Shown here: one piece after another, positions 1 to 64,000 of the stretch | Layout of the letters: each line of letters starts with the position of its first letter | How positions within the stretch are numbered: the first letter of the stretch is position 1 | From: Candidatus Blackallbacteria bacterium | Lineage (GTDB): Bacteria > Cyanobacteriota > Sericytochromatia > UBA7694 | Length of the DNA stretch: 64,000 nt | Assembly: GCA_051715345.1 (NCBI GenBank) | Contig: JBPXJQ010000029.1 | Coordinates: 37,240-101,239 of the forward strand | Direction of reading: 5' to 3' | The notes under the pieces: generated by a model | What the model was told of the DNA's origin: nothing | What the model saw: the letters and a program-made list of their open reading frames with translations, nothing else | Databases searched by the model: none | Translations under genes and position numbers: made by a program

Positions 1-180
1 CCGAGTTCATAATGGGTCATGGCCATGCCCGTGCCAAAGAACAGCACGGGGGTGCCCAAAAACAGGCTGAAATGCACCATGGGATACAGCCAACCAGGAG
101 GCTGAAATACACGTGTTGTGGCGTCAAGAAAGTGGCTTTCTTGATGGTCGAGTTCGGCAAAAATATCTGTAAATTTCATT
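1..180 (-). CDS. Hypothetical protein, N-terminal part only; the gene continues past the window start
   Basis: Reverse-strand reading frame opens with ATG at 178-180 (MKFTDIFAELDHQESHFLDATTRVFQPPGWLYPMVHFSLFLGTPVLFFGTGMAMTHYELG) and runs off the window edge. It has a hydrophobic C-terminal stretch. I prefer it to the low-complexity plus-strand ORF 12-215. Confidence 0.3.
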
Positions 181-430
181 TTTTCACTCTGTTTAGAGAT
201 ACGCACAAATCATAGCGATTTTCAGCAACCATGACCAGGGGTGGCCTCGAAAACCTCTGTTTTTGAGGAAAGCCTGTGAGCGTAAAACGAAGACTTTGAG
301 CTCGGCTCCCCAGAAAATTGGAACCAGTGAAGTTTCAGCAGAGATTATTTTGCCTCAAATTGGGTATACTAAAAACAAGCACGCATTCGTACAGAACATT
401 TAATTTGAGAGTTATCCCAGGAGGCCTTCC

Positions 431-1141
431 ATGGACCAGCAACGTGTCAACAATCTCGATTCAGCCCAAGCCTATCAGCAGGCCCAACTTGTTCGCGAAC
501 AGGAACGCAATGATGATATCAGCAAACTGATTCTGGCTGGTCCTGCCGCTGCTCAGCAAGTGCAGAATGTGCCCAGCGCGGCTGAAGAAGCAGCTGAGTC
601 AGCCCCGACAGATCGGATTGAACTGACCGGCAAAGAGCCCCCTGTTGCACCGGCCCAAGGTCTCAAAACGCCTGAAGTCGGGCAGCCTTTGACAGTCCAA
701 GCAGGAGATATTTCTTTTAGAGTGGATGGCCGCGGTGCTGCTGTGGCTCTGCAAGAACGACTCGCCGCTGAGAAAAACACCCCCCAATTTGCAGAAACCG
801 CTCAAGCACTGGGTGTGAGTGATATCGCCGCTTTCGAGCGTGCCGTAGAAAAGGGAGATGCGCTCGAAACCTTTGCCTTGGTTGATCCCAGCAATATTTA
901 TCTGGTGGATGCCCAACGCCGTGAGATTAACGCAAATGACCTGTCTGCTTTTGCCAACGCCGAATTGGTGATTCGCCCCCGTGGGTCCGAAAGCCCAGGC
1001 CAAGCTGATCCTGCTGAAAAACTCTTGGAGCGGCTTGAAAATCCTGTCTTGGCGAGGATCAATGATCCGGCTCTGCAGGCCCAAGATGCCTTGGCCAATC
1101 GCCCTCCTCAGCCTATGGATACCCAACAGATTGTTGGCTAA
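431..1141 (+). CDS. Hypothetical protein, Ala/Gln-rich, no transmembrane segment seen
   Basis: ATG at 431 sits 7 nt after a strong RBS, AGGAGG at 419-424. Long ORF with no recognisable motif. Confidence 0.5.
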   Translation: MDQQRVNNLDSAQAYQQAQLVREQERNDDISKLILAGPAAAQQVQNVPSAAEEAAESAPTDRIELTGKEPPVAPAQGLKTPEVGQPLTVQAGDISFRVDGRGAAVALQERLAAEKNTPQFAETAQALGVSDIAAFERAVEKGDALETFALVDPSNIYLVDAQRREINANDLSAFANAELVIRPRGSESPGQADPAEKLLERLENPVLARINDPALQAQDALANRPPQPMDTQQIVG

Positions 1142-1153
1142 CGACTTTTAAGC

Positions 1154-1203
1154 TTCAACCCCCATATCAGTGTCCCGTGATTGTTTGGCGCTTGGGGGTT
1201 GAA
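1154..1203 (+). terminator. Stem-loop after gene 431-1141: 11-bp perfect stem (TTCAACCCCCA / TGGGGGTTGAA) with a 28-nt loop
   Basis: The inverted repeat is visible in the sequence. The downstream T-run is weak (TGGTTT), so this may be an attenuator or a protein-binding hairpin rather than an intrinsic terminator. Confidence 0.3.
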
Positions 1204-1248
1204 TGGTTTAAACTGGGAGCACAGCTATCTACCAGAAACTGAGGTGCT

Positions 1249-2148
1249 GTGCACATGCACGTAGAAGATATTCGCATTCCCGGCTCGACCACTTTGGCAG
1301 CCAAACTTTATGTCCCCCAAGAAGAGGGTGTTTTCCCTGGCATTTTGCTCTGTCACGGCTTTGCCTCATGCAAGGAAGAATATATGGCTCTTCCCCACGC
1401 TTTGGCGCAAAAGGGCTTTGCCGTTCTCAACTTTGATTTTTCAGGCCATGGCGAAAGCACTGGACCTCGCGGTTTTGTCAGTGAACACAGCCATCTGGAC
1501 GATACCTTGCGGGCCTATCAGACCTTGATTGATCGCCCCGAAGTGGATCTCAGTCGCACCGCTTTGATTGGACACAGTTTGGGTACAGCTGCTGTTCTGC
1601 GCTTTCTCTCAACCAAGGTTTCAAAACATGTTCAGGCCACCGTGCTTTTGGCTCCCATGCACCAGATTCGGCAGAGTGTCTTGGGTATTGAAAAACAGGC
1701 CTATTTTTTGCTCTCACAGGCTGCTAAACCCTGGCTCAAATTGACAGGTCGGCACAGTTATATCCCTTATAAAGTCACGGCCAAAGACATTTATACCAGC
1801 ACCGAGGCCATGGCCCGTGCCAAAACTCAAAAGCTCCTCATGACCAGTATCTCCGTGCACAATTACACCTACTTGATGGAAAAACAGGACAATGTGCTCT
1901 ATGCCCAACATGTGAGCACCCCAGCCCTGGTAATTGCCGCTGAAAAAGACAGTTTGATACCCACTGTCTTTAGCAAAGCCGTCTTTGATGCCTTGGCCAG
2001 CCAAGACAAAGAATTCCACATCCTTCAGGGTTCGGGTCACTCTATGTTGGGCGATCGGCAAGCCAAAGAGGTCACTGGCATGATCTGTGATTGGCTGGGC
2101 CAACATCTACAGTCAGCCAAGGATGCCCCTCTGCCCCAGGAGGCCTGA
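1249..2148 (+). CDS. Alpha/beta-hydrolase fold enzyme, dienelactone-hydrolase/esterase-like
   Basis: LLCHGFASCKEEY segment and the GHSLG nucleophile elbow (GxSxG). Start is GTG 1249 or ATG 1255, after a GAGG RBS. Confidence 0.6.
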   Translation: MHMHVEDIRIPGSTTLAAKLYVPQEEGVFPGILLCHGFASCKEEYMALPHALAQKGFAVLNFDFSGHGESTGPRGFVSEHSHLDDTLRAYQTLIDRPEVDLSRTALIGHSLGTAAVLRFLSTKVSKHVQATVLLAPMHQIRQSVLGIEKQAYFLLSQAAKPWLKLTGRHSYIPYKVTAKDIYTSTEAMARAKTQKLLMTSISVHNYTYLMEKQDNVLYAQHVSTPALVIAAEKDSLIPTVFSKAVFDALASQDKEFHILQGSGHSMLGDRQAKEVTGMICDWLGQHLQSAKDAPLPQEA

Positions 2149-2151
2149 GCG

Positions 2152-3012
2152 ATGTCTGTCCGTTTGCTGGCTGGGTTCATAGCCGGATTTTTGGCCTTTG
2201 GCAGTGTTTTTCCCACTTCGGCAGCAGAAATGCCTGCTGCCCTCTATGTGGGTTATCCCATGGAGGGGTTGGAGCCTGTTGTCTTGGTGGATCCAATTAC
2301 CCAAAAATTGAGTTCCCCTTCGCGTGAATACCGCACGGCCCAAGATTTTTTTCAGAGGTCCCTGCCTTTGAGTACCGAATTGGAACTCTTTCAAAATGGG
2401 GAAGTCAAAAACCTCTTTACCAGTGGCCCATATCAATTCAGCCAAGAGCGCTGTACGGGTTCGGGGGTCTTTCAAGGCAGTTTTAAACACAGCGATAAAA
2501 GTCTGATGCCGCTTTTGGCTTTTTCTCCTGCTTTTCCAGGGCCGCGCAAATATCCAGGTGGGTATCCTTCCCAGCGTTTTGATCAAATTGCCCGCCAATT
2601 GACCCGCGAGACCTATCAAAAGCGTGGGGTCAAAGCTGCCCAGTTGAAACAATTGCGCATTCGCAAAATTCTGCCCTTTGCACTGGACAATGGGACCAGT
2701 ATTCAGTTTGCGGTTAGCAGTGTGATCGGTTCGGGTGCTTCAGCCTGCCCAAGCCATTCGCTTTTGCTCGTGGTGGAAAAAGTGGGGCGGCGCTACGTGC
2801 GCCGTCTGGAAAAATACCGGGCAGATCAAGGCAAAGGCGCCTGTTTTGCCTATGACTTTCTTAGCTCTTTTGCAACGGGACCCAGTGTTGATAAAATCCT
2901 GATACAGGGCTCTTCCCACACCGCTCGTTGGTATGAAATCTTGCAAAGGCAAAACCTGGGAGCTTATAAAACGCTCTATACCGGCGGGGGACGCAGCTGT
3001 CAGCGCCCTTAA
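2152..3012 (+). CDS. Secreted hypothetical protein
   Basis: N-terminal signal peptide MSVRLLAGFIAGFLAFGSVFPTSAAE. Starts 4 nt after the stop of the hydrolase gene, so the two are co-operonic. Confidence 0.5.
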   Translation: MSVRLLAGFIAGFLAFGSVFPTSAAEMPAALYVGYPMEGLEPVVLVDPITQKLSSPSREYRTAQDFFQRSLPLSTELELFQNGEVKNLFTSGPYQFSQERCTGSGVFQGSFKHSDKSLMPLLAFSPAFPGPRKYPGGYPSQRFDQIARQLTRETYQKRGVKAAQLKQLRIRKILPFALDNGTSIQFAVSSVIGSGASACPSHSLLLVVEKVGRRYVRRLEKYRADQGKGACFAYDFLSSFATGPSVDKILIQGSSHTARWYEILQRQNLGAYKTLYTGGGRSCQRP

Positions 3013-3104
3013 ACTTTTCATTTATTTTTTCAAATTAACGAAAGTTTAACCTCTCTCTAAACTATAACTAATGATGTAACACCCCCCCAGAATGGAAAAC
3101 GGCA

Positions 3105-4466
3105 GTGTACGTCAGCGCAACATCAAGCCTCGCAAATATTCAATTTAAGCCCGCAACCAGCGCACAGCCCACTGTGTCGGCTTCTCAGCCTGCCGTTTCT
3201 CCTTATGCAAGCCAAGATACTTGGACCCCCCGTTTAATCGGCGACAATACCATTCAAGCCCAGGGCAAAAATGTCGGCCTGCGCATCATTGGCAAAACCC
3301 TCGGCCTCAAAGCCGAATATATGGAAGCTTCTTTCCATGACAAAACCCCCAATACCCCGATTGATATCGAAGAACTGGACTTTGATTTACATATCAAAGC
3401 TGGTGTGGCTTCGGTCTCGGATGTCGATGCCACCTTGACGGTTGAACGTTTACTCAATCGCAAGACGGAAGGCAGCAACAAAAAACCGCTGGTCAAAGAT
3501 CTGCGCGTGACCTTCAATCCCAACAATGAAGTGCGCGTCGAAGGCAAAGTGCGGGCCTTGGGTATGAATCTGCCGATTGATATCAAAGGCACCGTTTCAG
3601 CTACTTCTGCTGGTGAAATCCGCTATGATCTGGGCAAAGCCAAAGTGGCGGGCATCGGCTTAAATGGTCTGATGTCAGTTACAGGTATGAACCTTGACAA
3701 ATTACTCAAATTGCACAATCCCAACGAAGGCTATTATTCACAGGGCAATTCACTTTTCGTCAATCTGGGCACCACAGTTAGCAATCTGGAGGATGCAATC
3801 GGCCTTCAAGCCAATGTTCACGGTGTGAGCACGCATCTGGGCCGCTTACAATTGGTGGTTGGCGATACCCCGGAAGACGCTGCCCGCGCCTTGCGTGAAA
3901 AACAACAAACAGAACCTGCTTATGTCAAAGCCACAGCCGGTCATGCTTATATCGACGGCTTCTTTCTCAAAGAGGGCAAACTCAATATTTATGACCTGAC
4001 CCCTTCCACCCCTCTTGGCCTCAATGTGGTCGGTAAAGAGCGCAGCATTCAGGTTAAAAGTGGCTTTATTGGCATCTCCGATGCCCGTTTTGAAGAGCTG
4101 ATCAAAGACGAAATTGGTGAAACCGATGATTTTACCGATATCGACACCAACTTGAAAAATGACGGGGCTCACCTCAAAGGCAAATTGTTTGGTGCTGTGC
4201 CCGTTTCAATGAACCTCAAATTTGGCCGCACAGATGAAGGCCAATTGATGTTTACCCCCCACAGTCCCAAAGCGATTGGCTTTATCCCCTTGCCTCTGGG
4301 CTTGGTGCGTGAAAAAGTCCAGAAATTGGTCAAAACCGGCACACCATATGGCGATGGCGTGGCAATCAAAGGAATGAGCGGGATTGACCTCGGTTATATC
4401 TCTCAATTGGTCCACCAGAATGGTTATATCGTGATGGAAGCGACCGAAAAACCCCAACAGAATTGA
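3105..4466 (+). CDS. Hypothetical protein of about 450 aa
   Basis: Long uninterrupted ORF with a GTG start, after an AT-rich intergenic region. No motif recognised. Confidence 0.45.
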   Translation: MYVSATSSLANIQFKPATSAQPTVSASQPAVSPYASQDTWTPRLIGDNTIQAQGKNVGLRIIGKTLGLKAEYMEASFHDKTPNTPIDIEELDFDLHIKAGVASVSDVDATLTVERLLNRKTEGSNKKPLVKDLRVTFNPNNEVRVEGKVRALGMNLPIDIKGTVSATSAGEIRYDLGKAKVAGIGLNGLMSVTGMNLDKLLKLHNPNEGYYSQGNSLFVNLGTTVSNLEDAIGLQANVHGVSTHLGRLQLVVGDTPEDAARALREKQQTEPAYVKATAGHAYIDGFFLKEGKLNIYDLTPSTPLGLNVVGKERSIQVKSGFIGISDARFEELIKDEIGETDDFTDIDTNLKNDGAHLKGKLFGAVPVSMNLKFGRTDEGQLMFTPHSPKAIGFIPLPLGLVREKVQKLVKTGTPYGDGVAIKGMSGIDLGYISQLVHQNGYIVMEATEKPQQN

Positions 4467-4499
4467 GTTCGACTCGATTTAAACTCCCAAGGACATTTT

Positions 4500-4847
4500 A
4501 TGAGTGAAGTGACAATTTTTGACCGCGTTTTGGCAGGTGAAATCCCCGCCCAAGTGGTCTACGAAGATGAACATGTCTTGGCCTTTCAAGACATCATGCC
4601 CCAGGCACCTGTACATGTCTTGGTGATTCCCAAACAAAAAAAACGCTGCTACGACGATTTGGCCGATACCAACGCCGAAGACGTCGGGCATCTCTTTGTG
4701 GGAGCTGCCCGCGCCGCCCGTGCTTTGGGCTTGGCCGAAAATGGCTACCGTGTGGTGATCAACCATGGCCGTGATGGTCAACAGACAGTGGACTATATCC
4801 ACCTGCATCTGCTGGCGGGCCGTCAGATGATGTGGCCTCCCGGCTAA
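4500..4847 (+). CDS. HIT-family (histidine triad) nucleotide hydrolase, HinT-like
   Basis: C-terminal histidine triad DYIHLHLLAG (HxHxHxx). RBS AAGGA sits before ATG 4500. Confidence 0.75.
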   Translation: MSEVTIFDRVLAGEIPAQVVYEDEHVLAFQDIMPQAPVHVLVIPKQKKRCYDDLADTNAEDVGHLFVGAARAARALGLAENGYRVVINHGRDGQQTVDYIHLHLLAGRQMMWPPG

Positions 4848-4860
4848 AACGCCTCTTTTT

Positions 4861-5736
4861 ATGTCTGCCCCTTGGGTTTCTGCCCACTCATTTTTTCGTC
4901 TTTTGGGCGGGGCCCTGCTGATTCTGTTGACTTGGATCGGGCTGGGGTCATTTGTCTCGCTCTATTTAATGGGACAGTGGCAAGTGACTTTTTTGACCGG
5001 CTCAGCGCTGTTATTGTATTTGGCGATTCATGCCGGGTTTGTCTGTTTTGCCCTGAGTTATATCGCCGTTCAATTGGGTTTGAACCAGCAACCTTGGCAA
5101 TTTTTGTTTTGTCCCAGTGGACGGCCTTGGCGCATGGGGGCTTTCTGGGAAACTTTGGGAGTTTGGATCGGCTTGCTGCTGGTCTCTTCAGGCTTAGAAG
5201 CCCTGCTCTACCCAGGCAGTGTGGTTTTTAAAGGATTGGTGCCGGATTGGCCACTTTGGCTCTTGGCAATTTGTCTGTTGACCCCTTTGCAGGTTTGGTC
5301 AGAAGAAAGCTTTTTTCGGGTCTATTTGCCCAGCTTATTTTTGCGCTTATTCCAATCGTTGGGCCTCCATTCTAAAGTGGGAATGGCTTTGACCATTGGC
5401 TTGAGCGCTCTTTGTTTTGCCTTGGTGCATTTGCAGAATCCCGAGTTAAATACCCCTGCTGCCTGGCTGGTTGTGGGCTATTATTTGCTCTTTGCCACCC
5501 TGGCTGCTTTACTCTTGCTCTGGGATCAAGGCTTGGAGCGTGTTTTGGCTTGGCACCTGGGAACCAATCTCTTTGCTTTTTTAATACTCAGCTATGATTT
5601 GGCCGCCATTCGTACCCCTGCACTCTTTCATTCCTCGCGCTTTGATCCCGTTTGGAATTTGGGCCAATTTGTTCTACTCTCACTTCTGGGCTGTGGGATA
5701 CTGTATCTGAGAAAAAACAGGGAGTCTGCTGTATGA
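4861..5736 (+). CDS. CPBP-family (CAAX/Abi) intramembrane glutamic protease
   Basis: Polytopic membrane protein with the three CPBP motifs: EESFFRVYL (EExxxR), FALVHLQN (FxxxH...N) and a downstream His. Confidence 0.65.
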   Translation: MSAPWVSAHSFFRLLGGALLILLTWIGLGSFVSLYLMGQWQVTFLTGSALLLYLAIHAGFVCFALSYIAVQLGLNQQPWQFLFCPSGRPWRMGAFWETLGVWIGLLLVSSGLEALLYPGSVVFKGLVPDWPLWLLAICLLTPLQVWSEESFFRVYLPSLFLRLFQSLGLHSKVGMALTIGLSALCFALVHLQNPELNTPAAWLVVGYYLLFATLAALLLLWDQGLERVLAWHLGTNLFAFLILSYDLAAIRTPALFHSSRFDPVWNLGQFVLLSLLGCGILYLRKNRESAV

Positions 5737-6869
5737 TTTGGGATGTAGCCGTCATGGGGCTTGGGGCGATGGGCAGCGCGATCAGCTATTATCTGTCCCA
5801 GCAAGGTGCGTCAGTGGTGGGCTTGGACCGCTTTGACCCGCCCCACAATTTTGGCTCATCCCATGGCCAGACCCGGGTCATTCGCGAGGCCTATTTCGAG
5901 CACCCAGCTTACGTTCCGCTCTTGCAAACGGCTTATACCAATTGGGAAAATCTCGAGGCTGAGAGTGGTCTTTCGCTCTTGTTACAAACCGGGGGCTTGA
6001 TGCTCGGCAAACCTGACAGCACGTTAATTCAAGGCTCGCGTGAGAGTGCTGAACGCTACGGCATTGCCCACGAAATCTTGAGCCAGCACGAAATCATGTC
6101 CCGGTATTCTGCCTTTTCTCTGCCTGCAGACATGGTCGGTCTCTATGAACAGCGAGCAGGGTTGCTGTATCCCGAAAAATGTATCGCCAGCTATCTCGAT
6201 TTGGCCCGTCGGGCGGGTGCCGAAATTTTGACAAACCAACCGCTGCTGAACTGGCAAAGAGAGGGCTCTGGCTTTGTCTTACAGACCTCAGAATCCGAAT
6301 TGCGCTGTGAGAAGTTGGTGATTGCATCTGGGGCCTGGACGGGTTCGCTCTTGCCTGAATTGGCTTTGCCTTTGCAGGTCACCCGGCAGGTGCTCTTTTG
6401 GTTTGAAACCCCTGAACCCAATCCCTTTGCCATCGGCCAATTCCCGATCTTTTTATTGGAGTATGGTCCCGACGAATTTCTCTACGGCTTTCCCGATCAG
6501 GGGGAGGGTTTTAAAATTGCCCAGCACCTGCCGGGCAGACCCCAAGATCCTGATCTGCTCAGCCAAAGCGTTGAACCTGCTGAAATTGTGCAAATGACAG
6601 AATTTCTAACACGTTTTTTTCCTGCCCTCAGCAGCAAACACCCTGCTAAACTGAGCCAAACGGCGGTCTGTATGTATACCAACACCCCAGATGGGCATTT
6701 CCTGATCGACAGACATCCCGAACATGAATCTCTCTGGTTGGTCAGTCCCTGTTCGGGGCATGGTTTTAAATTTGCAAGTGCCCTGGGAGATGTTTTGGCC
6801 AGGGCCGTTTTGGCCGAGCGCCCCGCCCCCGAATTGGACTTTTTTAGTTTGGCTCGGCTCCGGGTTTAA
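5733..6869 (+). CDS. solA: N-methyl-L-tryptophan oxidase / monomeric sarcosine oxidase (FAD, covalent flavin)
   Basis: N-terminal GxGxxG (DVAVMGLGAMGSAISYY) and a C-terminus SGHGFKFASALGDVLARAV...DFFSLARL that closely matches E. coli SolA. The Cys for covalent FAD is present (VCMYTNTPDGHF). Start moved from 5652 to ATG 5733, overlapping the upstream stop. Confidence 0.75.
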   Translation: MIWDVAVMGLGAMGSAISYYLSQQGASVVGLDRFDPPHNFGSSHGQTRVIREAYFEHPAYVPLLQTAYTNWENLEAESGLSLLLQTGGLMLGKPDSTLIQGSRESAERYGIAHEILSQHEIMSRYSAFSLPADMVGLYEQRAGLLYPEKCIASYLDLARRAGAEILTNQPLLNWQREGSGFVLQTSESELRCEKLVIASGAWTGSLLPELALPLQVTRQVLFWFETPEPNPFAIGQFPIFLLEYGPDEFLYGFPDQGEGFKIAQHLPGRPQDPDLLSQSVEPAEIVQMTEFLTRFFPALSSKHPAKLSQTAVCMYTNTPDGHFLIDRHPEHESLWLVSPCSGHGFKFASALGDVLARAVLAERPAPELDFFSLARLRV

Positions 6870-7902
6870 GCAGCGATTCCACGGTTTTTATGGCGGTCTG
6901 CATGCGTTGTTCCCAACTGCCAGATATGAGCGTATAGGGCAGATTTTGGCTTTTGAGTAGGGCTTGGCAGCGGGCGAAAAAATCGTCCCCTCCTTGGGGC
7001 AGGTATCGTACTTCGTCATCGACCCAAGGCACATCTGGGGCACACAGCAGATAATGATCAAAGTGCTGACGCTTTGCCAAGGCTTCGATTGTCCTGTCTC
7101 GGTGCTGAAAGAGCACATCATTCCAAATGGTGGTGACCCAGATCTCCGTGTCATAAACGATCAACCCTTGCGTCGATTGCTTGAGAGCCTGAGCTTCGAT
7201 TGCTTTTTGGGTGGCCCATTGGCCGCGGGCAATCTGGGGCATGTCTGCGACTACGGGCCGCATGCCTTTGGCCTCGATCCAGGTTCGGGCGTATTCGGGC
7301 ACCCATTGTCCTTTAAAATGGCTTGCCAGGTTTTGGGCCAGGGTACTTTTGCCTGTAGACTCAGGCCCCATCACAGCCACCCTTTTGAGATAGTGGCGCC
7401 GAACTGGGGGAGGCAACATATCCCAGTGTTTGTGTGGGTTTGCACGAATGGCTGTGCCGCTGATTTGAAAATTTTCGCGGCCGGGATCGACGGGCATAAA
7501 TTGCGCACCCAGTACCTCTGCCAATTTCCAACCATAGTCGTCGGAGGCAAAGACCAGATCGGGTCTTTGGGGTAAAATACGCTCCAGGCTGGCTTGCCAA
7601 ATTTGCCAAAAATGGGGGTCTTCGTGAGGGTATTGGGGGTTTTCGTCACTGAGGTGAAGGACCTGCAACTGTGGATAAATGGAAGGAGGAAAGATTTCTT
7701 GAAGCATCTTCACACGCAATTCTCCGGCGATACTTTCACTTTTTAGGCTTCCCAGCACAACACAGAGATGGTCCACGGTCTGCAGGGCAAATTCAATCAG
7801 GTAGAGATGGCCGCGGTGGGGGGGTAAAAATTTGCCCAAAATCATGCCAAAGGAACCGGGTTTTGGATGCTGAAATTCAGTCATTTCGTTGTTTTTGTCC
7901 AT
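6844..7902 (-). CDS. nadR: NadR-type bifunctional NMN adenylyltransferase / ribosylnicotinamide kinase with no N-terminal HTH
   Basis: Nucleotidyltransferase HxGH motif (GKFLPPHRGHLYLIEFA) followed by a P-loop kinase module (VAVMGPESTGKSTLAQNL). Confidence 0.6.
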   Translation of the reverse strand: MDKNNEMTEFQHPKPGSFGMILGKFLPPHRGHLYLIEFALQTVDHLCVVLGSLKSESIAGELRVKMLQEIFPPSIYPQLQVLHLSDENPQYPHEDPHFWQIWQASLERILPQRPDLVFASDDYGWKLAEVLGAQFMPVDPGRENFQISGTAIRANPHKHWDMLPPPVRRHYLKRVAVMGPESTGKSTLAQNLASHFKGQWVPEYARTWIEAKGMRPVVADMPQIARGQWATQKAIEAQALKQSTQGLIVYDTEIWVTTIWNDVLFQHRDRTIEALAKRQHFDHYLLCAPDVPWVDDEVRYLPQGGDDFFARCQALLKSQNLPYTLISGSWEQRMQTAIKTVESLLKPGAEPN

Positions 7903-8087
7903 TTGTGACTTTTATTACAAGTATATTTTACATTTTTTCCTCTGGTATTCAAGGATCCAACAGGTTAAGATATATGTAAGAAGTTATAAAATCTCTCAGA
8001 TCTGGCTGCAATCTCGCTGTGATCTCTGAGCGGTTTTGGAAAAGTGAATTGAATCAGATGAATTGGTGCCACAGCACAGAAGCAAAA

Positions 8088-9125
8088 ATGCCCAAGCGAC
8101 TGGCTTTTCTGGGTTGTGCTTTGGGTTTGATTTTTCTCGGGCCGGCCTGTGCCCAGGCTCTGTCTGCCGCTGCTCCCTCTTTGCCAACCCCACCGCAAAC
8201 CTTGTTGGCGCCCATTCCAGGGCATATCCGTCCTTCGGTTTACCTCACTCCAGCTCCGCCTTCTCCCGCAGATTTTCATTTGCGTGAAGTGCAAGAATTG
8301 CAGCGACGTTATGGAATTCATGCCGCTCAAAACCCAGTCAATCAGGCTGTTACTTTGGCCACAGATAGCTTGGGCTGGCGCGATCATCAGGCTTTAATGA
8401 CAATCTCCAGCTATGCCGATGTGATTCAAACAGCCGCTCAAAAAGAAAATCTCAATCCTGCCGTTTTGGCTGCCATTCTCTTTGATGAAATCCGTCACCA
8501 AAAGCCAACAGAAGAAGTCATGACTCAGTTGGGGCTGGCTCAAACTCTGGGCCTGGCCCAGATCAGTCTGCGCGAGTTGGTGATGCAGGGATTTTTTGAT
8601 AGCGACTTGCGTCAATTGCACGCCAAGGGCCATTTTGATGTGGCATTGCAAGATCTTCAGGCCACAGGCAGACTGGCCTCAAACAAAAATTTTCGCAAAA
8701 TCAGTTTAAAAGAATTGCACACCTATTTGCTCCCACCCCAAATTTTGGCTCATTTGCCAGCCGAACTGATCGAAAAAGGCCAAGCCGCTCTGCTTGACCC
8801 GCATGAAAATATACAGATTTTGGCCCGTCAATTGGCCCGGGTGCGTCAACAACAGGGTATTTCTGCACAGCAGCGGTTTGAAAATTTAGATAAATTTGCT
8901 GTGGCGCACAGTCTGGCTCGGGTGGTTATTTTTCACAATGGCCGTATGGATTATGCCCATAAGATTCTCAATACTTTGCGTCTGCCCCAGCTCGAAGTGG
9001 CCCTGAGCGGCTGCTACCATGCCCGTCATCGGGGCACAGAGGCGGTTGAACTTGAACCCAAACCCGCGCAAGGGGCCCAATCAACTTATCAAACCCGGTA
9101 TTTGCCTTGGTTGAACAAAGGCTGA
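8088..9125 (+). CDS. Secreted protein, possibly lytic-transglycosylase (SLT)-like
   Basis: Signal peptide MPKRLAFLGCALGLIFLGPACAQA. Weak SLT-like E-x-x-NP-AV segment (KENLNPAVLAAIL) and LGLAQTLGLAQ. Start moved from 8019 to ATG 8088. Confidence 0.35.
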   Translation: MPKRLAFLGCALGLIFLGPACAQALSAAAPSLPTPPQTLLAPIPGHIRPSVYLTPAPPSPADFHLREVQELQRRYGIHAAQNPVNQAVTLATDSLGWRDHQALMTISSYADVIQTAAQKENLNPAVLAAILFDEIRHQKPTEEVMTQLGLAQTLGLAQISLRELVMQGFFDSDLRQLHAKGHFDVALQDLQATGRLASNKNFRKISLKELHTYLLPPQILAHLPAELIEKGQAALLDPHENIQILARQLARVRQQQGISAQQRFENLDKFAVAHSLARVVIFHNGRMDYAHKILNTLRLPQLEVALSGCYHARHRGTEAVELEPKPAQGAQSTYQTRYLPWLNKG

Positions 9126-9134
9126 AATTTGGGG

Positions 9135-11105
9135 TTAAAGGCCTTTCAGGTTTCGGCCTTCACTGGCAGCGACAATTTCTTTCAGCGATCGGGCGCCCAG
9201 GGTATCCCCTTCATGGGGGACGGTCACACGCATGACTTCGTCAAGGCTGGTAATCCCTTGAATCACCTTGTAGACGCCATCTTCGGCCAAACTTATCATC
9301 CGTTGACCACTGCGCGCCAGCTCGCGCAACCCAGAGGCTGTCATACCCCTTCTCAGAGCTTGACGCAGGCTTTCGTTGAACTCCAACACCTCATGTAAAG
9401 CGCTAAGACCTTTATAGCCTTCATTCCCACAATCATCGCAGCCATTTGCCTGCCAAAAGAGGTAGTTGTTCCGGTCATTGGCTGAGATAAATAGGTTTTT
9501 AAGCTCATCTGGGCTGGGGGCATAGCTGCTTTTGCATTGCTCACAGAGTTTACGTACAAGCCGTTGGGACACCAACAACAATGGCACGGGTGTGGTGAGA
9601 AAGTGCTGAGCCTGTATATGCTGTAAGTGGTGTAAGGCAGCCGTTGTATCACAGGCATTGAGAGCCGCCAAAACCTTTTTTCCGTTTAAAGCTGCTTGAT
9701 CAATTCTTTCGCTGACACGTTGGTCCTTGACTTCGCCCACGACCACCACATCTGAGTCGTAATCTATCATGGCCTCAATCAGATCGCTGTAGCTGTCTTT
9801 GCCCCCAGCACCATAATAGTTTTGGATGACCCCAGTAATGCTGTAATCAACCGCGTCTTCAAGGGTTAAAATCGCATTATTTGGATGATTCAGGTGCGAT
9901 ATGGCAGCATAAAGTAAGGTGGATTTGCCCGATCGCTGGGGGGAGACCGCCAATAAAACACCCCCCGCACGGTTGAGCAGGGTTTCAATTTTTTTCTGGT
10001 TTTGGGGCGAAAAGTCCATGTCTTCAATACTTAACACCCTGTGGGGAATATAAGCGATATGTAATACCAAATTTTCGCCCCACACACCGCTAAAATATGA
10101 AATTTTTAACTCCACCTGTTGGCGGCCAATCGTGGTGATCAGCCGTTCTTGCCAATAGTCTTCCCGTTTGATTCGAAAAGGGGTTTTGATATAGTCAATT
10201 AAGGGTGGACCCAGGCGCAAAGGCAAGTCGGTCCGGTGTTTTAAAACGCCATTGACGCGGTAGCGCAAACGAATGAATTTTTCTTGACTCTCTAAATGAA
10301 GGGCCGTGGCCCCCGCTTCCACTGCGCTGCGGATCAAAAAACTGGCAATCGGTGCGGCCTGTTCTTTGGTGGGTTTGGCGTTATTGCTCAAATTAAGCAA
10401 CTTTTCGTCTAGTTCTTGGGTGCTGTCTGGGTTGTTTTTGGCTTTGCGCCGCGGCTTAAATAAATAGGTTATCGTGTTGATAATTTCGCTTGCCGGCGCA
10501 ATGGCCGGCGTAATTTTACATTTAAAGCGATCCAGTAATGCTTGCAATAACTCGCTATTCAGGGGGTCCGACATCACCACCACCATTTGGTTGCCGTAGC
10601 GGTGCACAGGCAGACATTCATGCTGCCTTAAAAATTGTTCATCCATTCCTTTGAGCAATTCGGGGTCGATCAACTCGGGTGAAGGCAAAATTCGGGGTAT
10701 ATCCAATTGCATGCTCAAAGCATGGGTCAATTGTTGTTCCGAGATAATGCCCGATTGGACCAAAAGGGTGCCAAAACGATTGCTGGAAAAACGCTGCTGT
10801 TCTAAAACATGGTTGAGTTGTTCCTGGTTGATCAAGCCCATATTGATCATCAATTCGCCGATTTGAATGCGTTTGTGGTGACGGCTGAGAAAGCGCTGTA
10901 AATCCTGTTTGGTAATTAACTTCATTTCCACGCAGATCAGCCCCAGTGGTTTGTAATGACCAGGTTGGCCCAAATCACTGATCATGCCTGACTGTTTTTG
11001 CATGGCCAGCGCTTTTTGCAGTCCGTCTACGGTTAATAGCCCTTCGCGAACCATCAGATCACCGAGTTTCATGGGTTTGTTTTTGGGCGAGGGGGTGCGT
11101 TGCAT
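9135..11105 (-). CDS. GspE/PilB-family secretion ATPase with three N-terminal MshEN-type (T2SSE_N) c-di-GMP-binding motifs
   Basis: Three tandem [RK]LGxxLxxxGxxxxxxLxxALxxQ motifs (KLGDLMVREGLLTVDGLQKALAMQ, IGELMINMGLINQEQLNHVLEQQ, RFGTLLVQSGIISEQQLTHALSMQ). Walker A reads SPQRSGKST, which deviates from the GPTGSGKST consensus. Asp box EDAVDY, Walker B VVVVGEVKD and a C-terminal tetra-Cys CEQC...CDDC are present. Confidence 0.7.
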   Translation of the reverse strand: MQRTPSPKNKPMKLGDLMVREGLLTVDGLQKALAMQKQSGMISDLGQPGHYKPLGLICVEMKLITKQDLQRFLSRHHKRIQIGELMINMGLINQEQLNHVLEQQRFSSNRFGTLLVQSGIISEQQLTHALSMQLDIPRILPSPELIDPELLKGMDEQFLRQHECLPVHRYGNQMVVVMSDPLNSELLQALLDRFKCKITPAIAPASEIINTITYLFKPRRKAKNNPDSTQELDEKLLNLSNNAKPTKEQAAPIASFLIRSAVEAGATALHLESQEKFIRLRYRVNGVLKHRTDLPLRLGPPLIDYIKTPFRIKREDYWQERLITTIGRQQVELKISYFSGVWGENLVLHIAYIPHRVLSIEDMDFSPQNQKKIETLLNRAGGVLLAVSPQRSGKSTLLYAAISHLNHPNNAILTLEDAVDYSITGVIQNYYGAGGKDSYSDLIEAMIDYDSDVVVVGEVKDQRVSERIDQAALNGKKVLAALNACDTTAALHHLQHIQAQHFLTTPVPLLLVSQRLVRKLCEQCKSSYAPSPDELKNLFISANDRNNYLFWQANGCDDCGNEGYKGLSALHEVLEFNESLRQALRRGMTASGLRELARSGQRMISLAEDGVYKVIQGITSLDEVMRVTVPHEGDTLGARSLKEIVAASEGRNLKGL

Positions 11106-11181
11106 CGCTGGATTTCCTTGAAAGAGAGATTACACATGGGTTGGTCTCCAGTGTACACAATCGCTTTCGCGCTTGGAAGGT

Positions 11182-12915
11182 TCAGATTTGGTAATTGAGA
11201 AAGAGACTGGCGACAGGTCCATTGCTTTCGAGGCCGTAGCTCAGATTGATGTTTTTGTCCCCTTCTTTCCAGGCCTTCGAAGTACTGGGATAATACCGCC
11301 AACCCGCATTGAGGCCCAAGATAAAATCCGGATTCACCTGGTAGGCCAACCCCAAAAAGGCGGTGCCGCCAATATTGCTCTGACTTAAATCCCTGACCCC
11401 TTGGCTCAATTGGCCATTGATTTGTCCCATTCTGAAACCCAGATCGAATACCCATTGGCGGAAGTGAAAACGCTTGCTCAAACCACCTTCGAGGGTCATC
11501 GCCACCAAAGAGTTTGAATTATTGCCTTGGCCCTGTGAGAGCATGCCCACGCTACCATTGAGATTGAGGTAGGTTTCCGACCAATTTAAAAAAGGGGCAA
11601 GACTGTAGAGGATTTCGACCGAACCTTCGGGTTGGAAATCTTGAGGCCCCAAACGCGGATCGAGGGTAAGAGAGCCAATGCCCCCTCTAAAGTTGACCTG
11701 AAAATCTGTCTTGGCATATTCCAAATACTGATCTCCCAGTTCAAAATTGCGCTGGGCAATGATCGGCTCTGCCAAGAGATCTTTTTCATTCAATTGGCGC
11801 AATTTGAGAAAACCAATTTCGCTGGCTTTTTTATCTGGTCCGAGGTATTCCACAATTTTATAGCCATGATCCATTTTTAGACCCAGGCTCTGGGGTGTTT
11901 CTCCGCCTGGCAGTGAAAGAGTGACCCGATCCTCTTTGAGATCGTGGGCCATGACCTGGCCTTTGACGGAAAATTCGGGGTTGTTGCGCAATTTTGCGAC
12001 CAACTCCTGCATTTTGTAGAGGGTGGTGACCCCCTCTAAAAGTTGATTCACTTTATTGCCCGAATCTGAGCCAAAGAGGGATATTTGGCCGAGGGCCAGT
12101 TCCAAGACCTGGTTGGTTAATTTTCCAACTTGGGCACCGGGTTGCAATTCCGCTTCGAGTGCTTTGGCTGCAACGCCCATCATCGCAGGGGCAGGGTCTT
12201 CTTGTTCGAGCCGGGCAAAGACCTGATCAAAAGGCGATAATTTGCGCAATTCTTCCAGAAAAACTTTGCCATCACTGGGATTTGGGGCCGATCCCAACTC
12301 GAATAACATGCGCTCGCGCAGACCCTCGAGATTGTCGATGGGCAGTAGTTTCACAATTTCCCAGCTCTGGCTGTATTGTTCTAAGACCTTGGGGCCTTCT
12401 TGTTTGAGGCTGTAGATCGGCAATTGCAATGTCATCTGCGAGCGAAAGCTGAGGTACCATTTCTCCCCTTCTTTGCTTTTCTCAGGCCCGCCGATTTGGA
12501 TCGGGCTGAATTGCCATTGGGGAGCCATTACATAAGCCGCATTGAGCAGTTTTTGGGTTTCACTCCAGGTCACCACTTTTTCGCCCAATTTGAGATCGGG
12601 GGTTTCTTGGCCCGCAGCAAGTTCTCCAGCGTGTTCTTGTTGGTAAATTCTGGCAGTGTTTAAAAAGTCTGGCAAACTCACCTCTGTGTCGAGGCCCTGC
12701 AGGACATAGTCAAAGCGAGGCAATTCGCGTTGAAAATAGCGGCTTAAAAATTCATCCAAGGGGTTTTGGGCCTGTTGGTAAAGCGAGATATATTTGCGCT
12801 GGAATTCGCTCAGGGGAGCGGATTCTGCAGGCTGGGCTTGAACAGGCAAAGTCCCCATTTGTAAGTGCACAAGGCTGATAAAAAGGATTGAGAGCGTAAA
12901 AATTGGGTTCAACAT
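11182..12915 (-). CDS. Secreted protein, possibly an outer-membrane beta-barrel, immediately upstream of the GspE-like gene
   Basis: Signal peptide MLNPIFTLSILFISLVHLQMGTLPVQAQ. The C-terminal region has alternating hydrophobic residues and ends ...ASLFLNYQI. Same strand and 76 nt upstream of the ATPase gene. Confidence 0.45.
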   Translation of the reverse strand: MLNPIFTLSILFISLVHLQMGTLPVQAQPAESAPLSEFQRKYISLYQQAQNPLDEFLSRYFQRELPRFDYVLQGLDTEVSLPDFLNTARIYQQEHAGELAAGQETPDLKLGEKVVTWSETQKLLNAAYVMAPQWQFSPIQIGGPEKSKEGEKWYLSFRSQMTLQLPIYSLKQEGPKVLEQYSQSWEIVKLLPIDNLEGLRERMLFELGSAPNPSDGKVFLEELRKLSPFDQVFARLEQEDPAPAMMGVAAKALEAELQPGAQVGKLTNQVLELALGQISLFGSDSGNKVNQLLEGVTTLYKMQELVAKLRNNPEFSVKGQVMAHDLKEDRVTLSLPGGETPQSLGLKMDHGYKIVEYLGPDKKASEIGFLKLRQLNEKDLLAEPIIAQRNFELGDQYLEYAKTDFQVNFRGGIGSLTLDPRLGPQDFQPEGSVEILYSLAPFLNWSETYLNLNGSVGMLSQGQGNNSNSLVAMTLEGGLSKRFHFRQWVFDLGFRMGQINGQLSQGVRDLSQSNIGGTAFLGLAYQVNPDFILGLNAGWRYYPSTSKAWKEGDKNINLSYGLESNGPVASLFLNYQI

Positions 12916-12954
12916 AATTTTAATTTTAGCGTTTTGTCACATGGACTTGCCCAT

Positions 12955-12983
12955 TTGGCCTGCATCACTGCGTCTGTTATACT
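12955..12983 (+). promoter_or_regulatory. Putative sigma70-type promoter for gene 13027: -35 TTGGCC, 17-nt spacer, -10 TATACT
   Basis: Hexamers read directly from the sequence in the divergent intergenic region 12916-13026. Confidence 0.4.
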
Positions 12984-13026
12984 GTCAGGGCAGATTTCGC
13001 AGAGACAGTGGATAGATTAAACAGCC

Positions 13027-15747
13027 ATGAAAACCCCCTATCATCATCTTCCCGTCATCAGGCATGCAGGTCTGTTGGAAGAGCTAAACGGGATCCCCGC
13101 TTATCTCAATCCAGCAGGATATCAGGCTTATGGGACGTCTTTTAGTTGGCCGTTTTACAGCGGCGGCATATCCGGTAATATCGACGTAGTCGAGAGTCTC
13201 AGTGCCTCCGTGGTCGAAGACCTCCCGCAGGGTTGGTATATGCTGCGCACCTATTATTTTGGCCAATTATTGGAGCGCAAAGCACTGCTCAAAGCCAATG
13301 GCAACCTTGAAGTCAGTTCTCCCGGTCCGATCGCAGCCTCCCAGACAGTCATTTTGGCTGAGCTTGAACATGAAGATCTGCGTTATACCGTGATGCTGCG
13401 CGAGACCAGTCAAGGTTGGGTCAACAAAGACGGCAGTGGCCAACAGGTATTTTTGCTCTACCGCAGCATGACCCGCAAACTCGAAAGGGTGATTCGCGAA
13501 AAGATGCCTGAAGAGGGCTTTGCCAAATTGCGGGTCTCTTTGGGTGAGCAGCCCACACTTTTTCCGATGCAACTCTCACCCAGTGTTTTGGATGTCACTG
13601 GTCGCCGTGTCCCCCTGTTTTACAGCGATGCGATTGAACGCTTGGCCGATTTGCTTTTATCTCACCGCCCGCCTTATGGCCGCACTTTGGTCTATGCAGG
13701 GGGCGATCTTGACTATTTTGATCAATTTGCACTGCACGAAGTCTTTCGTCTTTTGGGCGCTCGCAATCTCAGTGGCAGCAGTGAGTTTGGTCTGCGGGCC
13801 GCCGCCAGAACGCTGGAACTCCAGGCCGGTGAAGAATCGCCGATTTTAACTTTGGAACAGGCCCTCGAAGGCCCCAATAGATTGTTCTTGATGTCGGGCT
13901 GGAATGGCTTTGTCTCTCATTTGCCCGTCTTTAACCAATTGGTTTTGCGTGAAGATCTCGACGCCTGGTTGGTCGATGTCTGTGTGACTGAAAGTGCCAA
14001 AATTTTGGCTGCGCGACTGGCGCCTGAACGGGTTTTATTGGTCCGTACGGGTGGCGATGCCCATTTTGCATTGGCTGTGGCCCATGAAATTGTTCACAAT
14101 TATCCCGGTGCTTTGGATCAGGCGTTTATTTCACAGTACTGTGATCGTGAAAGTCTGGAACAATACTTAACCCTGGCCCGCTCGGAATTCTTCCAAATTG
14201 AACGCACTGCAGAAACCATTTCTCCCGATCCGGCTTATACTGATCGGCTGGTGGCGGGGATTCGCGCCATCGCCGCTCGTTTGGTTGAAAGTGAAAGTGT
14301 TCCCGTGCATTTGGCGGGCTCGGGTCTCTCCCAGACGTCCGGGGTCGTCGGCCACGGACTTTGGAACAATCTCCTGGCCATGTTGGGTAAATTTGGTCTG
14401 TCCTCAGAGGGCACTCCCCGTGGAGGTTCTTTGCGCCTGCCTTACCAGCACAACGAGGAGACCCAAGTACAGGGTTTGGCCCAGGATCGTTTCTTTGGCA
14501 ATCTTCCCTTTAACGAAGTGGGGGCAAGAGAGTCCGCCCTGCGTATGGGCCTGCCTGAAAATGCCTATCACCGTCTGCTCAAAGAGCCCATGCGGCCTGT
14601 CTTGGAGTATACGACGCCTACCCAAGCCGGTCAGCGCGAGCTGATTATTTGTATCGGCCAGGGCCTTGAAGGCCAAATGGTTGACAGGGGCCGTTGGAAA
14701 GACAAACTGAGTGCCCCCGAAACCACTTTGGTGGTGATCGATCCCATGCCCGGCCCTTTCTTTTTGCGCCATGCCGCCCTGTGTTTGCCCACTGCCCCCG
14801 AGGTGGCTTCGGCACGGCTGTACCAAAATGGCGAATGGCGCTTGACTCTTGCCTTTCCCCGCCGCACGGCCCCACCCGAGACACGCACGGCTACGACTTT
14901 GCTTTACGACACCATGGCTGAAGTTTCCAGGTCTTTGCGTGAAGAAGAAGATTTTCGCGAGGGCCATCCCGATTTGGCCAGCTATTCAGCCCAGGGCTAT
15001 TTACAATCGCGTTTTGAACCGCCCGAATGGAATTGGGGCGGGGGGCTTGAGCGCATCGATGGCGAAGTCAGCCGCTTTCAACTCTGGGACCGAATCCAGT
15101 CTTATCTCACTGGCACTGAAGAGACCCGGGGCCCACTCTATTGCCGTCCCGAACACAGCGATGGCATGCCGTTAAACTGGGACGAAGTTCTCTCAGCCGG
15201 AAGTTTGATTTATGGCGGGGTCGGCAAAAACCGCCACCGCCAGGGTGGGTGTGAACGCGCACCATTTCAAGACATTTACCGCGAACCCGTGTCCTTTCGC
15301 TTCTTTGTGCCCAAAGAAGGTGATTTGCGCATCCCCAATGGAATTGTACTCAATACGGGCTGTTCAACACTCAGTGACAATGTGGCCTGGATTCGTTTTG
15401 CGATTTCCTCGTTTCATTCCAGCAAGGTGCTTGATTCGCTTGATATGCCCAAACACAAGCCGTTGTTTATCTCACAAACCCTGGCCGATGAAATGGGCTT
15501 TAAAAAAGACCAAAAAGTCAAAGTCAGCAATGTTGAAACGGGCCGCTCTTTGATTCTCAAAGTTGAGCCCACATCACGGCTCAAAGGCCACATGGCCTAT
15601 TTGAGTTATCACCATTCCCATGCCGAAATTCAACAGGATTCTTATATCAATATCCTTTCCTACCGCAGTGTTCGCTGTGCCTATTCGGGACTGCCTTATC
15701 TCAAGTCCACTCTGATTACTCTCGAAGCTTTGCAAGAAGGAGACTGA
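13027..15747 (+). CDS. Molybdopterin (Mo-bisPGD) oxidoreductase-fold protein that lacks the N-terminal Fe-S cysteine motif
   Basis: Central LFLMSGWNGFVSHLP resembles the xWGSNPxxxxP motif. The C-terminal segment PLFISQTLADEMGFKKDQKVKVSNVETGRSLILKVEPTSRLKGHMAYLSYHH follows the Molydop_binding domain pattern (xISPxDAxxLGIxDGDxVxVxSxRGxxxLxAxVT...). The first ~200 aa contain no cysteines and there is no TAT signal. Confidence 0.45.
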   Translation: MKTPYHHLPVIRHAGLLEELNGIPAYLNPAGYQAYGTSFSWPFYSGGISGNIDVVESLSASVVEDLPQGWYMLRTYYFGQLLERKALLKANGNLEVSSPGPIAASQTVILAELEHEDLRYTVMLRETSQGWVNKDGSGQQVFLLYRSMTRKLERVIREKMPEEGFAKLRVSLGEQPTLFPMQLSPSVLDVTGRRVPLFYSDAIERLADLLLSHRPPYGRTLVYAGGDLDYFDQFALHEVFRLLGARNLSGSSEFGLRAAARTLELQAGEESPILTLEQALEGPNRLFLMSGWNGFVSHLPVFNQLVLREDLDAWLVDVCVTESAKILAARLAPERVLLVRTGGDAHFALAVAHEIVHNYPGALDQAFISQYCDRESLEQYLTLARSEFFQIERTAETISPDPAYTDRLVAGIRAIAARLVESESVPVHLAGSGLSQTSGVVGHGLWNNLLAMLGKFGLSSEGTPRGGSLRLPYQHNEETQVQGLAQDRFFGNLPFNEVGARESALRMGLPENAYHRLLKEPMRPVLEYTTPTQAGQRELIICIGQGLEGQMVDRGRWKDKLSAPETTLVVIDPMPGPFFLRHAALCLPTAPEVASARLYQNGEWRLTLAFPRRTAPPETRTATTLLYDTMAEVSRSLREEEDFREGHPDLASYSAQGYLQSRFEPPEWNWGGGLERIDGEVSRFQLWDRIQSYLTGTEETRGPLYCRPEHSDGMPLNWDEVLSAGSLIYGGVGKNRHRQGGCERAPFQDIYREPVSFRFFVPKEGDLRIPNGIVLNTGCSTLSDNVAWIRFAISSFHSSKVLDSLDMPKHKPLFISQTLADEMGFKKDQKVKVSNVETGRSLILKVEPTSRLKGHMAYLSYHHSHAEIQQDSYINILSYRSVRCAYSGLPYLKSTLITLEALQEGD

Positions 15748-15749
15748 TA

Positions 15750-16982
15750 GTGTCGATCTCAGAAGTTCTCAAAAGCGTCCCCTTTTTTGATCATTTTACC
15801 GATACCCAAATTGATGACCTGGTGCATATGGGGCGTCCGCTCCAGACCGAAGCCGATCAAGTGCTCTTTCAGATGGGTGATCTGGCCGACAGCCTCTACG
15901 TCATTCTCAACGGCTCTGTGCGGGTCTATGGCAAAGATCCTGAGGGCAAGCCGGTTGAACTCTCCACCCTGCGCAAGGGGCAGTTTTTTGGGGAGTTGGC
16001 CCTGGTGGATGGTGGCACCCGTTCCGCCACCGTGCGCACAGGCGAACCCTGTGAATTTTTTGTGATTGAGCGCTCCAATTTTATGCGCTTGCTCTCCACC
16101 TCCCCCGAATTGCTCTCGGACGTCTTGGCGGGCATTACCAGCAAAATCAAAAGTTCAAATGAAAAAATCTTTCTCGAAATGTTGGAAAAACAGCGCTTGC
16201 AGTCGCAGATGGAAATTGATCGCCACCGCTCACTCTCTGAGATGGTGGCTGGGGTGGCCCATGAGATCAATACCCCGCTGGGCATTGTCAATGTTACAGC
16301 CAGCATGATCACGGAGAACCTGACCCCCGATCTCTTGGCCCGTGCCACCGATCCCGAACTCAAATATGTGCTCGAAGACATTCAAGAAGCAGCTCAATTA
16401 ATGCTGAGCAACATTGCCCGTGCCAATAAATTGATCCAGAGCTTCAAAAGTGTTTCAGTCAATCAGATTATGGATACCTTGGAAACGGGCCTGTTTGTGC
16501 AATTGGTTCAAGAGGTGATAGACCTGTTTAAAATCAAGGCCCGTCAGGCACACTTGAGCCTGGAAACTGAGTTTGAACCTGGCGTTGAGCATTTGGAATG
16601 GACGGGTTATCCGGGGTATCTGTCTCAAATTCTGATGAATTTTTTCAGCAATATCGAAAGATATGCCTATCCCGCTGGGGTCGGTGGCCGGATTTTGGTC
16701 AAACTCAGCAGTTTTGAACGCGACAATAAGCCTTTTTTCAGGCTTGTGGTGCAAGACTTTGGCAAAGGGATTCCCAAAGAAGATGTTTCCCGTGTCTTTG
16801 ACGTCTTTTTTACCACGGGGCGCGGTCAAGGGGGGACAGGCTTGGGTATGTCGATTGTGCACAATTTGGTTACGTCTGCCCTGCACGGCAGTATTACCCT
16901 CGATTCTGAATTGGGCCAAGGCACCACTGTGACGGTTGAATTTCCCCATCAAATTACCCCGCAGGAACATTTGGCCGGATAA
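15750..16982 (+). CDS. Cyclic-nucleotide-binding sensor histidine kinase (cNMP domain, HisKA, HATPase_c)
   Basis: N-terminal CAP-type cNMP domain (FFGELALVDGGTRSATVRT), H-box VAHEINTPLG and G-box GTGLGMSIV. The GTG start sits directly after the upstream stop (TGATAGTG). Confidence 0.7.
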   Translation: MSISEVLKSVPFFDHFTDTQIDDLVHMGRPLQTEADQVLFQMGDLADSLYVILNGSVRVYGKDPEGKPVELSTLRKGQFFGELALVDGGTRSATVRTGEPCEFFVIERSNFMRLLSTSPELLSDVLAGITSKIKSSNEKIFLEMLEKQRLQSQMEIDRHRSLSEMVAGVAHEINTPLGIVNVTASMITENLTPDLLARATDPELKYVLEDIQEAAQLMLSNIARANKLIQSFKSVSVNQIMDTLETGLFVQLVQEVIDLFKIKARQAHLSLETEFEPGVEHLEWTGYPGYLSQILMNFFSNIERYAYPAGVGGRILVKLSSFERDNKPFFRLVVQDFGKGIPKEDVSRVFDVFFTTGRGQGGTGLGMSIVHNLVTSALHGSITLDSELGQGTTVTVEFPHQITPQEHLAG

Positions 16983-17017
16983 GCGCCATTTGAATCCATA
17001 AGAGCAAGGAGCATCCC

Positions 17018-17944
17018 ATGATTTCATTACCTGAAAATTATTTGATTCTGGTGGTTGACGACGAGCCGGATATGCACTCGCTCAGCCGCCTGAGCTTACG
17101 CAGTTTAAAATACCGCGATCGGGGGGTGGAATTGGCCTTTGCCTCAACAGGTCAGGAAGCGGTTGAATTTATGCGCAGCCGCCCCGATACCGCCGTGATT
17201 CTGCTCGATGTGGTGATGGAAACCCCGACTGCTGGCCTTGATGCCTGTCAGTCGATTCGCCAAGAACTCGGCAACGAATTTGTGCGGATTATTCTGCGCA
17301 CGGGCCAACCAGGGGCCGCCCCCGAAAAGAAAGTGATCGAAGAATATGATATCGACGGCTATTTGGCCAAAGCCGAATTGACAACCAACCGGCTCTATAC
17401 CGCTGTGCGCACGGCCCTGAAAGCCTATGATGAATTGGTTGAATTGCAGCGCCACCGCGAGGTCTTGACCTTTTTGCATGAATCGGTCACCTCTTTGCAT
17501 ACCCTCGAAGCGTTGGAAGAGAGCCTGCAGCGCATTCTCGAAACGGCGGTGATGATTGCCCCCTGTGACTTGGCTGTCTTGAATCTCGAAACTTTTCAAG
17601 AATCTGGAGACTCACGGCGCTATGTCTTGTTTACAGGCACCAATCCCAATTCAGACGAAACCGAAGCTGCCGCCACGGCGATAGTCTCTCAGATTGCCGA
17701 AGACCCCAGCGCGCTGGCGCTCAAAGATGCGGGAATTTTTGGCAATGGTTTCCTCGTGCCTTTGGTCCTGCACAGGGATTTGGGCTATGGCTGGCTCTAT
17801 GTCGAAAACAGCCTCGAAGATCCGCTGATGTACCAAACCCTGCCCATGTTGGCGGCCCATGCTGCCAACGCCCTCTATTCCACGATTGCCCGCGAATTGT
17901 TTTTGGCCCGCAGCGGCACCTTCTTTGCTGAGATCAACGTCTAG
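17018..17944 (+). CDS. Response regulator: receiver domain plus a ~180-aa C-terminal domain of unknown function, GAF-like
   Basis: Receiver signature LVVDDEPDMH...ILLDVVM. RBS AAGGAG at 17004-17009 before ATG 17018. Confidence 0.65.
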   Translation: MISLPENYLILVVDDEPDMHSLSRLSLRSLKYRDRGVELAFASTGQEAVEFMRSRPDTAVILLDVVMETPTAGLDACQSIRQELGNEFVRIILRTGQPGAAPEKKVIEEYDIDGYLAKAELTTNRLYTAVRTALKAYDELVELQRHREVLTFLHESVTSLHTLEALEESLQRILETAVMIAPCDLAVLNLETFQESGDSRRYVLFTGTNPNSDETEAAATAIVSQIAEDPSALALKDAGIFGNGFLVPLVLHRDLGYGWLYVENSLEDPLMYQTLPMLAAHAANALYSTIARELFLARSGTFFAEINV

Positions 17945-19818
17945 CCAGTGCGCTCCAAGGGAATTCGGCTTCCCTGCAGCAAAGCTTGAAAAAATTCGCG
18001 CAGATTGTAGTGCAAAAAGAGTTCTGTCGGGGATTTATGCCCCATCGGGGGTGGGCCTGCGATCAGCTGTTTATAAAACAATTCTTCAAAAATCGAATGG
18101 CTCAGGCCAATTGCTTCGTTAAGTAATTCCAGCGGGAAATCCGCCTGAACCTCTTCGAGATAGGTTCTGAGCAGACTGTGGGCTTCGCGGTAAAAAACGA
18201 CTATTTTGTTTTCTTGGCTCAGCCGCAATTGCAGGGCGATATCTGGCGCGAGATGAGCCCCATCTTTGATTGAATAGAGCAGTGGGTTTTCGTCTTGGCG
18301 GACATACCCGTCTTGCAATTTGTGGGCTGTGATAATCAATGCCTTTTGCAAGGCATCTAAAAGCGGCAACTCTTTGAGGTGCTCAGGAGACATAAAACGC
18401 TCAATTAAACTGCGGTAAGACAGGCCTGTCTGCTGGTGAATTAAAAGCAGGGGCAACTGTAACATTTTGTGGGTATAGACCAAAAAATTGGTGGTCCAGG
18501 CGTAGGCGTGCATTTTGACCCAATCCGCGCGCGAAAGCGTTTTGGTTGCGACAATAATTTCGAGGTATTCATAGATGCCATCGGGCGGCTCTCCGTGGCC
18601 TGGAAAGTGAATTTGGATGCTCTCGAGGCCATAGCGTTCTCGGTAGGCAGGTTGGGCCATCTCAGCATTGGGTAAGATGCTGGCGTTATAACAGATGATT
18701 TTGTTGAATTGCCCGTGGTTCAGCACATCATCGATGGTATTGGCAAAGGAGTCGTAGGTCTCTTCGGGCAGGCCCAGAATAATATCTGTATAGCTAAAAA
18801 TGCCATTGTCGAGGCAGAATTGTTGAATTTCGCGGTAGGCCTGCAGGGAGATGTTTTGCCGGTTGATTGCTTTGAGCACCTCTGGGTGGGTGCTTTGAAC
18901 CGCCAAAGAAGTGACGGAGTTGAGACCTGCATCGGCCAGGATTTTTTGGATTTCAAAATTGCGCTGTTTGACGTTTTTGGCGGTTTGGGTTTGCACGCAT
19001 TGGGGATAACCCGTTTTTTGGCTGACCAAAGCAAAATGCCGTGCCAGTTCAACATCTCTTTCAAAAATACCAAAATTGGCATCTGCGGAAAAAATATTGC
19101 CGACGCGGTTGGCGCCAAACCATTCAATTTCGGCTTTGAGCCGCTCCAAATCATAGCGATAAACCTTGCTCTGGGTTAAAGACCCCCAATCACAAAAACT
19201 GCACGAAAACGGACAGCCCCGATTGCTTTCCCAGGTGCCGACCCATTCTCTGTTGGGCCATTTTTCGAGCAGCGAATCAAAAATGCCACTCAAATAAGGG
19301 GAGGGTATGCTGTCGAGATCCTTGATGCGGGGCCCCGCTGGGTGGGTCTGAAATTTTCCCTGAGGATCGATATAACTGATTCCGGGTATGCTGTGCCAAT
19401 CGTTTTCGGGAAAGGCTTCCAACAGAGCCAGAAAGGTATTTTCCCCTTCACCGTGCGCGCAGACATCGATATAGGGATGGGCCCGCAAAAAAACCTCAGC
19501 CTCGTTGGGGACCTGGGGCCCCCCAAAGAGAATCAAAATCTGAGGATGGCTTAATTTGAGGGATTGTGCCAGTGCCAAGGAGCGTTTGATATTCCAGATA
19601 TAGGTGCTAAATCCAGCAATATCAACCTCTTTGAGGGCCTCTACTCCCTCTGGAATCGAGACCCTGTGGTGCACAGGCGGCAAAAATTGATAGCGTTCTG
19701 GCGCACTCGCCCAGCGTTGGGCATAGGCCTGTAAAAGTCCCACCGAATAGGGAAAATAATAGTGCTCACCGCGCTGTTCGCTGATCTGTACCAGACCGAC
19801 CCGGACGTGATCCTTCAT
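17941..19818 (-). CDS. B12-binding-domain radical SAM enzyme (class B rSAM with DUF4070-like C-terminus)
   Basis: Radical SAM cluster motif CPFSCSFCDW (CxxxCxxC), preceded by a B12-binding-like N-terminal domain. 625 aa. Confidence 0.65.
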   Translation of the reverse strand: MKDHVRVGLVQISEQRGEHYYFPYSVGLLQAYAQRWASAPERYQFLPPVHHRVSIPEGVEALKEVDIAGFSTYIWNIKRSLALAQSLKLSHPQILILFGGPQVPNEAEVFLRAHPYIDVCAHGEGENTFLALLEAFPENDWHSIPGISYIDPQGKFQTHPAGPRIKDLDSIPSPYLSGIFDSLLEKWPNREWVGTWESNRGCPFSCSFCDWGSLTQSKVYRYDLERLKAEIEWFGANRVGNIFSADANFGIFERDVELARHFALVSQKTGYPQCVQTQTAKNVKQRNFEIQKILADAGLNSVTSLAVQSTHPEVLKAINRQNISLQAYREIQQFCLDNGIFSYTDIILGLPEETYDSFANTIDDVLNHGQFNKIICYNASILPNAEMAQPAYRERYGLESIQIHFPGHGEPPDGIYEYLEIIVATKTLSRADWVKMHAYAWTTNFLVYTHKMLQLPLLLIHQQTGLSYRSLIERFMSPEHLKELPLLDALQKALIITAHKLQDGYVRQDENPLLYSIKDGAHLAPDIALQLRLSQENKIVVFYREAHSLLRTYLEEVQADFPLELLNEAIGLSHSIFEELFYKQLIAGPPPMGHKSPTELFLHYNLREFFQALLQGSRIPLERTG

Positions 19819-19908
19819 CGTATCCTGTTTTCCTGCTGATAGGAGCTTGTCTTTAGAACATCATACCACTTGAGCAAACTCACCCGAATGAACCCACCCG
19901 AATTATCC

Positions 19909-21051
19909 TCACTCAAGACTTTCGCTCTGAATCTCCAGCTCATAAGGCAGATTGACATAAGCAGCAACATCTTCCACGGCCCTGAGCAGAGCTTCGTTTT
20001 CTGACTCGGTAAGCCTTTCAAACGGGAAAATCTGGATCTGCACGTTTTTTCGCTTGATTTGACGCTTCCAAACTCCCTTCACCAGCCCATCGATTAAAAA
20101 GACGGGATGAAACACCCCGTTTTTGCCCGGAATGACTCTATGCGCAAAGTGAGGATCCAAGACGGAATCCCGATCTTGGTAGCCAATCAGGTATTCATCA
20201 AAAGCGGGCAAGAGACAGGCTTGGGGCGAAGCGACAGGCCTCATTTTGGCGGAGGGAGCAAAAAACCAATGGGTGTTGTCTGCCCAGAGCTCACAGCTCA
20301 ATTCATTTTTGATCTCAGACAGGCCTTGTTTGGCTTGGGTCAAGCTGAGACCGGTCCAACGGGCCAAATCTTGAACGGTCGCAGGTCCATGGCCCGAGAA
20401 ATAGAGGCGTGTGATCTCAGCCAAAGCCGCTTCAGATGTGAGCCTGGTTTGCGGGGGGCAAAACGATTCCAACAGGGCAAAACTGGGTTGTTTGCCGACC
20501 GGGGGGCCCTGGCAGATCAGGCCTGTTTGGGCATGATACCCAAGCAGATGATAGCCGCGCTGAGAATGCGTGGCAATACCGATTTTTTCAAAAGCGGCCA
20601 GGATTTCTGGGCGCGAGAGCCAAGCGTTCTCTGCCAATAATTCACGCAGGCAGTTGCCGGTCAGCTTGAGTATTTCCGGGCTGATTTCCAATTGCCTGAG
20701 CCGTCCGGCAGATGCCGACAAAATCCGGGGTGTCATCAAAGCCAACATCCAACTGAGGTCACTGCCAGGAACCCAATGTAAGGTGCCGCGCATCGGCCAA
20801 GAGCGAACAATCTCGCCTTTGGCAATGGCCTGATTCAGGGCTGTGCGGCGGTCTTGCCCCTGCTTGATGCTATGTTTTAAATTGAGGCGCAGGGCCAAAG
20901 CCCAGAGGGAGTTTTCATACTCTTGGGCCTGGACTGCGCCGAGGCCTGTGAGCACATCCAAGGGAGAGTCAAACTGGGCGCTTGTTTTCAGTCCCAAATT
21001 GTGCAAACGCAGTTCCAGGGCCCAGCTGGGCATGTCCGTGCGGGCCTTCAT
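19909..21051 (-). CDS. Winged-helix YcaQ/AlkZ-family (HTH_42) DNA glycosylase-like protein
   Basis: N-terminal LGAVQAQEY carries the Q-hydrophobic-Q catalytic motif of the AlkZ/YcaQ family. Length about 380 aa. Start overlaps the upstream stop by 4 nt (ATGA). Confidence 0.5.
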   Translation of the reverse strand: MKARTDMPSWALELRLHNLGLKTSAQFDSPLDVLTGLGAVQAQEYENSLWALALRLNLKHSIKQGQDRRTALNQAIAKGEIVRSWPMRGTLHWVPGSDLSWMLALMTPRILSASAGRLRQLEISPEILKLTGNCLRELLAENAWLSRPEILAAFEKIGIATHSQRGYHLLGYHAQTGLICQGPPVGKQPSFALLESFCPPQTRLTSEAALAEITRLYFSGHGPATVQDLARWTGLSLTQAKQGLSEIKNELSCELWADNTHWFFAPSAKMRPVASPQACLLPAFDEYLIGYQDRDSVLDPHFAHRVIPGKNGVFHPVFLIDGLVKGVWKRQIKRKNVQIQIFPFERLTESENEALLRAVEDVAAYVNLPYELEIQSESLE

Positions 21052-21623
21052 TTTTGCAAGGCCTTTTCAATTCGCCGGTCGGGCACGAGCCAGATCAAGG
21101 CCACCAGGGCATACAGGGCCCAGGCCAGCCAGGTCTGTACAAAAGCCAGGCCGATGGCCAAGGCATACAAAAGTGGCGAAATCTTGCCTTTCATATCGTC
21201 TCCCAAGGCCCGTTTAAGCAGAGATTGTGAGCCCTGACTGCGAATGATCGCGCCTTGCAAGAGAAAATAGGCAATGGCTGCCAACAGCAGTACACCGCCA
21301 TAGAGGGCGGTTGGCAGAGGGGCAAAGGGGTTTTCCCCCATCCAATGGGTCACAAACGGCACCAAAGAAAGCCAAAAGAGCAGGTGTAAATTGGCCCACA
21401 ACATGCTGCCCGTGACATGTTCAGTGACATGCAACATGTGGTGGTGGTTGTTCCAGTAAATGCCCAAATAAATGTAGCTGAGCACATAACTCAAAAAAAC
21501 GGGAATCATGGGCTGAAGTGTGTTTAAGTCAACACCGTGGGGAACCTTTAGCTCCAATACCATAATGGTAATTAAGATCGCGATTACACCATCGCTGAAA
21601 GCTTCTAAACGGCTGGTTTTCAT
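21048..21623 (-). CDS. TMEM175/DUF1211-family membrane protein, putative K+ channel
   Basis: Signature RLEAFSDGVIAILITIMVLEL at the N-terminus. Start placed at the ATG of MKTSRLEAF (21621-21623) with an AAAGGA RBS upstream, rather than at ORF start 21725. Confidence 0.6.
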   Translation of the reverse strand: MKTSRLEAFSDGVIAILITIMVLELKVPHGVDLNTLQPMIPVFLSYVLSYIYLGIYWNNHHHMLHVTEHVTGSMLWANLHLLFWLSLVPFVTHWMGENPFAPLPTALYGGVLLLAAIAYFLLQGAIIRSQGSQSLLKRALGDDMKGKISPLLYALAIGLAFVQTWLAWALYALVALIWLVPDRRIEKALQK

Positions 21624-21666
21624 GGCAGGGATCCTTTGCAATTCTGTATTATAACAGCCTGAATAA

Positions 21667-21692
21667 TAGACAGTCTGCTTTGATAGACAGTA
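21667..21692. promoter_or_regulatory. Two copies of ATAGACAGT spaced 17 bp apart, in the divergent TMEM175/NAD-kinase intergenic region
   Basis: Direct repeats at 21667-21675 and 21684-21692. Possible response-regulator-type operator. Confidence 0.25.
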
Positions 21693-21873
21693 TTCTGGGC
21701 TGTGAGAGGCATTCTCGTAGCCCAAGTCTGGCTGTGGCTGGATCAGGTATGTTATGATTTGGTACGTTGATCACACCTTGCCCGTATCAATCCCGTATCA
21801 ATCTTGGTGCCAAAACGGGCCACACAGACCCTTAAACATAATAGGACAAAGAAGCAGGAGAATCCAACGCGCC

Positions 21874-22740
21874 ATGGCCGTTCCCGCGATTGGGATCATT
21901 TACAATCTCTACAAAACCTACCGCTGCGACACCCAGCATATTGCCCAGGAAGTGGCCCAGTGGTTGTCTGCACGTGGCGAAAATGTCTATGTCTTTGCCT
22001 CTCATTATGATTCCAATGAGGCCTTTGAAAAGGATACCAGCGACGTTCGCCTAAAAATGGCTTTGGTGCTCGGCGGTGATGGGACCGTTCTTTACGCTGC
22101 CCGTCTCTTGGCCCCACACGGGGTGCCCCTTTTGTGCGTCAATGCGGGCTCACTCGGATTTATTTCCGAAACGGCTCTCGAAGATCTCTATCCTGCCCTT
22201 GAAAAACTCTTGGCAGGCGAATATGTGATTCAAGAGCGCTCAATGATGCAAATTGAGGTGCTCGACGAAAATTACCAACCGCGCCTGGTCTTTCATGCCC
22301 TCAATGATGCCGCAATCATGCGCCACCCCCTTTCGTACATTATCGAACTGGCCACCTATGTCGATGGCGAATTTGTCACGACCTACCGCGCCGATGGTCT
22401 GATTATTGCCTCCGCTACGGGTTCGACGGCCTATTCCCTTAGCTCCGGTGGGCCGATCATGTTGCCCGATGTCTCGGCGTATATTATCAATCCGATTTGT
22501 CCACACGCCTTGTTTAACCGCTCGGTTGTGATTCCCGAGTGGAAAGAGACCACCGTCAAGGTCCTGCTGCGTGAGCCCACCCAAGAGGTGCTGATCACCA
22601 TCGACGGGCAGGCCCATTTGGCTTTGCACCACCGCGATATTGTCAAAATCAGCCGCTCCTTTTACAAAACCCGCTTGGTCAAGTTTCAGAAAAACGACTT
22701 TTTCCACATTATGCGCCAGAAGCTTTTCTTGGGGCGCTAA
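21874..22740 (+). CDS. nadK: NAD kinase
   Basis: GGDGTVLYAARL motif and NAD-kinase architecture. ATG 21874 follows an AGGAG RBS. The longer ORF from 21754 is rejected. Confidence 0.8.
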   Translation: MAVPAIGIIYNLYKTYRCDTQHIAQEVAQWLSARGENVYVFASHYDSNEAFEKDTSDVRLKMALVLGGDGTVLYAARLLAPHGVPLLCVNAGSLGFISETALEDLYPALEKLLAGEYVIQERSMMQIEVLDENYQPRLVFHALNDAAIMRHPLSYIIELATYVDGEFVTTYRADGLIIASATGSTAYSLSSGGPIMLPDVSAYIINPICPHALFNRSVVIPEWKETTVKVLLREPTQEVLITIDGQAHLALHHRDIVKISRSFYKTRLVKFQKNDFFHIMRQKLFLGR

Positions 22741-22753
22741 GCCCACTAATTTT

Positions 22754-22803
22754 CAAAAAACACAAAGCGCCCCAGCATTGCTTTTGGGGCGCTTTGTGTT
22801 TTG
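22754..22803. terminator. Bidirectional intrinsic terminator between nadK (+) and the DUF2892 gene (-)
   Basis: Perfect 14-bp stem ACACAAAGCGCCCC / GGGGCGCTTTGTGT with a 12-nt loop, flanked by an A-run upstream and a T-run downstream. Confidence 0.7.
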
Positions 22804-22810
22804 AACCGTG

Positions 22811-23005
22811 CTAGACTTTTTTCTCAATCGGACAGGTGCTCATGCCAAAGAGTTGGTAGAGTGGGCACCAGCCCGCCACAGCTGTTCCGAGTGGCACCAG
22901 GGCCAGCAGGCCCAGCCAAGAACCTGTCATCATGCCATAGCCTGCCAAGGTGGCGGCCAAGACAAAGCGTATTCCCCGATCGATCGTTCCTTCATTGACT
23001 TTCAT
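22811..23005 (-). CDS. DUF2892 (YgaP-like) small membrane protein
   Basis: Two transmembrane helices and the conserved ...GWCPLYQLFGMSTC tail. Confidence 0.55.
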   Translation of the reverse strand: MKVNEGTIDRGIRFVLAATLAGYGMMTGSWLGLLALVPLGTAVAGWCPLYQLFGMSTCPIEKKV

Positions 23006-23076
23006 GCTGTGTTACCTCTTAAACATTGTTATATTTATAGAATACCCCCTACTGTATTTTTGTTCAGTAACTTTAG

Positions 23077-23706
23077 TTACCCAAGCCAAATTATTTTTCC
23101 CCGGCCCAATTCGACCCGCTTTTCTTGTTCTAATTTTTTCAGCAGACGCGAAACCACTTCTCGGGCCGTGCCCAATTCATCTGCCAATTGCTGGTGAGTG
23201 GCTTGAATCAAAGAGCCGCCAGCCAGTTTGGCCCGGGTTTGCAGCAAATCCAACAGGCGTTCATCCACCCGACTGAAGGCCAATTCGTTGACCACCTGTA
23301 CCAATTCTTCAAAGCGAATGGTGTACAGCTCCAGCACAAATTGGTTCCAACTGGCATGGTTTTGGGCCCACAATTTTAAACAATGACTGGGAAAGACCCA
23401 AACCTCTGTGTCCGCCTGGGCAATGGCCCGAATTTGGCTGCGTTGGGCCTTGGTGCCTGCCAAAATGGAGAGCACACAAGATTCCCCTGGCTGGATATAA
23501 TAGAGCAAAATTTCTTTGCCAGAGGGGTCGTCACGCAAAACCCGGATACTGCCTTTGAGGACCAAAGGAATCAGACTGACTTCGCTGCCCGGTCCCAAAA
23601 TTTCCTGTTCCTGTGCAAAGCTCAGGGTGCGCCCTTCGCTGATTAAGGCCAAGATTAATTCTGGGCTAAAGGCACTGAATCGTGCTTTGAGTAGGTCTCG
23701 GTTCAT
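23077..23706 (-). CDS. Crp/Fnr-family transcriptional regulator
   Basis: N-terminal cNMP-binding beta-roll and C-terminal HTH (REVVSRLLKKLEQEKRVELGRGKI). Confidence 0.7.
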   Translation of the reverse strand: MNRDLLKARFSAFSPELILALISEGRTLSFAQEQEILGPGSEVSLIPLVLKGSIRVLRDDPSGKEILLYYIQPGESCVLSILAGTKAQRSQIRAIAQADTEVWVFPSHCLKLWAQNHASWNQFVLELYTIRFEELVQVVNELAFSRVDERLLDLLQTRAKLAGGSLIQATHQQLADELGTAREVVSRLLKKLEQEKRVELGRGKIIWLG

Positions 23707-23894
23707 ATTTATCTCCTGATCAAGAGGGCTGGGGCTGGATCTTCACGCTAACACAGATCTTAAGTCCTTTCCAATCTCAAGTCATTTTCAAAAGCGCCAG
23801 GGCAAAACCAACACGGGGTGGAATAACTTGCATATTCACTGGGCTCAGACAAGCTGTGCTAGCATGTATGCAGCGATCTTTCAAGGAGCAGGCC

Positions 23895-25325
23895 ATGACC
23901 CACACAGAACCCTCAGAACCCATTTCTTTTCAGGCACATAAACAGGAAAAATGGCTGGAGCGCTTTCAACAGGCTTCTCCCAAGGGCCGGTATGAACTCC
24001 TGATCGCCACCCTCAACGAGCCCGTTTTGGCATTGGAGCCCGATGTGCTCAGCTACGCTGTTGCCAGTGTGAGTCAGATCTTGGGCCATAACAATCTTCT
24101 GGCCGAGCAAAAAGCCTTAACAGCCTTGCTGGAAGCCAAAGCCCCCGCTTCGTATGCCCAAATTCGTGGGATTCAAGCTTTGATCGACCTTCAAGAGGCG
24201 CTTTTTCTCAAACAACCCGAAAAATTTGAGACGTTGTTTGCGGTTTGGCTCGATCCCCAGTTGGAAGTACCTCCCCCTTATACCTTGATTCTCAAAAGCC
24301 TGGCGTATTATGGTTATCCCAAAGCTGCCGCCGAACTCGCGGATAAATTGGCGAAAAAATTGGGCAAAAAAGCGCTCGAAGAAGATGATTTACTCGACTT
24401 TTCTTTGGAGCAGCACCGCATTCATTACCTCTTTGAACAAATTACCCATGCTCTGCAAGAAGGCGTAGATCCGCCTTGGAAACCCTTCGAAAGTGGTTTG
24501 CGCGATTTGGGCATCAAAACCAAACAAGAACAGGCTTTTTTCCGCGAGCAATGGGAATCTTCAGATAAAGTCCAGTTCAACCGCCTGAGAACGGCACTTG
24601 CCGATGGAGATCCTGAGTTGGGTCTCTTTCACAGCCGTTTAATTTTTAGTCGCTGGATGTACAAACAACATCGACTCAACCTGTTTACAGGGGGAGACAT
24701 GGTTCAACATGCCCTCGAAATGTGGTTAACGGACGCACCGGATCCCCTGCCCTCTTTAGAAAAACTGGTTCAAATTGATGAAGCCCGTCTGCATGCCTAT
24801 TTTGAACGGCTGGAATTTGACCCCAATTGGGATTTACTCGACGCCTTCACCCTGCTCTGGGGCCTGCCCCATGTCTATGACTGGCTGGTAGAATGTGGCC
24901 TGTGTAAACCGGCCTTGCGTGGCCAGGTCATGAATTGGGTTGAAAAACTGCGTCCGATCTTAATTGAACAGCGCAGCAATGCACTTTGGGGCTATGATTT
25001 TGTGCATCGCTGGCCCTGCCCGCTCGGGCGTGAAGCCGCTGAATTTCAAGCGGAGGCAGAGATCTTTGCGCAAACCCTGAACCAATCCAGCCCTTTGAGT
25101 GACAATCCCGAAGACAGCCGCCATTTTGACGAAGATTTCCCTGATATCCCCGATGAGTTGGTGGATTCAGTCGGTGCCATGTTAGAAGACCAGGGCATTG
25201 AGGTGCTCGATGGCCTGCTCAAAGAAATCGAGGAGCAGATGGGCCATGAAGCTGTCGGGGCACTGCTGGCCGCTTTGGAAGCGCAAGGATATCTCGAGTT
25301 GGAATACGAAGGCGACGAAGAATAG
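23895..25325 (+). CDS. Hypothetical protein with an acidic C-terminus
   Basis: Start moved to ATG 23895 (MTHTEP) preceded by an AGGAG RBS. No motif recognised. Confidence 0.45.
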   Translation: MTHTEPSEPISFQAHKQEKWLERFQQASPKGRYELLIATLNEPVLALEPDVLSYAVASVSQILGHNNLLAEQKALTALLEAKAPASYAQIRGIQALIDLQEALFLKQPEKFETLFAVWLDPQLEVPPPYTLILKSLAYYGYPKAAAELADKLAKKLGKKALEEDDLLDFSLEQHRIHYLFEQITHALQEGVDPPWKPFESGLRDLGIKTKQEQAFFREQWESSDKVQFNRLRTALADGDPELGLFHSRLIFSRWMYKQHRLNLFTGGDMVQHALEMWLTDAPDPLPSLEKLVQIDEARLHAYFERLEFDPNWDLLDAFTLLWGLPHVYDWLVECGLCKPALRGQVMNWVEKLRPILIEQRSNALWGYDFVHRWPCPLGREAAEFQAEAEIFAQTLNQSSPLSDNPEDSRHFDEDFPDIPDELVDSVGAMLEDQGIEVLDGLLKEIEEQMGHEAVGALLAALEAQGYLELEYEGDEE

Positions 25326-25334
25326 GCTGACGCT

Positions 25335-26513
25335 TTGACACAGATCTGGGATGTCATCGTAATTGGCGCCGGGGCCGCAGGCTTGATGTGCGCCCTGACT
25401 GCTGGTAAACGGGGCAAAAAGGTCTTGGTTTTGGAGCACCAAGCCAAGCCCGGGCGCAAAATTTTGATCTCGGGTGGGGGGCGTTGCAATTTTACCAATC
25501 TCTATGCAGGGCCCGAAAATTACCTGTCGCAAAACCCCCATTTTTGCAAATCTGCCCTGGCCCGGTTTACCCCGGGTGATTTCATTGAAATGGTTGAAGC
25601 CCATGGCATTCCCTACCACGAAAAAAAACTGGGGCAACTTTTTTGTGATCGCTCGGCCCAAGACATTTTGGATTTGCTGCTCAATGAATGCACGGAAGCC
25701 GGTGTCAAACTGTATACAGGTGTCCGTGTGCAGCGCATCCGCAAAGCTGAGTCAGAATTTGTGCTCGATACCCCCGATCAGACGTTTCTATCTCGGGCCT
25801 TGGTGCTGGCCACTGGTGGGCTCTCGATTCCCAAAATGGGGGCCACAGATTTTGGCTACCGCATCGCCAAACAATTTGGTCATCAACGGGTAGAGACCCA
25901 ACCAGGATTGGTCCCGCTGACTTTCTCACAAGCCCAATCGGCCCTGGTTGAATTGCGTGGGCTGGCCCTTGATACAGAGGTCAGTTTGCCCACTGCGCGC
26001 TTTCGCGAAAACACACTCTTTGCCCATTTTGGCCTGAGTGGCCCCGCCATTTTGCAGATTTCTTCTTTTTGGCAGCCGGGCCAGGCCCTGAAGATCAATT
26101 TTTTACCTGATTTAAATCTGGCCCAAACCCTTTTGGCTTGGCAAAAAGAAAAGCGCCAAGCCCAAATTACCACCCTCTTGGATGAATTTTTGCCCAAACG
26201 CTTTGTGCGGGCCTGGCAAGAGCTGTATTTTCCTGCAAAACCCCCTTTTCAACTCAGTGTCCACGAAGGTGAAAGTCTCTGTCATGCCCTACAGGCCTGG
26301 CACTTTGAACCCGCAGGCACGGCGGGATATGCCAAAGCCGAAGTCACCACAGGGGGGGTGAACACCCGCGAAGTCTCCTCCAAAACGATGGAATCGCGTC
26401 ATGTGCCGGGTTTGTACCTGATCGGCGAACTCTTAGATGTCACAGGTTGGCTGGGAGGGTATAATTTTCAATGGGCTTGGGCCTCGGGCACTGCTGCGGG
26501 TGAGGCTGTTTAA
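25335..26513 (+). CDS. BaiN/YhiN (HI0933)-family NAD(P)/FAD-dependent oxidoreductase
   Basis: DVIVIGAGAAGLMCAL Rossmann motif and ILISGGGRCNFTN, characteristic of the HI0933 family. Confidence 0.7.
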   Translation: MTQIWDVIVIGAGAAGLMCALTAGKRGKKVLVLEHQAKPGRKILISGGGRCNFTNLYAGPENYLSQNPHFCKSALARFTPGDFIEMVEAHGIPYHEKKLGQLFCDRSAQDILDLLLNECTEAGVKLYTGVRVQRIRKAESEFVLDTPDQTFLSRALVLATGGLSIPKMGATDFGYRIAKQFGHQRVETQPGLVPLTFSQAQSALVELRGLALDTEVSLPTARFRENTLFAHFGLSGPAILQISSFWQPGQALKINFLPDLNLAQTLLAWQKEKRQAQITTLLDEFLPKRFVRAWQELYFPAKPPFQLSVHEGESLCHALQAWHFEPAGTAGYAKAEVTTGGVNTREVSSKTMESRHVPGLYLIGELLDVTGWLGGYNFQWAWASGTAAGEAV

Positions 26514-26551
26514 GCGCCAACTATTGAGACCGAGTTAAAAAGGGGAATCCG

Positions 26552-28861
26552 ATGAGTCAATTGTCTTTTTATGCCTACCGGGTTTCAGCTTTGGCCCTGG
26601 AACTGCAGGGCAGCCGTTTTCAGGCCCGTTTTCAGGCTTTGCCGGGCGGGGTCTGGCGGTTGTTAATCTGGCACCGGCCTGAGGACAGCCAGAAAAGCTC
26701 TTGGGTTTTGGAGCCCCAAAATATTCAGCCCTTTCAAACCTTAGAGAACACTGCGGGCCTCGACCTCAGTGCCGATGCGGGGCCCGGCCTACAACTCAAT
26801 CTCGCGCCTTTTTATTGGCAATTTGGTTTTTTAAAGGCCCTGGGCATGACCTGTGATATCCCTTTTCAACGACAAGAAAATCTGCCGCCCGCGGGATTGC
26901 GTCACCCGGCCCTCGACGGCAGTGATGGCCTGCCCTGGGGCTCGGGTCTCAGTCTGAATCTGGCCCTGGCCCCACAAGATGCCATTTATGGACTGGGTGA
27001 GCGCACAGGTTTTCTAAATAAACGCGGAAGGATCTGGAAAAACTGGACCAAAGACGAGTTTTTTCACTCGCCTCAGGCTGATCCACTCTACCAATCGCAC
27101 CCTTTTATGCTCTTGCGCCGTGAAAGCGATTATCTGGGGCTGTATTTGGATGAAAGTTGGTACAGTTGTTTTGATTTGGGTTATAGCGATCCCGACAGCA
27201 TGAGTATATACAGTGCTGGGCCGACCCTCGACCTCTACCTGATTCCCGGACCGACCCCAGCGGATATTGTCAAAGCCTATTCGTCCCTGACAGGCCGCGC
27301 ACCTTTGCCCCCGCTCTGGGCCCTGGGTGCCCACCAATGCCGCTGGAGCTATCCCGATCAGGAAAGTGTTTTGGCCATCGCTGAGGGCTATCGCGAGCAA
27401 CAATTGCCTTTGGATGCCCTGTGGTTGGACATTGACCACATGGAAGGATACAAAGTATTTAGTTTTTGCAAACAGCGCTTTCCCGACCCCGCCGCTTTAA
27501 CGGCTCAATTGCAGGCGCATGGCTTGCGCACTGTCGTGATTGTCGATCCGGGAGTCAAACAGGAGGCCGCCTACCCCATTTACGAGAGTGGTCGGCAATT
27601 GCAGGCCTTTATTCGCGATCAGCAAGATCGCGAATATGTGGGAGAAGTTTGGCCCGAACCCGTTGTTTGGCCAGATTTTTCACAACCAGAAGTGCGTTCT
27701 TGGTGGGGGCGCTGCCAGGATTTTTACCGTTTAAATGGCGTGGCTGGGCTGTGGATCGATATGAATGAACCTGCGGTGTTTAAAACCCCTGGCAAAACAC
27801 TGCCCTTGAATCTGCGCCAGGGCAAACACAGTCACGCAGAAATGCACAATCTCTATGGTTACCAAATGGCCATGGCGACCTGGGAAGGGCTCAAGGCCCG
27901 CAAACCCGATAGCCGCCCCTTTGTCTTGACCCGTTCGGGCTGTCCGGGTATCCAAAAATATGCCCTGGTTTGGACCGGTGACAACAGCAGTTATTGGGAG
28001 CATTTGGAGATGTCTTTGCCGATGTTAATGAACTTGGGCCTCTCTGGGGTGCCCCTTGTTGGCGCAGATATTGGCGGCTTTTCGGGGGATTGTGATGGTG
28101 AACTGCTGCTGCGCTGGACCCAATTGGGGGTCTTGTACCCTTTTATGCGCAACCATGCCGGCAAAGGCAGTCGCCGCCAAGAACCTTGGCAATTTGGCGA
28201 GCCCTGGTTGAGTCTGATTCGTTCAGCATTAGAACTGCGTTACCAACTTTTGCCCTATCTCTACAGTTTGGCCAAACTGGCGGCTGAAAGGGGTGAGCCC
28301 CTCTTGCGCCCACTTTTATATGCCTACCCGGACGATCCCCAGACCTGGCAGATTCATGACCAATGCCTTTTGGGACCGGATTTGTTGGCGGCACCGGTCT
28401 TGCGGCCCGGCCAGAGCCGCCGCGCAGTCTATTTGCCTGCGGGAGCCTGGCAGGATTTTTGGACCGGCAAACGCTACCAGGGGCAGGAGTGGATTCTCTG
28501 CGAAACGCCTCTGGCCCAGATGCCGCTTTTTCAGCGCTGTGGCAGTGCTTTGCCGCTGGTCGCTCCGGCGTTGTCAACGACAGATGCCTGGTGGAAGGAC
28601 CTGATTTGGAAAATTGCCCCCGATCAATCCATTTTGGGCCGGGTTTGGCAAGATGCCGGTGACAGTGATGCCCCTGGCCAATGGCGCGAATTGACAGGTT
28701 CCTGGGATGGCCAGCAATTGATCTTGAACCAGACACCGGCCCAAGCCAGTCTGGTGCAGATGCCTGTTTTTCATGGCCCCCTGCGTGGCAATGTCAGCCA
28801 CGAATACCAATCCGGTCAACTTTCGCTGGCGCTGAATTCTCACGCGCTTTTGGAGTGGTAA
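26552..28861 (+). CDS. Glycoside hydrolase family 31 (alpha-glucosidase / alpha-xylosidase-like)
   Basis: GH31 catalytic nucleophile region GLWIDMNEPA. 769 aa. Confidence 0.7.
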   Translation: MSQLSFYAYRVSALALELQGSRFQARFQALPGGVWRLLIWHRPEDSQKSSWVLEPQNIQPFQTLENTAGLDLSADAGPGLQLNLAPFYWQFGFLKALGMTCDIPFQRQENLPPAGLRHPALDGSDGLPWGSGLSLNLALAPQDAIYGLGERTGFLNKRGRIWKNWTKDEFFHSPQADPLYQSHPFMLLRRESDYLGLYLDESWYSCFDLGYSDPDSMSIYSAGPTLDLYLIPGPTPADIVKAYSSLTGRAPLPPLWALGAHQCRWSYPDQESVLAIAEGYREQQLPLDALWLDIDHMEGYKVFSFCKQRFPDPAALTAQLQAHGLRTVVIVDPGVKQEAAYPIYESGRQLQAFIRDQQDREYVGEVWPEPVVWPDFSQPEVRSWWGRCQDFYRLNGVAGLWIDMNEPAVFKTPGKTLPLNLRQGKHSHAEMHNLYGYQMAMATWEGLKARKPDSRPFVLTRSGCPGIQKYALVWTGDNSSYWEHLEMSLPMLMNLGLSGVPLVGADIGGFSGDCDGELLLRWTQLGVLYPFMRNHAGKGSRRQEPWQFGEPWLSLIRSALELRYQLLPYLYSLAKLAAERGEPLLRPLLYAYPDDPQTWQIHDQCLLGPDLLAAPVLRPGQSRRAVYLPAGAWQDFWTGKRYQGQEWILCETPLAQMPLFQRCGSALPLVAPALSTTDAWWKDLIWKIAPDQSILGRVWQDAGDSDAPGQWRELTGSWDGQQLILNQTPAQASLVQMPVFHGPLRGNVSHEYQSGQLSLALNSHALLEW

Positions 28862-28862
28862 G

Positions 28863-29741
28863 ATGTACAAACGAGAAAGAGCCACCCCTGAAGAACTCTT
28901 GGCCCAACTTCAGCCCCAGCACAAATTGCCGATCTGGCGCACACCGACCTTTCGCCTCAGTTTGGTGGCGCTTTTGATGCTCTTGCTGATCTCCAGTTTA
29001 CGCGGGCAATGGGGCAATCGCGGCAAAATTCCTGCTGTTAAAAACGAAGCCCAAGCAGAGTTGGAAAAACTCAAAAAAGCCCCGCTCAAAAGCAGTGAAG
29101 ACTATTATTTGCGTGCCGAAGTATTGCGCGAACACGCGCATTTTTCTGAAGCCATTGATGATTATAACCGCATTCTCAAAGAGAATCCCCGTTCGATCAA
29201 AGCCCTGGCCCTGCGTGCCGATAGTTGGACACAGCTCGGGCAATATGCCAAAGCCCAGGCCGATTGGACTTCGATACTCAAGCGCTATCCCCAAGACCTA
29301 ACCGCCTTGAACCAACGGGGGGTGGCTTCGCTGCGATTGGGGCAAACGGCAGCGGCCCGCGCGGATTTTGACTTGGCTTTGCGCAAACATCCCCAAGAGG
29401 CAGTACTCTGGGCCAATCGCGGGCTGAGCTGGCTCGAAGCCAAAAATCTGCCATTGGCCAAAACCGATCTCAAAAAAGCCCTGGCTCTCAATCCCAAATT
29501 GCCCGAAAGTCATTTTTTCTGGGGACGTCTGCAATTGGCAGAAGAAAATCCCACGGAAGCACTCAAAGCCTTTTCAAACACCCTGATTCTAAACCCTGAA
29601 CATCTTCAAGCGCGTTATGAACGGGGGCTCTTGTACAACCGCCTGGGCCCCTGCAAACAGGCCCGCAAAGACCTCCAACGGGCGTGTCGTTTGGGAGACT
29701 CGCGGGCTTGCAAACCGCTCAAATGCCAGGCCAAGTCATGA
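28863..29741 (+). CDS. Tetratricopeptide-repeat protein with a C-terminal Cys motif, translationally coupled to recJ
   Basis: Multiple TPR units (YYLRAEVLRE..., ALALRADSWTQLGQYAKAQ...). N-terminal transmembrane/signal segment. C-terminus ACRLGDSRACKPLKC. The stop overlaps the recJ ATG (ATGA). Confidence 0.6.
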   Translation: MYKRERATPEELLAQLQPQHKLPIWRTPTFRLSLVALLMLLLISSLRGQWGNRGKIPAVKNEAQAELEKLKKAPLKSSEDYYLRAEVLREHAHFSEAIDDYNRILKENPRSIKALALRADSWTQLGQYAKAQADWTSILKRYPQDLTALNQRGVASLRLGQTAAARADFDLALRKHPQEAVLWANRGLSWLEAKNLPLAKTDLKKALALNPKLPESHFFWGRLQLAEENPTEALKAFSNTLILNPEHLQARYERGLLYNRLGPCKQARKDLQRACRLGDSRACKPLKCQAKS

Positions 29742-32110
29742 GTTCCTCGGATATTGCTTGGCGTTCGCCACTGCTCCCTCCTTTGCATCACAATGTTGAA
29801 ACATTTGCCAAAGCAACAGGGGTCTCACCTTTCTTGGCGCAATTATTGCTCAATCGCCAATTAGACAACCCCGAAGTTGCACAGGATTTTTTAGCTTCTG
29901 ATCCCGTGCTCAATTGGCCCCGCCCAGACTTCGAGGCCGAATTGGTGGCACTCTTTCGCACACTTTATGAGCGAAATGGCCTGATCGTGATTCATGGGGA
30001 TTATGACGCCGATGGCCTGACGGGGACCACCATTTTGACCGAATACCTGCGCAGCAGTGGCTTTCAGGTTGAACCCTTTTTGCCCACCCGTTCTCTGGGC
30101 TATGGTTTAAATTTGGCAACCCTTGAGCGCTTTGCCGAGTCAGGGGCGCAGTTATTGATCACTGTGGACTGTGGGGTGAGCAATCAGAAAGAAATTGCCC
30201 GGGCCCAAGCATTGGGTATGCAAGTGGTGATCACCGACCACCATGGTTTGGGAGAATCTTTGCCTCCTGCGGACTTTGTACTCCATCCCGAAGTGCTCAA
30301 AATCCCAGAGTTACAAAATTTATCGGGGGTGGGCATGGCCTATTGGCTGGCCGTCATCCTCTACCCCCATTTTGCCTGCAGTCGCCCTTTGGATCATTGG
30401 CTCGAATTGGCAGGCATTGGGACCATTGCCGACATGACCCCATTAAAAGGCTTTAACCGCAACCTTGTCAAAGCGGCTTTAAAAAAGATCAAACACAGCC
30501 AACGTCCCGGCCTATTGGCCTTGCTCCAGCAAAAACAGACACGGGCCTCAGAACTGGATGAAACGGCCCTGGCTTTTCGGGTCATCCCCCTGCTCAATGC
30601 GGCGGGCCGATTGCAAAGCCCCATGCTTGCTTTGGACCTCTTATTGGCTGAAGACCAGGATGAAGCTGAAAGCTTGGCTGAAAACCTCAATCAGGTCAAT
30701 CAGGCCCGGCGTGAAATGGGCCAGGCCCTTTTAGACGAAATAACAGCCAAATTGGATCTTGATTTGCCCAGCGGGCCTGTGATTTTGGCTGAACCCGGCT
30801 GGCCATTTGGGATTCTGGGGATCACCTGCTCCCAACTGGTTGAACGTTATGGCCGACCTGTGTTTTTGATGGCCATTGATGGGGAGATTGCCAAAGCATC
30901 CGTGAGGGCCCCGGAAGGCTTCCATGTCCTACATGCACTCCAGAGCTGTGATGATCTTTTTATCAAATACGGGGGGCATGCCCAGGCTGGCGGCTTTTCA
31001 ATCTCACTTTCTAAGTTGGAAGAACTCAAACAGCGCCTGGGAAACTTTTACACAGACCTGGGTTCGCCACAATTAACGCCGATGGCCGAACTCGAACTCA
31101 ATTTGAAAGCGGTCAATGACGATCTCTGGGAGGACCTACAACGCTTGGCGCCTTTTGGCGCAGGCAACCCCCTGCCCAGTTTTGTCGCTCGCAACGTGCC
31201 TCTGCAAAAGGTCGCTCCTGATCGCAAAGGTGTGCATCTCTTTGCTGAATTTTCGTCGGGGCTCAAGCTCAAAGGTTGGAATATGTGGCGGTCAGAATTG
31301 GCAGAACACAGCCATTTTGATTTGCATTTCGAATTGCAGCAAAATACGTGGAAAGGCCGCACCAGTCTGGAATTACAGCTTAAGCAGATTCAGCCTCATT
31401 CAGAGGTGTTGGCCATTGTTCCAACCTTGCCCCGGCAAACTTTGAACGTCTCTGCTGGGAGTGATGCGGGTTTGGGGCCCTGTTTTTTTCATCCCCAGAC
31501 AGGCCGCTATGTCCATTTAGCCCCATTGGCTGGGGAGTTCAAACCCGCAGTAGATCATTGGCTGGATGGCCGACGATTCGCGAATCTTTCACCCGAATTT
31601 GATGCTCAGACATGGATTTTGCGTCCCCCGGCAGATCTCTTGGACCGGGATCGGCACAGCATGGCCTGGGAAAACCTGTATTGCAGCCATTTGATTGTGC
31701 AATGGTTGCCCATTGATTCTGAGCTTTTTCAAATGGCCTTGAGCTGTACCCAGCCAGAAAAACTGACCTTTTTGCCCACTGAGTTGGACCTTGCTCCCCC
31801 TCCCTCTTTTACTGAATTGAAACAGGCTCAGTCGGTCTTGGCCAAATTTCAAGCGCAGACATGCGAAGAATTGCCCGAAACTCGCTTGGTGACAGCACTG
31901 TCCATCTCTCACAGCCGGGCCCGGCTCTTATTGGCTTGTTTGGCGGATTTAAACCTGCGTGAAGGGGCTTCTGCACTTAGAAACAGCCGCCTGGATCTGC
32001 GCGACAGCCCAACATTCTTGGCCTATCTGACCCGCTTTCATGCAGCCCAAAACCAATATCAGAAGTGGTACAAACGGTCTTTTCAGGCCTTTCAATCCTG
32101 GTTGCTTTAA
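29738..32110 (+). CDS. recJ: Single-stranded-DNA-specific exonuclease RecJ with a ~300-aa C-terminal extension
   Basis: DHH motifs IHGDYDADGLTG, ITVDCGV and ITDHHG. DHHA1 motif GGHAQAGGFS. Total 790 aa, versus about 570-700 aa for typical RecJ. Confidence 0.7.
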   Translation: MSSSDIAWRSPLLPPLHHNVETFAKATGVSPFLAQLLLNRQLDNPEVAQDFLASDPVLNWPRPDFEAELVALFRTLYERNGLIVIHGDYDADGLTGTTILTEYLRSSGFQVEPFLPTRSLGYGLNLATLERFAESGAQLLITVDCGVSNQKEIARAQALGMQVVITDHHGLGESLPPADFVLHPEVLKIPELQNLSGVGMAYWLAVILYPHFACSRPLDHWLELAGIGTIADMTPLKGFNRNLVKAALKKIKHSQRPGLLALLQQKQTRASELDETALAFRVIPLLNAAGRLQSPMLALDLLLAEDQDEAESLAENLNQVNQARREMGQALLDEITAKLDLDLPSGPVILAEPGWPFGILGITCSQLVERYGRPVFLMAIDGEIAKASVRAPEGFHVLHALQSCDDLFIKYGGHAQAGGFSISLSKLEELKQRLGNFYTDLGSPQLTPMAELELNLKAVNDDLWEDLQRLAPFGAGNPLPSFVARNVPLQKVAPDRKGVHLFAEFSSGLKLKGWNMWRSELAEHSHFDLHFELQQNTWKGRTSLELQLKQIQPHSEVLAIVPTLPRQTLNVSAGSDAGLGPCFFHPQTGRYVHLAPLAGEFKPAVDHWLDGRRFANLSPEFDAQTWILRPPADLLDRDRHSMAWENLYCSHLIVQWLPIDSELFQMALSCTQPEKLTFLPTELDLAPPPSFTELKQAQSVLAKFQAQTCEELPETRLVTALSISHSRARLLLACLADLNLREGASALRNSRLDLRDSPTFLAYLTRFHAAQNQYQKWYKRSFQAFQSWLL

Positions 32111-32133
32111 AAAAAGCAATAAAATTCCCGCTT

Positions 32134-32143
32134 GTGTGATCAC
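32134..32143. promoter_or_regulatory. Perfect 10-bp palindrome TGTGATCACA upstream of apt
   Basis: Read directly. Crp-like half-sites TGTGA and TCACA with no spacer. Confidence 0.3.
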
Positions 32144-32209
32144 AGAGGGATGGCCTATGATAAGGAACGGGTTACAATAGGTATAACGTGCTTTCTTGAA
32201 AGGCTGATC

Positions 32210-32752
32210 ATGAAATTGATACCGGATGACGAACTCCAAGCGCTGCTGGTTCCCCATATTCGCGATGTGCCCGATTTTCCCAAACCGGGAATTCTGTTTA
32301 AAGATATCACCACCCTGCTCAAAGAGCCCGAGATCTTAAAGCTCACTTTGGACCAGATGGCTTTGCGCTTTCAGGATCAGGGGATTGATCATGTGGTCGG
32401 GATTGAATCCCGGGGTTTTATTTTTGGCACGCCCTTGGCTTATCTGCTCAATGCGGGCTTTGTGCCCGTGCGCAAAGCGGGAAAATTGCCGAGTGCGACG
32501 TACCGCAAGGAATATGCCCTGGAATATGGCACAGATGTACTCGAAATCCACAAAGACGCAATTCAACCCGGCGATAAGGTCTTGATCTGCGATGATTTAT
32601 TGGCCACAGGTGGCACAGCTGCGGCCGCCTTGGCCATGCTCGAAGAACTGGGTGCCCAGGTTGTGGGGGCCTTGTTTGCGATTGAACTGACATTCCTCAA
32701 GGGGCGGGAGAAAATACCCAATTGCAAGACAGTCAGCCTGATTCAGTATTAA
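32210..32752 (+). CDS. apt: Adenine phosphoribosyltransferase
   Basis: PRPP-binding motif VLICDDLLATGGTAAAA and conserved VVGIESRGFIFG. Start placed at ATG 32210 (MKLIPDD). Confidence 0.8.
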   Translation: MKLIPDDELQALLVPHIRDVPDFPKPGILFKDITTLLKEPEILKLTLDQMALRFQDQGIDHVVGIESRGFIFGTPLAYLLNAGFVPVRKAGKLPSATYRKEYALEYGTDVLEIHKDAIQPGDKVLICDDLLATGGTAAAALAMLEELGAQVVGALFAIELTFLKGREKIPNCKTVSLIQY

Positions 32753-32847
32753 AAAAATATTTGCCCCTGCCTGGGGAAATTCCGATTAACTCTTATCCCC
32801 CTTATGTGGCTTCACTGTTGGAACATTTGGTGGAAAAAATGGCCTAT

Positions 32848-35064
32848 GCCACAACAGAAGACATCGCCTTTGCTGAGCGCGCTTTTTTTGCAGCTTACGA
32901 GTTGCACAAAGAACAAAAACGTAAATCGGGTGAACCCTATATCATCCACCCTTACGAGGTGGCGCTGATTTTGACCGAGCTCAATGCCAGCGGTGAAATG
33001 ATTGCTGCTGGATTTTTGCATGATATCCTCGAAGACACCGACTTTACCCATGCTGAAATGACTTCGGCTTTTGGTGAAACCGTCACCGCCTTGGTGGATG
33101 GTGTGACCAAATTGAGTAAATTCTCCTTTTCTTCCAAAGAAGAGCGGCAAGCTGAAAACTTTAGGCGCATGTTCATGGCCATGGCCCAAGACATTCGTGT
33201 CGTCATCATCAAGCTCGCAGATCGCCTGCACAATATGCGTACCCTTGATCATATGTCGGAAGACAAGCAAAAAAAAATCGCCCAAGAGACCCTGGATATT
33301 TTTGCACCTCTGGCGCACCGATTGGGGATTGGCCGACTCAAATGGGAGTTGGAAGATCTCTGCTTGCGCTATCTCTACCCTGATTATTATTGGAGCATAG
33401 CCCAATATATAGCCCAAAAGCGCGTTGAGCGCGAAGAGGTCATGAGCCGGACTTTGGTTCAGCTCAAAGAGGCCTTGCTCGATGAAGATACCGAGTTTTT
33501 TATCGACGGTGAGCCCCGTCCGGACGGGGAAGACAGTAAAAAAAGAACCAAAAAAGTTCAAATTTTTGGCAGACCCAAAAATTTTTACAGTATTTACAAT
33601 AAAATTTCCAAAAAACAAAAAGATTTCAAAGATATCTACGATTATTTTGGTATCCGTGTTTTGGTTGACAGCGAAGCGGATTGTTATTCAGTCTTGGGTA
33701 TGGTTCACTCCATTTGGAAGCCGATACCCGGTCGCTTTAAAGACTATATCGCCATGCCCAAGCAGAATATGTACCAGTCCCTGCACACCACGGTGATCAG
33801 CGAGACAGGGCATCCGCTTGAGGTTCAAATTCGCACCTTTGATATGGACCGCATTGCCGATTTCGGGATCGCCGCGCATTGGAAATACAAACAGGGTGGC
33901 AATCAGCCCAAACGCAACAAAAACGATCTGCAATTGACCTGGCTGCGCCAATTGATTGATTGGCAAAAAGACCTCAAAGACGCAGAAGAGTTTATGTCCA
34001 ATGTCAAAAGCGATCTCTTTGAGGAAGACATCTATATCTTTACCCCGCGCGGTGATGTGCATGTTTTGCCCAAAGGCTCGACGGCCATTGACTTTGCCTA
34101 CCGGATTCACACGCATGTTGGCAATAGCTGCGTCGGGGCCAAAATGAATGGACGCATGATCTCCTTGCCCACCCCGCTCGAAAACGGGGCCCAGGTTGAG
34201 ATCATGACTTCCAAAAATGGTCAGCCGAGTCTGGACTGGATCAATTTTGTCGTCTCCAACCAGGCCAAAAACAATATCCGCAAATGGTTCAAAAAAGAGC
34301 GCCGCGAAGACAGTCTCAAACGCGGCAAAGAGCTACTCGAAGCCGAATTTGGCAAAGAAAATTACGAGCATTATATTCGCTCCAAAACCTTCGAAGAAAT
34401 GGCGCAAAAATTCAACCGCAACAGTGTTGAAGATTTAATCGCCACAGTCGGCTATGGTGAAATCACACCCAAACAATTGCTCAACCGGATCAAAACCGGG
34501 CCACTCAACCCTGATGTGCTCGATAAAATGATCATTGGTCAGACGGTCTCCCCTGAACAGCGGCGGCGAGAGGTCAAAGGCAAAGGTATTTTGATTGGCG
34601 GTGAAGCGGGGGTTCTTGTCTTTTTCCCGCATTGTTGTTTGCCCGTGCCCGGTGAGCCGATTGTCGGCGTGGTCACCCGCACCAAAGGGGTTGCAGTGCA
34701 CTCCAAAGAATGCTCCAATTTGGGCCAGGTCAACCCCAAACGCTTCTTGCCCGCGAGCTGGGGAGAGGTCGAAAAAAGCTTTTACCCCGTTGAATTGCAG
34801 ATTTATACCATTGATCGCCGGGGCCTGCTCAAAGACGTCGTGGCACGCATGTCAGACAGCAAAATCAATATCCTCGCTGCCAATGTGGCCACCCACAAAG
34901 ACAAGACCGCCACCATTGATCTGGTGGTCGAGGTTACGGATATCAAACAGCTGCAGGGGATTATTCAGAAGATCCGCGCCATGAGTGATGTTCTCAATGT
35001 GGTCAGAATTGTAAAAACCTCCAAAGCGATCAAACAAATGGCGAGCAAAAAAGAGAGCAAATAA
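32848..35064 (+). CDS. rel: Bifunctional (p)ppGpp synthetase/hydrolase (RelA/SpoT homologue)
   Basis: HD hydrolase motif (HDILEDT), synthetase domain, TGS and C-terminal ACT region. The N-terminus aligns with SpoT/Rel (GEPYIIHP). Start is uncertain: TTG at 32722 or ATG at 32848. Confidence 0.8.
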   Translation, partial: ATTEDIAFAERAFFAAYELHKEQKRKSGEPYIIHPYEVALILTELNASGEMIAAGFLHDILEDTDFTHAEMTSAFGETVTALVDGVTKLSKFSFSSKEERQAENFRRMFMAMAQDIRVVIIKLADRLHNMRTLDHMSEDKQKKIAQETLDIFAPLAHRLGIGRLKWELEDLCLRYLYPDYYWSIAQYIAQKRVEREEVMSRTLVQLKEALLDEDTEFFIDGEPRPDGEDSKKRTKKVQIFGRPKNFYSIYNKISKKQKDFKDIYDYFGIRVLVDSEADCYSVLGMVHSIWKPIPGRFKDYIAMPKQNMYQSLHTTVISETGHPLEVQIRTFDMDRIADFGIAAHWKYKQGGNQPKRNKNDLQLTWLRQLIDWQKDLKDAEEFMSNVKSDLFEEDIYIFTPRGDVHVLPKGSTAIDFAYRIHTHVGNSCVGAKMNGRMISLPTPLENGAQVEIMTSKNGQPSLDWINFVVSNQAKNNIRKWFKKERREDSLKRGKELLEAEFGKENYEHYIRSKTFEEMAQKFNRNSVEDLIATVGYGEITPKQLLNRIKTGPLNPDVLDKMIIGQTVSPEQRRREVKGKGILIGGEAGVLVFFPHCCLPVPGEPIVGVVTRTKGVAVHSKECSNLGQVNPKRFLPASWGEVEKSFYPVELQIYTIDRRGLLKDVVARMSDSKINILAANVATHKDKTATIDLVVEVTDIKQLQGIIQKIRAMSDVLNVVRIVKTSKAIKQMASKKESK

Positions 35065-35066
35065 GC

Positions 35067-35723
35067 TCAAAAGTAGCCTTGGTACCACTCCCGTTCGTGG
35101 TGATCCAGGGCCAAGGGATCGGGGGTATATTCCGGTTCCAGATGCTTGCGCAGGGTTTGCAGAGAGCGATCGTCGCGTTGGCTCAGCACGGGGATACCTG
35201 CCCGAATTAAAGTGGCGGCAGAGACACCCGGCCCTTTTTGCCATTGCCGATTTGGTCCTTCGCGGGCCCCAAGCGAAATTACCTGTACGCCACAGGCGGC
35301 ACTCATGTCCAGCATGATTGCCAGTTCTGTTCTGTGTTTTTGGGCCAGGCTGAGCATCCGATGTCCGGCTTCGATCATGGCGGTAGTCCAGTCTTCTCCT
35401 GCTGCAGTCAATACCTGGGCTCGACCCTCAAGCACATCAAAGCCATTGCCGCCGTGGATATCACTTAAGGCCCGTGGAGTGCCAAACAGCGCATCTTCAG
35501 GACAAAAGTAACAAGCCGAAACAGTCGGGAGTGCCAAGAGACTTGAAAAAAAAGTGTCCTCTCCCAGGCCATTGCCGTCGTAGATGCAAGCCTTGCCAGT
35601 TAAACAGGCGCTGAAGAGTATTCGCAGTGGTTCTGTAGAACTGACAGGTCGCAATCCAGTCAGGGCCTGCCAAGACATGATTTGGGGCGGACGGGGAAAA
35701 GGAGCAGAATCCAAATTGGCCAT
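35067..35723 (-). CDS. DUF523 (YbbK/TudS-like, putative [4Fe-4S] thiouracil desulfidase-family) protein
   Basis: ILFSACLTGKACIYDGNG matches the DUF523 signature ILVSACLLGxxCRYDGG. Confidence 0.5.
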   Translation of the reverse strand: MANLDSAPFPRPPQIMSWQALTGLRPVSSTEPLRILFSACLTGKACIYDGNGLGEDTFFSSLLALPTVSACYFCPEDALFGTPRALSDIHGGNGFDVLEGRAQVLTAAGEDWTTAMIEAGHRMLSLAQKHRTELAIMLDMSAACGVQVISLGAREGPNRQWQKGPGVSAATLIRAGIPVLSQRDDRSLQTLRKHLEPEYTPDPLALDHHEREWYQGYF

Positions 35724-35730
35724 CTCAACC

Positions 35731-36852
35731 CTATTTTAGCAATTCACTGACCGATTCGCGCTGGTTGATTCTAAACACCACATCGGCAAAGAGTTTGGCG
35801 ACAGAGACTTCGTCGTACCAGGGATTTTGTTTTAAAAAATCTTCCCCGTGAAAGACGGCGTCTGTGCCAATCACCTTTTTGATATAACCTTCACGCACTG
35901 CTTTGTCCAGTTTTTCGACAGCGGCACCATTAAAATAGGGCATGCTGCAGGCCAGATAAATATCCTGAGCCCCATTTTCTTTGAGCAATTTTGTGGCGTT
36001 TATGATCGTGCCCCCTGTGGCAATCATATCGTCGATGATCAAGACATTGCGATCTTTTACGCTGCCAATCAGTCTCACACTTTCAATGCTGCTCGGCCGC
36101 GAATAATCCCGCTGTTTGTCGACAATGGCCAGATCCGTACCAAGTGTGAGTGAATAGTGCCGGGCCCGTTGCACACTTCCGACATCGGGGGCCACCAGGG
36201 TTAAATTGCTGAGATCGTAATGTTGTTTGATATGTTTGGTGATGGGCCCAGAAGCATGAATATTTTCAAAATGGGCTGACCTGAAAAAACCTTCCACGGG
36301 TTCAGCGTGAATATCCAAGGTGATCACCCGATCGGCACCTGAGGCCTCTAAGAACATCGCAATTTGGCGAGCGGTAATGGATTCCCGCTCTTTTTTGCGC
36401 TCTTGGCGGGCATAAGGGTATTGGGGAATGATCACGGTGATGGTTTGGGCATCGGCATTGTAAGCCGCATCAATGGCTGTACACAGTGCCATTAAATTGT
36501 CGTTGATGCTGCGGCGCTGATCCGAATCTGTGAGATCACGGGTCAGTGGGTCGTCCATACATTGCACAATATACACGTCATCGCCGCGGATATTTTCGGT
36601 AATCACTGTTTTGACTTCGTGATTGGAAAAGAATATTTCTTTGGCCGAGCGGCGACAGGTGTCTTCCCAGCGCTGATGACCATATTGCTCATTGAGCAAA
36701 TCGTCGAGATGCTTGACCAGACGGTCAGCAAAACCGCTGCCCGATGTGCAGGCCAAAATGCTCATGCGGCCCCGCGACCTGCGGGTCTTCTTGCGGACAC
36801 CACTGTTGCCTCTTTGGTGTTCCGGATCCAAACGCAGTTGACCGGTACTCAT
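35731..36852 (-). CDS. prs: Ribose-phosphate pyrophosphokinase (PRPP synthetase)
   Basis: PRPP-binding loop VLIIDDMIATGGTI and HAEPVEGFF. The true start is probably the internal MSILACTSG near 36765. Has a short insertion compared with class I Prs. Confidence 0.7.
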   Translation of the reverse strand: MSTGQLRLDPEHQRGNSGVRKKTRRSRGRMSILACTSGSGFADRLVKHLDDLLNEQYGHQRWEDTCRRSAKEIFFSNHEVKTVITENIRGDDVYIVQCMDDPLTRDLTDSDQRRSINDNLMALCTAIDAAYNADAQTITVIIPQYPYARQERKKERESITARQIAMFLEASGADRVITLDIHAEPVEGFFRSAHFENIHASGPITKHIKQHYDLSNLTLVAPDVGSVQRARHYSLTLGTDLAIVDKQRDYSRPSSIESVRLIGSVKDRNVLIIDDMIATGGTIINATKLLKENGAQDIYLACSMPYFNGAAVEKLDKAVREGYIKKVIGTDAVFHGEDFLKQNPWYDEVSVAKLFADVVFRINQRESVSELLK

Positions 36853-37073
36853 AACTTCCCCCCTATTTTCTTTTTTGGCCGGGCCTGTTTTTTAATAAAA
36901 GGCGCTTTTAATTGGGGCCAGACCAGAAAAAGGTAAACACACTATAACATATCCCCTTCTTTGGTAAAGGGGGAGGTTTTGCGCTTGTCTGAGAGAAATG
37001 GGTGTACAATAGAACTCGTTGATTTTTTAACGAAGCCATTAAAGATTTTGAACTTACAAGGAACACTGCAGCC

Positions 37074-37613
37074 GTGAAAGAACGGAAAATCGGCCCTGCC
37101 GTCGTGCGTTTGCTGCAAGGGGATATTATGGCCTGTGAAGTCGATGGACTGATCAATGTCACGGGCAAAGCGCTTTCCCATTTGGAAAACCAGCCAAAAC
37201 CGGGCTTGCACGGCGCTGAAGACCTCGAGGCCACTTTGTTTACAGGCCAAAACCGCGACAAAGCGGTGGTCATGACCCAGGCCCAATTTCTCAGGGCTAA
37301 AAATGTGCTCAATACCCTCAGCGTAGAAACCACCAGCACCAATGGTGCCAAAAAAATTCGCAAAACCATGCGTTCGATTCTCGAAGAAGCCCAGGAACAA
37401 GGCTTAGAAAGTCTTGCCATTCCAGCGATTGGCACGGGCATCGGCAAATTTCCCTTGGACAAATCTGCCGAAATTTTGATCGACGAACTGGCCCGCAGTG
37501 TCAGTTCCCCCGGAAACCACCTGCGCAAAATCATATTTGTACTCGAAAACCAGAAAAGTTATAAGGTCTTTGAGCAGGTGCTGGAACAGTTTGATTATTC
37601 GGAGTATTTTTGA
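37074..37613 (+). CDS. Macro-domain protein (ADP-ribose / O-acetyl-ADP-ribose binding or hydrolysis)
   Basis: GDIMACEVDGLINVTG (GDIT...DAIVNAAN-like) and SLAIPAIGTGIGKFP motifs. The stop overlaps the next start (TGATG). Confidence 0.6.
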   Translation: MKERKIGPAVVRLLQGDIMACEVDGLINVTGKALSHLENQPKPGLHGAEDLEATLFTGQNRDKAVVMTQAQFLRAKNVLNTLSVETTSTNGAKKIRKTMRSILEEAQEQGLESLAIPAIGTGIGKFPLDKSAEILIDELARSVSSPGNHLRKIIFVLENQKSYKVFEQVLEQFDYSEYF

Positions 37614-38512
37614 TGTCTGAACCTATTTCTCTCTACCATGGCCATTTTTTCAATCGCAATGGCCTCAAATACCATTATCTCGATCAAGGCCAAGGTGACC
37701 CTGTGGTCATGGTGCATGGCAATCCAACCTGGTCTGTCTATTACCGCAATCTGGTCAAGGCCCTGAGCCCCCAGTTTCGCTGCATTGTGCCTGATCATAT
37801 TGGCTGTGGCTATTCGGATAAGCCCGATGACAGCCAGTATAATTACACCCTCGGCAGCCGGATTGACGATTTGGAAGCGCTTTTGAATCACCTGGGGGTC
37901 AACAAAAATGTGACCCTGGTTGTGCATGATTGGGGCGGTTTAATCGGTCTGGGCTGGGCCCTGCGCCACATGGATGCAGTCAAACGCCTGGTGATATTTA
38001 ATACTGCCGCTTTTCATCTGCCCAATACCAAACGCCAGATTCCCTGGCAATTGGCACTGGGCCGTCAAACCCGATTGGGTGCTTGGCTGATCGAAAACCT
38101 CAATGCCTTCAGTGTGGCGGCGTCTTGGGTGGGTTGTACCGAACACCCGATGTCGGCCAAATTGCGTAAAATTTACCAATCTCCTTATAACACCAAAGCC
38201 AATCGGATTGCCACCTTGCGCTTTGTACAAGATATTCCGCTGCACCCGGAGGATCCCGCTTTTGCCTTGGTCTCTGAAGTCGAAGACAATCTTGAACGCT
38301 TCCGCCATCTGCCCACTTTGATCTGCTGGGGCTTAAAAGACTTTGTCTTTGACGGTGCTTTTCTCAAGGTTTTTGAAGACAAATTGCCCCAGGCTGAAGT
38401 CCATCGCTTTGAACAAGCGGGCCATTATGTTCTTGAAGACAGGGCGGCTGAAATTGTGCCCTTGGTGCAGGCTTTTATGGGCCAAAAGGCCCCAGAACCC
38501 GTACTTTCATGA
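37613..38512 (+). CDS. oleB: Haloalkane-dehalogenase-like alpha/beta hydrolase, OleB-like
   Basis: HGNPTWSVYYRNL and the Asp nucleophile elbow VHDWGGLIGLGWA. It sits directly upstream of the OleC and OleD homologues. Confidence 0.55.
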   Translation: MSEPISLYHGHFFNRNGLKYHYLDQGQGDPVVMVHGNPTWSVYYRNLVKALSPQFRCIVPDHIGCGYSDKPDDSQYNYTLGSRIDDLEALLNHLGVNKNVTLVVHDWGGLIGLGWALRHMDAVKRLVIFNTAAFHLPNTKRQIPWQLALGRQTRLGAWLIENLNAFSVAASWVGCTEHPMSAKLRKIYQSPYNTKANRIATLRFVQDIPLHPEDPAFALVSEVEDNLERFRHLPTLICWGLKDFVFDGAFLKVFEDKLPQAEVHRFEQAGHYVLEDRAAEIVPLVQAFMGQKAPEPVLS

Positions 38513-38522
38513 AGGCCTTGAT

Positions 38523-40205
38523 ATGACTGCGGTACTTTCGGCTCCTGCCAATATCGCCTCTGCGCTCTATGCTTCTTACAAGACCCAACCGCAGGCCACA
38601 GCGATTATTCTGGCACAGAAACCCGATCGAAAGGGCCGTTTGTCGTATACCCACTACAGCTTTGAGACCCTGGTCAAGGAGACCGAGGTGCTGGCTGCTG
38701 GACTCAAAAATAAGGGGATTGTCCGTGGCATGCGCACCGTCTTGATGGTGCCTCCCAGTCTGGAATTCTTTGCCCTGATGTTTGCCATGTTAAAATCCGG
38801 GATCGTGCCCGTATTGATTGATCCTGGCATGGGCCTCGACAATCTTAAAACCTGTCTGCAAGAGGCTCAACCAGAGGCGTTTGTGGGGGTGACCAAGGCC
38901 CATCTGGCACGCAAAATCTTGGGCTGGGGCAAAGACACAGTCAAAATCAACGTAACTCTCGGGCCCAAACTCTTTTGGGGCGGTTCTACTTTAAATGAGC
39001 TGCGGCGCTTTGGCCAAAAATCGCCGCTAACAGGCGTGGCTGATACCCGCCCTGAAGAGCTGGCGGCGATCCTCTTTACCAGCGGCAGCACAGGCGTTCC
39101 CAAAGGCGTCGTCTATCAGCATTTGCAATTCTTGGCCCAAATTGAAAGGATCCGTGAAACCTATCAGGTTCAACCCGGAGAGGTTGATTTGGCCACGTTC
39201 CCGCCTTTTGCCCTGTTTGACCCCGCTTTGGGTATGACCTCGGTGATACCCTGGATGGATCCCACCAAACCGGCCTTGGTCAACCCTGAGTATATTTTTG
39301 ACGCGATTGAACGCTTTCAGGTCACTCATATGTTCGGCTCGCCCGCATTGCTCAATCGCATTAGCCGCGCTGGCCAAGCAAAACAGATCCATTTGCCTTC
39401 GCTGCGCAGAGTGCTCTCTGCTGGCGCACCCGTTCCCTGGCAGACTCTCGAACGCATGCAGTCCTTGTTAACTGCAGAAGCCCAAATTTATACGCCCTAT
39501 GGCGCAACCGAATGTCTGCCTGTGGCCAGTATTAGCAGCCGCGAAATTCTGAGCGAAACCCAGCTTTTAACCCGTGAGGGCAAAGGGGTTTGCATTGGTA
39601 AAGCCGTAAACGGGGTCGAAGTGGTGATCATCCCCATTACTGATACACCGATAGCCGAATGGGATGACTCCCTGGTTTTGCCCGTGGGTGAATTAGGGGA
39701 AATTGTCGTCAAAGGCGATAACGTGACCACCGCTTATTTTAACCGCCAGGCCTCAACTGATTTGGCAAAAATTGCCGACAGTGATGGCGGCGTGCGCCAC
39801 CGCATGGGCGATTTGGGGTACATCGATGCCCAAGGGCGGATTTGGTTCTGCGGCCGAAAATCCCACCGCGTGATTACAGCACAAGAAACACTTTTCACCA
39901 TTCCCTGTGAGGCGATCTTTAATACCCATCCCGATGTCTATCGCACGGGTTTGGTGGGTGTGGGCGAACCTGGTCAAATTCAGCCCGTGGTCTGTGTCGA
40001 ACTCGAAAAAAATCCCGGCCAATCGCCGAATCAGATCATTCTCGATTTACAAGACTTGGCCCAAAAATATCCACATACCCGCGCAATTCGGCATTTTTTA
40101 ATTCACCCGGCATTGCCTGTGGATATCCGCCACAACTCCAAGATCTTTCGCGAAAAATTGGTCCCCTGGGCCACAGAGAAATTGGCTTTGGGGGTTGCAA
40201 ATTGA
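38523..40205 (+). CDS. oleC: AMP-dependent synthetase/ligase, OleC-like (beta-lactone synthetase family)
   Basis: ILFTSGSTGVPKGVV, TPYGATECLP, HRMGDLGYIDAQGRIWFCGRK and FLIHPALPVDIRHNSKIFREKL resemble OleC. The B-C-D gene order supports the call. Confidence 0.6.
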   Translation: MTAVLSAPANIASALYASYKTQPQATAIILAQKPDRKGRLSYTHYSFETLVKETEVLAAGLKNKGIVRGMRTVLMVPPSLEFFALMFAMLKSGIVPVLIDPGMGLDNLKTCLQEAQPEAFVGVTKAHLARKILGWGKDTVKINVTLGPKLFWGGSTLNELRRFGQKSPLTGVADTRPEELAAILFTSGSTGVPKGVVYQHLQFLAQIERIRETYQVQPGEVDLATFPPFALFDPALGMTSVIPWMDPTKPALVNPEYIFDAIERFQVTHMFGSPALLNRISRAGQAKQIHLPSLRRVLSAGAPVPWQTLERMQSLLTAEAQIYTPYGATECLPVASISSREILSETQLLTREGKGVCIGKAVNGVEVVIIPITDTPIAEWDDSLVLPVGELGEIVVKGDNVTTAYFNRQASTDLAKIADSDGGVRHRMGDLGYIDAQGRIWFCGRKSHRVITAQETLFTIPCEAIFNTHPDVYRTGLVGVGEPGQIQPVVCVELEKNPGQSPNQIILDLQDLAQKYPHTRAIRHFLIHPALPVDIRHNSKIFREKLVPWATEKLALGVAN

Positions 40206-41191
40206 AAGTATTTGTCACGGGTGGGGGCGGATTTTTGGGGCTGGCAATTGTAAGGCAATTAATTGCTCAGGGCCATGACGTGGTCAGTTATTCTCGCGGT
40301 GTTTATCCCGATTTAAACGCGCTGGGTGTCGAACACCGCCAAGGAGATCTCGATGCTCCCAATCGCTTGGTTGCGGCTCTCAAGGACTGTCAGGCTGTGG
40401 TGCATGTGGCTGCCAAGGCCGGTATCTGGGGGAGTTATGAATCGTTTCACAGTGCCAATGTGCGCGGTACCGAAAACGTGATCTCAGCCTGTCAGCAGGC
40501 GGGCATTTCCAAATTGGTCTATACAAGTTCACCGAGTGTGGTTCACAATGGCCAAGATCTTGAAGGCGTAGACGAAAGCACGCCTTACCCGACCCATTTT
40601 GAGGCCTTTTATCCCCAGACCAAAGCGTTGGCTGAGAAAATGATTTTACAGGCCAACAGTGAGTCACTTGCCACTGTCTCGCTGCGGCCCCATATCATCT
40701 GGGGGCCGGGTGATCCGCATTTTGTGCCCCGGTTGGTGGCCCGCGCCAAAGCTGGTCGCTTGCGTCTGATCGGCAACCGCGATCCCAAAGTTGACACCGT
40801 TTACGTCGAAAATGCTGCAACCGCGCATGTCTTGGCATTAAACAAACTTGAGCCAGGAGCCACAATCGCAGGCAAGGCCTATTTTATCACCCAAGACCAG
40901 CCCGAAACGGTCTCTCAATTTGTCAATCGGATTTTGGACGCTGCGGGCTTGCCTCCTGTTACCCGCCGTGTCCCTGTGCGCGTGGCTCATTTGGCTGGTT
41001 CCGTGCTGGAATCCGTTTACCGGGCCTTCCATTTGCCCGGTGAACCGCCCATGACCCGCTTTATGGTCAGCCAGTTTTCGACCTCCCATTGGTTTGACAT
41101 TTCAGCGGCTCGCCGAGATCTGGGCTATGAACCTGTGATCTCGACGGAAGCTGGCATGATGATGCTCAAACGTTGGTTACAATCGACTTAG
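40202..41191 (+). CDS. oleD: NAD(P)-dependent 3-beta-HSD / epimerase-family reductase, OleD-like
   Basis: VFVTGGGGFLGLAIVRQL Rossmann motif and YPQTK (YxxxK). Start overlaps the oleC stop. Confidence 0.6.
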   Translation: MKVFVTGGGGFLGLAIVRQLIAQGHDVVSYSRGVYPDLNALGVEHRQGDLDAPNRLVAALKDCQAVVHVAAKAGIWGSYESFHSANVRGTENVISACQQAGISKLVYTSSPSVVHNGQDLEGVDESTPYPTHFEAFYPQTKALAEKMILQANSESLATVSLRPHIIWGPGDPHFVPRLVARAKAGRLRLIGNRDPKVDTVYVENAATAHVLALNKLEPGATIAGKAYFITQDQPETVSQFVNRILDAAGLPPVTRRVPVRVAHLAGSVLESVYRAFHLPGEPPMTRFMVSQFSTSHWFDISAARRDLGYEPVISTEAGMMMLKRWLQST

Positions 41192-41204
41192 GGGCTCGAT
41201 TGTA

Positions 41205-42002
41205 TCATTGGTTTGGGGCTTTAACCGGGTGCAATTGCCCACGAATATCCCCATAAAAAGTCTGGCCTTTGGTGTGCAGGTTAAAATACAGTTCACTGCG
41301 GCGAGCAATATGTTCCATGCCCGCTACGGTTTTGACTTTGCCAAAAATAGGTTGGTCGGGAACCACTGGGCAACCTGAGGTAAAGGCACTGACAATTCCG
41401 TGCCCACTGTTGGCCGTTTTGGTGATATCTTCATTTTGAACCTGCAGGGAAAAGAGACCATTTTTAAAATTCTGTTTAAAGCTGCCTTGTATGCCAAAAT
41501 CGACAATAATAGGCCCGAGCATATCTGGTTTGCCACAGTGAATGTGAAACATCACCACCTGATCTGGATCGACGTTCTCCAGTTTAACATCCACATAGGC
41601 CTTGCTCAGGTCTTTGCTAAAACGCAAGCTGCCATGTCCGCGGGCTTTGCGGTCTTTGCGGGCCAGAGACGGGGCTGTGGATTTAAATTCTTTGGGGGTC
41701 ATTTCTGGGGTGTTCACCTCTTCATCGGGTTCCTGATGGGGGCTGAGAAAGGCCTCAAAGCTGCTGCCAATTTCGGCTCCTTTGGCAGGATTTAAATTTT
41801 CAATGGGGGGATTGACCGTTTTTCCTGCTTGAGAAGCCGAATCATGGGCTGCATGATGGCTGGTGTGAGGAGGGGTGTTTGCCTGTTTTTCAACTGAATT
41901 TGCCTGTAATAAAGGGATTTGAGTACCCAGTGCAATCAACGTCACAAAAACAGAGACGCCGATTAAGAACTTGGGGGAACCCAGTATTTTTTTATTTAAC
42001 AT
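41205..42002 (-). CDS. CHRD-domain secreted protein
   Basis: N-terminal signal/transmembrane segment. CHRD signatures VMFHIHCGKPDMLGPIIV and LYFNLHTKGQTFYGDIRGQL. Confidence 0.55.
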   Translation of the reverse strand: MLNKKILGSPKFLIGVSVFVTLIALGTQIPLLQANSVEKQANTPPHTSHHAAHDSASQAGKTVNPPIENLNPAKGAEIGSSFEAFLSPHQEPDEEVNTPEMTPKEFKSTAPSLARKDRKARGHGSLRFSKDLSKAYVDVKLENVDPDQVVMFHIHCGKPDMLGPIIVDFGIQGSFKQNFKNGLFSLQVQNEDITKTANSGHGIVSAFTSGCPVVPDQPIFGKVKTVAGMEHIARRSELYFNLHTKGQTFYGDIRGQLHPVKAPNQ

Positions 42003-42137
42003 TGTTTATTCCTGTTTCGATTTTTTACACTATAAACCACGAAACATTTTATCTTCAAGACCTGGGCATTGCTGTAACAAAAGCGGTACAATTAACATAC
42101 AATCCGTATGTTTGTATATACATCTCACGATATATAT

Positions 42138-42204
42138 CCCACTATGAAACCCACTATGAAAGCAGTGATCCTCATCCATGCCAGGAAATTCTATGCCAGG
42201 AAAT
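42138..42204 (+). repeat. Two short tandem duplications in the ABC transporter leader/start region
   Basis: 12-mer CCCACTATGAAA repeated twice (42138-42161). 12-mer ATGCCAGGAAAT repeated with a 15-nt period (42178-42189, 42193-42204), which gives the duplicated MPGN start. Confidence 0.6.
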
Positions 42205-43134
42205 ACCCCCGATTCAATCATTTCTGTGAAAGGTCTTACCAAGGTCTATAAGACAGGGTTTCAGGCTTTAAAACAGATCGATCTTGAGATTCACAGGGGC
42301 GAAATTTTTGCCCTGCTCGGCCCCAATGGAGCTGGTAAAACCACCCTGATCAGTATTATCTGCGGAATCGTCAACCCGAGTTCGGGGATCGTCAAAGCGG
42401 ATAATTTTGAGATTGTCAAAGATTACCGCATGGCCCGCTCAAAAATCGGGCTCGTGCCTCAGGAATTGACCAGTGATATCTTTGAAACCGTCTGGGCCAC
42501 CGTTCAATTCAGCCGAGGACTTTTTGGTAAAGCACCCAACCCCGCTTATCTCGAACAGATTCTCAAAGATCTGTCTCTCTGGGAGAAAAAAGACAGCAAA
42601 ATCATGACCCTGTCTGGAGGCATGAAACGTAGGGTGATGATAGCCAAAGCACTCTCTCATGAGCCCAGCATTCTGTTTCTCGATGAACCCACGGCGGGTG
42701 TCGATGTCGAATTGCGCCGCGAGATGTGGGAGATGGTTCGTCGCTTGCGTGAGCAAGGGGTCACGATTATTTTGACCACCCATTATATTGAAGAGGCCGA
42801 AGAAATGGCTGATCGGATTGGGGTGATCAACAAGGGGGAGATCATTTTGGTCGAAGACAAAAAGACCCTGATGAAAAAACTGGGCAAAAAGCAATTGGCG
42901 ATTCATTTACAAGCGCCCCTGCAAATGCTGCCTGAATCCCTGAAGGGGTTTCAATTGGCCCTTTCCGAAGACCGGACCCAATTGATCTATACCTTTGATA
43001 CCCAGGCTGAACACACAGGCATTCCCGCCCTGCTTAAACAATTGGGAGAATTGGATCTTGACTTTAAAGACCTGCACACCAGCGAGAGTTCTTTGGAAGA
43101 TATCTTTGTGCGCTTGATTGGAGAAACAAAATGA
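42178..43134 (+). CDS. ABC transporter ATP-binding protein
   Basis: Walker [10 protein letters not shown], signature LSGGMKRR and Walker [12 protein letters not shown]. Alternative start at 42193. Confidence 0.8.
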
Positions 43135-43892
43135 ATATCTATGCCATTCGGGCCATTTACCAATTTGAATTGGCGCGTTTTTTTCGCACCCTGTTTCAGA
43201 GCATTGCCTCTCCGGTGATCTCGACCTCGCTCTATTTTATTGTCTTTGGCTCAGCGATTGGTTCACGCATGACTGAGATCGATGGCACGAGTTATGGGGC
43301 TTTTATAGTACCGGGTTTGATCATGCTTTCGGTTTTGACTGAAAGTATCTCCAATGCTTCGTTTGGGATTTATATGCCCAAATATTCAGGTACGATATAT
43401 GAGGTTTTGTCTGCGCCCGTTTCTGCTTTTGAAATTGTCACAGGTTATGTGGGCGCAGCAGCCACCAAGTCAATCATCTTGGGGGCGATCATTTTGGCCA
43501 CAGCACGACTTTTTGTTGATTTTACGATCTTACATCCCCTTTGGATGGGGGTCTTTTTGGTTTTGACTTCTCTAACCTTTAGCCTCTTTGGCTTTATAAT
43601 TGGGATTTGGGCAGATGGATTCGAAAAATTACAGATCATTCCGATGATGATCATTACGCCCTTGACCTTTTTGGGGGGCAGTTTTTATTCGATCCATATG
43701 TTGCCGCCTTTTTGGCAAAAACTGACTCTGTTTAACCCCATTGTCTACCTCGTCAGTGGCTTCCGCTGGAGTTTTTACGGGGTTTCAGATGTGGGAGTGG
43801 CTTTGAGTCTGACCATGATCTCCGTCTTTCTCAGCGTGAGTTTGTTGACTGTGTGGCTTCTGTTTAAAACAGGCTATAAAATCAAAAACTAA
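43131..43892 (+). CDS. ABC-2-type transporter permease
   Basis: Six predicted transmembrane helices. ATGA overlap with the ATPase gene. Confidence 0.7.
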
Positions 43893-45192
43893 GGATCTGC
43901 ATTTTCCAGTTTTTGGGCCCAGGTCTGAAGGGCCTGAAACTGGGCTTGTAGCAGTTCAGGATCGTCTACCAGACTTTTAAATTGGTGATAATCCAAGCGC
44001 ACTGCCTCAATCCAGTTTTCGCTTTCAAAATCCAAATGGGTAAATAGCCAGACGTACATCACATGCCCGTAAGTATAATGGCTGTGTAGGGTCTGTAATT
44101 CAGATAAACTGGTCCCCCCGTCCAAGAGGCAATGGGGGGACTTTTCGTCAGCCAAAATCAGTTTCATGACAGGTTGATCTTTGCCACAGGTATAGGGTTG
44201 GCTTGGCGAAAAAAAACTATTGCCAAAGGTGCGACAACTCAGTGGGCGGTGTGTGTAAATACCACAGGTTTCAGCTTTGGTTAAAAACGGGCAAGGGTCC
44301 TTGCGCAGGGCTTGGGTGAGTTTATAAAAAGCCTGGTTGCCGTTATTCGTTTGCAATTGATCGAGATACTCATCAAAATAGAACAGGGTTTTTTCGATAT
44401 AATCCGCATTTTTAGCCATGTAGAGGACAATCTCAGCTATCAGTCTTTTTTGTTCTTGCAGGGGCAAACCTTGGCTGAGTGCCTCAAACATCATCTCCCA
44501 TTCCAGCGGGCGAATACAGAGGTCAAAGCCATTCCCCAATTTGCAGCAATCTGCACAGCCGCTTGGACAGCTCAAGGGGTGGGCGGCATAGGCTTTTTGC
44601 ATAGGTGCTTCCATTTTTTTGTAGAGCAAAGCCAGTGCTTGCTTGGCTTGAATGGGGGCTTGGGAGATGTAAGCTTGGTACTGCTGAAAGACATCAAAAT
44701 AAAATGCATCTTGGTGATCTGATGCCAATTGGGACACCCACGGATTGCTCAGCCATTGAACTTGAAGCAAATCGCGTGTACCACGGAGATAACTGTGTAA
44801 TTGGCTGCTCAAGCGCGTAGGGTGGTTCACCAGATAGGTCAAGCTGGGGTGGCTAAGAATCTCCTGAAAATCAAAATTTTCCAAACAAAATAAGGCCAGT
44901 TCTGGCATAGAGTCGATGACCAAGATCGGCACTTCAGGGGGTTTATGAGCCAGCAAGCGCTTCAAATACTCGCCCGTGCCCAAACCATAAACCACATAGC
45001 CCCAATTGACGCCAGACGGTGGGAGAAATGCCTCGGATAATTCCCATGTTTGTGTGGAAAATCCAAGCAATGGCTGTTGTTCTGTCCCCTTCAACTGAAA
45101 CTCTACTGAAGGTGTTAGAACATCGAAGACAGATTGCGTGTCTGGGTGAAATTGTTTGAGGACAGCAAAATTATTTTTTAAAAATCTTGTCA
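43889..45192 (-). CDS. YkgJ-family (UPF0153) cysteine-cluster protein with an N-terminal extension
   Basis: CPSGCADCC...CIRP and [24 protein letters not shown] match the YkgJ zinc/iron-chelating motif. ATG start at MTRF; the TTG start at 45247 is the alternative. Confidence 0.5.
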
Positions 45193-45255
45193 TAATTATT
45201 AGTGAAATATTTGTAAAATGAATTGAATAAAATACAAAGAGCTTCAATCATAACA

Positions 45256-45280
45256 TGTGATCCAATTTGTTAGGATCACA
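45256..45280. promoter_or_regulatory. Perfect inverted repeat TGTGATCC-N9-GGATCACA in an AT-rich divergent intergenic region
   Basis: Read directly at 45256-45263 and 45273-45280. Confidence 0.35.
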
Positions 45281-45433
45281 ATTAAATAAATATTCTTAGG
45301 GAAAAATAAGATTTAACTCAATTAACCATTTCTTTACCTTTATTTATCCGATAGATAAGAATTATTTGGCGTTCATTGTCAGATAAGCTAAGTATCAAAT
45401 CAAGTGTTTTTCAAATAGAGGAGTTTTTATTAA

Positions 45434-45925
45434 ATGAATATCAATACCGTTAACACTGCTGCCGCTGTTATCAATCCCGCTACCCCTGCGGCTCCCAAGA
45501 AACCCGAAACGACGACCAGCCCCTCTTTAAATGAACTTAAAGGGGACAGCCTCGAACTCAAAAAAAGCCCAATGAATGCCGCCCTCCGGGGTGGACTGAT
45601 TGCCGCTGGTGCAGTTGGCGTGCCTGGCTTAATCTACGCAGGCAGTTCCAACGGGGTTGAAAAAGTATTTGCACTTTATTTGGCTGGTACGGGTGCTGCC
45701 GCCGCAGGCGTGACCGGTGCTGTTGCAGGTGCTGTGGCTTCCCAAGTCACCGACAGTCCCTGGAAAGGGGCTTTGTTGGGCGCTGTGACCGGTGCAGTGA
45801 CCGGTGCCGCTGCTCTCGGTGCCATTGGCCGCAGCTTGAATGGGGCTGCAACCGGTGCAGCCATAGGTGCTGTGGGTGGTTTGATCGGTGGCGTTGCCGG
45901 TACCTACGCCAGCCAGAAGAAATAA
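45434..45925 (+). CDS. Glycine/alanine-rich glycine-zipper membrane protein
   Basis: Repeated GxxxG/AxxxG motifs (GAVAGAVASQ, GAVTGAVTGAAALGAIG). RBS AGAGGAG before the ATG, terminator directly downstream. Confidence 0.55.
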   Translation: MNINTVNTAAAVINPATPAAPKKPETTTSPSLNELKGDSLELKKSPMNAALRGGLIAAGAVGVPGLIYAGSSNGVEKVFALYLAGTGAAAAGVTGAVAGAVASQVTDSPWKGALLGAVTGAVTGAAALGAIGRSLNGAATGAAIGAVGGLIGGVAGTYASQKK

Positions 45926-45937
45926 AATTTTAACAGC

Positions 45938-45966
45938 AAAAGCCCCTCGTTTGAGGGGCTTTTTTC
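45938..45966. terminator. Bidirectional intrinsic terminator: AGCCCCTC-GTTT-GAGGGGCT followed by TTTTTT
   Basis: Perfect 8-bp GC-rich stem, tetraloop, T-run. A-run upstream, so it also serves the convergent minus-strand gene. Confidence 0.75.
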
Positions 45967-45987
45967 TATGCAAATGCGACCCTGGAT

Positions 45988-47409
45988 TTACCAGTTTTGA
46001 TCGCCAATACAATACAGGTAGCCTCCGGCTGCGACCAAGATATAACCCTGTTTTGAGACAGCAGGTGAGCTAAAAATCGCATCCCCGATGGTAGGATGGA
46101 AATGAGTGGCTCCTCCGCCCGTGGCAATTCCCTCTGGAAACTTGCTTCCAGCCAGCTTTGGTTCGCCCAGATACAGAGCCCAACCGGCTTTGCCTTTCGC
46201 TGCATCAAGGGTATACAGACCCCCATCATGACGGGGAATAATCACCACCGAGCCACTCAGGGCGGGAGAAGCCCATTGCGGAAACATCGGTACACCGACG
46301 GAAGTACTGCCCAGGGCTTTGCCCGTTTCGGCATTCACGGCAATAACCTCGTTTGAATAGGGCTCGGCATAAATCAAAAGGTCATTGTACAAAACGGGTG
46401 AAGTGCGGATATTGCCCCAATTCTGACGCTCGCCATCTGATTCTGCTTTCCAGAGCAACTTGCCCGTGAGCAAATCCAAGCGGATCAAGGCGGGTGTCGG
46501 GTACAAGTTATCGCGGGCAAAGCCAATAATCGCACTGTTTTTATACAAGGTTGCTGAGCCATAGATCTCAATGGGTGTGAGGTATTGTTCGTTGACGTAT
46601 TCGGGATAAAGGCTGAGAATATCTTTTTCCCAGCGGATTTTGCCCTTGAGACTGAGTCCATAGATTTTCCCATGGGTGGTACCAATGACAAGCCGGTCTC
46701 CCTGCAGAGCTGCCCCTGCGCGAATGCTGCCTTCTAGTGCCGTTTTCCAACGGATTTTTCCCGTATTTGCATCCAAGGCAAAAAACAGCCCTTGGGCTGT
46801 GCCAACATAAACCACTTGATTGTGGACCAAGACCTGGAAAGTTTCTGAGCCCAATTCTTGGCGCCATTTTAATTCACCCGTACGGGCATCAAGGGCCCAA
46901 ACAGCGCCTTCGTCGCCCGTGGCAAAGATCTGTCCATTTTCATAGGCCATGCCGCTGGCATCTGCGCGAGCGGGTGCATACCAATTGCGTGCGCCCGTCT
47001 TGAGATCAAAGGCATAAACACCGTCAGTCAGTAGACTGTCACTTTCATTCCCTGCTTCATAATCGGGGATTTGCCAGAGATAGCCTGAGCTGCTGATAAA
47101 AACCTGTCCATCAGCAATCAGAGGTGAATTGAGCCATCCTGCAACACCCACAGCTTGTTTCCAACGAATTGCAGGGTTTTGGATCGTCCGGCTAGACGGG
47201 CCTTGGCCAGTGTGACTGATATTTTGTTGAAACAGAGGCCAGTCCTGAGTAGGGGTGACTGGGTTGGCCTGGGAAGGGTTGACCAGTGCCGTTAAGAGCC
47301 ATCCTGATAGACTCAGAGCCAAAACGAGGGGGGATATTGACAAGATTTTTTTCACAATAACTCCTTTTAAAATCAGCAACATACGTCCATGACAAACGTA
47401 ACGACTCAA
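45988..47409 (-). CDS. PQQ-repeat beta-propeller protein, secreted
   Basis: Repeated ...DG.V..........G...A.D..TG...W... blades (YAFDLKTGARNWY, VWALDARTGELKWRQ, FFALDANTGKIRWK). N-terminal signal-like segment. Confidence 0.6.
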   Translation of the reverse strand: MSRYVCHGRMLLILKGVIVKKILSISPLVLALSLSGWLLTALVNPSQANPVTPTQDWPLFQQNISHTGQGPSSRTIQNPAIRWKQAVGVAGWLNSPLIADGQVFISSSGYLWQIPDYEAGNESDSLLTDGVYAFDLKTGARNWYAPARADASGMAYENGQIFATGDEGAVWALDARTGELKWRQELGSETFQVLVHNQVVYVGTAQGLFFALDANTGKIRWKTALEGSIRAGAALQGDRLVIGTTHGKIYGLSLKGKIRWEKDILSLYPEYVNEQYLTPIEIYGSATLYKNSAIIGFARDNLYPTPALIRLDLLTGKLLWKAESDGERQNWGNIRTSPVLYNDLLIYAEPYSNEVIAVNAETGKALGSTSVGVPMFPQWASPALSGSVVIIPRHDGGLYTLDAAKGKAGWALYLGEPKLAGSKFPEGIATGGGATHFHPTIGDAIFSSPAVSKQGYILVAAGGYLYCIGDQNW

Positions 47410-47583
47410 CTGTTCACAGGCTCATTTTGCCATGAAAACTGTGGGGCTGAGATGATTTCGGCAGCCGGAAAGAAAAAAGAGGCTGGATTTTTAGACTTTA
47501 ATTAGTGTAAAATGTACATATATTCGATCGCTTGGGCTTCCAATTCCGGTATACTTGAAGTTGAATGAAAGGCAGATGGGCAA

Positions 47584-48522
47584 ATGTCAGAGATGTTGGC
47601 TTTAATCAAAGAAAAGGGTGAAGTTCAGCTGCGAACGACCCGTCGGCCCACCTGTGATGCCTCTAATCACGTCCTGATACGCGTTAAGATGGCGGGGATC
47701 TGTCGCACAGATTTGGCTGTGATGCGTTCCCAATTGGCCACCCCCGAGCCCCTGATCGTGGGCCATGAATTTGCAGGGGAAATTGTAGAAATCGGAGATC
47801 AGGTTCACTCTCTTCAAGTGGGAATGTCCGTGACTGCAATGCCGCTCTTGCCCTGCGGTCTCTGTTCGGCCTGTGTGGAAAAACGGACTGAAAGCTGTTA
47901 CTGCGGCAAGATGTTGGGGCTGCATGTTTCAGGGGCTTTTGCTGAATTTGTCTGTCTACCCGCTGAACAGGTCTATGCATTGCCTCAACACTGGCCTACT
48001 GCCTTGAGTTGGGAGACGGCAGCCTTCAGCGAACCCGTTGCCGCCGCTGCTGCCATTCTCAAAGCGGATATTCACCCCAAGCTGCAGGGCGCAATTGTGG
48101 GACAGGGCCGAATTGCCGAATTGAGCTTGCGGCTCTTAAACAGTCAGGGTTTTGAACGGATCGAAATGTATGCCCAACCCCAAGATTTACCCAGCAATGG
48201 CTTTGATTGGTTGATCGAAACAGGGCTCCGTGCCGCATGTGTCAATCCCCTGCTCACAGCCTTGCGTCCGAGGGGCCTGCTTTTGCTCAAATCGCGGCAT
48301 TTGCCCACTTTGCAATTTGATCCCCAACTTTTGATTTGCAAAGAAATCCGATTACAAGGCGTCTATTATGCGGCTTTTCCTTGGGTGTTGAAGTGGTTGG
48401 CTGAAAACGCAGAGCGCGTACAGGATTTATTTGGTCCGGTATATCCTGCTCAGTCCTGGCAAAGCGCTTTAGAAGCCGCTGAATCGGGGGAATCACTCAA
48501 AATCTTTTTAAGTTGGCCCTAG
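47584..48522 (+). CDS. Zn-dependent medium-chain dehydrogenase, threonine-dehydrogenase/ADH-like
   Basis: GICRTDLAVM...GHEFAGEIVEIGDQV catalytic-zinc signature. First gene of the coupled five-gene operon. Confidence 0.7.
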   Translation: MSEMLALIKEKGEVQLRTTRRPTCDASNHVLIRVKMAGICRTDLAVMRSQLATPEPLIVGHEFAGEIVEIGDQVHSLQVGMSVTAMPLLPCGLCSACVEKRTESCYCGKMLGLHVSGAFAEFVCLPAEQVYALPQHWPTALSWETAAFSEPVAAAAAILKADIHPKLQGAIVGQGRIAELSLRLLNSQGFERIEMYAQPQDLPSNGFDWLIETGLRAACVNPLLTALRPRGLLLLKSRHLPTLQFDPQLLICKEIRLQGVYYAAFPWVLKWLAENAERVQDLFGPVYPAQSWQSALEAAESGESLKIFLSWP

Positions 48523-48524
48523 CG

Positions 48525-50399
48525 ATGTGTGGGGTAATTGCCGTGATCGGCAACGAAACCATTTCGATCAACCAACTTGCAGCAGGCGTCGATGCCTTGG
48601 CCAGCCGTGGACCCGATGGTAAGGGCCTGTGGCGTTCAGAGAATCAACGTGTGGGTTTGGGCCATGCCCGACTTGCCACCCGCGATCTGTCAGGCGGGCA
48701 GCAGCCCCTGCATTGTTCCCAACGCCAATTGAGTGGGGTTTTTAACGGTGAATTTTATGGGGTAGAGCCCTTGCGCGCAGACTTGGTAAAAAAGAGGTAT
48801 CATTTTTTTACCAATTCAGACAGTGAAGTTGCGCTTTATCTCTATGCAGAATACGGTTTGGATTGCCTGCGTTTTTTGCGCGGAGAATTTGCAATGATTC
48901 TCTGGGATGACCAAAAACAGGAATTGATCGCACTGCGCGATCGCTTTGGCATCAAACCGCTGTTTTTTTCCAGGCAAGCAGATACTTTGCTCTTGGCTTC
49001 TAAGGCTTCTGCCCTCTGGGCGATGGGCGTTTCACCCGCTTGGGATCTGAATGGCCTGGCCCAAATTTGCAGTTTTCAATACCCTTTGCCTGAACAATCG
49101 CTTTTTGCAAATATTCAGACTTTGCCACCGGGCCACGGTTTGCGTTGGCGTTCAGGTCAACTTGAGTTGTTTTGTTATTGGGATCTGGACTATCCCGAGG
49201 CCAAAGACCTTCGGCCCGAGTCAGAATCCCGTTTGATTCCCGAATTACAATCTGCAATCCAGACTGCGGTTGAACTGCGCAGAGTGGCAGACCTGCCCAT
49301 TTGCTCATATCTCAGTGCGGGCCTGGACTCCAGTTTGATCACTTCTTTGCTCAATCAAGTGGCACCGTCTCCTGCTTTTTGTGTGGGTTTTCCTGGTTGG
49401 GAGGGCGACGAAGGTCCTTTGGCTCAAATCACGGCAGATGCCTTGGGGATTCAGTTACATACCCTGCAACTCGATTTTTCCACGCTTCAGCAGGCCCTGC
49501 TTGAGACCATTCGCGTGACCGAAGGACCCTGTATCAACCCCCATGTGGTTGCCCGCCGTTTGCTTTGTCAAAAGATCCGTGCGGCGGGATTCAAAGTCGT
49601 CTTAACAGGGGAAGGGGCAGATGAACTTTTTGGTGGCTACGCCCATCTGCTCGAAGATCTGTATCCCGGTGGGGATCGCCACGCAGGCTTGGTGGGCATG
49701 CATTTGCCTTTGGGGTCGGAGCCAGACCTCTCACTTTTAGAGCGCGAATGGGGACACATTCCCACCTTTATTCAGGCCAAAGCGTCACTGTGTCTACGCT
49801 TGCGCAGTTTGCTCAATCCCGATTTTCGCTCGGCATTTCCTTTCCCAGAGATGCAAATGCGGCTCTTGGCCGCTTTTCCTTCACAGGTACTGGAGGGGCG
49901 TCATCCACTTCACCGTTCGCTCTATCTCTGGAACAAGCTGGGTTTGGCTGGGTATATCTTGCCCACCGTCGGAGATGGGGCTGAAATGGCAGAAGGCCTG
50001 GAAGGGCGTTTGCCTTTTCTTGATCATCTGCTTTTTGAACGGGTGCGAGGCTTGCCCCCAGAACAGCTGATGGCCCCTGGCCTGGAAAAAGCCCTGTTAC
50101 GCAAATTGGCCCAACCCTGGCTGCCACAATCTGTATTAAATCGCCCCAAAGCACCTTTTTTGGCGCCCTCACTTTTGTCCCACAGATTGCAGGCTGAACC
50201 TGAATCCCACCCAACCACGCAAGCGGCTTTTTTTCCAGAGCCCTTGCCGGATTTTGTCGATCGCTCCGCTTTGGCTCAACGTTTACGTTGGTTGGCTTAC
50301 GCTCCGTCAGAAGAACATCAGAGCTGGGAGCCCCCCTTGCTGCTCTTGTCCTCGCTGTGTCAAATGCATCAACTTTTTTTCTCAAACAAGGAGTTATAA
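48525..50399 (+). CDS. Asparagine-synthetase-B-family glutamine-dependent amidotransferase
   Basis: N-terminal MCGV (Cys nucleophile). Class II GATase residues HARLATRD, NGEFYG, SDSEV, GEFAMILWD. PP-loop SYLSAGLDSS. 628 aa, longer than AsnB. Confidence 0.75.
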   Translation: MCGVIAVIGNETISINQLAAGVDALASRGPDGKGLWRSENQRVGLGHARLATRDLSGGQQPLHCSQRQLSGVFNGEFYGVEPLRADLVKKRYHFFTNSDSEVALYLYAEYGLDCLRFLRGEFAMILWDDQKQELIALRDRFGIKPLFFSRQADTLLLASKASALWAMGVSPAWDLNGLAQICSFQYPLPEQSLFANIQTLPPGHGLRWRSGQLELFCYWDLDYPEAKDLRPESESRLIPELQSAIQTAVELRRVADLPICSYLSAGLDSSLITSLLNQVAPSPAFCVGFPGWEGDEGPLAQITADALGIQLHTLQLDFSTLQQALLETIRVTEGPCINPHVVARRLLCQKIRAAGFKVVLTGEGADELFGGYAHLLEDLYPGGDRHAGLVGMHLPLGSEPDLSLLEREWGHIPTFIQAKASLCLRLRSLLNPDFRSAFPFPEMQMRLLAAFPSQVLEGRHPLHRSLYLWNKLGLAGYILPTVGDGAEMAEGLEGRLPFLDHLLFERVRGLPPEQLMAPGLEKALLRKLAQPWLPQSVLNRPKAPFLAPSLLSHRLQAEPESHPTTQAAFFPEPLPDFVDRSALAQRLRWLAYAPSEEHQSWEPPLLLLSSLCQMHQLFFSNKEL

Positions 50400-51170
50400 A
50401 TGAGCCAAGCCACTCCCTGGTGGGAGACCTTTTACTCCCATCACTATGCCGAAGCGATGTTTCAATTGGATCGCGATTATCTCAACGCTGCCTGTGAATT
50501 CATTCTCGATAAACTGCAATTGCAGTCAGGACAAACGGTCTTGGATCAGTGTTGTGGGATCGGCAATATCAGCCTTTTGCTGGGCGAAAGGGGCCTTTCT
50601 GTGACAGGCATCGAGCAAAGCCTGAGCTATGTGCGACAGGCCCAAGAGCGCGCCCGCTTGGGAGATTTGGACCAATGCCAATTTATCGCAGCAGATGCTT
50701 TCAGCTATGTCTCGCCCGCCCCACTGGATGCCGCTTTTAATTGGCACACCAGTTTTGGCTATACCTCAGATGACCGCCAAAACAGGCGCATGTTGGAAAT
50801 GGCCTATGCTTCGCTCAAACCCGGAGGTTATTTTCTCTTGGATTATCTGAACCTGCCCTATGTTTTCAAACATTTCCGCGCTACCATGATTACCTATCAT
50901 CAGACCCAAGAAGGAGATGTAGAGGTGATTCGGGAATCCAGCCCCGATCTGGTCTCTGGGATGTTGAACCAACTTTGGACCTTCGTCTATCCTAATGCAG
51001 AGCGTCGTCTGGTACAACAGACGGGTACACGCATGTATTTGCCCTATCAATTGGGGGAGCTGCTCAAGCAAAGTGGTTTTGAGCTGATTGACTATTTTGG
51101 TAGTTTAGCGGGTGACCCCCTCTCAATTGACACTTCCCGCTGTATTTGCTTGGCCCGGCGGCCTGTGTGA
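50400..51170 (+). CDS. Class I SAM-dependent methyltransferase
   Basis: Motif I VLDQCCGIGNISL. Starts immediately after the AsnB-like stop. Confidence 0.7.
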   Translation: MSQATPWWETFYSHHYAEAMFQLDRDYLNAACEFILDKLQLQSGQTVLDQCCGIGNISLLLGERGLSVTGIEQSLSYVRQAQERARLGDLDQCQFIAADAFSYVSPAPLDAAFNWHTSFGYTSDDRQNRRMLEMAYASLKPGGYFLLDYLNLPYVFKHFRATMITYHQTQEGDVEVIRESSPDLVSGMLNQLWTFVYPNAERRLVQQTGTRMYLPYQLGELLKQSGFELIDYFGSLAGDPLSIDTSRCICLARRPV

Positions 51171-52021
51171 GCGCATTGCTGAAAGCGAACTTACCCCCAA
51201 GCCACGGTTCGATTCTGTTGCAGCCGGAAGCCTTTTACCGGGGTGAACTGGCCTTACTTACGGCCACATCCGCGACTGTGAAATTGGTTCAGGGGCTTCA
51301 CCAGCGACTCCACCAAGCCCTTCTTCCAGCCCCTACTTTTGCCACGGCTCATCACATTTTAGCCAGTGAGCTCTTGCGCCACCGTCTCCATCATTTGCGC
51401 AGGCAACTTTACACAGATAAGGCTGTTTTAAAGACTTTGGCTGCAATTGTATCTGAATTGGTTGAGGAACTGAGTTGGCCTGAGTTGCCTGCTGTGGATT
51501 TGCCCCGCCTTCGGGCAATCGTCCCGCAGATGCATCAAATACCGGCCGCTGCAGACGCCTTTTCGGCCCACCGCGATACCTGGTATGCCAATCCTGCAGC
51601 CCAGATCAACCTATGGATTCCCTTGGGGGATTATTCTTCCTCCCAGACTTTTGTCTTTTATCCAGCCTGCTTTTCTCGCCCTGTTGAAAATAATTCTGAG
51701 AGCTTTGACTACGAACAGTGGCAGGCCACCGTCGGTTGGCAAAGCTTGCAAAAACCTGAGTCAGCCATTTATCCCCAGGCCTTGGATGTGCCAATTGTGG
51801 AGCCGCTGGGATTTGCCTGTGAAGCTGGACAGCGGCTTTTGTTTTCGGGCTCACACCTGCATCAGCCTTTGCCAAATAACAGCAACCAAATTCGCTTTAG
51901 CCTCGATATGCGTTTGGTGTGTCGGCGCGATTTTGCCGAACAGCGCGGTGCTCCTCAAATAGATAATCGCTCCAAAGGCAGTACCTGGCCTGAATTTGTT
52001 CCACTGGAGGCTTGGCAATGA
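51146..52021 (+). CDS. PhyH-family Fe(II)/2-oxoglutarate dioxygenase-like protein
   Basis: AHRDTWY (HxD) ... NLWIPLGD ... GSHLHQ pattern typical of the phytanoyl-CoA-dioxygenase family. TTG start overlaps the methyltransferase end. The stop overlaps the next ATG (ATGA). Confidence 0.5.
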   Translation: MLGPAACVSALLKANLPPSHGSILLQPEAFYRGELALLTATSATVKLVQGLHQRLHQALLPAPTFATAHHILASELLRHRLHHLRRQLYTDKAVLKTLAAIVSELVEELSWPELPAVDLPRLRAIVPQMHQIPAAADAFSAHRDTWYANPAAQINLWIPLGDYSSSQTFVFYPACFSRPVENNSESFDYEQWQATVGWQSLQKPESAIYPQALDVPIVEPLGFACEAGQRLLFSGSHLHQPLPNNSNQIRFSLDMRLVCRRDFAEQRGAPQIDNRSKGSTWPEFVPLEAWQ

Positions 52022-54933
52022 GTGAACATTTCCGCTCTTTTGTAGACGCCCTCTCTCAGGTTGTTTTGCGTCAGCCGGAGGCCCCGGCTTTTGTCAGTGC
52101 AGAAAGCGCTTTGAGTTATGTCCAGCTCTGGGAAGAATCTGGACGGGTAGCTGCTTTTTTGGGCTCAACAGGGCTGCAACCTGGCGAGCGGGTGGGCATT
52201 TGTTTGCCCAGATCTGTGGCCTGGATTATTGCCTTGATTGGCGCATGGCGAGCAGGCATGGTGATCACGCCACTCGATCCCTTGGCTCCTGCTGAGCGTT
52301 TGGAGTGGCAACTCAAACACGCCACCCTGGCCACGGTCTTGGGGCAAGGTTCACCACCGGCGGGAATTCCACTTTCAAGCTGGCTCGATTTGGCCCTGGC
52401 ATGTGATGCTGAACCACTGAAAGATAGCCATTTGTTGCAAGAGGGCGACCCAGCCTATTTGATCTTTACCTCGGGTTCAACGGGCCTTCCCAAAGGGGTT
52501 TTACTGCCCCACCGGGGCCTCTTGCCGGTTTTAGAGGCCCAAATAGCGGCCTTTGGTTTGGGGCCAGGCTGTCGCAGTCTCTGGCTGCTTTCGCCGCTCT
52601 TTGATGCTTCGCTTTCCGATTTGGGGACCACCCTCTTGGCAGGTGCCACCCTTTATATGGACACTGGCCTGGAAAGAGATCTTGACCGCTTTAAACAAGC
52701 CCTCGCAAAATGGCAGATCACCCATCTCGATTTACCACCTTCGTTATTGCCTCTGCTCAATCCCTCCGATTTTCCCAGCTCTTTTCAGACCTTGATTCTC
52801 GGGGGGGAACCCAGTGACCCCGCCCGTCTGCGCATCTGGGCTGAAAATTTCAAGCTAATCAATGTCTATGGCCCCACCGAAACAACCATCTGTGCCTCCC
52901 TGTGTGTGGTTGATCAGAACTGGCAAGTGCCTTTGTTGGGGCAGCCTTTGCCAGGCTTTGGCTTTGCTGTTTTACAGCCCGATCAAACCCCTGTGGATCA
53001 AGGCCAAGATGGAGAATTGTGGATCAGTGGTCCCGGTTTGGCATTGGGATACGTCAATGCTTCACGCTTGACCCGCGAACGCTTCCGTGAGTTAAATGGG
53101 GTGCGTTTTTACCGCAGTGGCGATCGGGTTCAGCTTTTGCCAGGGGGGGAATTTGCTTTTCGGGGCCGACTCGATCGCCAACTCAAATGGCATGGCCAGC
53201 GCCTGGAGCCCGAAGAAATTGAAGCTGTGCTTCTGCAAGTGCCGGGTTTGACCCGTGTAGCCGTGTTTTTACACATCCAAGCCGGACAAGATGACGGCGT
53301 TTTAAGTGTTGCCTTTCAAACCCAAATGCCTGAATGTGTTGAGCAGGGCTTTTTGCAGACAACTTTAAAAGCCTGCTTGCCAGAATGGATGTTGCCTGTG
53401 CGCTGGTTTCAACCCGTCGAATGGCCACTCACAGCGACGGGCAAAACAGATTATGAAGCCTTGCAACACTTAGCGTTTGAAACGGATCTCACTTCTGAGC
53501 CCATAGAATCTCCCGAAGAGGCCCTGTTTCTCAGCCTTTGGCGTGAAATTTTGCATCGCCCGGCTCTCAGTGCCAGCGAAGCTTTGGGTGCACATTCATT
53601 GCAAAAATTGGAGTTTTTGGCCCGCTGCAGTTTACAAGGTTTGCATCTCAATCCCGAACGCCTGAGTACCTGTGATTCGGTCCGACAGATTGTACAGATT
53701 CAACACCAAACAGAAGTCAGTGGTTTGCCCGTTGAACATTTATTGCCCGACACCCAGCTCAGCCCTTCCTGGCGACGTTTTTTAGCCCAATCTCAGACCC
53801 ATGCCGTTAAAGGCAAAGGGGAGCCTCTATTAACTGGTGCCACTGGATTTCTGGGCCGCTGGCTTTTGCGCAGCTTGCTCGAAGAGGGCAAAGGCCCCGT
53901 TCACTGCTTGGTGCGGGCCCGCAATGTCGAAGAAGGTTTGGAACGGCTTTTACAGGCCCTAAAGAGCACTGGGCCTTGCAAAAATGACTGGGCGAAACGG
54001 ATTGTTCCCTGGTGTGGTGACCTTGAAGCTGAACAGTGGGGATTGCCAAATAGTTCTTGGAAACGTCTGGCATTGGCATTGGATCGGATCATTCACAGTG
54101 GGGCTCGCGTGCACCTCAGCGAGCCTTATGAGCGCCTCAAGGACCCCAATCTTAAAGGCACTCAGACGGCGCTTAAATTACAGGCTTCAGGCCGCAGCAA
54201 AGCCTTACATTATGTTTCGACCCTCTCGGTTTTTGTTGGCAGTGATCGCAATCAAGGTGTGGCTTATGAAGACGACGATCTCTCTCAGACCCGATATCTG
54301 TTTGGGGGTTATGCCCAAAGTAAGTGGGCGGCAGAGGCTTGGCTGCGCCAAAGTGGGGGCCAAGCGGGACCGCTGCAGATCTACCGCTTGGGCTTGATTA
54401 CTGGCGACACGCAGATTGGCTGGTTTCCTGAAAAAGATTGGTTTCAATGGTTGACACAGGGATTGGTCAATTTGGGTGGCATACCCCAAGACATCGACCC
54501 TGCCTGGGCCCTGGATTTAACTCCTGTGGACTATGCTGCTCGGGCCCTGTTGGCGCTTGCCAAAAAGCCTTTGCCGGGTCTTCATACCTATCATCTTGCC
54601 AATCCCAAACCACTCCTACTGGGGCAGTGGCTCACAGCTTTACAGGCCTTTGGCGTGCGTTTAGAGCGCCTGCCCCGTGCTGAGTGGCATTTGCGTATGC
54701 AGGCAGCCTTGCAAAGCTGTACAGGCCCTGAAAGTGCATCTGCACTCTTGGCCCTTTGTCGCCTGATGGGTGAAGAACAATACAAACATTTGCGCAGTCT
54801 TGATCTTTTTCAAACCACGGGCATTCGCTTTGATACCCAAAACGCGGATACTCTCTTACACCCGCAGGGACATTTTTGCCCAGCACCTGAACCTGAATTA
54901 CTTCAGCGCTACCTCATTCAGATGCTGAATTAG
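52018..54933 (+). CDS. NRPS-like carboxylic-acid reductase: adenylation, peptidyl-carrier and terminal thioester-reductase domains (A-T-R)
   Basis: A-domain motifs LIFTSGSTGLPKGV (A3), FDAS (A4, Asp present), NVYGPTETT (A5), YRSGDRV (A7), GRLDRQLKWHGQRLEPEEIE (A8), ATGKTD (A10). Carrier LGAHSL. R-domain TGATGFLGRWLL and YAQSK. RBS GGAGG before ATG 52018. Confidence 0.75.
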   Translation: MSEHFRSFVDALSQVVLRQPEAPAFVSAESALSYVQLWEESGRVAAFLGSTGLQPGERVGICLPRSVAWIIALIGAWRAGMVITPLDPLAPAERLEWQLKHATLATVLGQGSPPAGIPLSSWLDLALACDAEPLKDSHLLQEGDPAYLIFTSGSTGLPKGVLLPHRGLLPVLEAQIAAFGLGPGCRSLWLLSPLFDASLSDLGTTLLAGATLYMDTGLERDLDRFKQALAKWQITHLDLPPSLLPLLNPSDFPSSFQTLILGGEPSDPARLRIWAENFKLINVYGPTETTICASLCVVDQNWQVPLLGQPLPGFGFAVLQPDQTPVDQGQDGELWISGPGLALGYVNASRLTRERFRELNGVRFYRSGDRVQLLPGGEFAFRGRLDRQLKWHGQRLEPEEIEAVLLQVPGLTRVAVFLHIQAGQDDGVLSVAFQTQMPECVEQGFLQTTLKACLPEWMLPVRWFQPVEWPLTATGKTDYEALQHLAFETDLTSEPIESPEEALFLSLWREILHRPALSASEALGAHSLQKLEFLARCSLQGLHLNPERLSTCDSVRQIVQIQHQTEVSGLPVEHLLPDTQLSPSWRRFLAQSQTHAVKGKGEPLLTGATGFLGRWLLRSLLEEGKGPVHCLVRARNVEEGLERLLQALKSTGPCKNDWAKRIVPWCGDLEAEQWGLPNSSWKRLALALDRIIHSGARVHLSEPYERLKDPNLKGTQTALKLQASGRSKALHYVSTLSVFVGSDRNQGVAYEDDDLSQTRYLFGGYAQSKWAAEAWLRQSGGQAGPLQIYRLGLITGDTQIGWFPEKDWFQWLTQGLVNLGGIPQDIDPAWALDLTPVDYAARALLALAKKPLPGLHTYHLANPKPLLLGQWLTALQAFGVRLERLPRAEWHLRMQAALQSCTGPESASALLALCRLMGEEQYKHLRSLDLFQTTGIRFDTQNADTLLHPQGHFCPAPEPELLQRYLIQMLN

Positions 54934-56150
54934 TCCTCAAAAATCTGGATTTGGTTGCGGCCCCGATCTTTGGCCTGATACAGGGCTTTATCCGCCGCAT
55001 TAAGCAATTGTTCTTTGGTTTTCTCGGCCCGTGGGATTCCCACTGCCAGGCCCAGACTCAGGGCGACATATTTGTGTTCGGGAGACTCTGGATGAGGCAA
55101 GGCCAATTGGTGGACCGCTTCGGCCATGGCCTGGGCCACTTTATAGGCCCCTTGCAAAGGGGTTTCCGGCAACAGCACAACAAACTCCTCTCCACCGTAC
55201 CGGGCCAAGAGATCACCAGGCCGTTTAATGACTTTTCTCAGGGCCTGGGTGACCTGAATCAGACAGTCATCGCCTTGCAAATGACCAAAGTGATCGTTGT
55301 AATATTTAAAATAATCCAAATCACAAAGAATCAAGGCCAGGGGTGTGCCATTGCGCAAACAGCGTTGCCATTCTTTTTGTAAGATTTGGTCAAAGAAGCG
55401 GCGATTGGCAATTTCGGTTAAGCCATCCATTTGGGCCTGTTGGGCCAACTTGATTTCTAAATTTTTGCGCTCAGTGGTATCGCGAAAGGTCACAGCCAGG
55501 CCATCGTCGAGTTTGACCGCGCTCAGATGCAGCCAGATCTGTTTCTGCTCTAAAAACAGCTCTTTATCGAGAACTTGCCCCTTTTCGACAACTGTCACAA
55601 AGTCTTCAAACAGGCCCTCTGCTTGAATTTTTGGATTTTTGCCAAATTGTTTTTCTGCTGAGGCGTTGAGCAAAACCCATTTAAACTCTATAATTTGGCC
55701 ATTTTCGTCACGCAGGGCTTCACAGGCGGCAATTCCATCTTGGGAACTATTGAGAATACTCTCCAATTGCCTGCGCTGTTTGAGGATCGTCAATTGACTT
55801 TCGATCCGGGCCAAGACCTCGGCCTCTTGAAAGGGCTTGGTGATATAATCCACGGCCCCGGCTTTCAGGGCCTTAACTTTTTCTTCGGTGTCCTGCATCG
55901 CACTGATAAACAAAACCGGAATTTGTTTTAAATGATCATTCTTTTTTAAAGCCGAACAGACTTCGTAGCCATCCATTTCTGGCATGCGAATATCCAGCAG
56001 AATCAAATCGGGTTTTTCTTTTTCAATCGCACTCAGGGCCTGTTTTCCTGAGGTGAAGGGACGCACCACATAGCCCTGATCTTTGAGAATATTGATCAGC
56101 AGATGCAAATTATGGGGGTTGTCGTCAATCAGGACAATGTCTTCAGCCAT
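54930..56150 (-). CDS. Response regulator with receiver, PAS and GGDEF (diguanylate cyclase) domains
   Basis: Receiver IVLIDDNPHN...LLDIRMP. GGDEF active site RYGGEEFVVLL. Stop overlaps the convergent A-T-R stop. Confidence 0.75.
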   Translation of the reverse strand: MAEDIVLIDDNPHNLHLLINILKDQGYVVRPFTSGKQALSAIEKEKPDLILLDIRMPEMDGYEVCSALKKNDHLKQIPVLFISAMQDTEEKVKALKAGAVDYITKPFQEAEVLARIESQLTILKQRRQLESILNSSQDGIAACEALRDENGQIIEFKWVLLNASAEKQFGKNPKIQAEGLFEDFVTVVEKGQVLDKELFLEQKQIWLHLSAVKLDDGLAVTFRDTTERKNLEIKLAQQAQMDGLTEIANRRFFDQILQKEWQRCLRNGTPLALILCDLDYFKYYNDHFGHLQGDDCLIQVTQALRKVIKRPGDLLARYGGEEFVVLLPETPLQGAYKVAQAMAEAVHQLALPHPESPEHKYVALSLGLAVGIPRAEKTKEQLLNAADKALYQAKDRGRNQIQIFED

Positions 56151-56176
56151 AGGATTTCCTGTATTTCAATACCCAT

Positions 56177-58954
56177 TCATGATACAGGCTTATGAGAGAG
56201 GTGGGAATCGCTCAACAATTTTAAGATCTCGCTGTATTCGAATTGCTGGGCCCATTGATTGAGCAAATGCCCCAGTTCGGGGCTGTGGGGAAAAATGGCG
56301 GCGATGGATTTTTCCAAGGCCTCCATATAACCGAGTTCGGCTGCTTCGCGCAGATTTGCAAGCTTGGCAGAGGGAATGCCTGCGAGAATGGCAACCCAGT
56401 CTTTTTGTTGCAGTGTCTGGGTTTCCGCATAACGGTAATTTAAACCCAATTGTTCAGCAATCAAACTCCAGATTTCGTGCTCTTGAATGGGCTTTCGGAT
56501 AAACAGATCACAGCCTGCAGCCAAGGTTTTGGCTTGTTCATCTGAAAACGCACTGGCGGTCACAGCCACGATCACTGTTTTCTGATAACCCGCTTTAATC
56601 AGGTCTTTGATCTCCCGAGCGGCCTGATAACCGTCCATAATCGGCATGCGCATATCCAGCAGAATCAAGTGGGGTTGCCAAGATTTAAATTTGTCCACTG
56701 CAACTTGACCATTTTCGGCCAGTTGTATTTGAAATCCCAATGGACGCAGATAGTGTTCGAGTAAATGGCAATTGTGGGGATCATCATCAACGATCAAAAT
56801 TCGGATTTCGCCTTGGTCAGGTGCCAGACCCAGGATTTTTTTCGGCATTTGAATGACAGGTTGGTTGGGGCCGCTGAGCAAAACAGGGATCTGGAATTCA
56901 AACCGTGACCCTTGGCCCAAACTACTTTGAACTGCCAGTTTCCCGCCCATTTTTTCAATCAATTGTTGGCTGATGGCCAAACCCAAGCCCACCCCTTCGC
57001 GGCTGCGACCCAGACTTTGCAATTGCACAAAGGGCTGAAAAATACTTTCCAACTGATCCGCTGAAATCCCCAGGCCTGTATCTTCAACCAAAAAATGGAG
57101 TTGGTATGTTTGCGGTGCCGTCAAAGCCCGGGCTTTGACCTTGAGACTGACCTTCCCACTTTCTGTGTATTTGAGCGCGTTGTTGAGCAGATTAATCAAA
57201 ATCTGACGCAATTGTTTTTCATCACATCGAATCAAGCGCGGGGTGTTCAGGGCCATCTCTACTTTGAGTTCGAGCCCTTTGGCCTGGGCCTTAAATTGCA
57301 ACATCTCCTGCAAATCGTGAACCAGCAATTGTAAATCGCAATTGTCTTCATGTAATTCCAAGTTTCCCGCTTCAATTTTTGCCATTTCCAGGACATCGTT
57401 GAGGAGTTTAAGCAGGTGATCCCCACTGTTGACAATAATATTTAATTTATCGCGGTGTTCAGTGGCCAGTCCATGGGCATTGCGCAAAAGTCGGGAGAAG
57501 CCAATAATTGAATTTAAGGGTGTTCGTATCTCATGGCTCATATGGGCCAAAAATTGGCTTTTGGCTTGGTTGGCTTGGGCCAATTGGGCTGTGCGTTGTG
57601 AGACTTTTTGTTCAAGATCGAGGTTTTGGGATTGCATCAGGTTGTAAAGCCGGGTATTTTCGAGTGATATGGCTGCTTGGCTAGAAAGCAATTCGAGAAT
57701 TTGTAGTTCGTGGGGGCTGAAATGCCCAGCCTCGGTGGTGTTTTCCAGATAGAGCACGCCACTGAGTTGGCCTTTGTTGAGAATCGGAAGACAGAGCACT
57801 GCTTCTGGTTCACAGGCCAGTAAATAAGCGTCTTCGCTAAAGGGGTGATCGGCGGTTAAATCGTTGAGCAGTACGCGCTGCTTGCTCTGAATCACGGCTT
57901 CAACAACCGCTGAGGAAACCATCCGGTTTTTGTAAAGACTTTGGTGCAGGATATAAATATCTTTGTTCCACTCCGCGTGGGCCTCTATCCACCAAGTTCC
58001 GCCTTCAGGCAAAAGCAATGATACTTTTTGGGCTCCCGAATATTCCATCATCAAGGTCAGCAATTTTTCTAAAAAATGATTCAGACTGATCTCACTTGAA
58101 AGGGCCTGTGAGGCTTTCAGCAGACTGACCAGGTCGAGATCTTCGGCTTTGATTTCGGCCAGACTGGGAAGCCTGGTGTCTGGGTCGGGCAGGGGCTGAG
58201 GCGCAAGCAATAAAAAAGGATATTGGTGTTCCAATTTTAATTTCAGTGCAACAATTTCCCAATTGCAATACATTTGATAAGCAGCCTGCAAATAGATTTC
58301 GGCGATGCGGATATGCCCCAAGCCAAAATAAAACTGGCCAGCGAGCTCTTGGGCCAGGGCCTCTAATTGGGGCACATGGTGCAATTTGGCCTCTTCAATC
58401 GCTTGATCATATAGGCGCATGGCCATCGGGATTTGATGATGGCAGTGGGCCCGCTCGGCTTCAATCAGACTGGTTTCGGGTAAATAATTGCCTTTAAATT
58501 TGGCGGTTGCCCTTTTTAATTGGCTGAGTATTTTTTGGATAGTGGGTGCCAATCGCTTACTTGAACCCGTCTCACGGCAATATTTTAATGCGACCAAGGC
58601 CAAGCTGGAGCGGGCTTCGATGACCCAAATCGGATCTGGGTGTGTTGAGAGATTGAGCAAACAGCTTTCAAGCGCTTGCAAATGTGGAGACGATCCATGG
58701 TGATCGAGCAAGTAGGCACAGACGAGGGTCTGGGCGCTTCTCATTGGTTCAGGGGCCTGTTCTGCCTCGGGTGTTTTCAGCAGATGAAAGCAGGCTTCAA
58801 GCAGAGGCACACGCAAATGGGGTTGTTTAAACATACCCCAGAATTTTAACAGTTTTGATGTTCGGGCTTCAAATTCTGTTTTCAGGATCAACCTTTTATC
58901 TCTTTCTGCTTGGCTGAATTGATTCTCCTCCCTTACACTGAAGCGAGATGACAT
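56177..58954 (-). CDS. Hybrid sensor histidine kinase (N-terminal helical/GAF region, HisKA, HATPase_c, two receiver domains)
   Basis: H-box HMSHEIRTPLNSIIG. G-boxes. Receivers ILIVDDDPHNCHLL...LLDMRMP and a second LVHQQTG...LLDMRMP domain. The start may be a downstream Met, since ATG 58954 overlaps the divergent SNF2 start. Confidence 0.75.
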   Translation of the reverse strand: MSSRFSVREENQFSQAERDKRLILKTEFEARTSKLLKFWGMFKQPHLRVPLLEACFHLLKTPEAEQAPEPMRSAQTLVCAYLLDHHGSSPHLQALESCLLNLSTHPDPIWVIEARSSLALVALKYCRETGSSKRLAPTIQKILSQLKRATAKFKGNYLPETSLIEAERAHCHHQIPMAMRLYDQAIEEAKLHHVPQLEALAQELAGQFYFGLGHIRIAEIYLQAAYQMYCNWEIVALKLKLEHQYPFLLLAPQPLPDPDTRLPSLAEIKAEDLDLVSLLKASQALSSEISLNHFLEKLLTLMMEYSGAQKVSLLLPEGGTWWIEAHAEWNKDIYILHQSLYKNRMVSSAVVEAVIQSKQRVLLNDLTADHPFSEDAYLLACEPEAVLCLPILNKGQLSGVLYLENTTEAGHFSPHELQILELLSSQAAISLENTRLYNLMQSQNLDLEQKVSQRTAQLAQANQAKSQFLAHMSHEIRTPLNSIIGFSRLLRNAHGLATEHRDKLNIIVNSGDHLLKLLNDVLEMAKIEAGNLELHEDNCDLQLLVHDLQEMLQFKAQAKGLELKVEMALNTPRLIRCDEKQLRQILINLLNNALKYTESGKVSLKVKARALTAPQTYQLHFLVEDTGLGISADQLESIFQPFVQLQSLGRSREGVGLGLAISQQLIEKMGGKLAVQSSLGQGSRFEFQIPVLLSGPNQPVIQMPKKILGLAPDQGEIRILIVDDDPHNCHLLEHYLRPLGFQIQLAENGQVAVDKFKSWQPHLILLDMRMPIMDGYQAAREIKDLIKAGYQKTVIVAVTASAFSDEQAKTLAAGCDLFIRKPIQEHEIWSLIAEQLGLNYRYAETQTLQQKDWVAILAGIPSAKLANLREAAELGYMEALEKSIAAIFPHSPELGHLLNQWAQQFEYSEILKLLSDSHLSHKPVS

Positions 58955-61900
58955 TATCGAAAATCGAAAACATAATCCAAAAAGCCTACGGCAAAGTAGC
59001 TGCAGACAAAGGCTGGACCTATTGGCGCCAGGACCGCGTACTGCATTTTGACTGCCAGACCCTGCCAGGCGTGACGCTGGTCGACGGCCTTGTAAAAGGC
59101 AGCCGACAGCTTCCGTATGAGGTCACGCTCGAAATTGATCCGAGCCGACCCGCCAATATGACCGGGCAGTGCAATTGTCCGATTGAATTTGACTGCAAAC
59201 ATTGTGCTGCATTGGGCTATGCCTGGCTTGCCCGGCAAGACCGTGTCGCTGCACCTGTTGCCAAGAAGCCCTATCAGCCGGAACCTTATCAGCCTGAATC
59301 TTATCAACCTGAACCCTATCAGCCCGAGCGTCAACAACCAGAACGTCAACAACCAGAACGCACGGCCCGTAAAAATCGGCCCGATCCACAACCCCCACAA
59401 GCCCGTGGTCAAAACCGCAGCGAAAATGCGCAACCCTTTAGGGCTTGGTTGGGTCGTCTGCGCAAGCAGGCCACCCAGACCAACCCTGATCGTCCCCAGC
59501 CTCTGCGCTTGTTGTATGTGCTTTCAATTGTGGGTGATCAGGCCAAAATTGACTTGCGTACCTTTGATTCCAAACGGGGCAGAAATGGCAGTCGATTGAC
59601 CCGTCCTGAGCCTCTGAGCAAATTATTGGGTCCCCAAACCCGTCACACTCCCGAAGATCAAGAAATTGCCCGACTTTTGATGAGCCTGGCAGACCCAGGC
59701 CTTGCCGCTGCCTCAATCACCAGCTTGGTGCTCAAGGGCAGCACGGGTGCCTTGGCCCTGGACCTGATGTTGGCCAGTGGCCGCTGCCGCATGCAGAGTC
59801 CAGATGGTTTGCGTTTGGTTCAGGGGGAGTCCCGTCCCTTGGATTTTGCCTGGCGCCAAGCCCCCAAAGGTTGGCAATTACATGCCATCAGTACCCCGCC
59901 TGTCAAGCAGGCTTTTCAGATCGATGGGCCCTGGTATTTTGATGCCAGCACACGCAGTCTTGGCCCCCTTGAAACGGAAATGCCACCTGGACTGGTCGAA
60001 GAGTTGCTCAAGGCTCCAAGTATTCCCAAGGGCCAGATCGAGGCCGCCAATGCCGAATTGTTAAAACTGGTGCCCGAACTCAAACTCAAATTGCCCGAAG
60101 GGGCCCGCAATGAACTTAAGAAAATTGCGGGGGTTGAGCCTGAGCCCAAACTTGTTCTGAGAGGGTTGCCCCGCGAAGGTCGCGATCCCCTTTATGTCGC
60201 CCAATTGGCTTTTGATTATTCAGGCGTTTTGCTCAATCCCACCAACGAGAACCCGTCTTTGCGCCTTGAACAAAGAGGGCGGACCTATCAATTGCAACGC
60301 GAACCAGAGGCCGAAAAACGCTTCCGCGAACAATTGCTTGATTCTTGCCTAGAAGCTGTGGGTGATGGCGTGACGCACGTCTTGCCAGGAGATGGGGCTT
60401 TGGCCCAGGCCCAAGCTTGGGAGTATTGGCTCAGGGTCTCTGTACCTGAATTGGAGTCCTTGGGCTGGAGCGTAAACCTCACCGAAGATTTTAGTTTAAA
60501 GGTGTATCCCGGCGAAAGCGACTGGGAAGCCAGTATCAGCAATGACGAAAAAGGCGAGTGGTTTGACCTGAGTTTGGGCATCGAAATTGATGGCAAACAT
60601 GTTAATTTATTGCCCTTGTTAGAAGGTCTTTTGCAATCGGTGGATGAACCCCAGGAATTGCTCGAACGCTTGGCCAAGGAAGAGTTTCTCTTGTTGCCAG
60701 TGGGCATAGAGCGCTGGTTACGAGTGCCTTCCAGTCGGATCAAAGGCATGTTGGCCACCCTGATTGAACTCTATGATGATGAAGGTCTCAATCCTGATGG
60801 ATCTGTGCGTCTGAATTGGCATCAAGGTCTGGGGTTGGGCAGTTTGCTCAACGATCCTGGCCTGCATTGGCAAGGCGGTGATCACCTGCGCAAATTGGCC
60901 AGTCGCTTGCATGATTTTGGCGGGCTCGACATGGTTCAGGTGCCAGAGGGATTTAATGCCACCCTGCGTCCCTATCAGCAAGAAGGTCTCAATTGGCTGC
61001 AATTTCTGCGAGAGTTTGGCTTTCATGGCGTGCTCGCCGACGATATGGGTTTGGGCAAGACAATTCAGACCCTGGCGCATTTGCTGATTGAAAAACGCTC
61101 GGGGCGGGCCGATAAGCCGACGTTGGTGATTGCCCCTACCAGTGTTGTCCCCAATTGGCGCCGGGAAGCCGAAAAATTTGCTCCTGATCTCAAGGTCTTG
61201 GTCTTACATGGGGCCAATCGTGCTGAAGACTTTGCCAAAATGGCCGATGCAGACCTGATTTTAACCACCTATGCCCTGATTCGCATCGACCTCGAACACT
61301 ACCTTGAGCATTGTTTTCATTTGCTCATTCTCGACGAAGCCCAGATGATCAAAAATCCATTGGCCAAAACGGCCCAGGCTGTTTGCAAGCTCGAAGCCAG
61401 GCACCGTCTAGCGCTGAGTGGTACCCCCGTCGAAAATCATCTCGACGAACTCTGGTCGATCTATCGCTTTTTGATGCCTGGTTTTCTTGGCAGTGCCAAA
61501 GAGTTTGGCCGCCGCTTCCGTACACCGATCGAAAAATTGGGAGATGGAATTCGCGCCGATGCCCTGCGCCAGCGTATGCGTCCATTTTTGCTCAGACGTA
61601 CCAAGCTTGAAGTGGCCCGCGATTTGCCGCCCAAGAGCGAGATGGTTCAATATGTGGCTCTCAGTGGTGCCCAGCGCGATCTCTACGAGACCATCCGGGT
61701 GGCTCTGGATGCCCGTGTGCGCGAGGAAATCGGTAAAATTGGCCTCAAACGCAGCCAGATAGTACTCTTAGACGCCCTGCTTAAACTGCGACAAATCTGC
61801 TGTGATCCCCGCCTGCCCAAGTTAGATGAGGCCAAAAAAGTCAAAGATTCGGCCAAACTCGAATGGTTGCTCGAAACGGTGCCCGAAATGGTGGAAGAAG

Positions 61901-62355
61901 GCCGCAAAATTCTGATCTTCTCGCAATTTGTGAGCATGTTGGATTTGATTGAAGCCGGTTTGGAAAAGCAGAATATTCCCTCTTTGCGCTTAACAGGCGC
62001 CACGCGCAAGCGTGAAAATGTGGTGGATGCCTTTCAGCGTGGCGATGCGCCCGTCTTTTTGGTTTCTCTCAAAGCAGGTGGGGTGGGTATCAACCTGACT
62101 GCCGCAGACACCGTAATTCACTACGATCCTTGGTGGAATCCCGCTGCTGAAAACCAAGCCACCGATCGGGCGTGGCGCATTGGCCAAGACAAACCGGTTT
62201 TTGTCTACAAACTGATCTGCGAACAGACCGTTGAAGAAAAGATTTTGCTGCTGCAACAGAAGAAAGCCGCTCTGAGCGAGGGCATCTACAGCGAGCAGGC
62301 CGATGGAACTTTGCGGATCGAAGCGGAAGATTTGCTGGCCCTGCTCGAAAATTAA
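58948..62355 (+). CDS. SNF2-family helicase with an N-terminal SWIM zinc finger and a Pro/Gln-rich repeat linker
   Basis: SWIM finger CNCPIEFDCKHCAALGYAW. SNF2_N motifs LADDMGLGKTIQ and DEAQMIKN. Helicase_C motifs. 1135 aa. Confidence 0.75.
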   Translation: MTLSKIENIIQKAYGKVAADKGWTYWRQDRVLHFDCQTLPGVTLVDGLVKGSRQLPYEVTLEIDPSRPANMTGQCNCPIEFDCKHCAALGYAWLARQDRVAAPVAKKPYQPEPYQPESYQPEPYQPERQQPERQQPERTARKNRPDPQPPQARGQNRSENAQPFRAWLGRLRKQATQTNPDRPQPLRLLYVLSIVGDQAKIDLRTFDSKRGRNGSRLTRPEPLSKLLGPQTRHTPEDQEIARLLMSLADPGLAAASITSLVLKGSTGALALDLMLASGRCRMQSPDGLRLVQGESRPLDFAWRQAPKGWQLHAISTPPVKQAFQIDGPWYFDASTRSLGPLETEMPPGLVEELLKAPSIPKGQIEAANAELLKLVPELKLKLPEGARNELKKIAGVEPEPKLVLRGLPREGRDPLYVAQLAFDYSGVLLNPTNENPSLRLEQRGRTYQLQREPEAEKRFREQLLDSCLEAVGDGVTHVLPGDGALAQAQAWEYWLRVSVPELESLGWSVNLTEDFSLKVYPGESDWEASISNDEKGEWFDLSLGIEIDGKHVNLLPLLEGLLQSVDEPQELLERLAKEEFLLLPVGIERWLRVPSSRIKGMLATLIELYDDEGLNPDGSVRLNWHQGLGLGSLLNDPGLHWQGGDHLRKLASRLHDFGGLDMVQVPEGFNATLRPYQQEGLNWLQFLREFGFHGVLADDMGLGKTIQTLAHLLIEKRSGRADKPTLVIAPTSVVPNWRREAEKFAPDLKVLVLHGANRAEDFAKMADADLILTTYALIRIDLEHYLEHCFHLLILDEAQMIKNPLAKTAQAVCKLEARHRLALSGTPVENHLDELWSIYRFLMPGFLGSAKEFGRRFRTPIEKLGDGIRADALRQRMRPFLLRRTKLEVARDLPPKSEMVQYVALSGAQRDLYETIRVALDARVREEIGKIGLKRSQIVLLDALLKLRQICCDPRLPKLDEAKKVKDSAKLEWLLETVPEMVEEGRKILIFSQFVSMLDLIEAGLEKQNIPSLRLTGATRKRENVVDAFQRGDAPVFLVSLKAGGVGINLTAADTVIHYDPWWNPAAENQATDRAWRIGQDKPVFVYKLICEQTVEEKILLLQQKKAALSEGIYSEQADGTLRIEAEDLLALLEN
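59269..59358 (+). repeat. Six tandem 15-nt units encoding (P)YQPE-x four times then RQQPE twice, inside the SNF2 gene
   Basis: Units CCCTATCAGCCGGAA, CCTTATCAGCCTGAA, TCTTATCAACCTGAA, CCCTATCAGCCCGAG, CGTCAACAACCAGAA and CGTCAACAACCAGAA, read directly. Confidence 0.8.
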
Positions 62356-62381
62356 ATCTATTTTTTCAGGACTGAGTCAGG

Positions 62382-62753
62382 CTACTTCTTTGAGGGGCTT
62401 TGTTCTGGGCAAGTTGCTTTACAGGCCGTGGCTTGGCCCAATTTACAGGCTTCAGACCAAGCTCCTTTTGCCTCAGGACAGCGATTGAGGGCTGCCAGTG
62501 CATCTCCCCGGCCTGCCAATAAGCTGCTCCGCTGAGGGCTTGTAGGTGAGTCTTTGAGGGCTTTGAGTCCTTTGTCAAAATAGAGCAAAGCCAAGTCCGC
62601 GCGGGATTGGGTGAGCGCTTCGCGCCCTTCCATTTCTGCTGCCAGCGCTTTGTCCTGCTGCAATTGTTCTCCCCCGCCAAGCCGGCCCATGAAGACATAG
62701 AGCACAATCATGCCGATGAAGATCAGGGCCAAGACAATTGGAAAAATTTTCAT
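62382..62753 (-). CDS. Small membrane-anchored TPR-like protein with a C-terminal Cys motif
   Basis: N-terminal transmembrane helix MKIFPIVLALIFIGMIVLYVF. C-terminus ACKLGQATACKATC resembles the C-terminus of the TPR protein at 28863-29741. Located 19 nt downstream of the CHAP gene. Confidence 0.4.
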   Translation of the reverse strand: MKIFPIVLALIFIGMIVLYVFMGRLGGGEQLQQDKALAAEMEGREALTQSRADLALLYFDKGLKALKDSPTSPQRSSLLAGRGDALAALNRCPEAKGAWSEACKLGQATACKATCPEQSPSKK

Positions 62754-62772
62754 AATTTACCTTTGATTCAGA

Positions 62773-63624
62773 CTATCGTTTGCTGATCTTTGCTGCAACA
62801 GGGAGAAATGCACGGAATGGCGCACCGCCATAGTGAGAGAGCATCTGGGGGCGAATATGGTCGGAAATTTCATTGCCCTGACCATCGGCTATCGAGATAT
62901 GGCCTGATCGGGAGTTTCCTTTGCCCCAGACCACAATCGCCCCAGCAGGTAATTTTTCCAAAACTTTGACACTGGGGAAGATCTCCTGAAATGATCTGCT
63001 TTTGGCCAAATAATCCGCGGCCATATAGGCATGATAACCCGCCAAAAATGGATCTGTGAAAGCGTGGATTGCTTCAGCGACAAAACGGTAACAGTATCTT
63101 TCGGTTCCAATCACGCGGGCGCGGGCATAGTTGACCAGGGCCCGGCCAAAGTGTGGGTTATAATTGCCCCGCTCGGCTTCTTTCTGAAGTTTTTCAAGCG
63201 TCTCAGGTCCAATAATGCCCCAAAAGGGGCTGTTGGTCTGTACCAGCCTGTGTTTTTCTTGAAATTGGCCCACATGATTCAGGGTCTCACGATCAAAGTG
63301 TTCATGCTGGGTCACAGGGTAACCCAGTCCATTTAAAAGGGCTTTGACCTCTTTTACCGCTGGTCCCTGCTGGCCAAGGCGCAAAAGTGCACCTTGCTGT
63401 ATTTCTGAGATGCTAGGCGAGCGCAGGGCATCTGCCAATCGCGCTTGCTCAATTTGATTTAATGTGTTTGCCTTGTCGTCGCGGGCATCGATATAAGCAA
63501 GTTGTAATTTTTCAGTGTGGGTTTCGGATTCTGGCAGGAGTCCGTTCGTAGACGGTGCGGCAATAGCGCTTTGCAAGATGCAGAATTGGGCCAGAACGAG
63601 TAGTGTAAGGGTGATTCGATTCAT
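62773..63624 (-). CDS. Secreted peptidoglycan-binding-domain protein with a CHAP-like cysteine/histidine peptidase domain
   Basis: Signal peptide MNRITLTLLVLAQFCILQSAIA. PG_binding_1-like GPAVKEVKALLNGLGYPV. Cys (RYCYRFVAEAI) and His (SRSGHISIADG) arranged as in CHAP. Confidence 0.5.
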   Translation of the reverse strand: MNRITLTLLVLAQFCILQSAIAAPSTNGLLPESETHTEKLQLAYIDARDDKANTLNQIEQARLADALRSPSISEIQQGALLRLGQQGPAVKEVKALLNGLGYPVTQHEHFDRETLNHVGQFQEKHRLVQTNSPFWGIIGPETLEKLQKEAERGNYNPHFGRALVNYARARVIGTERYCYRFVAEAIHAFTDPFLAGYHAYMAADYLAKSRSFQEIFPSVKVLEKLPAGAIVVWGKGNSRSGHISIADGQGNEISDHIRPQMLSHYGGAPFRAFLPVAAKISKR

Positions 63625-64000
63625 ATATTCATACCTCTGGTTTGCTTTTTCTGTTCCCTGTCTCCAACAGGGGGATCCTTAACAAATGTTAAAGAAAAGG
63701 CAAATTTCAGCCGTTGAGCATTATGGCCCTTGGGTCGCAAATGGGGCAAGTACTTAGACTAATTACCAATTCTAATTTACCTAACCCAAATGCAGATAAA
63801 CGCAAGCTTTCAGGCTTGTTGGAATTTTTTTTCGTCTCGGGGCTTGTGAACGCAATTGTTATTAAAATGTGACGAAAATTCAGTTAAAAATTTTTACTTT
63901 TTGCGTTTTTGGATTATTTGATAATTTTTTGGTATTTCCCATTATTTTCTGGAGTCTTTCGGGATTTTTATCTCTACTGAATGAGTCCAAACGTGTGCAA

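Follow-up and report, generated by a model that had tools for sequence, protein, structure and literature searches.

Five co-directional genes at 47584-54933 of the window (the whole 64,000-nucleotide stretch of Candidatus Blackallbacteria DNA analyzed here), with spacings of 0 to 2 nt or 4-nt overlaps, form a tightly coupled NRPS-like operon in a nonphotosynthetic cyanobacterial relative. Comparison with homologous loci confirmed that the operon is real and is the Sericytochromatia version of a widespread, uncharacterized cassette, not a lineage oddity. By the same comparison, the invariant core of the cassette is a Zn-dependent medium-chain dehydrogenase/reductase (MDR), an AsnB-type amidotransferase, and an A-T-R reductase; a methyltransferase and an Fe/2-oxoglutarate oxygenase are optional. 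We tentatively propose that the cassette takes one amino acid through an aldehyde, an amino alcohol, and a phosphate ester to an NDP-conjugate, with methylation and hydroxylation as tailoring after A-domain selection. The features discussed below are as follows.

47410-47583, no strand assigned: divergent intergenic region with conserved blocks (upstream alignment of the window, locus L003, and the distant locus L001).
47584-48522, plus strand: Zn-dependent MDR, 312 aa, operon gene 1 (ADH_N, E = 2e-27).
48525-50399, plus strand: AsnB-family glutamine-dependent amidotransferase, 624 aa (GATase_7 and Asn_synthase).
50400-51170, plus strand: class-I SAM-dependent methyltransferase, 256 aa, optional tailoring gene (Methyltransf_25/31/23).
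51167-52021, plus strand: PhyH-fold Fe(II)/2-oxoglutarate oxygenase, 284 aa from GTG, optional tailoring gene (weak Pfam PhyH match; AF2/Foldseek).
52018-54933, plus strand: single-module NRPS-like A-T-R reductase, 971 aa (AMP-binding and NAD_binding_4).
About 52018-53470, plus strand: A domain of the A-T-R reductase.
About 53500-53720, plus strand: T domain, with carrier Ser527 at 53596-53598.
About 53815-54930, plus strand: R domain of the A-T-R reductase.
6844-7902, minus strand: NadR-type bifunctional protein lacking an HTH domain, with an N-terminal HxGH nucleotidyltransferase and a C-terminal P-loop kinase (AAA_28), found by tblastn and TIGR01526.

The initial annotation had described five ORFs of these enzyme types in tight coupling; all five are present where it placed them, and both the enzyme types and the coupling are supported. 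The dehydrogenase stop (TAG) ends at 48522 and is followed by an ATG at 48525, the AsnB stop (TAA), whose last base is 50399, directly abuts an ATG at 50400, and an ATGA at 52018-52021 is common to the oxygenase stop and the A-T-R start, all as had been claimed. The oxygenase had also been given a TTG start overlapping the end of the methyltransferase gene. The overlap holds, but the TTG (51146) is merely the first possible start; starting instead at the in-frame GTG 51167, which shares GTGA (51167-51170) with the methyltransferase stop, gives a 284-aa protein, equal in length to several of the closest orthologues. Gene order and tight junctions are retained in the orthologous loci L001 to L004 (55 to 95% protein identity) and in distant phyla too, and the arrangement is thus more than chance. 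Upstream lies the divergent spacer of 174 bp that had been reported (47410-47583, when the upstream gene is taken to begin at its mechanically called TTG). Here, three blocks (GGCTGGATTTT at about 47481-47491, TTAGTGTAAAATGTACATATA at 47502-47522, and GGTATACT at 47548-47555) are invariant among the window, L003, and L001, although the flanking genes are just 55 to 69% identical at the protein level. This conserved region is probably the promoter and/or operator of the operon; sigma-70 promoter and terminator scans gave scores no better than those of shuffled sequence.

The dehydrogenase has an MDR fold, belongs to the Tdh/polyol-dehydrogenase clade, and has a compact Rossmann domain. Its AF2 model (pLDDT 94.6) matched Tdh, sorbitol dehydrogenase, and HpsP in Foldseek (TM 0.79 to 0.87), and its catalytic Zn ligands (C40, H61, E62, and E150) are invariant, as are R176 and K236-S237-R238. 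Alignment and model together indicate that it is a complete MDR with a catalytic Zn site. The AsnB-like protein scored 360 bits against TIGR01536 (cutoff, 267) and has Cys2 and a PP-loop that reads SAGLDS; comparison of 16 family members showed conservation of Cys2, R49, N74-G75-E76, D99, the PP-loop S(G/A)GxDS, and GEGADE. The nearest solved relative is the hydroxyamidotransferase TsnB9 (7ylz), followed by E. coli AsnB. The methyltransferase showed weak PDB matches to uncharacterized methyltransferases, phosphoethanolamine N-methyltransferase, and glycine N-methyltransferase. The oxygenase model (pLDDT 92.8) had PtlH, SyrB2, SnoN, PHYHD1, and MysH as its top Foldseek matches; H135-x-D137, H232, and R243-x-S245 are invariant across 35 homologues, and a search of 5.8 billion proteins yielded only 44 homologues. 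The domain calls of the initial annotation were right at the superfamily level, but "Tdh" and "PhyH" do not stand as specific labels: the dehydrogenase scored 124 bits against the Tdh equivalog (cutoff, 380) and the oxygenase 20.6 bits against Pfam PhyH (gathering score, 22), so these names denote superfamily resemblances only.

The A-T-R protein scored 270 bits against TIGR01746 (cutoff, 213) and far under the cutoffs of the AusA and MxcG equivalogs. Alignment of the A domain to GrsA bore out the two alpha-amino-acid hallmarks that had been noted, the A4 Asp (FDAS; D196, equivalent to Asp235) and the A10 Lys (ATGKTD; K476, equivalent to Lys517). Direct alignment to GrsA (1AMU), with the register verified, gave the pocket code DASDIGVICK, which is absent from searchable papers. 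The code DASD.G..CK occurs in all 120 of the closest A-T-R homologues (34 to 95% identity), with Asn replacing the fourth code residue in a single case, and in all 17 of the locus proteins readable as one ORF. A single code across the 120 closest homologues leads us to expect a common substrate. The R-domain motifs TGATGFLG and YAQSK are present in the window protein, and the carrier serine is retained (LGAHSL, S527); Pfam PP-binding and AMP-binding_C gave no match in the window A-T-R or its closest relatives. By sequence, the carrier domain of this lineage is divergent.

At least 10 phyla have the core genes in the order dehydrogenase, AsnB, A-T-R. With the methyltransferase and oxygenase as optional members between AsnB and A-T-R, it is found in Sericytochromatia, Blackallbacteria, Melainabacteria/Obscuribacterales, Planctomycetota, and Alphaproteobacteria (including Micavibrio) and further in Myxococcota, Bdellovibrionota, Chloroflexota, Vulcanimicrobiota, and CPR Uhrbacteria. 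All-versus-all ORF clustering of 17 loci yielded only six recurrent families (the core, the methyltransferase, the oxygenase, and a NadR-like protein) and no transporter, transferase, or resistance gene conserved with the cassette. The methyltransferase is present in 12 of the 17 loci and is fused to the A-T-R C terminus, after the R domain, in P0047/L091. The A-domain code is identical with or without the methyltransferase and oxygenase, which argues that both act after adenylation. The earlier view that the gene set matches no known pathway was borne out: searches of NCBIfam, PADLOC, Rfam, PDB names, and the accessible literature turned up neither a matching pathway nor any paper or curated family model that describes the cassette.

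Of 17 independent loci, 14 have a NadR-type kinase/nucleotidyltransferase beside the cassette (as do L090, L091, L108, L110, and L113), and the kinase domain of this protein is fused to the R-domain C terminus in 27 of the 120 A-T-R homologues. One locus, L007, has a separate NadR-like gene with a degenerate Walker A (LQGGDAAT) and a fused copy that retains GPESTGKST; both activities are thus preserved, with the kinase beside the R domain. That the core almost always lies beside or is fused to such a protein suggests that the reduced product is processed further. In the window, the NadR-like gene lies 40 kb from the operon; it scored 242 bits against TIGR01526 (cutoff, 341) and is 36 to 53% identical (tblastn) to cassette-linked copies, with a mean identity of 46% to these versus 33% to stand-alone copies. 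Many stand-alone genes of 40 to 49% identity occur in other genomes. In a neighbor-joining (NJ) tree, 18 of 19 cassette-linked proteins fell in one clade, which included only 2 of 17 stand-alone proteins (Fisher p = 5e-7); bootstrap values for a strictly monophyletic cassette-linked clade were weak (12/100 for all 19 and 48/100 for at least 15). The window protein grouped with the cassette-linked copies in 85 of 100 bootstrap NJ trees, and its gene is probably the unlinked partner of the operon.

From the directly observed gene set, catalytic residues, conservation, invariant pocket, and fusions, we infer a substrate, an order of steps, and a product. The A domain would adenylate a single alpha-amino acid, one whose side chain is long and either polar or cationic. 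The probable candidate is a dicarboxylic amino acid in which AsnB has turned the distal carboxylate into a carboxamide; this role for AsnB is an assumption made so that all genes are used. The amino acid would then be loaded onto the T domain and released by the R domain as an alpha-amino aldehyde, which the dehydrogenase would reduce to the amino alcohol. R domains can carry out four-electron reduction alone, and the dehydrogenase may therefore have another job. The NadR-like protein would next use its P-loop kinase domain to phosphorylate the new primary hydroxyl and its HxGH nucleotidyltransferase domain to couple the phosphate to a nucleotide, giving an NDP-linked (probably ADP-linked) amino alcohol. 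Such kinase-plus-transferase logic is also found in NAD, FAD, CoA, ADP-heptose, and CDP-choline synthesis. Methylation and hydroxylation would follow A-domain substrate selection, and the weak similarity of the methyltransferase to phosphoethanolamine N-methyltransferases, whose substrate is a phospho-amino alcohol, is consistent with this route.

The NadR-like partner may yet prove to be a standard NAD salvage enzyme, since it keeps the Trp-x-x-Trp stretch of solved NadR and the normal substrate of NadR-type HxGH transferases is NMN. It is conceivable, though improbable, that the partner keeps its NR kinase and NMN adenylyltransferase activities and that the three core enzymes build or modify a precursor or analogue of a pyridine nucleotide, with AsnB installing the carboxamide, as NadE does for NAD. 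The partner is clearly of the NadR type: cassette copies score 242 to 296 bits against TIGR01526, solved NadR proteins are the best PDB matches (E = 1e-27 to 3e-31), and HxGH, ISGT, and Walker A (GPESTGKS) are kept. PP-loop chemistry is common to AsnB and NAD synthetase, many similar NadR-like genes occur on their own, as is usual for housekeeping enzymes, and in the Sericytochromatia locus L090 an NrtR-type NAD regulator (NUDIX and WHD_NrtR) lies two genes from the cassette. However, that adjacency is seen in one locus only, and the cassette copies fall below the NadR equivalog cutoff (341) and group apart from most stand-alone copies. Moreover, the A domain has Asp235, Lys517, and a Phe/Tyr/Arg-type pocket, as for an alpha-amino acid, no ribosyl- or phosphoribosyltransferase belongs to the cassette among the 17 clustered loci, and we could draw no plausible chemical path that leads from an alpha-amino aldehyde to a 3-carbamoyl-pyridine.

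Somewhat less likely still is that the chemistry is as we propose and the NDP-amino alcohol is just an activated intermediate, from which an unlinked transferase would decorate a lipid or glycan (Kennedy or teichoic acid type). CDP-choline, CDP-ethanolamine, and CDP-glycerol are formed by this kinase and HxGH transferase logic, additional CTP_transf_like genes are found close to the L005 cassette, and AsnB-family proteins are common in polysaccharide loci (partial matches to the XrtA/PEP-CTERM amidotransferase model). However, no glycosyl-, phospho-, or acyltransferase, flippase, or transporter recurs in the 17 loci, and the flanking genes differ in every phylum.

The initial annotation had raised a diffusible signal of the pyrazine or amino-aldehyde type as one possibility, because of the adjacent convergent two-component/c-di-GMP module. 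Spelled out, the free alpha-amino aldehyde would dimerize or cyclize to a diffusible pyrazine- or pyrazinone-type signal sensed by the neighboring histidine kinase and REC-GGDEF protein, and we consider this doubtful. PvfC and AusA-type enzymes are known for such chemistry, the A-T-R architecture with an amino-acid-type A domain fits it, and the two-component and GGDEF genes do lie convergently beside the operon in the window and in L003/L004. That neighborhood is kept only in these nearest relatives (89% identity), however; unrelated genes take its place in L001 (Blackallbacteria) and every other phylum, and the signaling idea loses support accordingly. It also gives no role to the universally conserved dehydrogenase and AsnB or to the kinase fused to R (27/120), and the AusA and MxcG equivalog scores are far under cutoff. 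A free aldehyde or pyrazine as the end product is an incomplete account, given the NadR-type partner beside or fused to the core; overall, the interpretation in the initial annotation is partly supported. Finally, chance adjacency of threonine dehydrogenase, asparagine synthetase, and Lys2-like reductase genes is disfavored as very improbable: the best general annotation of each protein is a housekeeping family and the AsnB-like protein passes the generic TIGR01536 cutoff, but start and stop codons overlap, synteny is conserved across at least 10 phyla, the Tdh, Lys2, and CAR equivalog scores are far under cutoff, and the pocket code is invariant and absent from searchable papers.

Returning to the proposed route to an NDP-linked amino alcohol, several parts of the cassette resemble known systems. 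AsnB-family tailoring amidotransferases (TsnB9; LtsA/AsnB1, which amidates meso-DAP; and WbpG/PseA) share the class-II glutaminase with its N-terminal Cys and a PP-loop adenylating domain, which in those enzymes works on a non-aspartate carboxylate, as predicted here. The window AsnB differs in aligning to solved structures over only about its first 375 residues, and those systems, unlike the cassette, have neither an A-T-R nor a NadR-like gene. MxcG (myxochelin) and other terminal-R modules (AusA, PvfC, and LtxA) likewise combine adenylation, carrier, and SDR-type thioester reductase domains and release an amino acid or peptide reductively as an aldehyde or alcohol, as we predict for the window A-T-R. 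MxcG was the best NCBIfam match across the A-T-R part (432 bits) yet far below its cutoff (2300); the window protein lacks a C domain and a second module, its code is absent from searchable papers, and it is accompanied by a dehydrogenase, AsnB, and a NadR-like protein rather than by siderophore or pyrazinone genes. NadR (ribosylnicotinamide kinase/NMN adenylyltransferase) has the same two-domain architecture, with HxGH, ISGT, and the Walker A in both, whereas the cassette proteins lack the HTH domain, score below the TIGR01526 cutoff, cluster with an NRPS-like cassette, and can have the kinase half fused to the R domain.

Two further systems follow such a reductase with a kinase, as in the proposed pathway. 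CmlP, an A-T-R NRPS, yields an amino alcohol, and a P-loop kinase, chloramphenicol 3-O-phosphotransferase, then phosphorylates its primary hydroxyl; there, however, phosphorylation serves self-resistance with no nucleotidyl transfer after it, and the gene sets are otherwise unrelated. In fungi, the NRPS-like glycine-betaine reductase ATRR produces an amino alcohol that the Kennedy pathway kinase and HxGH nucleotidyltransferase (choline kinase and CTP:phosphocholine cytidylyltransferase) convert to an NDP-alcohol. The fungal enzyme carries two R domains and is missing Asp235, the residue that binds an alpha-amino group. Its logic is the same as that proposed for the cassette, in which the kinase, rather than being an unlinked housekeeping enzyme like the fungal kinase and transferase, is of the NadR type and is clustered with or fused to the reductase.

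The operon was resolved by ORF calling into five genes:

47584-48522, forward strand, dehydrogenase (gene 1)
48525-50399, forward strand, AsnB-like protein (gene 2)
50400-51170, forward strand, methyltransferase (gene 3)
51146 or 51167 (two start candidates) to 52021, forward strand, oxygenase (gene 4)
52018-54933, forward strand, A-T-R reductase (gene 5)

The junctions were as tight as the initial annotation had claimed: genes 1 and 2 are 2 nt apart, genes 2 and 3 are separated by 0 nt (TAA and then ATG), and the oxygenase gene ends and the A-T-R gene begins in a common ATGA. The reported overlap of the oxygenase gene with the end of the methyltransferase gene also stood, but the TTG start proposed for it did not. 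An in-frame GTG at 51167 overlaps the methyltransferase stop as GTGA and yields a protein of 284 aa, equal in length to several of the closest orthologues; this GTG is the likely start, with TTG 51146 merely the first possible start codon. A 174-bp spacer precedes the operon, with a divergent PQQ_2 beta-propeller gene on its far side. Within this region, three blocks (GGCTGGATTTT, TTAGTGTAAAATGTACATATA, and GGTATACT; window 47481-47555) are invariant in the window, in the closely related locus L003, and in the far more distant Blackallbacteria locus L001, which suggests a conserved promoter or operator. At the other end, the A-T-R gene runs by 4 nt into a convergent REC-GGDEF gene at the stop codons (54930-54933), and a terminator would find no space there. 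Scans for consensus promoters and terminators gave nothing above shuffled sequence. No Rfam family reached its gathering threshold anywhere in the window, and a riboswitch or other known RNA was rejected on that ground.

Upstream of the spacer (43889-47409), the beta-propeller gene, whose secreted-looking PQQ_2/BamB-like product also matches the ACSF4 beta-propeller model, is accompanied by genes for a Gly-zipper protein of 163 aa and for a protein with a CxxCxxCC domain. This arrangement is kept in Sericytochromatia and Blackallbacteria (including L001 and L003) and is absent in other phyla, and we rejected the three as members of the system on that ground. On the downstream side, a GAF-HisKA-HATPase-REC hybrid kinase (56177-58954, reverse strand) is a single 925-aa ORF in the window and two overlapping genes in the nearest relatives, L003 (14160-16816) and L004, encoding one product of 624 aa and one of 298 or 269 aa; a frameshift or assembly error in the two contigs probably accounts for the split. 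Three coupled forward-strand genes at 37610-41191, encoding an alpha/beta hydrolase, an AMP-binding protein, and a 3beta-HSD-type reductase, resemble oleB-oleC-oleD of olefin/beta-lactone hydrocarbon synthesis; the AMP-binding protein scored 692 bits against the olefin beta-lactone synthetase model (cutoff, 900) and the reductase 441 bits against the OleD model (cutoff, 580). Other genes in the window include the following:

9135-11105, reverse strand, T2SSE/PilB-type ATPase with an MshEN domain
35731-36852, reverse strand, PRPP synthetase homologue with an N-terminal extension
58948-62355, forward strand, 1135-aa SNF2-family helicase

The last product of the operon had been described as a single-module A-T-R reductase, and both its adenylation motifs and its SDR-type R domain agreed with that description. 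All adenylation motifs were found (TSGSTGLPKG, NVYGPTE, YRSGD, GRLDRQLKWHGQRLEPEEIE, and ATGKTD), and D196 and K476, the A4 Asp and A10 Lys of the initial annotation, align with D235 and K517 of GrsA, as expected of an A domain for an alpha-amino acid. The score against TIGR01733 was 309 bits, slightly under the cutoff of 317. The R domain scored above the TIGR01746 cutoff (269.6 versus 213.35 bits), matched NAD_binding_4 with an E value of 1e-56, and contains TGATGFLG and Y765-x3-K769. Between them, the putative carrier domain (53500-53720) and the C-terminal subdomain of the A domain have diverged in the window lineage (homologues P0001 to P0008) and lack Pfam PP-binding and AMP-binding_C matches, both of which more distant family members retain; Ser527 (LGAHSL) nevertheless aligns to the GGDSL serine of relatives. 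A crude tblastn search found no PPTase in the window. The closest relatives of the protein, at 95-67% identity, come from Candidatus Sericytochromatia and Blackallbacteria metagenome-assembled genomes (MAGs).

Direct alignment to GrsA (1AMU) gave the Stachelhaus code whose extraction the initial annotation had envisaged, D-A-S-D-I-G-V-I-C-K. The code was the same in all 17 locus proteins examined and in all 120 database homologues (34-95% identity), apart from conservative changes at positions 299, 322, and 330 and an Asn for Asp at 278 in one of the 120. Such invariance across the family argues that it activates one substrate. Cassettes with and without the methyltransferase and oxygenase genes likewise had the same code, so that both enzymes would act after adenylation. 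The best solved matches in the pocket region were the Phe-activating GrsA and TycA and the A1 domain of ApnA, which accepts Arg and Tyr and has I299, G301, V322, and I330 in common with the window protein. The small Ser239 and Cys331 and the lone Asp278 suggest a long side chain with a cationic or hydrogen-bond-donating group. We take the pocket to be near the codes for Tyr/beta-hydroxy-Tyr (with T278D) and those for Arg/Lys. Since the likenesses to Tyr, Arg/Lys, and ApnA A1 codes do not single out one substrate, a call from the code was dropped; the code strings did not occur in searchable full-text literature.

The first gene encodes a zinc-dependent dehydrogenase of the MDR superfamily, as had been noted, but its suggested likeness to L-threonine 3-dehydrogenase (Tdh) did not extend to identity: scores were 124 bits against NF003808 (cutoff, 380) and 99 bits against TIGR00692 (cutoff, 458), and only the superfamily fold and the zinc site are common to the two. 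ADH_N was the sole Pfam match, and the AlphaFold model (pLDDT 94.6) superposes on complete two-domain zinc dehydrogenases of the Tdh/polyol clade (TM 0.79-0.87). The catalytic zinc ligands C40, H61, E62, and E150 are invariant across 41 homologues, as is a K-S-R triplet in the homologue alignment, and G-x-[GNS]-R takes the place of the usual GxGxxG. Assignment of gene 2 to the AsnB family with its Cys nucleophile and PP-loop was upheld by TIGR01536 (360 bits; cutoff, 267) and by conservation, in 16 family members, of Cys2 (MCG), R49, N74-G75-E76, D99, the PP-loop S(A/G)GLDS, and GEGADE. With these glutaminase and PP-loop residues kept, the protein should hydrolyze glutamine and amidate an adenylated acceptor; among solved structures, the trichostatin hydroxyamidotransferase (7ylz) is nearest to it, with Escherichia coli AsnB next.

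Gene 3 encodes a SAM methyltransferase, as claimed, of class I and with no specific family assigned; phosphoethanolamine and glycine N-methyltransferases are among the weak matches that it gave in the PDB. The oxygenase scored 20.6 against Pfam PhyH, slightly under the gathering score of 22, yet its predicted structure and motifs are those of a PhyH-type Fe(II)/2-oxoglutarate (2OG) enzyme, in line with the initial annotation. The AF2 model (pLDDT 92.8) has the double-stranded beta-helix fold and matched PtlH, SyrB2, PHYHD1, and SnoN with a Foldseek probability of 1.0 and TM scores of about 0.5, as well as MysH; the iron triad (H135-x-D137 and H232) and the 2OG anchor (R243-x-S245) are invariant in homologues. 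Together, modeled fold and invariant motifs identify gene 4 as a putative hydroxylase-type Fe/2OG enzyme. Its family is very small, with 44 homologues among 5.8 billion proteins.

The gene order (dehydrogenase, AsnB, methyltransferase and oxygenase where present, A-T-R) and the code DASD.G..CK define a cassette to which the window belongs. Relatives in Sericytochromatia and Blackallbacteria retained the five-gene order with overlapping junctions, and the next A-T-R homologues, at ~40% identity, had the same arrangement in many other groups:

L005, "Cyanobacteria bacterium REEB67" MAG
L006 and L019, Planctomycetota
L007, L010, and L012, Alphaproteobacteria including Micavibrio
L009, a CPR Uhrbacteria MAG
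further loci, Vulcanimicrobiota, Melainabacteria/Obscuribacterales, Myxococcota, Bdellovibrionota, and Chloroflexota

Many of the carriers come from groups whose members include predatory or epibiotic bacteria (Bdellovibrionota, Micavibrio, Myxococcota, Melainabacteria, and CPR). Clustering of all ORFs from the 17 loci gave six recurrent families and nothing further. Dehydrogenase, AsnB, and A-T-R genes occurred in every locus with enough sequence; methyltransferase and oxygenase genes occurred together in 10 of the 17, the methyltransferase alone in 2, and neither in 5. The oxygenase without the methyltransferase was seen in L090, outside this set, and in one homologue a methyltransferase is fused to the C terminus of the R domain. 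When species-representative genomes were scanned with the dehydrogenase alignment, hits under ~30% identity were generic MDR enzymes without the cassette, and the association is therefore specific to this dehydrogenase subfamily. All carriers found were MAGs or metagenome contigs. Dehydrogenase-like homologues from the cultured Streptomyces niveiscabiei and Mycobacterium kansasii were rejected as carriers, as they sit in unrelated contexts. The S. niveiscabiei gene (L092, 8335-10942) belongs to the same short dehydrogenase subfamily, at 38% identity, and overlaps a gene for an aromatic amino-acid ammonia-lyase in a cluster that also holds genes for an SfmD-like peroxidase, an ACP, a ketosynthase, and an acyl-CoA dehydrogenase; the subfamily thus occurs in at least one further biosynthetic setting.

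Of the 17 independent loci, 14 have a gene of the sixth recurrent family, annotated only as AAA_28, next to the cassette, as do L090, L091, L108, L110, and L113. Its members are NadR-like, with an HxGH nucleotidyltransferase domain and a P-loop kinase domain and without the HTH, and score 242-296 bits against TIGR01526 (cutoff, 341). In 27 of the 120 best A-T-R homologues, a kinase domain is fused to the C terminus of the R domain. In the alphaproteobacterial locus L007, the NadR-like gene (13375-14355) beside such a kinase-fused A-T-R keeps HxGH but has a degenerate Walker A motif (LQGGDAAT), and the fused kinase copy retains Walker A; thus, both activities are retained, with the kinase beside the reductase. 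This is a clear case of domain function moving between neighboring genes. In L090, another Sericytochromatia MAG (15226-15990, reverse strand, and 1429-6235), the cassette includes the oxygenase gene and has a NadR-like gene beside it. The gene for an NrtR-type NUDIX regulator of NAD metabolism is two genes away, and the cassette also adjoins dapD/dapE/aminotransferase-like genes and an M15 peptidase gene. These neighbors are single-locus hints at NAD regulation or diaminopimelate; the diaminopimelate link was discarded because ORF clustering did not find the dapD/dapE-like genes in other loci.

No NadR-like gene is adjacent to or fused with the A-T-R gene in the window, L001, or L003. The window instead has one among unrelated genes, 40 kb from the operon:

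6844-7902, reverse strand, NadR-like gene

Its product keeps the nucleotidyltransferase and kinase motifs. It is not a NadR equivalog, as it scored under the cutoffs of TIGR01526 (242 versus 341) and PRK08099 (133 versus 201), the alignment begins past the HTH region, and the three-domain HTH architecture is lacking. In the reverse test, metagenome contigs were scanned with the NadR-like alignment, and many NadR-like genes at 40-49% identity stood alone. In a neighbor-joining tree, one clade held 18 of the 19 cassette-linked copies and 2 of the 17 stand-alone copies (Fisher p = 5e-7). Of 100 bootstrap trees, 85 placed the window copy within the cassette-linked group, and its mean identity was 46% to linked copies and 33% to stand-alone copies. 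Strict monophyly of all 19 linked copies was poorly supported (12 of 100 replicates). Given the grouping in the tree but the poor strict monophyly, we regard membership of the window copy in the system as probable rather than proven.

We tentatively favor, at somewhat less than an even chance, a route from amino acid to amino aldehyde, amino alcohol, phosphate, and finally NDP-amino alcohol, inferred as the simplest scheme that uses each conserved activity once. AsnB, in a role that we assume, would turn the amino acid's distal carboxylate into a carboxamide; the A-T-R enzyme would activate the alpha-carboxylate and release an amino aldehyde; and the dehydrogenase would reduce the aldehyde to the amino alcohol. 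The NadR-like kinase would then phosphorylate the new primary hydroxyl, and the HxGH domain would attach a nucleotide. The version in the window would further include N-methylation by the methyltransferase and hydroxylation by the oxygenase. Pairs of a kinase and an HxGH transferase carry out such steps in the synthesis of NAD, FAD, CoA, ADP-heptose, and CDP-choline/ethanolamine. Fusion of the kinase, or elsewhere the methyltransferase, to the R domain is the strongest indirect support for processing after release. The scheme has three weak points: the part given to AsnB is an assumption, R domains are able to reduce to the alcohol unaided, which bears on the dehydrogenase step, and the NadR-like partner may simply be a NAD salvage enzyme. 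The fuller claim, of a multiphylum pathway joining NRPS-like release to a NadR-derived kinase/adenylyltransferase to give a hitherto unknown amino alcohol that is amidated and ADP-linked, with N-methylation and hydroxylation as options, we consider doubtful. If it is true, the product would be a small molecule resembling a dinucleotide, and might serve as a new cofactor or storage form or as an antimetabolite that mimics an aminoacyl-adenylate or NAD.

The main alternative, a NAD-linked function, is unlikely but draws on a partner that is unmistakably NadR-like and keeps NMN-site features, and on the NrtR-type regulator in that one Sericytochromatia locus. Against it, the A domain is of the amino-acid type, the cassette lacks a ribosyl-transfer enzyme, and the cassette-linked NadR-like proteins group separately; on reasoning alone, we could construct no plausible route from an amino aldehyde to nicotinamide de novo. 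Rather less probable is a role in donating a head group, with which the chemistry is compatible, but no transferase is conserved with the cassette. We give slightly less credence again to the amino-aldehyde or pyrazine-type signal that the initial annotation had tied to the neighboring two-component/c-di-GMP module. The GGDEF and histidine-kinase neighbors are conserved in the closest relatives only, the conserved dehydrogenase, amidotransferase, and kinase would be left without a role, and none of the five products has the condensation domain (as in AusA) or PvfB-type diiron N-oxygenase domain of a pyrazine/pvf-type cluster; the tempting c-di-GMP link was removed as unsupported. Chance adjacency of housekeeping genes is very improbable in the face of overlapping codons and cross-phylum synteny.

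Each enzyme belongs to a well-known superfamily, and the A-T-R protein is rightly placed in the class of NRPS-like reductases. Against characterized systems, the A-T-R protein scored far lower than required: 432 bits against MxcG (cutoff, 2300), 300 against AusA (2500), 249 against Lys2/alpha-aminoadipate reductase (1030), and 146 against carboxylic acid reductase (CAR; 1300). The identities MxcG, AusA, Lys2, CAR, Tdh, and NadR were all rejected, as every equivalog score was below the NCBIfam trusted cutoff. The sole PADLOC match was that of a generic methyltransferase to mad2, which is not meaningful; anti-phage defense was rejected on that ground, and we found no description of the cassette in full-text literature. 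The earlier remark that the gene set fits no known pathway is borne out by these searches: the cassette is as yet unnamed, and neither a curated family model nor a publication on it came to light. The gene combination matches no characterized pathway, and its conserved coupling to a NadR-type kinase/nucleotidyltransferase appears unprecedented. We regard the cassette as a real finding and its specific functional reading as a hypothesis. With an invariant A-domain pocket, a compact set of 4-6 genes, and informative fusions, it is an unusually tractable target for heterologous expression. Should the proposed chemistry prove correct, the cassette would hold the first NRPS-like reductase to feed a dedicated kinase/nucleotidyltransferase, and its products would form a new class of nucleotide-linked amino-alcohol metabolites in at least ten phyla, made by bacteria that include genome-reduced CPR lineages and nonphotosynthetic relatives of cyanobacteria.
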